Assembly: GCA_965649765.1 (NCBI GenBank)
Contig: OZ287756.1
Coordinates: 41,788,001-41,852,000, forward strand
From: Bispira polyomma
Taxonomy: Eukaryota
Direction of reading: 5' to 3'
Length of the DNA: 64,000 nucleotides
This document shows, one piece after another, positions 1 through 64,000 of this stretch. Position numbers and translations under genes: made by a program. The notes beneath the pieces were generated by a model. That model saw only the letters and a list, made by a program, of their open reading frames with translations. It was not told the origin of the DNA and searched no databases. Within the stretch, counting starts at the first letter, position 1; every line of letters starts with the position of its first letter.

Positions 1-266
1 TATGTTCAGAACTTTAGTGTTGTGTCATAATGCTGAGAAATAGTTTGTGATGACTTTGTGAGAGATACCTAATTAAGTCAGGAACTTAAAGAAAGTTATG
101 ATACTGTTAAAACTAAAAGTCTGTTTTAAGTCATTATAGACTGTGAAACTTAGAAACAATCGAAACTGGTTGTCATACTGTTTCTGTGTTCTTGGTCTGT
201 AGCTCTGTTCTATACATCTTAAAGCGCCTTTTACCAGTGAGGTGGCTGGTAAGGAAGTGTCTGAAA

Positions 267-640
267 TTATAAATAACTGTCAAGGGTAAATAAGTCAAGT
301 GGAACATCATACCTAGTGAAGTTGTCTGTAAAAAGGTTTTTTACATAATCGTCGCAATGCACTGATTCATACCACCAAGATAACACATTTGCAATTATAT
401 TGTCTTTACCTGGAATATGATTAATATTTAAGTCAAACTTTTTTGTAGCGCATATTTGCCCTATGTTTTGGAGGCATAGACCTAGATAATCATCTCTGGT
501 GTTAGAAGCCTGGACAATGGCCACCACAGCCATGTTGTCAGACTGAATCTTAATTTGTATTTATTTTTCCATTCATGGCCCCATAGTTTTAATGCTATTA
601 AAACGCTGACCATTTCGAAATGTACAATGGAAAACGTGTC
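267..640 (-). pseudogene. RNase H domain remnant of element 0
   Basis: DNMAVV and HIPGKDNIIANVLS are DIRS-type RNase H motifs; the frame is disrupted upstream. Confidence 0.8.
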
Positions 641-3600
641 AGTTACTTTCCCCAAGTATTTGAAATCAAGACAAGTACTGTGAATCTAATTTAGTTTGTC
701 TTTGTCTATACTGAGGTTTTCTTCTTATTGTGTCATATGGTGTTTTAACAGTGCAGTCATTTAGAGAGTTCTCTGCTGGGTGAGATAGATTCAGTATAAG
801 ACAGCGCTTGTCAATGTTTTTAGGTACAGTCAAAAGTGGAGAGCAATGTATGTTGGGGTGAAGGTCAGAACTGGCTGGGCCACTAAAGTGCCTCGTTCGA
901 GTTCTGTGACAAAATATTCGTCAATAGCTTCTGGAAAAGTTCTAGCTGAGTATTGGTTTTTAACATTTTGAACTGTTAGTCTATCTCTATCATAAAGTGA
1001 AGTAGGAAAGCCAAATTCAATATATTGTAATATGATATTTGTTTAAATATTTTCATATCTTGTATTTTGCAGGCAAGTGCAGGAAAAGGGATTAAAAAGC
1101 TACACTGACCTGTTACAATTAACATATAGTTTACTGTCACATAGTATATTTATAATAAAAAGTAACCACATTTATCACTACTTGTCAATGTACAAAAAAA
1201 CCTCAGAAAAACACCTTAATACTATAATTATTCCATTAATAGTATCCATCTATCCCATATTTTACTGAAATGAGCAAAATTTGATTTTATCTTAGCAAGC
1301 ATTTCCTGCTCTTTATATATACCTTTAATTACCCTTTGTATAATACTAAAATACATTTTTTTATTTAATTTAGCATATTGAAAAAGGTAGTATTTTGTCA
1401 CTAATATAATTGTATTAACTGGTATAAAGTTTTGATCAAAATAGGGATAGCCCATTTTAATAAAGTAGTCAGTAAAAGTGATTCTTATGTTCAAAGCATT
1501 TAAAATCCAGCTTGTTATATGGTTCCATATTTCATTTGACACATTACATCTCGCAAACAAGTGGATAATTGATTCTTCTTCTAAATTACATAGTCTACAA
1601 CTTGCACTTGCCGAAATGTTGATCTGTTTCAGAAAACGTCTAACCCCTATACGGTGTGTTAGGGTATGGTATTGCAGCCAAATTAAAGCATTATCTATCA
1701 CAGTTATTTATTATCTATAACAAATTCAGTATGCAAACTTCCAACTATCTATATCAATATTAAGATTTAAATCTGTATTCCATTTATCATTACAGAACAC
1801 TTTTTTTGAAGAATTAAAAACTTTATATAGAGCTCTACTGCCCTTATTATTTTTGGAGAAAATTCTTATATGAGACGGATGGACTGGCCTTAGAAAGGGG
1901 CTCTCATTGTGATTCTTTTTTAATGTATTTAAATACTTATTTACCAAAGATTTAATTCTATAATACTGTAGATATTTCACTTTTATCAAGCCAAATGAAG
2001 CTTTTATGTCTTCAAAATTTAGTACCTTTCTTGACACCAGGTCCACTATATTCCCTGTGTAAATTACATTCTTTTCAAACCAATGTGGAAAGAATAGAGG
2101 AGTACTTTACCAGAAAGGACTGGATAATCCTTCCTCAAAGGTTTCAGGGTTCAGTAGATAACATAGTGATAACCAAGAATGTATGACATTTGTCTAAAAT
2201 GGATTATCTGCAACTATTTTTTAAAGCCGTTGCAAACCCATCTGACATATATTATCAGTATGCATTACAGAGCTTTTAAATAATTTTACCCAGTTTGCCC
2301 CTGAATCGAAAATTACTCTGTTCACCCAGGTTTACCCAAGTTTACCATATTTAAACCACCAACCGAATAGTATTGGGTACATTGAATTCTGCTAACCTTG
2401 TCAGGCTTATTGCCCCATATAAAGTTGAAAATTAACTTATTTATTCTTTCTATTAATTTAATATCTGGTGTTGGAAGTGACATAAATAGATGGTTTAGTT
2501 TGCTTAGAACAAAAGTTTTGACAATTGATATCTTACCCAGTGGAATCAAACTCTGTTGTTTCCAGTTTATGAGGGTTTTTTCTATTTCTTGTAGACATTT
2601 AGTGAAATTTATAGATATAATATCCACCAAATCTACTGAAAATTCCAGTCCTAATAATTGGAAAGTATCTATATCCCAACACAAAGTTTTACCAATATTA
2701 AGTTTTTCCTTACATTTTCGTTTTTTCTGATCCAAATCAGTTTTGTTTTCTCAGTATTGATCCTCAAGCCGGATAAGGAACCAAATACTTCTAATTTATT
2801 TAAAGCAGCCAACAGAGAGCCCATAGATCCATCAAGAAACAATGTAGTGTCATCAGCAAACTGTGTCGACTTATATTTATATTCCTCAATAAATATGCCC
2901 TTCATATTTTTGTAATTTTGTATTAATTTGCACAGAACCTCGGCACAAATAATAAAAAGATAAGGTTAGATTGGATCTCCTTGGCGACAGCCTCTCTGGA
3001 TTTGAAAAAATTCTGAAAGCCACCCGCACTGTATAATTGCTGCACTGATATTATGATTAAATAAATTGATCCATTTTATTATATCTTGACCAAATTGAAC
3101 AGTTTAAGGACCTTATTCATAAATTTCCAAGAGATTGAGTCAAAAGCCTTTTCAAAATCTATGAGCATCAACAATCTAATTTTTTTGTTTACTTCACAAT
3201 GGTGCATTAGATCGTAAACTAGTCTAGTACTTTCTCCAATGAATTTTCCCTTAACAAACCCTGTTTGAGTATTTAAAATTATTGTGGTCAATATTTTTGT
3301 AATTCTATTTGCAATACATGCCGATGCAAGCTTATATATTACACAAAGAAGTGATATTGGCCTCCAATTTTTTAAAAACTGCCGCGGTTTATCACCTTTT
3401 GGAGGGCAAGTTACTGTACATTGTCTAAGGGAAAGTAACAATTCTCCTGTCTTGAAACTATAGTTCAGACTTCGCCAGATAAAATATTTTAACTTCAACC
3501 AGAAGACTTTTAAAAACTCAGCAGGTAAGCCATTGATGCCTGGTGTCTTATTGTTCTTCATTTTTAAAAGAGCTTCTGACAGTTCTATCAAGGTGATTTC

Positions 3601-3933
3601 CCCCTCTAGGGGTTAATTTTGATTATCATCTAATTTATTTAGTTTTGCATCTTTAAGCAGTGGTTCAAGGTCAATGTCAGCTAGGTTTGAACCTCTATTG
3701 CTAAACAAATTTCTGTAAAAGTTTTCGACCTCTTCTAATATGCCCTTTTGGTCAAGTAAGGTCACATTTTTTGTTCTTGTACTTGTCTTATATTTTTCCA
3801 GAATTTTTTTGCTTTCCAGGGAATAGAAGTATCTAGTTGGCCTTTCATCTTCAGATAACCATTGCATTCTTGACCTTACAATATGACCATTTAGTTGAGT
3901 TTCTCTCAATTCTGTTTACTTGAGTTTCTCTCT

Positions 3934-4087
3934 CAGTCCAATGGTGGTGTGATAAGTTATAAGTTAATAGGAAAGTTTATTATAAGACAGTAAAAGATTC
4001 CATTTGAGGTTTTTGTTTACATGTTAGCTTATGTACAGGTTGACAATCAAAGTCAGTTAAAATTTCAGGATGGAATTTTAAGCCCCA
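3934..4087 (-). repeat. Element 1 terminal repeat B2
   Basis: 154 bp, nearly identical to 5186-5339 and to the start of 63396-64000. Confidence 0.95.
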
Positions 4088-4961
4088 TCACGACTACCAT
4101 AAAATACAGCCGGGTCAAAATAAAAACCCATAACAAAGCTAAAAATAAGCTAAGAGACAATCACAAATATAAAGAATAGTGTAAACCCCTCAGTCACACC
4201 AGACTTTGGATTAGAACCAATAAAATAACCTCAAAAGAGGAAAATACATTTAAATACATTGATTACTATAAACATGACTATCATTATCATCACCTTTAAC
4301 TAGTTCATTATGTGAATAATGTACTGTAATACACAACAAGGTTACTTTTGGTGACTAAGATACTAAAAACAATTTCAGGGGATAAACTTCTCAGTTTACT
4401 GTAAATTCTGACATGTATTTGTGATACGTGGATACTAATTGACGCTACGTGATCGTGTACAAAAGGTGCCCTTCTGGGGACCACACGTGTAACCAAGTTA
4501 TGGTCATTGTGTATAAATTGGTACGTTGTGTTACTTATTCAACAAGTGGTATTAACTAGCTCAGTAAGCGTCCCTTGGATCGTTAACTTGAGTCATATGA
4601 AGCTGACCACTCTAATGTCGCGTATGTTATAACCTCATATGAGTAAATGTTCAAATATGCTTATAAATTGAAAATAAGTTCAAGCAAGAGAGAACGTGCA
4701 ACGTAGTAACAGCAGGACCCCGGGCCTTGGACACCAACCGCCTAGCAGGGTGAAGTCCAACCTCTCAGAGCCCCTTATTCCACTCTGGAACCCCAGTGGT
4801 GAACTCAGAGGCGGGAGTAAGAAGGAAGAATCCCAGACCCACACAGCTCGGAACCCGGCCGCCATGTTGCCGTCAAACCTGCCTGGATAACCTTATGCAT
4901 CAGAAAACCTTAAAAATTTCTGTAAATCCTTAATAACGCTGTGGTAAGTGGAGGTGGTGGG

Positions 4962-5339
4962 TTTCAATTTTTCTAAATGTCCTGTTCACAGGTGAAAACA
5001 CAAATTCAATATGGAGGATAGCTATCCTAGCTAAGGGGTCACTAATAGCTAATGCTGTGATTGGATAAGGCCCAGATGGACAGAAAGTTGGATAATGCTA
5101 TTGCATTCGCTAGGGATTAAAGTAGTGTGATAGAAAAAGGAGGTTGGACTGATATAGCAGTCCCCTGGGGTGGACTTGCTATGCACAGTCCAATGGTGGT
5201 GTGATAAGTTATAAGTTAATAGGAAAGTTTATTATAAGACAGTAAAAGATTCCATTTGAGGTTTTTATTTACATGTTAGCTTATGTACAGGTTGACAATC
5301 AAAGTCAGTTAAAATTTCAGGATGGAATTTTAAGCCCCA
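4962..5339 (-). repeat. Element 1 internal B1-A2 junction repeats
   Basis: A2 (4962-5185) abuts B1 (5186-5339); the junction reads GGACTG-TGCATAGC on the minus strand. Confidence 0.95.
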
Positions 5340-6313
5340 AGCCCAACTAAGAAGGGGGGATAGCCACAGCAAAGGTGAGAGGCACCACTGAAGCAGCTTA
5401 GCAGGTCTTCTTGTAGGTAGGTCCATACAGCTGAAGACCTCCACAGGCCATGGGACATAATATTCTGCAGTGATACGTTTTTATTAAAAGCAAATGTGGC
5501 CCCCGACCTCCTAAATGTGTGGAACCCGTGTGAATGGTATGGAATGTGTTCTAAAACTCTCTGTAATGCGACTCTCACATGTGTCTCTATGACTGGGTAA
5601 AATGTTTAACTGCAAACAGTGGTGCAGATGGAGAGAGAGGCCTAGACAAGATAAGCTGCTGTATAGCCCTTACTGAACATAAAATTTGGTTTTGAAGTAC
5701 AGGAATTTGTATAATGTGGGAGTCTAATCTGTTTTGAAGGTTCAAGATGACATCCATTTCAAGATGACATGGGCCCCAGGTGGGGCAAAAATAATATCCT
5801 GTCTAAGAAAGTGCCTAGATGGGTCAAACGCTGCCCTAGAATGAGAAGCCAGATTGGACAGTCTCAAGAAGCCGAAAAAGGCTAGAAGGAAATTAGCCCT
5901 AAAAAGTACTGGATCTTGCAATATCTGACAAGCTTGGGATATCTGTGTTAACTGATGTATATCAAACAATCCCTTAGGTCTAGGCCTGAAAGTAGAGTTG
6001 ATGGTAATGCTTCTCGTAAATAAAGAAACAGAGTTGTGTGTAAAAGGAGCCATACTCCACTGTAATTTGTTAGCCATAAATTTAAGTGATGAGAGGTAAT
6101 TGGCAATGACAGCTGGTGAAAGGCTATTCTGTGCTAAGTATTCTAAGAAAGCCAGAACTGATGAAACATTAATGTATTTAATGCCTGCAACATGTAAGAA
6201 AGCTAAAAATGTCTTGAATTGGTTACTGTAAGCTGTAGTGGTCTTTGGTCGCAGTGCCAAGTCTATTCTGCTGCAGGCTGATTGAACAAGTGTGTGAGTG
6301 GAACTGGCAGAAC
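5330..6313 (-). pseudogene. Tyrosine recombinase of element 1 (frameshifted)
   Basis: FFGFLRLSNL (catalytic R), HTFRRSGAT (HxxR), HGLWRSSAVWTY (H/W and Y). There is no ATG, and the frame is preceded by a TTTCAG acceptor-like site. Confidence 0.92.
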
Positions 6314-6319
6314 CTGAAA

Positions 6320-7067
6320 TTACACAGATAAGGCCAGGTCAAAGTACTTTATAGGTACCTTATTCCATTTATAACAATTTTGTAATTTAACAGTTAGCTC
6401 TGCAGTAGGAGGTTTGTCTGAAAATAGTCTAGAAAGAGCATCTGCAATCACATTATTTTCCCTGGAATGTGTTGTATGTCAATTGTGATGTCATGTCTGG
6501 CAGCTAGCAGCCAGATATTCCTCAAACATGAGGCCAGAAAGTCATCCTTAGTTTTTTGTGAATTCACAACCAGTACTACGGCCATGTTGTCACAGTGAAA
6601 CAAAATTCATTGATGCGCCCACTTTAACGCCCATACACGCAAAGCGTGAATGATATTCAGCATCTCTAAGTGAACTATTGTCAACTCTCTGCCAAAAACA
6701 TTGAAATATGGTGAAGCATACACCTCATCTTTCCACACGCCTCCTAAACCGGTAAGGCAAGCGTCTAAATGTAACTCACTCATGTTTTGAATAATAGGAT
6801 GGTCAATGAAAGTTACTCTGTTAAATGTCTGTAAGAACTGCTTGAACCATGCTAAGTCGTTCCGCATGTCTTGAGAAATAGCAAATTTCTTCTTACCCTT
6901 GTTGTTTCTAAACGTGTGAAGCAGTCTATTAATAAAAGTGCGTGCTGGCTTGACGCATTTGTGCACATACAGAAGTTTCCCTAAGAGGGACTGAAAATGA
7001 CTGCGCGTTATGAAGCGCCTGTTAAACACGTCGCACACACATTCAAGAATCTCTTCTATTTTTTCAT
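6320..7067 (-). pseudogene. RT thumb / RNase H of element 1
   Basis: FQSLLGKL, LHLDACLTGLGG, IVHLEMLNI and CDNMAVV motifs. Confidence 0.9.
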
Positions 7068-10000
7068 ATTATCGACCATCACCACTATATATTGTTGTCT
7101 GTTTTTGTGCTTGGTTCCCCTTTTTTGTACCATCACGTTTACTTTTAGCGCTTGGCCCTTTTGTATCCTCACGCAATATTTTATTCCTTGTTTTTCTCTG
7201 AATTGCTTTTTTTTTTTTTCCCCCAATATGTTTGCCATTAGGGCTGCCATCTTGTACCTGTCATTCCTTACGTTCTGTTACCGCAACGACTATCTGATAC
7301 ACTGTCAATGCAATACCACCTGGAAGACATTAATTTGTCTTGCAATCCTGTTCCACACTTCTGGTCCCTTCATACACACTGTTATTTTCGATCTAAATTC
7401 TGCCCAGTCAATTACCTACCAAAGGCTGAAACATTCAAACTCATTACTATCCTACTGGCAGGTGATATTGCGAGTAACCCTGGCCCAATTCAGTTCGGAT
7501 TTGGAAATGCCTGCTCGTTGCGGAATAAAGGCCCTGTCATAGCCGATTTGATCGACTCATCCTCCATAGATATTTTCGGCATCACAGAAACACACATTAG
7601 GAGTTCTGATACTCCATCATTCCTCTTTGAACTTACCCCAGCTGACTTTCAGCTATTCCATACCCCTCGTGTAGGTAAACAGGGTGGGGGGGTGGGATTT
7701 TTTATTAAGAAAAACTATGAATGTCGATTAGTTGCTACACCAAGTTTTACATCTTTCGAACTCATCCTTGTCTCTGCTCACTGGAAAAACCAGTGTTTAA
7801 ATGTTGCAACAGTTTATCGGCCTCCTGGCTCAAATCTCACTACATTTTTCGAAGAATTCATGTCTTTTGTTGGGTTTACTTGCTCGTTACCCTCTCCTAC
7901 TGTATTCTGTGGGGATTTCAATATTCACATAGACACCGCATCTGGAAATAGTAATCGGTTTTCCACAGTTTAGGAATCTTGCAATCTTACCCACCACATA
8001 AACTTCCCTACCCCTATTCATGGGCATACACTAGACTGCTTGCTAACTCCTACTGATTTCAATGGTATCAAAAACATAAAAAACATTGGTTGCATCAGTG
8101 ATCATTTTTCGATATCCTGTGAAATTGATGCTCCCTCCCAACCATCTTTTGATGTCACACAAATCACTTTTCGGCAATTTCAAAAAATCAATATGTCTGA
8201 CCTTAGACGAGAGTTGGCAGATACGGCCTTCGTCAAGTCTCCTGCTGATAATGCCACTGACCTATACACACAGTACTGCACTGACCAGCAGTCTCTTATA
8301 GAACGCCATGCGCCATGTAGATCAAAGACATTGAAGAAGCCAGCACCTGAGTGGATCACCAGTAATTATCATGAAATGAAGATGCTGCGCAGGCAAGCCG
8401 AACGAAGATGGCGCCGAAACAAAACAGCTACAAATAGATCTAGACTACGCCAATGGATCACCCGGTGCAACAACACTATAAATGACTCAAAACGTGCCTA
8501 CTATGCTAACATGATATCACAAAGCGAGGGTGACCCGAAGAAACTTTGGCAAAAACTAAATAACACCCTCCACCGTAAAAAACAGACTATACTACACGAA
8601 AATTCCAATAGCAAATCACTGGCAAACATTTTTAGTACTTTTTTCACTGATAAAATTACCAGGATCCGTGACGGTTTTACATTAGCTGCCCCAAATGCCC
8701 CTTTACCAACAGCTCCTCCAACCGTCTTCAACTGTTTCTCCACAGTAACTGTTGATGAAGTCAGGAAAATTATACTAGCATCACCCGTAAAATCTTGCTT
8801 GCTAGATCCGTGGCCCACATTCCTTGTCAAAGAATGTATTGATATTTTATTGCCCTCAATCACAAAACTTATCAACCTCTCGTTGATAAATGGCGTCTTT
8901 CCAGATGATTTTAAAAAGGCTATTGTCACTCCTTTAATAAAAAAACCTTCTCTTCCAAAGGCTGACTTGAAAAATTACCGTCCTGTCTCAGGCCTTTGCT
9001 ATATCTCTAAGTAGAACGCGCGGTTGCCTTACAGATCAAACAACATGTTGACGTCAGCAATCTGTCCAATAAGTATCAGTCAGCCTACAAAAGTGGTCAT
9101 TCTACTGAGACTGCACTTCTCTGCATCAAAAATGATGTTCATACATCTTTATCCAAAGGTATGCCTACTGCCTTAGTACTGCTGGATCTGTCAGCAGCCT
9201 TTGATACTATTGATCACAAAGTTCTTCTTGAATGCCTATCGTCCTGGTTCGGTATCAGCGGTATGGCGCTTAAGTGGTTCACGGCATATTTATCTGATAG
9301 ATTCCAATCAGTCAAAATTGGCAATATCTTATCCGACCCAACATGGTTAAAATTTGGTGTTCCCCAAGGTTCCGTCCTGGGTCCCATTTTGTTTTCCATG
9401 TACACCACTCCACTCAGCAAGATTATTGCTGCATACAAAAACATAAACTTTCACTTCTATGCTGATGATACCCAACTGTACATCCACCTTACACCTGACT
9501 CTGCCCAGGTAGCTTTCACTTCCTTACAGAACTGCCTTGTTGATGTACAACACTGGATGGCAGCAAATAAACTCAAGCTGAACCCTGAGAAGACTGAGTT
9601 TATTTTGTTTGGCTCCAAGTCGCAACGGAAAAAATTGTCCAGCTGTTTTCCACTTGACATTCTTGGCAGCAGGTTTTTTCCAGCTGACAAAGTACGAAAC
9701 CTGGGTGTGGTGTTGGACTCTGAATTTTCCTTCTCGAACCATGTCGCATCGGTGTGTAGATCATGTTTTGTTGGCCTCCGTGATTTCAGGCGGATTCGAC
9801 GCTATCTTTTCAAATCCACTGCAATCACTGTTGCCAATGCTTTGGTCAGCAGCAGGCTTGATTACTGCAACTCTCTGTTCCGTTCCTTATCTCGTAGTGA
9901 TCTCAGATGCCTTCAGAATATCCAACACTCATTGGCACGTATTGTGACCAAAACATCCAAATTTTCCCACATTACTCCTGTACTCAAGTCACTGCACTGG

Positions 10001-10483
10001 CTCCCAATAAAATATCGTGTTGCTTTCAAAACAGCAACAATAATATATAAATTTCTAAATTCTGGATTACCCACTTATTTTAGCCCCCATCTATCCAAAT
10101 ATACATGCTCAGTCAGGACTAGGCGCAGTAACCCTGATAAATTATACCTTAACATTCCCACTTTCGACCCTCGCATCCACAAATCCAAAGTTCAGTTCAA
10201 TCACTGCCTAGCTCATGATGGCCCCCTCATTTGGATCAGCCTACCTGATCATGTTCGCCTGGCTCAAACTTTCTCCTCTTTCAGGAGTAAGCTGAAGGCC
10301 TATCTTTTTGAACAGGCTTTTCCACCTTAGCCGTCACAACCATCTACGGTAGTCTCCCTGGTTACGACTTCCATCCGCCCACTATTTTTGATTTGCGATT
10401 AACGTTTTGGGTTTGTTGCGCCTTAGAATTTGTTGTACAAAGATTAAGCGCTATAAAAGTACGACTAGATTAGATTAGATTAG
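7068..10483 (+). mobile_element. L2-clade (CR1 group) LINE, near full-length single EN-RT ORF with few lesions, inserted in the pol gene of element 1
   Basis: EN motifs GITETH and GDFNIH. RT motifs NYRPVS, LDLSAAFDTIDH, GVPQGSVLGP and YADDTQ. L2-typical SRLDYCNS, HITPVLKSLHWLP and FRSKLK. (TTAGA)n tail at 10466-10483. The host frame IQH|EKIEE is restored if the insert is removed. Confidence 0.93.
9161..10330 (+). CDS. L2 reverse transcriptase, C-terminal 389 aa (part of disrupted ORF2, ~7228-10330)
   Basis: YADD catalytic motif and QGSVLGP; upstream portions are in ORFs 7308-7973 and 8040-9014. Confidence 0.88.
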   Translation: MPTALVLLDLSAAFDTIDHKVLLECLSSWFGISGMALKWFTAYLSDRFQSVKIGNILSDPTWLKFGVPQGSVLGPILFSMYTTPLSKIIAAYKNINFHFYADDTQLYIHLTPDSAQVAFTSLQNCLVDVQHWMAANKLKLNPEKTEFILFGSKSQRKKLSSCFPLDILGSRFFPADKVRNLGVVLDSEFSFSNHVASVCRSCFVGLRDFRRIRRYLFKSTAITVANALVSSRLDYCNSLFRSLSRSDLRCLQNIQHSLARIVTKTSKFSHITPVLKSLHWLPIKYRVAFKTATIIYKFLNSGLPTYFSPHLSKYTCSVRTRRSNPDKLYLNIPTFDPRIHKSKVQFNHCLAHDGPLIWISLPDHVRLAQTFSSFRSKLKAYLFEQAFPP

Positions 10484-12252
10484 ATGCTGAATGCTAATAG
10501 TACCAGCGGCAGTGTCAATGTTAATGCCCAAACAAGTAATGCTAGTACTAGGTGGGGTGCGTTTCTTGGCATTCATGGGGAGACCTAAATAGTCTAGCAG
10601 TTTGGTCAAAATCTGAAAACCCCTGTTAGCCTCTGCTCTATTCGAGACGCAAATGTAATCGTCGATGTAGCAGAACATATTGAAACCGTTTTTGCGCATA
10701 TATGACGCTATTGCGTCAGAGCAGCGTTGGAACGCCGCGCTGCCATGAATCCAGCCAAACGCCACCGCAGGATCTATGTAACTACCCTTTTCAAACTGGA
10801 TTCCTAATTTTACAGCGTCGACAGGATCTACACGCAAATTACGGAAAGCGCGAGCTACGTCAATTTTAAACAATACCGGATCATCTGTGACTTTGATCGC
10901 ACTAGTAATATCATCGATTGTAGGAAATTTCAGAATAAATATTTTCTATCAAATAAATTCTTATCAACATTCTCATTAAGCGAATTGCCTTGTGGGTATG
11001 AGAGGTTAAGAATTACCCTACGACTAATAATGTCCTTGGGACGTGTGAGAAGTGGTGAACAATGATAATGTGAGGAGCTAACCTCCTTCACTGGGCCCAA
11101 CATGGCACCCTTATTACTTTCTTTAACCAGATATTCTCTTTCACTACTTGTGTGTTGGAGGGCAGAATAATGATTGGTGACAGAGGCATTGTTAAGCATT
11201 TTTGGATTGGTGAGAGAAAGAGGAAAGCCGAATCTAATGTACTGACACAGCAACTGGTCAGGATAATCTTGGAAAACTTCATCCCATGCATCTGGATTAA
11301 GTCCTGACACCAGGGGAACCCTTGCTTGTCTATAATTGGGAAGTGCAGTGTCTCTGATAACAGAAGCCACTTGCAGCATGTCTTCTACTGTTTCAATTTT
11401 CCTAAAAGGTTTGTCAGGACCTATGAATGTGAATGCTGTTGAGGAAAGTGCTAAGAAACCCATGGTTTTCTCGGGGTCATTAAAGTGCTTAATTTCTTTG
11501 TACAAATCCTTGTTTGCTTCAACACTATCAACCATTTGGGTGAATTCATTGCTCGACGAGTTCATGTATTCAGTATAATCAAAACCCAACTGCTTGAAAC
11601 AGGCATTATCTCTTTTGAAATAATAAAATGTATCACCAGCTTGCTTGACCACAGCCTGGTGATGAGTTTCCACATTAGTAATACTGGTAGTATTTAAAGA
11701 AACAGCCGGAACCTGGATTATGGTTTGAAAGGTTTGAATAATACAAAGGTTTTGGCTAGGTGGAAATTCAACACGAGCATATACACACCTGGCAGCAGTC
11801 ACGTCATAAAACATGTGGAAATAACCTGAGAATTTTCCATCCCTATCCCTAATGTAAACAATTGGGGCCAAGTTTTGAATTTCCCCACAAAAAGTTTTCC
11901 AATTGGTGACTGATACCTGACACGTGTGTGTCTCTTTGTTCCAAGCTGGTGAATTAGCATAGTGACTGCTCCCATTTGAAATGCAGGCCTCAGTGCTACT
12001 GTCCCATCTATGGTAACCTGACTGGGTCCTGCTTTGAAATTGAATACATTCATTTACATTCTTGGTTTCATACTGGTAGTTGTCGCCAGCATCTACTGAA
12101 ACTGCAATATTATTAAAGACATCATTATCAACAAAGTTCACATTTATATCAGTGTTGAATACATTATTGACAAACCTTGTACTATCTGACATTACCATCT
12201 GCTGATAATCATTACTATTGGAACTTTGCACAATTGTATTAATTTCAGACAT
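10484..12252 (-). pseudogene. pol (RT) of element 1, with a long N-terminal extension
   Basis: QYIRFGFPL, SPLLTRPK, RRVILNLS, KIDVARAFRNL, FGW..GSAAF and YIDD motifs; frameshift near 10930. Confidence 0.92.
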
Positions 12253-12387
12253 GCTTCTGTCTCAATAACCTAATTCACTGTTTTTGTCCTTTATATTAAA
12301 CTCTTTTACAAATTTACTGTTACCGTTCATCATTGAATTACCCTTATCACTACCTAATGTTCGTCCAACTGGTTGTGAATCGTGGCC

Positions 12388-13623
12388 CTAGATGTTACCT
12401 TGGTGTTTGTCTGGCTGTTTACTTACATTCGCTTTAAAGCATTTGAACTCTGGGTGCGACGCGTCCTTTCCTAATGTCTTATTACAATACCAGCATACAT
12501 GACGATAATTGCCATGATCCGCCTTGTGAGTACACTTGTCATTATTAAACAGCTTACAGATGGATTTACTTTCTGAAGAAGCCCCGTTAGCCAAGTTACT
12601 GCCGTTGTTGCCTACCATAGGCATCTGGGAGGCACTGATGCGATTCAGTGCCCACTGAGTGTTGTCCTGCCAGGACAGCCTGCCTTCCTCGATCTCATGT
12701 ATACTGACAGCCCAGGCTGTCCTGACAGCAGGCCACGGAAGTGTGGCTGCATCCCGTAGTGCGTGTACCACTTGGTTCACCATAGCTTTCATTGTTGTTG
12801 GATCACTTACTTGTAGCGAGTTGGCCAGCTGGCCAGCCGCCCACTGTGGCAACGTGAGGTCGTCAAAGACTGGCCTTCGACGAGTCGATCCCCCACCCCA
12901 ACCTTCGTTAGACCATCTGAGTTTGGGATCAGCTAAAGTAATATCTGTGGAGTTATAACGACCAGACTTCTGGCTGATTGAGTGCTTACCCTGGACTAGA
13001 CCCCTCTGGGCCAAGGCTTCGTAGTCAGCTAGCTGCCTGGTAACGGCCGCCTGCACGTTTGGAAAATATCTTAACGCATTGAGACTGGGGACAATGCCAT
13101 CTGTGTTGTAACCCCGACCTGTTAGTGGTTGCATCATAGGTTGAGCCAGCGGCTGCGCAACCCTGTTGTACCTGGGAGGGGGAAGAGGTAACGAATAACC
13201 CTCATGTCTCTGTTGGACCACCGTACCATCCCTCATGGTGCGTAATGGAGAATTAGCAGGTGTAACTGTCTGTTTGTCCTCTACGAGTTGCAATCACCGG
13301 GTTATGTTAGCGTTGGAGGTCTCCAGACCACGCAGGATTGAAAGAACCTCGGACATGCTTTGTGACTCGACTTGTGACTGGGGTACGGCCTGAGATGAGA
13401 GCCCGGTTTGGCTAGATGATCCATTTGAACTGGTCAATAACTGAGAATCAATAAGAGGACACTGCGTGTCGGCAATGACTGTTCTATGTATTTCTGATTG
13501 ATCGTGAGTATTAGTAGTAGTTACCTGACCAGTACCCCTTTTCTTGGCTGTACTAGTTGAAGTTGTCTTTGTGGTCCGTTTCTTGCTGCTTAACACGGGA
13601 GTTGCTTTTGTTTTCCCCATTTC
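12388..13623 (-). pseudogene. gag-like ORF1 of element 1 (one frameshift at ~13293)
   Basis: Basic, Ser/Thr-rich N-terminus; KSGRYN...W..EG block; C-terminal CKLFN..KC.H...HVCWYC...H....C Zn motif. Homologous to 30830-31911 and 43159-44144. Confidence 0.85.
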
Positions 13624-13712
13624 ACACAACAATCACTAGTTCCCGTACCACGTCAGTTAATAAAAGAATAAAATATAAATAAAACCAATTCAGTGTAAAT
13701 ACATGGTTAAAA

Positions 13713-13936
13713 TTTCAATTTTTCTAAATGTCCTGTTCACAGGTGAAAACACAAATTCAATATGGAGGATAGCTATCCTAGCTAAGGGGTCACTAATAGC
13801 TAATACTGTGATTGGACAAGGCCTAGATGGACAGAAAGTTGGATAATGCTATTGCATTCGCTAGGGATTAAAGTAGTGTGATAGAAAAAGGAGGTTGGAC
13901 TGATGTAGCAGTCCCCTGGGGTGGACTTGCTATGCA
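13713..13936 (-). repeat. Element 1 terminal repeat A1 (5' end)
   Basis: Direct repeat of 4962-5185 with a handful of substitutions. Confidence 0.95.
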
Positions 13937-16900
13937 ATTCTGTTAACTCCTGATTATCAGTGCTATGAGTACATTCATTCTCACGAAATTCTATTTCCTG
14001 TTTTAGTTTGTTTTCTATTTTCAAGGTTTCACGTTTCAACATTGTGGAGAACTTAATAGTTTCTCCTCGGATCCTGAGCAACAAACATTCAAGGAATGTA
14101 TTATCATTTATTGAAAAGTGTAAGTCCTGATCCGGTATTTGTTCAAGATTACCATATTTATAGACTGGAACTGCATATCGAGCTTTCTCTTCCTCTATTA
14201 CTTTATTAATTAGGCTCAGATAATCCTCATTTTTAAACAGGCTTACATTAAATTTTCAGATACCCCTTCCTTTTTCAAATTTGTTTAAAATTAAGTCCAG
14301 TTCTAAAATTGAATGGTCGGTTCTGTATCCTGGTAAACTATCAGATTTATGAATAATATCAGTTAAAACATTTGACATCAAAAAATAATCAAGCCTAGCC
14401 TGTTTTAAGGGGTTCTTTTTCCTCAAAGTGTATCGCCTCTTGTTCGGAGGATTTAACCTGTAACAGTCAGTTAACCCAAAGTTTGAATCATCTACAACAC
14501 AGCCCTATGAGATCTAGGGTTGTTGATGCTCGTGTAGTTCATACAATCTTTGTGGATCAAGCACTAAGTTAAAATCTCCACATACAATTGTATATTGCTC
14601 ATCATTTGATTCAATAAATCCAGCCACCTGCCTAAAAAATTCAGGGGTGTCCGTATTTGGAGCATATAGGCTTATTAAACGCATTGAAAATGTGCTTAAT
14701 TTTAAGTCCATGACAAGTATATTTCCTTTTGTATCCTTAAAAACTGTCTTTATTTCACATTCAAAGTTATTGTTAATCAAAATTGCAACTCCTCTGCTAT
14801 TTGTACTATAGCCGTTAAGTATACATTCACCATTCCAGATAGATCGAACTGCCTTTTCATCTTTTTGTACCCAATGTGTGTCCTGAAGGCAAATTACACT
14901 CGGATGTAAGTCTTTTAGGTATTCTGAAACATCTGTTCTTTTTTTTTTATCTTGTAAGCCTTGACAGTTTATTGATAACACCTTCACTGTATCAAAAATA
15001 GGCATATATGTAATGACCTCTAATAGGGCTCTGAGCTGACCGCTTCACACAATTCGAAGTGAGCTCGTTTGGGCGTCAATGAATTTTGTAGCATTTTGCC
15101 TCAGCATTTGGATTCATTTTCTTATTGAGTCGAAAGCAATTTGCACAAATATGTTTAAATATCATGTTATTGCCTTCATGATCTTTCTGATGTTGGCATG
15201 CATTTTTGATAATGCCTGCAGGGCATCTCATTCTTGTTGGAAATTCGAGGAGGAAATTAACATTAAGGCCTGACAATAAGAAAGACTGTTCATGGTCCCT
15301 TTGGTGTAGATGACCCAACTAAAACGCCCCTATTCAACATCATGCATATTGCTGGCAAAAGCACCCCAAGAGATCTCCCAAGAGATGTTGGATGCATCCT
15401 TGAGGGTGTCTGTTAACTAGAAAAGCATGGCTTGTGAAATGGTAGGGTTTTTAACTTCAAGTATATTTTGAATCTGCCTAGCAGAAAACTGTTAGACTGA
15501 TAACTTGTTGAAATAAACTCGTTTTTTGCTTACAACAGATAAGCAGGCCTCGTTCGCCCAAAGCTTCACAGAGTAAGATACACACACTTTTGAAGTATTA
15601 TAACATCCCGAATTACGTTTGATGGTCAGCTTACCTTGGAGACTCCAGTCTGTGGCCCAGGCTTCAAATCATGCTAGCCGTTGAGACACCTCATTCTGGA
15701 TGAGCGATGACTGCTTTAAAACTTCGGGAGTCAGTAAAATGGAGTCTTTGAGAGCACGTTGGGTTGTTTCGTGGTCATACTTGTCATGCAGACTAGTTGG
15801 TTGATGTGTTGAGAAATCTGCTGTGAGAGGTTGGGGTACGAATACGCTGGCGGAGTTTCCTCTGTTGGTGTCATAAAGCCCTAGTGGAGTGGGAACTTTG
15901 AGGTGTGTTATGAGTAGAAACACAAGCAGTCTCTGTCTTTTCGGATTTTAAATATGACACATCTTCTTGTAGTTAAGAAACTGTTGTTAATAACGTTTCC
16001 ATCATAGTTTGCTAAATTGAGTATGCATCACAGTAAAATTTATCATTACTCACTTGCTCACTTCTCCCAGAAACACTGCTACAGTCGTCACTGTTGAAAA
16101 TGGTTTGGTTAAGAAAGCTATTCTCTGTGTCTATAGTACGTTTGCATCTATTTTCGACTGACTGTGAATGATTTCACATCTGGAGCACGAAGCTGTGTCA
16201 ATAGAACTTTTCTTTTTTTCTCTACCCATTTTAAACAAGTATCCACACAAAATAGCACAAAAGATGTACAGTATCGGCCTCTGTATGAAAAGTATCTTTG
16301 TAGAATAATAAACACTTAAGAAAGCAATTTGATTTTTAAGAATATTTTATAAAAAATTCTAATATGTCTGCTGATTTCTTAAGATTTTTGTTGTTAGTCT
16401 TTTTGTTGTTGGTAGCTTGACTTCTGACTTATTAGTGAGCTTATAATGAAAAGGGTGCAAAAACGCCAAGAAGTGTAAGCATGTGATTGGGTGCTGATAC
16501 ACAGATGCAGCACTGGGGTTGGAGTAGCTGTGATAAACAAATAATTTGAAATAGACGGTACTGTAATGTATAACATTTTCGAGGCTGAGTAGCCAAGAAT
16601 GGTTTCAAGTAATTTTAAGGTCCAAACTTTATAATTCAATTACTTCAAGAACAATTCTAAGTTAAACTCAACTTGAGTTTTCTTAACCCCTGAAAAGCCT
16701 TTAGCTTGGAGGTGACCGTAACATGAAGTTAAGGATATCATGATTTATTTTACCCTAATTTTGAAAACAATGGATTAATTAAGTAAGTTAACCTTAAGAT
16801 GAGTTAAGGTTATTATAATTTGTTTTATCCCAATTTTTGAAACAATGGATTAATTAAGAATGACCTTAGAGTATAAGTTAATGTCACCCTAAAGTAAGTA

Positions 16901-18339
16901 CAATGTAACAATTGTGTTTAAGGTTCAAAGTGAAGTGATGTTCACTTTGTATACTTAAGTATAAAGTTAGAATAACGGGTTGCATGAGTACCTGATGCAA
17001 ATTGTGTGAAAAGTATAACTATAGATGTAAATTTATTTAGCATACCAGAATGATTAAGTTAAGGGCTGTAGTGAAAATGTCCAAAAGGTGTTGCGCTTTA
17101 GAAGATGCCTAGCATTAATAATTCGCTTAAAAAATGCATAATAATAATATCTTTCCCTCCAATATTCTGTCGATCATTCTTCAGCCAATCATGCATTTTT
17201 TCACCTTTCACATTTTCTCTTCTCCACTCCATTTTGGAATTAAAAATTGAAAAGCAAACACTAGAAACAAATATTCATGAAGCCACCACCTCCTATAATC
17301 TCAGCTAATAAGTAGGTCTCTGTATATCCATGTCATTCTTTCTTTTGTGGTTTTGTATAACAATTCAGTTTACTGTTTCCTATAGATCCTGCATGTATGT
17401 ATTCTTAATTAATGCAGTAAACTATCTGATTAGGGATTCATGGCTGCCCACACAATTTGCTGGTGGCCCCTACCGGACTTACCTATGCATGCTGAGGCAT
17501 AATTCTTAATATTGTGTCTTCTTTTTTCCTTGTCTTCTGTCCATTAGCAACATGCATGTTATGAGGAAATATTTCAGGGTCAAAAATGCCAATGTAGCTG
17601 TGTGCTGTCAAATACGGCAGAGTTAATATGATATATGGTCAAAAATATAGGCTGTATACAGTCTTTCTTACTATTTTGTTGTAAAATATACCATAATGTT
17701 CATTATTTAGATGCCAACGAGTACAGGCTAGTCCTATATCCCGAAATCATCCACGGAAGCACCCACTGGGCGATAGGGTGAAATTGGAGAGAAACCAGGG
17801 GTGGGCGATTACGTGAGCATTGACCATTATGAAGTAGGATGCTAGCAAACAAGGTCAACAAATTACATCATACCAAAAACTAGATGTTTTGTTTACGTTG
17901 GGCTATACTAAAACAATATAATATGGATGTATTAAACAAGGGAAAGTAGTTTTTATTAAGTAATTATTATATATATCACCTATGGTACGTGTTTTTATGT
18001 GTAAAATTAGATATTTTGCAGCTTTTTAGCCCATTTTAGGGGTGGGCGATTGTTGGTATTTTATGTCCAACAGCCCATGACTTTTTTGGGTTAAACCTTT
18101 GTATGAAATGATTAACAAGATACATATGTAAAAAAAGAGATTGTATCAAATAAAACTGCAGCTTAAAAAGTAGTTACACACATCGAGATAAAAGTCATAA
18201 AATAAACTGAAGGAAACACAAAATATTGAATAGAATAATTCACAAGTTCTAAACAGTATTAAAAAGATATGTCTTTAATCTGATCTAATTTAATCTAACT
18301 TGTATAGCTTATCTCTGTGCTATCAGATTCTAAGGCGCA

Positions 18340-19237
18340 TGTCTTTGTCACTGCCACGAAGTAGCATGGCTAGTCAGCCGCGGAAATGCTATACTTTACT
18401 GTACTTCTATTTTCAAACTATTTGCTTATCACAGTCACTCCTCACCCCAACGCTGCATTCAGATAACACCTCCACTCTCCTCGGCGTTTCCCGCCTTTCT
18501 TATACTCTCACTGATAAGTCAGAAGATAAATCTCTCTTACTCTCCCCAGCGCTATGATAAGCTCATTATTAAGTCAGAAATCAAACTAACAACATCAAAA
18601 ATCTCCCAACCCTCCTCCCTTGTACATATTTGTAGAATATCTAAGGATTGTGGGTTTAACACTCACTTCTTTGCCTTAGGGCATTAATTCTTTTAAAATT
18701 GTTTAAGCTATGATTGGTTATTTTTTACCATATTGCTTTATCTTTTATGTTTAACTATGATTGGTTATATTTACCATATTGCTACAGTAGCATTTTAATT
18801 TTAGTTATCACTGCTTATATTTACCATATTGCTGTACTAGCATGTTAGTTTATTTTGTAGTTATCATTGGTTATATTTACCATATTGCTTTATTTTCTTA
18901 TTTTTAGCTATGATTGGTTATACTTACCATATTGCTACTAGCATTTTATTCTTAGTCATCATTGGTTATATTTACCATGTTGCTTTGTCTATGAGTTCCC
19001 TTACTCTTATATTTTATCTTATGTGTTGGGTTTTTTAAACCCTTTACTTGCTTATTGGCATGTTAAAATTTTAGTTCTTATCTAAAATTTTCTGTACATA
19101 GAAGCTAAACATTTATAAACTAAAGATTTATAAATAAATATCCCAAACTGCATCTGACCTCTTACCTTTCAAAACCTCACACACAAGGTCAAACTACCAT
19201 CTTATGACCTTGACCTTAAACTCATTTCATTCGGCTG
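18340..19237 (+). mobile_element. 0.9-kb non-coding insertion, probably a non-autonomous derivative of the element 0 family
   Basis: Absent from the duplicate (empty site GGCA-TG-AGAC at 60202-60211). Flanked only by TG. Its first ~130 bp resemble the reverse complement of the element 0 5' repeat (57800-57930 and 16490-16594). Confidence 0.7.
18708..18987. repeat. Minisatellite, 6 copies of a ~47-55 bp unit with core ATTGGTTATATTTACCATATTGCT
   Basis: The repeated core is read directly from the sequence; the linkers are related AT-rich sequences. Confidence 0.9.
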
Positions 19238-21135
19238 AGACAGAAAAGCATTTGACAATTTTATATAGCCTTTGGATGTACAGAAGTTATGACCATAGAG
19301 AGCCTGAAGAAGGTAAGGTGACTGAGGTAGAGAATCCTTGTTTAATAGGTAGGTTTTAAGCTTTTTCCTAAAACAGGCAAGTGAGGAGGCAGTGCGAATA
19401 TCATGAGGCAGATCATTCCAAAGCTTAGAAGCATTATATGAGAAACTATTGTTTCAATGTATTTTTGACTTGTGAACTGATCCCACAAAGGTAGAGAAAA
19501 GGTAAGAAAGCATTCTGAGGCCTTGGATTGCGTTTAACAATTTTTTGAAATCATGACAAGGTATGGCTGATGTAATAGTTGCAGGTAATTTGTTCTACTC
19601 TCTTAGTATGGCTAATTTAAATTATTGTGTAGATGTGCTGGATCTTAATAGATGTTCCTGAAGCTTGTTATCTGTGCTTGATCTTAAAGTTCGATTTAGG
19701 TGCAACAGTTCTGACAGGACTGATCCCTGTGGTACTCAAAAAAATAAGTTAATTTTGTCCAATGTTGTACCATTGATTAGAACAGTCTGTCGATTAGGAT
19801 CTGATGACCAATTGTGTCAAAAGCAGCAGTTGAAATTTGTTTATTAATGTCACTTTGCAAATGCAGTAGGGCAGTTTCTGTTGAGTGACATTTATGGTAG
19901 GCCCGTTGAGTTTTCTGCCCTAAACTGTCATGCTGGGGATGATATTTTAGTCTAAGAGCAACAACTATGTTTTTCGTACTATACAATGGTTTTACAATTG
20001 TAATTAAGGCTCGTTAAAATATTTTAATACAACATGATGAAATATTTATACAATGTGCGGTATATCTAAAAGAAATCTGAAATAAAGTGATATTACGCTC
20101 ATGAGGCATGTTACTTGCAAAACATATTGACTTTTGTGGTTGATATCTGTACTGTAGTCCATTAGCTAAACAGCTTAACCTTGTTATTTTTTGTTACTGC
20201 ACACAAGTATTGGGGTGTCATTGGTCTGAGATATGTTGCATCTGTATTTACTTATCATTATCTGTCATTAACATTTAAATTCCAATTTTAATTGATAACA
20301 ATAGCTAAAAGTGATTTAAAGCAAGTCACATATAAATGACTACATACCAGATAATAAAGCTGCCAAAAACTGGTGGTTTCAGGAAAGTAATATATAAATA
20401 GCATAGCAGTTTATAATAATCTATTACTCATGGTACAATGCCAAAATGATAAATCTTTACTCATTCTAAAGAACGACTAATGTACAAGTGTAGTAAAAAA
20501 AAAACAATAAAAATAAATATTTATTTAAAACAATGAAGAAGTTCTTGATGTAGTTATTTTATTTTTGCTCTAACAATCGCAAGTTCCATTACATATTTCA
20601 CATGTTTGTAACTGTCACACTGCAAGTCTCATTCTCACGTTTAGTAAATTGAAGTAGTTGACGATAAAGGTGTAGTAGTAGTTGTCTTTTCAGGTGTAGT
20701 TGTAGTTGTCTCACCTAAACAAATACAGCATTGAGTCAGTACAGCATGACTGTGGCAACCAAAACTACTCTTATTTTGTTACATTTGTGGTTCTAACGTT
20801 TTTTGGGATTACTACATTTGTTGTCGGACATTGCTTCATTTGTTGTTATAGCTACATATGTGGTTGGAAATTGTTACATTTGTGGTTATAGTTATATTTA
20901 TAGTTTTTGTTACGTTTATGGTTGGCACACACGACTTCCACTTTCATGAGTTAAAAGTTGGAGTTGCCCGAGTAACACAGAGTTATAACTTTTGGTTGAC
21001 TGGAAACTCGGCCCAAAAATGGATAACCATAATGCAGTGTCAGAGTAACCTATGACCGTGCAATGAGTAAGAACGAGGACCAAAGAGTTGCCAAAATGTA
21101 TACCAAGTTGCAAGGAGTTATACAAAGATTACACC

Positions 21136-21474
21136 ATTTGCAAAGATTCTTATTATTAGCATTACAGTTATTCTTAAAAAAAATTGACAATTTGTCTTAG
21201 ATTAGGAAATTTTTAAGAAAAATTATAAAAATAACACTTTAAAATTTGTTTTATTCCTATTCTTTGACTTTTTACATAAAAAATTAAATAAGGCTAAAAT
21301 CTAAGAATAGAACAAAAATGGGCAACTTTGTGGGTAGTAATTCTGCACAAAAATTCAAGATTAAGAAAGCAACAAATGTTAAAAAAATATTCTCAGAATT
21401 TTTCTTAGAAAATTCTTGGATTAAAAAAAGAATAAGAGTAATTTTAAGAATAAGAATCTTTGTAAATATGGCCC
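21136..21474. mobile_element. MITE (Harbinger-like TIR), left tip deleted; duplicate of 62117-62468
   Basis: ATTTGCAAAGATTCTTATT ... AATAAGAATCTTTGTAAATATGGCCC inverted repeats. Confidence 0.7.
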
Positions 21475-24400
21475 AGGAGTAACCAAGAATGAATCTTAGT
21501 CTAGTAGTTAGTTATGTGGAGCTCTTACAGACTTCTCAAGAGTTAACATAACTTTCTAGCTCTTGTTATCTCTGGTTTAAGCCTGGACAAGCATCTTGCT
21601 AGCCTATGGATGAATTGGGAGAACTCATGAGAAGCCTGTGACAGCTCAGGAATAACTGTACATGTCCATTGCTTGGCTTTTGTCGAATTATGCATGACTC
21701 TTGACAGGTATTTAAAAAAATCTCCATAACTCAGCTTGGCTCTTAGGCTGCAAAGACCTGCAGAAGTTGTCCTGATTTATTAGGTTTTAAAATAACTTGT
21801 CCAATAGCTATATCCAGTTATTAGTTGTTTTCCTCAGTTGACCCAGAGTTATCATGAGTCCTCAACTTAGGCTAAAATTTTGAACATAGCAATAATAATA
21901 TTACTTATAGTAATACTACCTTTGTGCCACTGAAAAATAAAGTAAAATTTTAAAGTTGAAAAATCTGTCCATAGAGATGTCTGTTTAATTTCAGAAGGTA
22001 ACAACTATTAACCTGTTTTGAGGGTAACATTTAGTTTTGTCAAATAGAGACAAGGACATTTTATTCTGCCAATTATCATTATTGTATTGTCAGGAGTAGA
22101 ACCAGGGACAACCTGATAACCAGATCAACTCCATAACCACTAGGACATAGGAGACAATACAGCTATGGTTAAATTACAAAGGACATGTAAACCTAAAAGA
22201 AGTAATAAAAACATTGTACTTTAATGCTTTAAAAAATACCACATGTAATATAATATACCTATTGTAAACAAGAGGAAGTGACCTTCCGGGCACAAATCTC
22301 GAAGACATGTATCTATTTGTCAAGCTGTGTACCTAAAAGTAAACTAATATTATCTGTCTATCTGTCATTGTATAAGTTACAACAAAAAAAAGAATCTGTC
22401 TACTTGTCAAACTAAAAGTAAAAAAAAATAATCAACTGACTATTTGTCGACATGTCAACCTATAAGTTAAAAAAAAATATTTTTATTTTATTTTGATTTT
22501 GGTGTTGAAGCTTCTTGCTAGTGTATAGTCATGGGATACAATATTTTTGTCACATTATTTCGCAGATTTCTGGAGCTGCAAGTTTTACAAAAGTAACAGA
22601 AACAGAAATGTCAACCTTTAACAACAAAGCAAATATTTTTACAAAGAATAAATACTTTTGCATCTTCTGTCAAAATGTGAAGCCATTATTTAGATTAATA
22701 ACTGCGAAATAACATAATAATAATAATAATTACAGTATTTAATGTGCCAATATCTATCTAAAGATAATCACTGACACTACAAATTATTACCCCAAACCTA
22801 TTTTATATCATTAGGTAGCTCACAGAAGTTGCTTTGTTTACCTACAACTCCATCTTGATTGTTGAGGGTCAATTTGTCTGTTGTATGGAGCGATTTCATT
22901 GGTTACTGTATGAGCGATTCTGATTTGCTGATCAGACACATGTGACGATTCATAACAATAAATACTGCGTAATTGGGAAGCCCATGGATATATTTAGAAA
23001 GCAAATTGAAGGGAATAATGGATGAAGGGTGAATTTTTATTAGAAATGTTATTGTATTTGTATGACAAAATAAAGAGTTTATCTTATTTTCTGGTGTCCG
23101 AAATCTGTAGAAAAGGGTTGGTTTTTTACATCGAAATTAGAAATAAATTAATTATGAAGCCATATTATCTAAACTACGCACATATCAGCTGATATTCTTA
23201 GCGGAAGAAAGACAGAATATATATATATCTATATATTAGGGAGTATCTATTAGTATGCAGTACCATTTACCAACATACGTTTTCATTTAAGAAGCAAATT
23301 TAAGCGATTAATATAAGACGAAAGGTAAATTTTAGAAATGCTATATGTATTTGTATGACAAAATAAAGAGTTTATCTTACTTACTTTTGTTCCGAAATGT
23401 CCAGATAAGGGCTTGATTTTTAAAATAATAATAATCCGTGGATATATTCACTAAAAATAAAGCATGCACTATTTTTTTTATATACTTCCACGACATATTA
23501 CCTACAGAGATAGATTCACATGTTTTTATTAGCCCTCACTGCAATAAATAAACAGCATCATTTTGAAATATGAGTATTGTTTTCTCTTATTTTTAGATAT
23601 AATTGCTTTTTAAACGAAAACGTATACATCCCCTTCATTTTATATAATACGCATGGGGTATATATAAAAATATATATATATATAGAGATTAATTGAATTT
23701 AAATTTACGTACTGTTCCTGGACAAAATATCTATATACTTTGCAAATGCTTTCAAATCTGTTTACAGCTCTTGCAATACTCGCTATATACACATAATCGT
23801 TTAGAAGTAAAAAATATTGTTTCCTCAACATATTTAACCCCAAGTACACACAATATCTTATATTTTTTTATTGAAGCATGTGTATATGGCCGTTTTGAAG
23901 ACAGAGTAATTTATTCTATATATGTCTATTTTAATCGGCCAATCAGAAACTCACCCCATCTGTAACAATATTTGTACTTGTATATGCTGTGTATATATAC
24001 TTGGGGTACCATGACCGTTTCAAATAATCTATACATATATATTTTTACTTTGCCATTCATAAACACCTTATATCTTCATTTCATTTTCATATTATTTCCT
24101 ACCTTATATCGATGGATATCCAAGTATATTGTAGTTTGAATATGTGAGTGAAGTATATCAGTGCACATAACCACAATAATAATAAATCATTTTGCCATAC
24201 ACAACATTGCTTTGAAGTAGTCAAATGGCCATTCAAGTATCTATATACCTGTAGACGAGTACACAGATGGCGGAAGAAGGGTTGAGTTTCTGATTGGCGG
24301 TTTAAAAATTGTTTAGTACTACAAATATGTCGGTTTCGAAAGCTATCGAAGTCTGGTAAACTCAAGAAATATTGATGGATTAAGCAACTATATATGCCTA

Positions 24401-24903
24401 CAAGGTGATATTTTGTCAAATTTTTATATTTTTATAACATTAATATTTTTTTGATTAAGGGCAATTTGGTTTCTATTCGACACTTCTTACCCATCGTTTT
24501 GAGAAATTGTATCTATCTTCTGTTTAAGGTCTTAAAAATAAAACACACACTGTAGTGTGGCGTCGTCTAGCGGTCGAAACCAAAATTGAAATATGTGCGC
24601 TCTCGCGATTTAGAAGAAATATAGAAGAAATAGATATATCCCGTCAGTATGGGTGTATATATATTGTACATATATCCCCAACCCTAGTCTTTGTTATATA
24701 TATAAATGCATTTTGAAACCTACGACCAGGATTGGCTCCACGAAAAATAGACATAAGTAAATATGCGGCAATTGCGAGATCAAAGATTAAATCTTAATTT
24801 ACAAACAAAATAAAATAATAAATTGATATATTAATGCTTCTGACTCGTCCTTAGTAGCAACCACATGAAACTGCCAAAAACTGACTTAAAATAATGGATG
24901 GAA

Positions 24904-24920
24904 CTAGAAGAAAGTGCTGT
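24904..24920 (-). CDS. Coding exon 3 of the secreted Cys-rich peptide gene ((D)STFF-stop)
   Basis: Strong acceptor (T11)GCAG; phase 1 matches exon 2; TAG stop at 24906-24904. Confidence 0.7.
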
Positions 24921-25157
24921 CTGCAAAAAAAAAAACATGTATCTACTACATGATATACTACAATAATATTTTGAATTCTTATTACAAATAGTATAAAGTT
25001 ATATACTAAATAAAGCAATAACAAAGATAAAAATCAGAAGTGGACTTATGCATTGACAGAATATATGTGGGTATGTGAGATAAACAATTTAGTCAGAGTT
25101 ACTACATTTAGCTGACAGTTGTATGTTGGGAGATTTGGTTGAAAACATCAAACTTAC

Positions 25158-25259
25158 CCATGCAAACAGAGATACATTGGTTGTATTTAACCTTGAAGCT
25201 GAGTTGTGGCTTACAGCACTGGTTACAAGGCTCCTCAGTGACAGGGTCTGTAACTGGAA
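25158..25259 (-). CDS. Coding exon 2 of the secreted Cys-rich peptide gene ((V)PVTDPVTEEPCNQCCKPQLSFKVKYNQCISVCM)
   Basis: Acceptor CACTTTTAG, consensus donor G|GTAAGT, 102-nt phase 1-1 open exon; a homologous exon lies at 28847-28946. Confidence 0.85.
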
Positions 25260-39100: not shown

Positions 39101-39480
39101 TACTGTGGGCCGCTGGTTTGATCAACTGTATACAGTGTTTCCTCCAGCATTTCCAACTACCCATCCCAATATAACCTAACCAGGTACTAGAGTGGACATT
39201 AAATATCCAAATAAAAAAAAACAAAAAAAACAAGACATAAACTGGCACAACTTTGGCTGTTAGACTACACTTCCACAATATAGAACATCCTTCATACGGA
39301 CGTCCCACTAAGAGTTCATCGGGATTCATCCCAGATATTGTATGAGACTTTACATTGTACAAATTGTTTTCAAAGAAACTGACCTGTCTACTATGCAACC
39401 AGTGTTGCTGTATAAATACAAAATCATTTTCTATCACACAGGTTGCTATTTCTTCTGCTCTTCCAATCTCCAATAACCCT
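36117..39480 (-). mobile_element. RTE-X/Proto2-like LINE ORF2, decayed, with (TA)n tail
   Basis: EN motifs GGDFN, IDHF and LSDH; PGWNEFV...RTQAQYHYSIR block; QFGFK, GVKQG and AYADD; KAYCMPLYGC.LW. (TA)n at 36117-36153. The clade assignment is tentative. Confidence 0.85.
38983..39233 (+). mobile_element. tRNA-derived SINE (V-domain-like) with 10-bp TSD
   Basis: A box AGTGGCCTAGTGG, B box AGTTCGAATTCC, GTTTCCTCC motif, A-rich tail; TSD GACATAAACT at 38973-38982 and 39234-39243. Confidence 0.9.
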
Positions 39481-39879
39481 TGTCCCACAGAAGGACAAAA
39501 GCATGTCTTTTGCTTATGATATTTGTGTCTCTTTGAAGTGTCCCATCACTGCTTGTTTAATGTTATCACTAGATGCACTCTGCATAGAAAATAAAATGTA
39601 GCCCAAGATTGACTGCACTAGAACTTTGTCTGCGCTATATACACCAGAGTCTAAGCTAGGGTTGTTATCCTCACTAGGAATTTTTTCTCAGTGTTTGTTC
39701 TGTATCTACCTGATCAATTGACAGTCTGTTCTCTACACATGGACCCAGTCTCTGTGCAGCCATGCACAAGCTGCAGAAAAAGTCATCACCAAAGCCAAAT
39801 GTACACTTTGCTCCCTTGCTTTCTTGGGACAAGTAGCCCCCGAAGGTAATCCTGTACAAGCTGGCTTTTCTAATTGGTG

Positions 39880-42800
39880 ATTAGTCGACGTACGTTCGTG
39901 GAGCTGGGCCTAGATTCTTCTATTTTCTCCCGATGTTATGTTTATTTGTTTACATTTATTACTTTAGGTTCATTTTCACTTTTATTTAAATGTTTATTTT
40001 AGGGTTTTTCCAACATCTCAAAAAGATCAACCTGGTAATAAGTCATTAGAAAAAGAAGTTATGTGTAATGAACTTTTATGTTTTTCGCAAAACAAGACAG
40101 ATATACTTCCCCAGCCAATGATAATTAAGCAACTATACACTTTTACAGTGATTGTAAAATTAAATGTGCAAAAGATATCCTATTCAACAAATGTGGGAAT
40201 CTTGTTAACCCTCCTATGCGCAATACTGGACGTACTCGATCTGCTAAAAATAAAAAAACATGTCATAGATATGTATTCACTGCTTGGGAGAATACCTAAG
40301 GATAATCTTCCTGTGCTGCCACCAATCTAGCAAGACTGCCACCCTTTGATCTAAGTACAAATTTCCAGCAAGTCAAAGAGATAAGAAAAGGAGTAACTTC
40401 TGAAAGTAATATGAATAGCTTGGCTTTCGAGTTCCCTGTCATGAAGGCCCGAATACAAGAACTACTCTCTGTCAAAGATGATATTATTGCCATGAAGACT
40501 CAAATAAATGATCTATGTGTTGTAAAGGATACAGTTAAAGGCCTCTCTGAAGCACAGAGCTCTACTAAGGTACAGGGTACCGGAGCCAAATCAGTTATAC
40601 ATACCCCTCCTGGAATAGATTATCAAGGTATAGTCAAGCTGAAACTGTGTGACACTCATGATATTCTATGCCTCCAGGAAATATGGTTAGACAAGGTAGA
40701 ACGTGAAGTTATGAATACATTCAATCCACTATTTAGGGGTTTTGGTGTGTCCCCTGTAGACCCCAGGGATGAGATACTGCACGGTCGTAAACATGGTGGT
40801 GTTGCTTTTTTGTGGAAGGAAACTATTGGCATTATTATCACATCACTTGAGTTTGCTCATGAGTGGGTTGCTGGTATCAAAGTAAGTACAGCTGATAAGG
40901 AATATTACATCATTGGTGTCTACATGCCCTATGAATCCAGTCACAATACTGACAGTTACCTAAGCTGTATTGGTACTTTGCACTTAATCCTAGAAGAACT
41001 TTCATCAGGCTACATCTGTCTAGTTGGAGACTTTAACACAGATTTTAACAGAAAATCTACATTTTCATTCAACCTCATGTTATTTTCTGATGATATTAGC
41101 CTTAAACTTGCTTACAGCCTCCTTCTACCTTTCAATACATACACTTTTACCATTACCTCCTGGTATACAACCTCCTGGATTGATCACTGCTTAGCTGGCA
41201 CTAAAGCTTTTGATACTATTTGTAAGTGTTTTGAAAACTTTATTAGCTCTGATCATAAACCATTGTCTTTCTGTATATCCTGTAGTCATATGATCAGTAA
41301 GAACATCATATCTGATAAACTTGATGACACTCAACCGGGTATCGACTTGAATAAAGTCCCACCTCAACTCTGGGACAAATATAAAGATGCAACTGACTCC
41401 AAGCATTGTAATATAAGTGTGCCAGCTGATACCATTTTGTGTAATAACATGAACTGCACTGATGGTACTCATATTGAAGGTATTAATACACTCTATGAAG
41501 AGTTAATCAATTCACTGTTTTTCACATGCAATGTTTTTAATGATACTGGTGTGAAAAGGAAACAACAATCAAAATGCCTGAGGGTGCCTGGATGGTACAT
41601 TCAAAAAGAGTCACACCAGGCTGCTAGAGATGCTTACCAGCTTTGGAATAACTGTGGCAGGCCTCGTTCAGGCAATGTAGCATTCCTAATACGTCATTCT
41701 AGAGCCATCTTTAAGTATACTCTCCGTGCTTGCAAAAAGCAAGAAGAACAGAAAAGGGCTGATGCTATGGCATGCGAACTCGTGAAAAATGGCTCATTCA
41801 ATACATTTTGGAAAGACATAAAAAAAATTACGAACAGCAAAATGTTTCTTCCATGCTCTGTTGATGGTGTCTCAGGTGACGCAAACATTGCTGAAATGTG
41901 GAGAAAGCATTACCATGATATTTTTTAACAGTGTTTAACCACAAAACTTTGATCTAGCTGTTTTTAATAACTTGGATTACCAACCCTCTTGTGCCATTAC
42001 AAAATCTGAAGTCAAGGAGAGCATTATCAAACTACCAAATGGCAAAGCTGCTGGCTTGGACAATCTCACAGCAGAGCACCTAAAGCACTTCAGTCCCCGT
42101 CTGAAACTAATTATCTCTATGTGTTTCTCTGCTATGTTAGTACATGGATATTTTCCTGATAAAATGATAACAATATTGTTGTGCCTATAATTAAAGACAA
42201 CTGCGGTAAATTGAGTTCCAAGTCAAACTTTTGCCCTATTGGTATAAGTCCTGTATTTTCTAAACTTTTTGAACACATATTACTAAATAGACCAGAGACC
42301 TTCCTGAATACAACAGATAACCAATTTGGTTTTTAACGTAGAAGCTCCACTGACATGTGTATATTTCTTTTGAAAGAGATACTTTAAAACTATAAAGCTC
42401 ATGACACCATTGTTTTTAAACCTTTCTTGATGCCTCTAAAGCATTTGACAGGATAAATCATGAAGTATTGTTCAAATGCTTACTTGAAAGCAATGTCCTT
42501 GCCTATATTATCAGGATACTCCATAACTGGTAATATAGCCAGAAAGTGTGTGTGAGGTGGGGTTCTGTGATATCTTGTGTTTTTTCAACTGCAAATGGAG
42601 TATGTCAGGGAGTAATTCTTTTTCCCCTGCTGTTCAATGTTTATATAGTGCGGGGTAGACCCGTGGGGCTAGTTTGTTCAATGCTACCAGTATTTTGCTT
42701 AACTTATTCCCAGGTTCACGAACTATGAACCCTGTTGTGATTCCCCAGTTTGTACCAATTGACCCCTGTCTTTCCCGCTTTTCTCAGCTTCCAGCACTTT

Positions 42801-45800
42801 CTACATTGAAGTCAAATAGGCAACACGCCATCTTAAATATATATACATTTTATTTTACCTTGTTTTATTTTACATTAGTCTTTTTTTATTGTGACTGTGC
42901 TCTTTACAAAGGACATGTTTCTGAACTCTCTACATTGTGCTACATACTAACAAGGAACTTACGGATCGTTTGCTGATGTTCTTATGTGTTAATTCACACT
43001 CTTGAGTCTTGTGAATATACTGCTCAACGAGCAAATTTAAAGGAAAGTATCAAGTCAAAATTTAGTTGATGGTTCTCTCCATTCTTATCTCAAATTCATA
43101 GATTCACTAGTATATACGCAAGTATCAAGAGATTGAGTTCTTGTCTTATTCAGAGGCTATGGCCCCAAGGAAATTATATGAATGTCAAAAATGTGGCACT
43201 AGTCATGTGAAGCCAGTTGACGATAATTGTACTGTGAACACTTCTGCCGAGGATAGTGAGGACACTGATCCTGATTTGCTGAACTCTGCTCAAACCAGTG
43301 AAGATGTGGCTTCTGCCGACATAAATATGCAAATTCTTAACAAACTGAGAGCCCTAAATGGACACATATCGCTAGTCGAGCAGAAAGTTAATCACGGGGA
43401 GCATAGAGCCCAGTCGTCGAGGGAAACCCCAAGACTGGAGATTTCCGTCCAGGCGCAGACGTCCCGGGCAGCCCAGCTGGAGGAACTACTGATACCCACA
43501 CTGCAGACGCTCCGGACATTCCAGTCGCTACAGACGGCAGTGGACTCCCGCCTCAAAGAATTAGTGGCAATAAATGAATCAGGTATGTGGAAGTCCCAAT
43601 GAGGCGGCACTGAAACTGTTTGGGTGAAAGGTCGCTTGGCCACAAAGTCATATTTTGGGGGGCAAAACAAAGCTAGAGTCTCATATGAATCCCTTTCTAT
43701 GGCACAATGGGTGGCCGGATTTGCTAGTATTGCTAGGGAGGAAAGTAATGTTGAAATTAAAAACCACATGTTGGACTATCTGTCAGATCTCATGGAATGG
43801 CTCTGTCCTGACTTTTCTTGGGGTTGCTATTAGAATTTTGATTTTGTGTCATAACTTTTTGAGCATGAGCCCTTCTTATCCTATCAAGCTTATGGGAGTC
43901 GCCCCAAGAAACCTTCCCCTCCTCCATTTTGCACAAAAGTACAGCATGGCTGCCCTTAGCAGCAGCACAAGAAAAGTCGTGGGAGTCGAGCAGAAGCTTC
44001 CAAAAAGGTTCTTGCCCACATAAAAGTGAACATGAAACCAGGGGTGTGACTTATAGTCATGTCTGCAGCGAGTGTTTTAAGATGGGGCGGTCCTACCCTC
44101 ATCCTGCTAAGGACTGTAGAAAGAACCCCATAAAAAACCAATAAGGCACTGCAGTAATGCAGTGCCAGTTCGTAAAGCTTCTAAACCAACAACAGAATTA
44201 AGGGTAAAAGACTTGGCTTCAAGCCAACATTGTTTTCAAACTAGATTTGTACATAATAGTATTGGTGTCCAGTGCAGTACCTCTTGGAGAGCCGACTGGG
44301 CTCGTTTTAAAAATAAATCTTATTGAGAAGTAACAAAAGGTTCTGGTTCCCCCAGAGGTGCTGCCAGTAATAAAGGTGTAAATATTGTAAATGTTGACAA
44401 AGTGCACAGTTACCAGTCTATAAATGTATTGCTAAGTGTGTTTAAATGTAAAGTTGCAGGTGCAGCAAGTAATGGCTCGAGAGTCAGGTTATGTAAAAAT
44501 CCAATGAACCAGGGAAAACATCCCAGGGCTAAGATCCCACCGATAACTTGTACACAAGTGATGTCTAGACATCACACAAACGTCACTCGCTGGGAGCTTA
44601 AGGTCCCTCTGATTAAATGTCAAACAAGGGTGTCACATTCTCCCTCTACACCACACAAAGTGAATGGGGATGGGGGGGGTATCAAAACCCCATAATAAAA
44701 GGCCCTCAAGTGGTTCCTCCCAAACAAAGTCATTGGGTACTGTTAACCTATAATAGATTTGCACCTCTAAGGGGGGATTCAGAAAAATGACACTCTGGCC
44801 AGTGACATTATTAACACGAACAAACCAAATACTGCCACAAATACAAGCACACAATATACCCCAGAAAGAAAACAAACGAGTATACCTGTAGGCAGCAACA
44901 ATATTAGGCAGTCAAATACGGATAAGTATGACCTGGAATTACAGGTAAAGCTTAAAACTAAAGATCTAGTCAGAAACGCCCATAATGTACCACAGTTTCA
45001 GCAATGGGATGCTCAAACCTCAGATAAGTATGGTTTCATTCCACTAAGTGAATTACAACTACCAAAAACCGACAAACAAGTCAGGTCTGAGGCTTCCCTG
45101 CTGGAACTTCGCGATGTCATTAAAAGTGAGAAGTGCCCAAATTTTATGGGTCCCCAAATACAAGTGGCCTTTGAGCTTAACCCTGACGTTTGGCAAAATT
45201 ACTTGGTAAATTATTGGGATAAACAACTACCATTCCAGATAAGGTATGGTTTTCCTCTTGATTTTCAACAGAATAGTAAAATTTCGCATAAAGAGCAAAA
45301 TCATCAGTCGGCAACAATGTATCCTGATTACGTCAGAGCGTACTGCATTTTGGAGCCATGTTAGGCCCCTTTGACGAAATTTCAATAAAAAATATGCACA
45401 TCTCACCCTTCATGACGCAAGAGAAACCGGAGGCTCATAGAAGAGTTATAATCAACCTTAGTTTTCCCCACGGGGAATCAGTTAATTCGGCAGTTGCCAA
45501 AGATAAATACTTAGATACCTCATCTGCCCTCACACTGCCTACTATTGATACCATTACTAACAAAATTTCACGTCTAGGCTGGGGTACTCTTTTGTATAAA
45601 ATTGACGTCAGCCGCGCGTTCCGTCATGTGAAGATGGACCCGGCTGACTACAACCTGTTAGGCTTAAAACTTGATAAATACTATGTGGACTCTTGTCTGC
45701 CCTTCGGATTTCGGCATGGTAGCGCCATTTTTCAGCACCTAAACGACGCCATCAGATACATTATGAGGAATCACGGCCATGACGTCACCAAATATATCGA

Positions 45801-48515
45801 CGACGTGATTGGTTATGGTTACGTCACAGGTAGTAAACAGTCATTTGATATGCTTTACAAGCTACTACAAGAACTAGGTTTTGCCCTGAGTCATAAAAAA
45901 TTGGTACATCCAAGTACCTCAGTCGCCTGCCTGGGGGTACTAGTTAACACGGAAGATCTGACCGTATCGCTTCCAGACGATAAACTCACAGAGATTACAG
46001 CCTTAGTGCAAGACTGGCATCACAAAAACACATGAACTAAACGTGAACTCCAGTCCCTTTTAGGGAAATTATTATATGTGTCAAAATGTGTCAGGGTCTC
46101 ACGGGTATTCTTAAATCGTATGCTAGATGTGCTTAGATCAGTCGGGGCTGATCAAAAAGTCCAACTTGCTCCCCAGTTCCACTAAGATGTCAATTGGTTT
46201 CAAAATTTTTTGCCAAAATTCAATGGTAAGGCTTTCTTCGAGCATGAACCTACTACTGATTGTATACAGCTAGATGCCTGCCTCCAAGGGCTGGGGGGGG
46301 GGCGTTGTAACAATGAAATTTATCAGTTCCAAATTCCTCTTGGTTATCTTGATTTAACCATAGTCCATCTTGAAATGCTTAACATTTTGGTAGCAATCAG
46401 GCTATGAAAGTCGACCTGGGCTGGAAAACGCTTAATAATTTAATGTGACAATGCAGCTGTAGTCAAAATTCTTAACTCGGGTAAAACCAAAGACCTTACC
46501 TTGGCAGCAATTGCCAGGAATATTTTTATGGAAGTCGCATCAGTGGACATTAGCCTTAAAACTATATACATATTAGGTAAATTAAACACAGTTGCTGACC
46601 TGTTATCTAGGTGGCACCTCACCTCTGATAGCAATACTAAATTACTAGAACTATTACCTAGACCCAAGTGGCAGAAAGTCACTGACGCCATGCTAGAAAT
46701 TGACTGGTCTATTTAAAATTACAGATGCTCCTTCCCAGTTAAGGAAGATAGTCACACAAGCTTCACACAGATTACATCAGACCTGCTACTGACAGAGCTT
46801 ATACAAACATGTTTAGAGTTTTCTTGGCCTTCTGCAGTTTTGCTCAGGTCAGACCTCAGTTTATCTCTCCTTGTATTATTCTTGGAAGTTCTTGTGGTTA
46901 ACCAGGTTTCTTCACCCTCTATAGCAAATTATCTCTCAGCAATTAAAGCAAAAATGTTACTGTCGGCTTGGATATGTTAGCATTTGCAGATCCTTGCATT
47001 AAATATTTTCAGAAGGCTGTAGTACTTAACAGCCCCTTTAGAGCTAAGATCAAAGCAATAATAGATGTACCTCTTCTGCAACAAATCATTCAAATTTGTG
47101 ATACTATGTACATGGGCCTGGTGTTTAAGGCTGTGTACCTTGTGGCCTTTTTCTTTTTTCTTAGAACTTCAAATCTGGTTCCCCATGCACCTGGACGTCG
47201 GATTGTGTGTGGAGATATATCGTCCAGGACCACAATGCCTCTGAGCAGGTGGCCCTCACCTTCAAGGCCCAACTTTCTAGACGTACTACTCTCTAATTGG
47301 GCTTTGGGGCTTTATTTACATTTCATACAAATAAAATATACTTTAATGTTAAATATATACTTAGGGCCACCTTACAACCCTTATTTCCAATGACTTATAC
47401 ATATATATTTCTAAATCTGCTGGCAACCTTAAACTAACTTAAGGTTACCTTAACTCTTCAAAATTAAACCTTTCTTTCTGCTAACCCTAACTTAAAGTTA
47501 GGGTTACACTTAAAATCTAAATCTTAAACTCAATGTTAGGTAACCCTAACCTCAAAGTAGGGCTACCCTAAACTCAAACCTTTTCCACCTTAACCTCAAA
47601 CTGGTAGGTTAAGGTCACCTTAATTTTCTTAACCTTAAACTCAGGTGCTATGGTGGTCCTAACTTGAGTATGTTTATAATTGTTAGATATAATGTAGCAA
47701 TAGTTAAACTAACTGGCCCAATCTATGTGTTATTACTTACCCGTGTTATACCACTTACCAAGTCACTCTGGGTAGGGCACTGACAGATTAAGCGTAAAAT
47801 TAAACTGCTTGTCAAATGGATGTTTATTTAATGAATACATTATAAATCATCTTGTATATGCTGATGATATAGTTTTTTTCCCCTTCTGTAAAATGTCTAC
47901 AAACTCTTGTTAATACCTGCTAAGAATTTAGTGACAACAATGATATTATTTTTAATTAGTGCAAGTCAGTCTGTATATATATCCTATGTAATAATGACAG
48001 GAACCTTAGTGTGCCTTTTTCTCAAGTCCTTCTTGGAACTAATGTGTTTAAAATGGTTGATATCTTGGTCACTATATTACAGACAATTTATGTGATGATG
48101 AAGATATAAAGAAACAAACAAGAAGTAATTATTCCAGAGGAAATATGTATGAGTATTTACAAAAAGCTTGTGGTATCTTCCAACAATAGTTTTAGGACTT
48201 TATTTAAGTATCCAACTTATTGCATTGCATCTGAAATGTTTGTCCGACATAGAATTCGGTCTTCACAGAATTTTGAACTGTAATAACAAGTTTATTGGTG
48301 ACCATTATTTTAGTTACATATCTAAATATTCAAAAGTAATTGCTCTATGGAATGACTGTATATATGTAAAATAGTATGATGTATGTACTTAAGCAACTTA
48401 TATAGTTGTGCATATTTATGTACATCTAATATATTATTAATATATATCCTTATTCTTTTTTGTTATATGGACCATCATGTATGTCTGAAATAAAGTTATT
48501 CAATCAATCAATCAA
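39880..48515 (+). mobile_element. RTE-X/Proto2-like LINE (ORF1 remnant plus ORF2), split by element 4
   Basis: ORF1-like CNELLCF..NK; EN motifs CLQEIW, GDFN and SDH; RT motifs AFDRINH and GVCQG..LFNVYI, resuming at 47783 (DRLS...YADD); AATAAA plus (TCAA)n tail at 48489-48515. Confidence 0.85.
42649..47782 (+). mobile_element. YR retrotransposon 'element 4' (gag, RT, RNase H, internally deleted YR)
   Basis: gag at 43159-44144; RT at 45146-46035 (KIDVSRAF, LPFG, YIDD); RNase H LDACLQG and HLEMLN; YR at 46725-47290 (FLRTSNL). Ends TGC...CACTG as in elements 1 and 3, and it interrupts the LINE RT without a TSD. Confidence 0.9.
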
Positions 48516-50524
48516 TACATTAAAAACTGACAATGTCAATAATATTCTACCTGTCAATAAAATGCAGAACAGTAATAGCAATCAATATAATATTTATGTA
48601 ATGAAAGATGTTAATTCGCAGACTATGCATACTGATGATAATTTGGGTTAAATAATGATATGAACATTCAAGACTGTAATGATGTTGTCAGAGGCTGCAA
48701 TGATATTTATGGAGACAATGACAGTTATAACCATACATGGTATAATGACATAGGTTATTCAGCTACTATGTCTATTTGTAACTGGCCTAGTGAATGTATT
48801 CACAATCCAGGAAATATTGTATACCTAAATGTGCATAACTTGCCAATGGCTTCCGGTTTCTGTTACCGAAACTTTAATGATATTGACCGTTCTCATTTCT
48901 TCAGTTTGTGTGTACAAGTTCCTGATTCTTACTTAAAAATCAAATTTGTCACAGAGGTGACAACATTGATTGATCCAACTCACTGGGCTTACAATTAGTA
49001 CACTTAAGAGCAAAAACAAGACGCGAATCTAGTCCATTACTACCATAACAGCGATCTGGAATGCAAAGGCAAATATGGCTGTGATTACACACACTACATT
49101 GAAAAACTGATTGATGACACTATTGATAATGGTGATTCAACTGGGGTCGATAATAATGCACCCAGGCTGGACACCACTGCTAGAGCTGACAATGCTAGTG
49201 TGACGTACGTCCGTTCTTGTCACAAACAAGCTACAACCGAGACAGTGAATATTTTGCTAGATTGATAAACAACCACAAGACATACGACTCCTCTACCAAA
49301 AGTAAGGCTACTGACATTCATGACAACACTAAAGATGTGGGTTTTATTAAGTTATCAAATACAGATTTTGAATACATTGACCCGGATAGGGAACCAATTA
49401 CAATAACTAATGTTGATAATATGCTAGAAATAGCCAAAACCATTATAGACACAAGCGTTTCCAAATATAGTGCCGCTAGAATTCCACTTAGCTATGGCCT
49501 CAATATTAAGGTTTGGGGGGACCTCCTCAAGGGCCACCATGATAAGATCTTATTGCAGTACTTGAAGTTTGGTTTTCCCCTCTCACTTGAAAACCCTCAA
49601 CTACTTTATAACAACTATTCAAACAATCATCACTCGGCTATGCAATACCCCCAGGAGGTGAACAAATACCTTGAAAAAGAAAAGTCTAAGGGTGCCATAT
49701 TGGGCCCAGTTCCAAAAATTCCAGATACACATTTCTACGCCTCTCCTCTACTGACTAGACCTAAGACCATTGATAAGCATAGAATTATTCTCAACTTATC
49801 CCTTCCTCATGACCTTTCTGTAAACAGTCAGGTTCATGGAGATATTTTTGACAAAACTAAGTTTGCCCTTAGATTTCCTAATATAGATTATATTACTGCA
49901 GCAATCAGAAATACCAGGAAACCAGTTATATTCAAAATGGACAGGCTAGATCCTGCTGACGCGATCAACCTGGGTATAAATTAGAACAATTATTCTTACG
50001 TCGACCCTGCCATGACATTCGGCTGGGCGCACAGAAGCACGGCATTTCAGCATTGCTTAGACATTGTTGCTGATTATATAAATTCACAGGGCTATACACT
50101 CTTTTGTTACATTGATGATTATGCTTGTGCCTGTACAAAAGATAAGGCTGAGAAAGGCTATGACCTAATTCAGACTTCTGAAGCTGGGTCTACCCATTAA
50201 TAACGGGAAATCTCTCCCCTGATACTTTCACTACATTCTTAGGCATAGACATTGATATTGAAAAGGGTAGCATTAGTATCAACCAAGAAAAGATAAACCA
50301 AATTTACCAAGAACTACAGACTATTAGTGATAAATCCTGGTACCAAGGACTAAGTACCAATCTATGTTGGAAAAACTCATTTACACTTTCTTCTAGCATT
50401 AAACCCGAGAAAAAAGGGATTTTTGACATCCAGTTACTTTAAAATATATTAAGAACCTGCTCTATCTTGAACGACCCCTTATTGTTTAGGGCTATATTTC
50501 TGGTAGCATTCTTTGGCTTCTTAA

Positions 50525-51408
50525 GGCTTTAGTAACGTAAACACAAAAAGATGACGGTGATAAAGTATGATGGTTTACGAATGCCCATTTCTACAGTGTA
50601 TACTATGATGGCTTTAAAAGTATACTTTAGTGAGGTAATTAACTATTCTTATATGTTCAGACAAATTAAAAGGTTAACACTTTGCCATAAAACTATAAAA
50701 CCACCCATATACCAATCCTTGTATTGTGACGTCACACAATTTGAAATCTATAGTGGAACGTCATATTTGTAAACAATTCTCCCAGAGACCTTTCTATTGT
50801 GACACAATATAAGTATTGATCCAACACAAATGCAGACATTATATATGCTAAACAACTGTAGAAAACATGTATATTATTTTGAATGAATTACATTTTTAAA
50901 TAGGTTTCCCTATTTTATTTAAACAAAGAATAAAAATATCTTTCTGTTTAGAAGAGAGTAACTTTGATGGTTTTCTGAAATTATCAGTGTTTTTGTGCTT
51001 TATTTGAAAAACTAATTCATTCAAAATAATGCTGATGTTTTCCTTTTTCAATTCATGTACAATACTTCAGTATTGATCCCTTCTTGGTATATGAATTGTG
51101 TCACGTTTGTGAAGCATGTACTTTGAAAATATTACCCATTTTGGTTACAATATGACACACTGCTATATGTATTGTATGTCTCAAGATATCTATTGAAATA
51201 ATACATAAAATCTATAAATTAGTATATAATTAAAATATAAGTCTAAAATTAAAGTCATTCTTTATTTTTTCTAATCATGACAATGTAAATATATCATCCA
51301 TAAATCGGGTTTTAGGCCACAAAGAAAAAGTTGTGTAGTTTCTGAGAAGCTCGAGCGCACATAACGTGATTATCGGCGATTGTTTTATGTGTTTACGTCA
51401 CTAAACCC
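50525..51408. mobile_element. Non-autonomous DNA transposon with TTAA TSD (Kolobok-like), inserted in the YR gene of element 3
   Basis: TTAA at 50521-50524 and 51409-51412; TIR GG(C/G)TTTAGT(A/G)ACGTAAACAC; removal restores FGFLRISNI. Confidence 0.85.
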
Positions 51409-53133
51409 TTAAGGATATCAAACATTGTCCCTTACTCTAGAATCAAATTTGATCTCACTAGACATCTCTTAAGACAGGACATAACCTTATCCTCACCTTA
51501 TCCTTGAATGAGCCAAAAAGCATGCAGAATAGAACCAACACACATGTGGTTCAACTTCCTGTTCTTAAAAACAAATTACTTTGTCCAGTATCTGCACTTA
51601 CGCAGCTCCTCCATTCTAGAGATCTATCTCCTTCTGCTCCTCTTTTTGTAGCATCCTCCTCACCTCACCTACCAGTTATTGACTCTCATATTAGATCTAC
51701 ACTAAAGACTGTGTACTTAGGGGTGAACCATAGTTACCATGGTTTCCACACTTTCCTTAGGTTGAGGGCATCCCTCGCTTTCGATAACAATGTCTCACTA
51801 CAGCACATAATGTCCCACGGGCTCTGGCAAAGCTCAGCCATATGGGCTTATCTTCAGCACTCTTTATCCCGAGCAGCTGTAGTCCCAGTCACCTTTGCCT
51901 CCATTATTCCCCCTTTAGTTTGGGTTTGGGTTTATTTTAAAATTTTAATCAAGTTAAATTTTAAACTTCTCTTTTCATCAACGTGTATGTAGAGCTAACA
52001 TGTACAGAGTAAAACTTTCTCCAAATAATATCTCTCACATTGAATATACTTCAAGATCATTTCACTCTCACTTGGTAACTGTGCATATCACAACCAATAG
52101 GGGTCTGATAGTTCAGTTCCCAACCAACCTCTCTTATTTTTACACTGCCTTAACTAATTTAGGTATCTTGTCCTTTCTTCTCTCACTCCTATTGTAGTGG
52201 CCAATTAAGGGGCCTCTCTCTTTTACCTTTCTGCACTCCCTGCTGAATTCCACCATATTGATTTAAGTCATTCAGCGGTCAACATTAAGACAATTTTAAA
52301 TATTCCCACCTTGCTCCCCTTTTATTACCTCCAGTTATTGTATCTATTTCTACTGTTGCGGTGGTATGGCCACTCTCTTTATTCCCAGGCTTATACAGGG
52401 ATTTATTATTATGCATTTCTGTGTCTTGGGCTAGTCCCACTCACAGTGTTTCCTTCCATGCTAGTCATGTTATGGGTTTATTTTAAAATTTTACTCAAGT
52501 TAAATTTTAAACTACTCTTTTTATCAATGTGTATATAGAACTAATATGTACAGAATAAAACTTTTTTCAAACAAATAATACTTCTCACATTGAATTTACT
52601 TCAAGGTCATTTCACTCTCACTTGGGAACTGACAGTATTACTGCAAATTGTATAGTGTATATTATAAAACTGCCAGGGCCACAGGTGCATTGGCAAACCT
52701 AGCCGGCAAACGTGGGTTTGGCTACGGCACCAATTCGCCTAGCAGAGGTAAGTCCTACCTCCCAGCGCTCCCATCATGGCAGCTCATGTACAAGATGAAT
52801 AGGGGAGAAGAGTAGGGGAGAGGAGCCCCCTCCACATGTTACCGGTACCGACCCATTTGAGGCTGACCAGGATGATAAGTTTGTATATACCAATGACCCG
52901 CAAAAACTAAGAAACTACTAAAATAAGACATGTAAAACAAGCTAATATATTATCTTGGCAGAGCTTGGATTTACTTACAAAAAAAAGTTACAAAAACATT
53001 TTGCCTTTGCAAATGTTAACATTTAGCTTGAAAAGGGCTGATTACTCCGAATATTGCACATTATCCAAGCCCCATTGTTTTATGTGGAACGTAGGGTGAG
53101 TAGAAAATTGTTCTGGCTTTTAACCATTGTTTT

Positions 53134-53443
53134 CTACAAAAACCTATAAGGGTCACACAAGTAAAGTAAAAAAAAATTCATAAGTCGTAATTACGACTTA
53201 CGCTATGTCGTAATAACGACTTACTATGTCGTAATTACAACTTACTATGTCGTAATTACGACTTATTCTATGGTGTAATTACTACTTATTCTATGTCGTA
53301 ATTACGACTTATTCTATGTCGTAATTACAACTTATTCTATGTCGTAATTACGACAAAGTAAGTTGTTATTATGACATAGAATAAGTCATAATTACGTCTT
53401 ATGATTTTTTCAAAACGTATATGACCCTTGTAGGCCTCCGTAG
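53134..53443. mobile_element. MITE with ~22-bp TIRs and an internal array of palindromic GTCGTAATTACGAC units
   Basis: CTACAAAAACCTATAAGGGTCA ... TGACCCTTGTAGGCCTCCGTAG; about 9 units of 21-25 bp. Confidence 0.8.
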
Positions 53444-53487
53444 TTTTCATTAATTTTCAGTGAATATATGGTCTAACTAACAGCTAA

Positions 53488-54325
53488 CAACAGGGTCTGA
53501 GTTGTTCAATTTCGGGAGTTTTATGAACAACATCAACCAACACTAAAGTAAATAAGGCTTCCATTCACACAACACTTTGCGGACTAAGCCTTAAACTAGA
53601 TGTAACAAAATCAATACTCTAACAAGTGCTTCGATTTACAGGCCTTAGGTGTGCTAGGTTTTGTGAGATCTGGGCCCTGCAAATCGAACTAACCAACTAA
53701 CGAATATGTGGGAAAATGGAAGCTATTGGTTTTTTGTTTGTTGATCCCAAGCGAAGGTTTGAATGATGTGGTTGTATGCCATCATATGATGTGGTTTTTG
53801 TATAAATGTATAAGTTATGCTCCATTTAACAAACACCAAAATTTTATATGTCTTAGATACAGTTATTGATCCATCTAGTGTAACAAGAACTTATGTGTAT
53901 CATATATTTGGAACTTTGAAATATACGTAAAACACAATGTAGTCATCCACATCTCCCAACAAATCCTATCACAGATATTATGACAAATATGTACGAGTGC
54001 ATTGTCAAATAAACTGGCCATTTATATTTATTTTTAAGGGCTATATTGGATATAGAAGCGAAAATTATTGCATAATTACCATTTCCTTGCCTTTTGGAAG
54101 TTTTTAACTGTTGTTTTCATTGATTTATTGTTAAACCTATAATTCAACTAATACTTAGCGACAGGGTCTGAGTTGTCATTCAATTTCTGGGGTTTTACGA
54201 ACAAAGTTAACCAACAGTAAACTAACTGAGGATTCCATTTACACAACATTTTGCGAAGTTAGCCTTAACCAAGACCCAACGAATACGTTTATCTAACGAG
54301 GGCTTCGATTGACAGGCCCCTAGTA
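53488..54325. repeat. Two diverged ~170-bp direct copies (53488-53650 and 54160-54323) of a small repeat
   Basis: Shared ACAGGGTCTGAGTTGT...CCATT(C/T)ACACAACA...GCTTCGATT.ACAGGCC. Confidence 0.7.
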
Positions 54326-57300
54326 CATTTACTGTAAAAGTTAAAATGTTAGCTCTACTGAATTTACACAACATTACCATTTTAGGACTTTTCCTGGAAT
54401 TAATTTTCACTCTTCACCTAGTTTATCAACAGAAAGAGCAAAAATTCACACCAAATATATCAATATTTTGGAGTAGTTGACAGACAGTTTCTAATACCTG
54501 CTTTAAAAAAAAACACAGGGATTAATTGGGAACTGTTATACACGCACATATATATGTATATATATAGACTTTTTTTTGGCAAAACTTGATATGCACAGAA
54601 TGTTATTTTCAAATTCGTTATATATTATACAGATTACTAATGGAGTATTAGTTTTTACGTTTACAGACACCAAATGTCTAACAATTGCTTTAGTTGTGTC
54701 ATATTTACCTTGAAATTTTATTTATGACATGTTTAATAAACCAAAAATTAAATCTTAACAATCAAAAGTAGAGGGCTATGATGCAGAAAGCTTCATTTTG
54801 TACTGGATTTTTGAAATTTGAACTTTTATATGTAACACAAATTTAACACAATTCTTGCCATTATGTAAACATAATGGTGTACCAGGGACTTTGGGCAAGG
54901 TGTTTTTCTGTTAAAAAAAACCCAAGTAAAACAACATTCTTGAATATAAATTGAAATTAAAATTCAGAATGATTCTTTAAATATTTACTTTATTAAATGG
55001 TAGAAAAACCCCACCACTACATTATTTTCTAATACTACATTATTAGAAAATAATGTTGTGCAAGTTCAATGGCAATGCATACCCCTTGGGTTTTATGTAC
55101 AAATCAATTGTATCAAAAGATTAGGTTTTACAGTTTACTCTTAAGGGAGTTTGGACTTCTGTATATTCACAACTGAACACTTTATGTGTGAGTATTTGTG
55201 GACTTTAATGTCAGGTTTGTTTTACTGTTGAAGTAGGATGTTTATAATTTGTATACTGATTGATATAACCTTGATATAACCTTGAAAAGTTTTGGAATTG
55301 ATAAGTTCCTCCCCTCCACAAAAAAAAAACTCACAAATGTGCATTTGTCCCTGAAAGTTTTGAACACTTTTGTGAAGGCGCAAATATAATGCTCACCGGT
55401 ATCAATGAAGAGCTCCAAACTGCTGCTAATGTAGATGAATCTGAAACAAAATTTAAATGTGCTGTCACTGACTGATCGTGGTACGTTCGTGACAGCCATC
55501 CGTACAAATGAGACCTAAGTGTTATATATTACTGTAGGATGTTGTAAACTGTTACCACACATGTCCTAAAAAGTAAGATGTATGTGTAATATTAAAAGGG
55601 CTATCAACAAAAACACAAAACACATATACTACATTTACTAAGTCTAATTTCAGCACATATACCCTGTACAGCGGCCATAAAATGGTTCTCTTGTAACAAT
55701 TTTAACCATTTGTACTTGCACAAAGCATTGAAAACTTCAATATTTCAGTGCAAAATGATTAAAACAGTGGTATTATGAATCTGGTATTGTGATATCACAC
55801 AATTTGAAATGAGTGTCAGAACAGCATATTTGTAAACAATTCTTAGGAGAATCCTTTCTATTGTGACAAAATATGAGTATTGATCCAAACCACTGTACTG
55901 GTACTGGTACTTTTGTTGCCAAACTTTCCCCAAGTATATGAAATCAAGACAAGTACTGTGAATCGCATTTAGTTTGTCTTTGTCTATACTGAGGGTTTCT
56001 TCGTCAATATCAATAACAATGCCCATACATGTAACTCGTTTGCTGGAAGGTATTACTTTACTGTGGTTAATAGGAAGACCTAAGTCTGTCAGTATTTGCT
56101 GTAATGTTTTAAAAGCTAAGGTATTTTTATGTTCTATCAGTATGAAGTTGTCAATGTAGTTCATAACTGTGTAACCTTTTTGTTTCATTATGAAAGTGAT
56201 ACAGTCAGAGGTCATCATAAAAGCAGCAGTCCTGTGAGTAAGACCAATAGTAAAACTTTAATCAAGAAAGCATTGGTTTTTTCAGATATAAACCAGTTTT
56301 AAACAGTCATAAGGGTCTATTCTGACATTACAAAACGTGTGAGCTACGTCCAATTTTGCTAAGGTTGCCTTAGGTCTTATGTCCATAATCTGAGAAGTCA
56401 TTTGGTCAATGGTGGGTAATTTTAAGGGTAAAGTTTATTGTGTCGTACGCTGTTTTAACAGTGCAGTCATTTAGAGAGTTCTCTGCTGGGTGAGATAGAT
56501 TCAGTATAAGATGGCGCTTGTCAATGTTTTTAGGCACAGTCAAAAGTGGAGAACAATGTATGTCGGGGTGAAGGTCAGAACTGGCTGGGCCACTAAAGTG
56601 CCTCGTTCGAGTTCTGTGACAAAATATTTGTCAATAGCTTCTGGAAAAGTTCTAGCTGAGTATTGGTTTTTAACATTTTGAACTGTTAGTCTATTTCTAA
56701 CATAAAGTATAAATGGGAAAGCCAAATTGAATGTATTGTAATATGATATTTTTTTTTAATATTTTTATATCTTGTAATATGTTCCCCTTTTTAACAAGTA
56801 TTTTGCAGGCAAGTACAGGAAAAAGGATCAAAAAGCTACACTGACCTGTTACAATTAACATATAGTTTACTATCACATAGTATATTTATAATAAAAAGTA
56901 ACCATATTTATCACTACTTGTCAATGTATAAAAAAACCTCAAAAAAACACCTTAATACTATAATTATTCCATTAATATTATCCAGCTATCCCATATTTTA
57001 TTGAAATGAGCAAAATTTGATTTTACGTTTGATGGTCATTTCAACTTGGAGACTCCACTCTGTGGCCCAGGCTTCAAATCATGCTAGCTGTTGAGACACC
57101 TCATTTCGGATGAGCGATGACTGTTTTAAAACGTTGGGTTGTTTCGTGGTCATACTTGTCATGCAAACTAGTTGGTTGGCGGAGTTTCCTCTATTGGTAT
57201 CATAAAGCCCTAGTGGAGTGGGAACTATGGGGTGCGTTATAAGTAGAAACACAAGCAGTCTGTGTCTTTTCGGATTTTAAATGCAACACATCTTCTTGTA

Positions 57301-60300
57301 GTTTAGAAACTGCTGTTAATAACGTTTCCATCATAGTTTGCTAAATTGAGTATGCATCACGGTAAAATTTATCATTACTCACTTGCTCACTTCTCCCAGA
57401 AACACTGCTACAGTCGTCACTGTCTAAAATGGTTTGGTTATGAAAGCTATTCCCTGTGTCTACAGTACGTTTGCATCTATTTTTGACTGGTCTTGTGTGA
57501 AAGATTTCACATCTGAAACTTTTCTTTTTTCTCTACCCATTTTAAAGAAGTATCCACACAAAATAGCACAAAAGATGTACAGTATCGGCCTCTGTTTGAA
57601 AAGTATCTTTGTAGAATAATAAACACTTAAAAAAGCAATTTGATTTTTAAGAATATTTTATAAAAAATTCTAATATGTCCGCTGATTTCCTAAGATTTTT
57701 GTTGTTGGTCTTTTTGTTGTTGGTAGCTTGACTTCTGACTTATAAGTGAGCTTATAATGAAAAGGGCGCAAAAACGCCAAGAAGTGTAAGAAGGTGATTG
57801 GGTGCTGATACACTGATGCAGCACTGGGGTTGGAGTAGCTGTGATAAACAAATAATTTGAAATAGACGGTACTGTAATGTATAACATTTTCGAGGCTAAG
57901 TAGCCATGCTACTTTGTGGCAGTCATGAAGAATGGTTTAAGTAATTTTAAGGTCAAACTTTATAATTCAATTACTTCAAGAACAATTCTAAGTTAAACTC
58001 AACTTGAGTTTTCTTAACCCCTGAAAAGCCTTTAGCTTGGAGGTGACCTTAACATGAAGTTAAGGATATCGTGATTTGTTTTACCCTAATTTTGAAAACA
58101 ATGGATTAATTAAGTAAGTTAACCTTAAGATGAAGTTAAGGTTATTATAATTTGTTTTATCCCAATTTTTGAAACAATAGATTAATTAAGAATGACCTTA
58201 GAGTATAAGTTAAGGTCACCCTAAAGTAAGTACAATGTAACAATTGTGTTTAAGGTTCAAAGTGAAGTGATATTTACTTTGTATACTTAAGTATGAAGTC
58301 AGAATAAGGGGTTACATGAGTACCTTATGCAAATTGTGTGAAAAGTATAACTATAGATGTAAATTTATTCAGCATACTAGAATGATAACGTTAGGGGCTG
58401 TAGTAAAAATGTCCAAATGGTGTTGCGATTTAGAAGATGCCTAGCATTAATAAGTCACTTAAAAAATGCATAATAATAATATCTTTCCCTCCAATATTCT
58501 GTCGATCATTCTTCAGCCAATCATGCATTTTTTCACCTGTCACATTTTCTCTTCTCCGCTCCATTTTGGAATTGGAAATTGAAAAGCAAACACTAGAGAC
58601 AAATATTCATGAAGCCACCACCTCCTATAATCTCAGCTAATAAGTAGGTCTCTGTATATCCATGTCATTCTTTCTTTTGTGGTTTTGTATAACCATTCAG
58701 TTTACTGTTTCCTATAGATCCTGCACGTATGTATTCTTAATTTATGCAGTAAACTATCTGATTAGGGATTCATGGCTGCCCACACAATTTGCTGGTGGCC
58801 CCTACCGGACTTACCTATGCATGCTAAGGCATAATTCTTAATAGTGTGTCTCCTTTTTTCCTTGTCTTCTGTCCATTAGCAACATGCATGTTATGAGGAA
58901 ATATTTCAGGGTCAAAAATGCCAATGTAGCTGTGTGTTGTCAAATACGGCAGAGTTAATATCATATATGGTCAGAAATATAGGCTGCATACAGTCTTTCT
59001 TACCATTTTGTTGTAAAATATACCATAATGTTCCTTATTTAGATGCCAACGAGTACAGGCTAGTCCTATATCCCAAAATCATCCGCAGAAGGACCCACTG
59101 GGCGATACGTTGAAATTGGGGAGAAACCAGGGGTGGGCGATTATGTGAGCATTGACCATTATGAAGTAGGATGCTAGCAAACAAGGTCAACAAATTACAT
59201 CATACCAAAAACTAGATGGTTTGTTTACGTTATAAACACTGGACTAAAACAATATAATATGGATGTATTAAACAAGGGAAAGTAGTTTTTATGTAGTAAT
59301 TATTATATATATCACCTATGGTATGTGTTTTTATGTGTAAAATTAGGTATTTTGCTGCTTTTTGGCACATTTTAGGGTGGGCGACTGTTGGTATGTTATG
59401 TTCAACAGCCCATGACTTTTTGGAGTTAGACCTTTGTTTTACATTTCTTTTACTCTAATCTACACAATTGTGTAGGGTGCTAAAAATTTGAAACACCTTT
59501 AAGATGTTTAAAATGCTAATTATTTTTAATTATCTAATGTCACATAATTATTACATTTTCAGTGGTTGATATAGGCCGGGTGATACAGTTCATTCGCCTG
59601 TATTATGTATACATAAAAGATTTCATTTGTTTTGATGCATTTATCTACCTTATATCTTTCCTAAATTAATGAAATTTATAAAATATCAACATTTTTACAC
59701 AACTAAACAACAATTTTTAGTACTTTTTAAATATGTGTTTTAAGTCAATTCTTTAAGGTACCAATTCTACTAATTCCTGACTTTCAGATTTGCATTGTGA
59801 CCTCATAATGGAAGGTTGTGAAATGTAAACAAAGACTATATAGAGTTTGGGTTATTATTATTGTTAGTTAAATTTATAAAGCGCCTTATTATAGTTACTT
59901 AAATAGCTTAACAAATAAAATCATTTAAATCAATAAAAACATTACAATAACAGATGGAAATGATACTATATGAAATGATTAACAAGATACATATGTAAAA
60001 AAGAGATTGTATCAAATAAAACTGCAGCCTAAAAAGTAGTTACACACATCGAGATAAAAGTCATAAAATAAACTGAAAGAAACACAAAATATTGAATAGA
60101 ATAATTCACAAGTTCTAAACAGTATTAAAAAGATATGTCTTTAATCTGATCTAATTTAATCTAAGTTTTATAGCTTATCTCTGTGCTGTCAGATTCTAAG
60201 GGGCATGAGACAGAAAATTATTTGACAATTTTATATAGCCTTTGGATGTACATAAGTTATGACCATTGAGAGCCTGAAGAAGGTAAGGTGACTGAGGTAG

Positions 60301-61599
60301 AGAATCCTTGTTGAATAGGTAGGTTTTAAGCTTTTTCCTAAAACAGGCAAGTGAGGAGGCAGTGCGAATATCATGAGGCAGATCATTCCAAAGCTTAGAA
60401 GCATTATATGAGAAACTATTGTTTAAATGTATTTTTGACTTGTGAACTGATCCCACAAAGGTAGAGAAAAGGTAAGAAGGTTTTTGAAATCATGACAAGG
60501 TATGGCTGATGTAATATTTGCAGGTAATTTGTTCTACTCTCTTAGTATGGCTAATTTAAATTATTGTGTAGATGTGCTGGATCTTAATAGATGTTCCTGA
60601 AGTTTGTTATCTGTGCTTGATCTTAAAATTCGATTTGGCTGACATGAGTGCAACAGTTCTGACAGGACTGATCTCTGTGGTACTCCAAAAAATAAGTTAA
60701 TTTTGTCCAATGTTGTACCATTGATTAGAACAGTCTGTCGATTAGAATCTGATGACCAATTGTGTCAAAAGCAGCAGTTGAAATTTATTTATTAATGTCA
60801 CTGTGCAAACGCAGTAGGGCAGTTTCTGTTGAGTGACATTTATGGTAGGCCCGTTGAGTTTTCTGCCATAAACTGTCATGCTGGAGATGATATTTTAGTC
60901 CAAGAGCAACAACTATGTTTTTCGTACTATACATTGGTTTTACAATTGTAATTAAGGCTCGTTAAAATATTTTAATACAACATGATGAAATATTTATACA
61001 ATGTGCGGTATATCTAAACGAAATCTGAAATAAAGTATGACATTACGCTCATGAGGCATGTTATTTGCAAAACATATTGACTTTTGTGGTTGATATCTGT
61101 ACTGTAGTCCATTAGCTAAACAGCTTAACGTTGGTATTTTTTGTTACTGCACACAAGGATTGGGGTGTCATTGGTCTGAGATATGTTGCATCTGTATTTA
61201 CTTATCATTATCTGTCATTAACATTTAAATTTCAATTCTAATTGATAATAGTAGCTAAAAGTGATTTAAAGCAAGTCATATATGGATGACTACATACTAG
61301 ATAATAAAGCTGCAAAAAACTGGTGGTTTCAGGAAAGTAATATATAGATAGAATAGCAGTTTATAATAATCTATTACTCATGGTACAATGCCAAAATCTT
61401 AATCTTCACTCATTCTAAAGAATGATTAATATACAAGTGTAGTCATAAAAACAATAAAAATAACTATTTATTTAAAACAATGAAGAAGTTTTTCATGTAG
61501 TTATTTTATTTTTGCTCTAACAATCGCAAGTTCCATTACATATTTCACATGTTTGTAACTATCAGACTGCAAGTCTCATTCTCACATTTAGAAAGGTGA

Positions 61600-61730
61600 A
61601 GTAGTTGTCGTTACAGGTGTAGTAGTAGTTGTCGTTACAGGTGTAGTAGTAGTTGTCTTTTCAGGTGTAGTAGTAGTTGTCTGTGCAGGTGTAGAAGTAG
61701 TTGTCTCTTCAGGTGTAGTAGTAGTTGTCT
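61600..61730. repeat. 24-bp tandem repeat CAGGTGTAGTAGTAGTTGTCNNNN, ~5 copies (2-3 copies in the paralog at 20652-20710)
   Basis: Read directly from the sequence. Confidence 0.9.
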
Positions 61731-62116
61731 CACCTAAACAAATACAGCATTGAGTCAGTAAAGCATGACTGTGGCAACCAAAACTACTCTTATTTTGTTA
61801 CATTTGTGGTTGTAACGTTTTTTGGGATTACTACATTTGTTGTCGGACATTGCTTCATTTGTGGTTGTAGTTACATTTGTAGTTTTTGTTACATTTATGG
61901 TTGCCACACACGACTCCCGCTTTCATGAGTTAAAAGCTGGAGTTGCCCGAGTAACACAGAGTTATAACTTTTGGTTGACTGGAAACTCGGCCCAAAAATG
62001 GATAACTATAATGCAGTATCAGAGTAACTTACGACCAGGCAAAGAGTAAGAACGAGGACCAAAGAGTTGCCAAAATGTATACCAAGTTGCAAGGAGTTAT
62101 ACAAAGATTACACCAG

Positions 62117-62468
62117 GGGCCGTATTTACAAAGATTCTTATTGTTAGCATTAGTTATTCTTAAAAATATTTTACAATTTTTCTTAGATTAGGAAATTTTT
62201 AAGAAAAATTATAAGAATAACACTTTAAAATTTGTTTTATTCCAATTCTTCGACTTTTTTAATGAAAAAAAAAAATTAAATAAGGCTAAAATCTAAGAAT
62301 AGAACAAAAATGGCCAACTTTGTGGGTAGTAATTCTGCACAAAAATTCAAGATTAAGAAAGCAACAAATGTTGAAAAAAAATATTCCTAGAATTTTTCTG
62401 AGAAAATTCGTGGATTAAAAAAAGAATAAGAGTAATTCTAAGAATAAGAATCTTTGTAAATACGGCCC
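62117..62468. mobile_element. MITE with GGGCCGTATTTACAAAGATTCTTATT TIRs (PIF/Harbinger-like)
   Basis: 26-bp perfect terminal inverted repeat. Confidence 0.8.
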
Positions 62469-63395
62469 AGGAGTAACCAAGAATGAATCTTAGTCTAGTA
62501 GTTAGTTATGTGAAGCTCTTACAGACTTCTCAAGAGTTAACATCACTTTTTAGCTCTTGTTATCTCTGGTTTAAGTCTGGACAAGCATATTGCTAGCCTA
62601 TGGATTTAATTGGGAGAACTCATGAGAAGCTCGTGACAGCTCAGTAATAAATCTACATGTCCATTGATTGGCTTTTGTCAAATTATGCATGACTCTTGAC
62701 AGGTATTTGATAAATTCTCCATAACTCAGCTTGGTTCTCAGACTGCAAAGACCTGCAGTAGTTGTCCTGATTTATTAGGTTTTATAAGGACTTGTCCAAT
62801 AGCTATATCCAGCTTCCTCAGTTGATCCAGAGTTATCATGACTCCTCAACTTAGGCAAAAATTTTGAACATAGCAATAATAATATTTCTTATAGTAATAC
62901 TACCTTTTTGCCAGTGAAAAATAAAGTAATACTTTAAAGCTGAAAAATCTGTCCATAGAGATGTCTGTTTAATCTAAGAAGGTAACAACTATTAACCTGT
63001 TTTGAGGGTAACATTCAGTTTTGTCAAATAGAGACAAGGGCATTTTATTCTGCCAATTATCATTATTGTATTGTCAGGAGTAGAACCAGGCACCACCTGG
63101 TAACTAGATCAACTCCATAACCACTAGGACATAGGATACAATACAGCTATGGTTAAATTACAAAGGACATGTAAACCTAAAAGAATTAATAAAAACATTG
63201 TACTTTAATGCTTTAAAAAATACCACATGTAATAAAATATACCTATTGTAAACAAGAGGAAGTGACCTTCCGGTCACAAATCTCGAAGACATGTATCGAC
63301 ATGTGTCAAGGTGTGTACCTTAAAGTAAACTAATATTATCTGTCTATCTGTCATTGTATAAGTTACAACAACAAAAATAATCTGTCTACTTGTCA

Positions 63396-64000
63396 CAGTC
63401 CAATGGTAGTGTGAAAAGTTATAAGTTAATAAGTAAGTTTATTATAAGACAGTAAAAGATTGCATTTGAGGTTTTTATTTACATGTTAGCTTATGTACAG
63501 GTTGACAATCAAAGTCAGTTAAAATTTCAGGATGGAATTTTAAGCCCCATCACGGCTACCATAAAATACAGCCGGGTCAAAAATAAAAACCCATAACAAA
63601 GCTAATAATAAGCTAAGAGACAATCACAAATATAAAGAATAGTGTAAACCCCTCAGTCACACCAGACTTTGGATTAGAACCAATAAAATAACCTCAAAAG
63701 AGGAAAATACATTTAAATACATTGATTACTATAAACATGACTATCATTAACATCACCTTCAACTAGTTCATTGTGTGAATAATGTACTGTAATATACAAC
63801 AAAGTTACTTTTGGTGACTAAGATACTAAGAACAATTTCAGGGGATAAACTTTCCTGTTTACTGTAAATTCTGACATGTATTTGTGATACATGGATACTA
63901 ATTGACGCTAGGTGATCGTGTACAAAAAAGGTGCCCTTGTGGGGACCACACGTGTACCCAAGTTATCGTCATTGTGTCTAAATTGGTACGTTGTGTTACT
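63396..64000 (-). mobile_element. 3' end (B2 plus spacer) of another copy of the element 1 family, 'element 5'; continues beyond the window
   Basis: Closely matches 3934-4535; the empty site CTTGTCAAACT is present in the paralog at ~22403-22413. Confidence 0.92.

Follow-up and report, generated by a model that had tools for sequence, protein, structure and literature searches.

Conserved splice sites in Ngaro-like retrotransposons of Bispira polyomma predict a spliced mRNA joining the first part of Gag to the tyrosine recombinase

Retroviral env, foamy-virus pol and the Drosophila elements copia and gypsy make use of subgenomic spliced mRNAs, which give Env, Pol or Gag. These systems are LTR elements with DDE integrases. 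In tyrosine-recombinase (YR) retrotransposons, translation of the third gene is unsettled, and the proposal found in the literature is a frameshift from pol: PMC13003380 quotes Poulter and Butler (2015) for Ngaro YR being made in this way across a short overlap. Definitions of Ngaro-like elements and of the order DIRS were taken from bioRxiv 2021.08.05.455354 and PMC4157794, the latter of which assigns a methyltransferase domain to PAT elements.

We analysed a window of 64,000 nucleotides from Bispira polyomma, whose YR elements belong to a large family of Ngaro-like retrotransposons, and read 156 further copies from the same genome as well as three metagenome contigs. Comparisons were made on 34 lineage representatives (27-90% YR identity), which share kinship, so that all counts on them are non-independent; the sites in 18 of the 34 were chosen by eye, after profile alignment. 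According to the ORF maps of the copies, a single strand carries a gag-like ORF, an RT/RNase H ORF and a YR ORF, with Pfam matches to RVT_1, RVT_3 and Phage_int_SAM_1. ORF1 has no Pfam match and is called gag because of its position and its Cys/His knuckle. Gene order is shared with described Ngaro-like elements, and so are the split direct repeats (A1 ... B1 A2 B2, found in four of six copies checked, L049, L063, L069 and L109, and in window element 1), the absence of a methyltransferase match and, in most lineages, a YR frame that briefly overlaps the pol end in -1. Differences from that group are a spacer of 0.7-0.9 kb between A2 and B2, which holds no long fourth ORF in the four copies checked, and a weak YR resemblance to a fish element (P0122, E 1e-5). 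The terminal repeats are direct, unlike the inverted terminal repeats and internal complementary region of DIRS1-like elements. PAT-like elements of the order DIRS also have split direct repeats and the order gag-pol-YR, but they possess a methyltransferase, whereas Pfam detected none after RNase H in four full pol proteins, and pol ends about 40 residues past the RNase H motif. The Ngaro-like assignment rests on ORF order, repeats and domain content, the YR tree, computed by a quick method, containing no named reference elements. No relative was found among viral contigs.

Element 1 is read on the minus strand. Its 5' direct repeat A1 (13713..13936) matches A2 at 4962-5187 and A1/A2 of L049. 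From the gag ATG to the predicted donor (12990..13620) it provides a predicted exon 1 of 210 codons plus 1 nt, followed by the predicted 5' splice site GTAAGC (12984..12989), which lies in phase 1 in Gly-Lys codons just past a predicted helix. The remainder of gag (12388..12989), with a helical domain and the Cys/His knuckle, falls inside the predicted intron, and its terminal TAG is in frame with pol. Pol itself (6320..12387), which has RT and RNase H but no match to a methyltransferase and ends in TAA at 6322-6320, is interrupted by a LINE-like insertion on the plus strand (7063..10483), visible as a gap in the L049 match and containing endonuclease- and RT-like frames; the LINE label is our reading of the ORF translations. 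Directly 3' of the pol stop stands the predicted 3' splice site TTTCAG (6314..6319), and behind it the YR frame, the predicted exon 2 (5345..6313, lower end approximate; Pfam Phage_int_SAM_1), which is disrupted after about 190 codons. Repeat matches place B1 at 5192..5339, A2 at 4962..5187 and the 3' repeat B2, about 0.88 kb past A2, at 3940..4087, all on the minus strand.

The other window elements keep one or both sites. Element 0 (minus strand) has the predicted donor G|GTAAGC at 15629..15635 (gag match 15068-16479) and its pol stop with the predicted acceptor TAATTTCAG|A at 260..269, its YR extending beyond the window's left end. The 15 kb between these sites are due to nested insertions; in uninterrupted relatives both are present about 3.3 kb apart. 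In element 3 (plus strand) the predicted donor G|GTAAGC lies at 31351..31357 (gag match 30561-31970), the acceptor region is deleted, and the rest (pol, the C-terminal part of YR and repeats) was located at 48754..52301 by its match to L159. Element 4 (plus strand, gag ATG at 43159) carries the predicted donor G|GTATGT at 43582..43588, a slippery-type heptamer A AAA AAC with the gag stop and a 9-bp hairpin at 44132..44166, a predicted -1 frameshift signal at the gag/pol junction, and its pol stop with the predicted acceptor TAAAATTACAG|A at 46714..46725. Every copy in the window is dead; in element 1, gag is closed ahead of the donor by a stop at codon 109, and YR is broken. The initial annotation had placed four gag donors and three YR acceptors in the window, and we found each of them where it was proposed: CAGG|GTAAGC (12990, minus), CAAG|GTAAGC (15635, minus), CAAG|GTAAGC (31351, plus) and TCAG|GTATGT (43582, plus), and the acceptors TAATTTCAG|GT (6313), TAATTTCAG|AC (260) and TAAAATTACAG|AT (46725). 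Its claims of a phase 1 donor and of in-frame joining likewise held, as 631 nt separate ATG and donor in element 1 (element 4 is also in phase 1) and every acceptor leaves 2 nt ahead of the next YR codon. The GTATGT of element 4 is GTACGT in most of its relatives.

Donor conservation extends well beyond the window. Of 85 copies whose exon end could be placed, 83 retain the donor GT. A further set of 56 loci gave no usable match to gag or YR in 12 cases; among the 44 resolvable copies, 42 retain it. Across the representatives, G at -1 followed by GTA is found in 34/34, A at -2 in 30/34 and G at +5 in 29/34. The proposed invariance of the donor glycine codon was borne out, GGT being used in 11/11 subfamily representatives of clade A, 8/8 of clade B and 34/34 overall, while all four codons are in use at other conserved glycine columns. 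The residue after this glycine varies (Lys, Thr, Met, Asn), always with A as the first codon base; at other gag codons of the same 34 representatives, GGT followed by A occurs in 18 of 6086. Clade A has 39 conserved four-fold columns, and the donor glycine is the sole one with an invariant codon; the following lysine is AAG in 11/11 (175/509 elsewhere). For clade B, 6/114 columns are invariant, the donor glycine included, and the following threonine is ACG in 7/8 against a background of 10%. Among database homologues of Gag, K/N/T/I/M follows the matching glycine in 61/75 cases, compared to 161/715 at other glycines.

Major (GT-AG) spliceosomal introns have a 5' consensus like AG|GTRAG, a 3' consensus like TTNYAG| and, 18-40 nt ahead of the AG, a branch point. 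In 34/34 representatives the YR frame begins behind TTNNAG (TT at -6/-5), a pyrimidine occupies -3 in 33/34, and YAG is retained in 51/52 testable further copies; TTNYAG is found at 79 of 15266 other phase 1 positions of the representatives. Donor and acceptor are both in phase 1 in 34/34, and the YR phase remains 1 despite a gap between pol stop and AG of 6, 7, 8, 9, 12, 15, 16, 17, 19, 24 or 334 nt. (One copy has a gap of 93 nt, probably because of an early stop.) The codon overlapping the pol stop varies as well (GTA, ATA, TTA, CTA). The metagenome contigs L133, L134 and L135, with 39-46% YR identity, show the same site pattern, with donors CAAG|GTAATT (L133) and TCAG|GTAATA (L135) and acceptors TTTTGTAG|GC (L133), TTTGCAG|GT (L134) and TTGTAG|AA (L135). 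In YR homologues, I/L-S/V/P-G/D occupies the acceptor position in 21 of the 22 that are sufficiently long. In clade A, YTRAY-like words can be seen some 25 nt upstream, but they also encode Phe-Asp/Asn of pol. The two sites match what is expected of a major-class intron in consensus sequence, conservation and phase.

These patterns argue for the reading put forward in the initial annotation, and we consider it probable, at roughly 0.8, that these Ngaro-like elements make a spliced mRNA in which the first part of Gag is connected to YR; conservation of the sites strongly suggests the splice. The gag donor would be joined to the acceptor ahead of the YR frame, removing a predicted intron of about 2.4-3.7 kb that takes in the back part of Gag, Cys/His knuckle included, and the entire pol, and giving an in-frame fusion of about 450-650 residues (132-331 from Gag and about 320-330 of YR). 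The RNA left unspliced would act both as the genome and as the mRNA for Gag and Gag-Pol; ribosomes are predicted to reach Pol through read-through of the stop codon in clades A and C, and through a -1 frameshift in clade B. A conserved helical motif whose end lies immediately ahead of the junction would stay in the fusion; the structural model of Gag places the junction in a low-confidence linker directly after a helix (27-49). Speculatively, this motif could bring the recombinase into the Gag particle, beside the cDNA to be integrated. Fold searches with the Gag model gave no Foldseek match at E 0.001 and no clear match with VIA (best Z 5.6, rmsd 4.8, 90 aligned). The ESM Atlas listed only unnamed eukaryotic clusters.

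Searches for spliced products gave the following results. Three unlabelled sequencing runs (at most two samples from one study) covered L049 evenly, as expected of DNA, and the predicted joint was absent from the 15 joints listed out of 24, a result that has no bearing on expression. No spliced genomic copy was found among 51 pattern matches for family A and 162 for clade B, the variants caught by the exclusion patterns being point changes, and in none of the loci examined did the end of exon 1 adjoin YR. At the protein level, a Gag-N/YR fusion was seen in 0 of about 150 database matches to the Gag motif, and in none of the best 120 of 398 matches, all of 348 residues or shorter. Longer YR homologues included two candidates, neither of which has the predicted junction: P0121, which resembles a pol/YR deletion product, and P0122, a gene model from a fish that contains most of Gag. 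Both were rejected.

Among the alternatives, the one that survives best, though unlikely, is that both sites are real but unpaired, the acceptor taking another upstream exon or the donor another acceptor, for example for a short Gag or for Pol. Clade A leaves some room for this, since its donor is not the top U1 match and 0-8 GT sites in the element outscore it, others matching equally well; acceptor-like sites in pol phase also occur in 10 of the 11 elements listed. But these pol-phase sites differ in position from element to element and are absent in L133, and no second conserved acceptor for pol was found in the 11 elements. In clade B the donor ranks first by U1 match in 8/8 (tied in two), and the common phase of both sites in every representative also speaks for their pairing.

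It is quite improbable that YR is translated independently, by stop-restart or internal initiation from an ATG lying on or close to the pol stop, with the splice-like sequences incidental or secondary. The initial annotation had stated that YR frames lack an upstream in-frame ATG, which is correct for all three window frames (no Met from the last upstream stop to the acceptor) but not for 6/34 representatives. Thus, the in-frame ATG that it regarded as contradicting a splice does exist, in a minority of representatives and at no fixed position, and tells against the splice only in part. The first downstream Met lies anywhere from codon 5 to 229, within 18 codons in 9/34 and at codon 28 or later in 25/34, and a start there would therefore truncate the SAM-like domain (Pfam 19-77) or delete it in most representatives. 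An ATGA overlap is possible in copies whose pol stop is TGA (L150, L162, L177, L178), and gene callers begin 13 of 22 database YR homologues at M-I-x-G/D. Against this, 28/34 have no upstream ATG, the codon overlapping the stop is variable, and neither TTNYAG nor the invariant donor codons would be explained.

A Pol-YR fusion made by programmed -1 ribosomal frameshifting is very unlikely, even though, of the 32 representatives whose pol stop was located, 26 have YR in the -1 frame relative to pol, 25 of these 26 with an overlap of 4-79 nt, the arrangement that Poulter and Butler (2015) describe as quoted in PMC13003380. A stop followed by six bases and a phase 1 AG produces a -1 frame by itself. 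Furthermore, 2/32 have YR in +1 (7/7 copies of one such subfamily) and 4/32 have it in the pol frame without overlap, and in L133 YR starts 334 nt past the pol stop, behind several stops; a stop-to-AG gap varying from 6 to 334 nt together with all three frames argues against frameshifting. A slippery heptamer is present in the overlap in only 5/32 and is unconserved, whereas that at the gag/pol junction of clade B is strictly kept, and the donor would be left unexplained. Least credible is that, in place of splicing, base composition and constraint on the proteins (on Gly-Lys in Gag and on Ile-Ser-Gly ahead of YR) account for the motifs: the donor does lie within coding sequence and no junction was seen in the data searched, but synonymous positions are frozen here only, the DNA motifs stay while the amino acids on both sides change, and the background counts given above apply to both sites.

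If the spliced Gag-YR reading is true, the active recombinase would be a Gag fusion whose N-terminus differs from the annotations, and the ratio of genome to integrase would be set by the host spliceosome. We give even odds to the wider proposal that Ngaro-type elements express their integrase in general, and since ancient times, by splicing an N-terminal Gag exon to the recombinase, so that both enzymes would be made as Gag fusions, Pol by recoding and YR by splicing, with the short -1 overlap, long taken for a frameshift site, a by-product of an acceptor placed behind the pol stop. No published description of a Gag-YR splice was found in a search that did not extend to a 2004 paper by Goodwin and Poulter, one from 2015 by Poulter and Butler, Repbase entries and supplements, which could mention one. 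The review quoted in PMC13003380 leads one to expect YR of Ngaro-like elements by frameshift from pol, whereas the conserved splice sites described here predict a Gag-YR fusion. A spliced Gag-integrase fusion would join the known expression strategies of retroelements. As with retroviral env, foamy-virus pol and the copia and gypsy mRNAs, the element would balance its unspliced genomic RNA with a spliced mRNA that serves a single gene; unlike in those systems, splicing would here yield the integrating enzyme as a fusion to part of Gag.

The initial annotation had proposed four donors and three acceptors in the window, and all seven are present where it had placed them. These sites, a G|GT donor in phase 1 of gag and a TTNYAG-type acceptor just before the tyrosine-recombinase (YR) frame, would join the N-terminal part of Gag in frame to YR and remove the rest of gag together with pol. 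The window copies of the elements are dead and nested. Element 1 extends from repeat A1 (13936) to repeat B2 (3940); its gag has a stop at codon 109, its pol contains a LINE-like insertion and its YR is broken. Insertions totalling 15 kb divide element 0, and the continuation of element 3 (48754-52301) lacks the acceptor region. Within 260-16479, a LINE lies in element 1, element 1 in an L1-like LINE, and the latter in element 0. A local duplication pairs 15848-22129 with 57177-63113 and 725-1289 with 56435-57025 (91-98% identity); its second element 0 copy lacks the stretch from ~1290 to 15600 and has an altered donor. Near-identical copies of elements 0, 1 and 4 lie in reversed orientation 70-130 kb past the window (G000:C9:41918174-41978881) and represent a larger inverted duplication. 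A tandem array of 21-23 nt units at 53167-53422 is laid out as an imperfect palindrome.

Our YR searches of the animal-sized host genome (1.04 Gb) yielded candidates in the thousands, 9881 in one search, 150 of which were scored. The sample analyzed comprised 100 copies picked mostly by a long open YR frame and 56 from three other searches. In uninterrupted copies, gag, pol and YR are all on the same strand, and split direct repeats (A1...B1-A2-spacer-B2) were found in 4/6 copies checked. All four pol proteins scanned gave Pfam matches to RT or RNase H-like families and none (0/4) to a methyltransferase. By the passages of bioRxiv 2021.08.05.455354 and PMC4157794 that define the class, the elements are Ngaro-like. 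The A2-B2 spacer measures 0.7-0.9 kb and has no long ORF (L049, L063, L069, L109; window 4088-4961); in all four copies read it starts with CCCAC and a C-rich run.

The exon end could be placed in 85 loci and is followed by GT in 83; among 56 further loci, the donor was visible in 42, mutated in 2 and unreadable in 12. Because the copies of any one family are young and similar, donor conservation was tested across lineages, using 34 representatives (YR identity 27-90%, median 37%). All 34 read G|GTA, the donor having been picked by eye after profile alignment in 18 of them, and the background frequency of GGT followed by A in gag is 18 per 6086 codons. The variants are GTAAG, GTACG, GTATG, GTAAA and GTAAT. 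The next codon starts with A in every case, whether it encodes Lys, Thr, Met or Asn. The anticipated constraint on the third position of the donor Gly was borne out: with one representative per subfamily, the codon is GGT in 11/11 cases in clade A and 8/8 in clade B. Of 39 conserved four-fold columns in clade A, only this codon is invariant, and the following Lys is AAG in 11/11, compared to a background of 175/509. In clade B, 6/114 such columns are invariant and the following Thr is ACG in 7/8 (background 10%). Gly is encoded by all four of its codons in seven other conserved columns. Database Gag homologues show a protein-level bias towards K/N/T/I/M in the residue after Gly (61/75 matching Gly compared to 161/715 other Gly; the matches are interrelated, and 14/89 proteins with no Gly in the stretch examined were excluded).

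At the acceptor, the pol stop is followed by AG in the first 100 copies, where the parser required it but the positions are directly visible; the AG is kept in 51/52 testable further copies. All 34 representatives have TT at -6/-5 and the AG, and 33 have a pyrimidine at -3, while position -4 is free. The gap from pol stop to AG ranges from 6 to 334 nt, yet the phase within YR is constantly 1. Three metagenome contigs of one assembly all carry the acceptor, and both that include gag carry the donor. Based on their YR divergence (39-46% identity), we take them to derive from another organism.

YR could also be initiated independently at its own ATG, which is possible for a minority of elements. 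The claim that YR lacks an upstream in-frame ATG holds for 28/34 representatives and fails for six. A Met within 18 codons downstream is present in 9/34; in the other 25 the first downstream Met is codon 28 to 229, within or past the SAM-like domain (Pfam 19-77). ATGA overlaps are seen in copies with TGA as the pol stop. According to Poulter and Butler 2015, as quoted in PMC13003380, the Ngaro YR ORF overlaps the RT/RH end in the -1 frame, with frameshifting as its probable route of translation. Most lineages here do show this overlap, but YR is +1 relative to pol in 2/32 and in frame without overlap in 4/32, and slippery heptamers occur in just 5/32 overlaps. The -1 relation follows automatically when six bases and a phase-1 AG come after a stop.

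Recoding at the gag/pol junction, in contrast to the predicted splice sites, would differ by clade. Clade B, with pol in the -1 frame relative to gag, has A AAA AAC, with AAT instead in two copies, then 6 nt and a perfect 9-bp hairpin (window 44132-44166; L092-L130), likely a programmed -1 frameshift signal. One hairpin pair is altered on both sides; 86/500 shuffles equal that, and therefore covariation is not supported. In clades A and C, the gag stop is a TAG that shares the reading frame of pol and mostly precedes a G (window 12388-12390; L049, L063, L069, L149, L156), and the metagenome elements L133 and L135 have an in-frame gag TGA, suggesting stop-codon read-through.

In the simplest account of the predicted splice, a single promoter in A1 would yield two RNAs: an unspliced one serving as genome and as message for Gag and Gag-Pol, and a spliced one encoding a Gag-YR fusion. 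Predicted exon 1 codes for 132-331 residues (7 copies measured) and ends just past a motif with near-invariant Pro, Leu and Leu. In a Gag model (mean pLDDT 84.8) this motif forms helices 20-25 and 27-49, and the predicted junction falls in a low-confidence linker (51-54). That the motif has a packaging role in the fusion is speculative. The clade B Gag starts with a Cys/His motif, C-x2-C-x3-H-x6-C (L092-L128; window 43159-43230), which the predicted fusion would retain; clade A has a basic low-complexity stretch in its place. The three sequencing runs mapped have the look of DNA, with even coverage of copy L049, and are uninformative on expression. Neither the 51 family-A nor the 162 clade-B matches included a spliced genomic copy, and the databases searched gave no Gag-YR fusion protein, which does not refute the splice model.

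Searches of the openly readable literature yielded no paper with a gag-to-YR splice. Taken together, the sequence comparisons reveal a real and deeply conserved feature that, with a probability of roughly 80%, serves to splice the first part of Gag to YR and would represent a new expression variant for a known class of elements.
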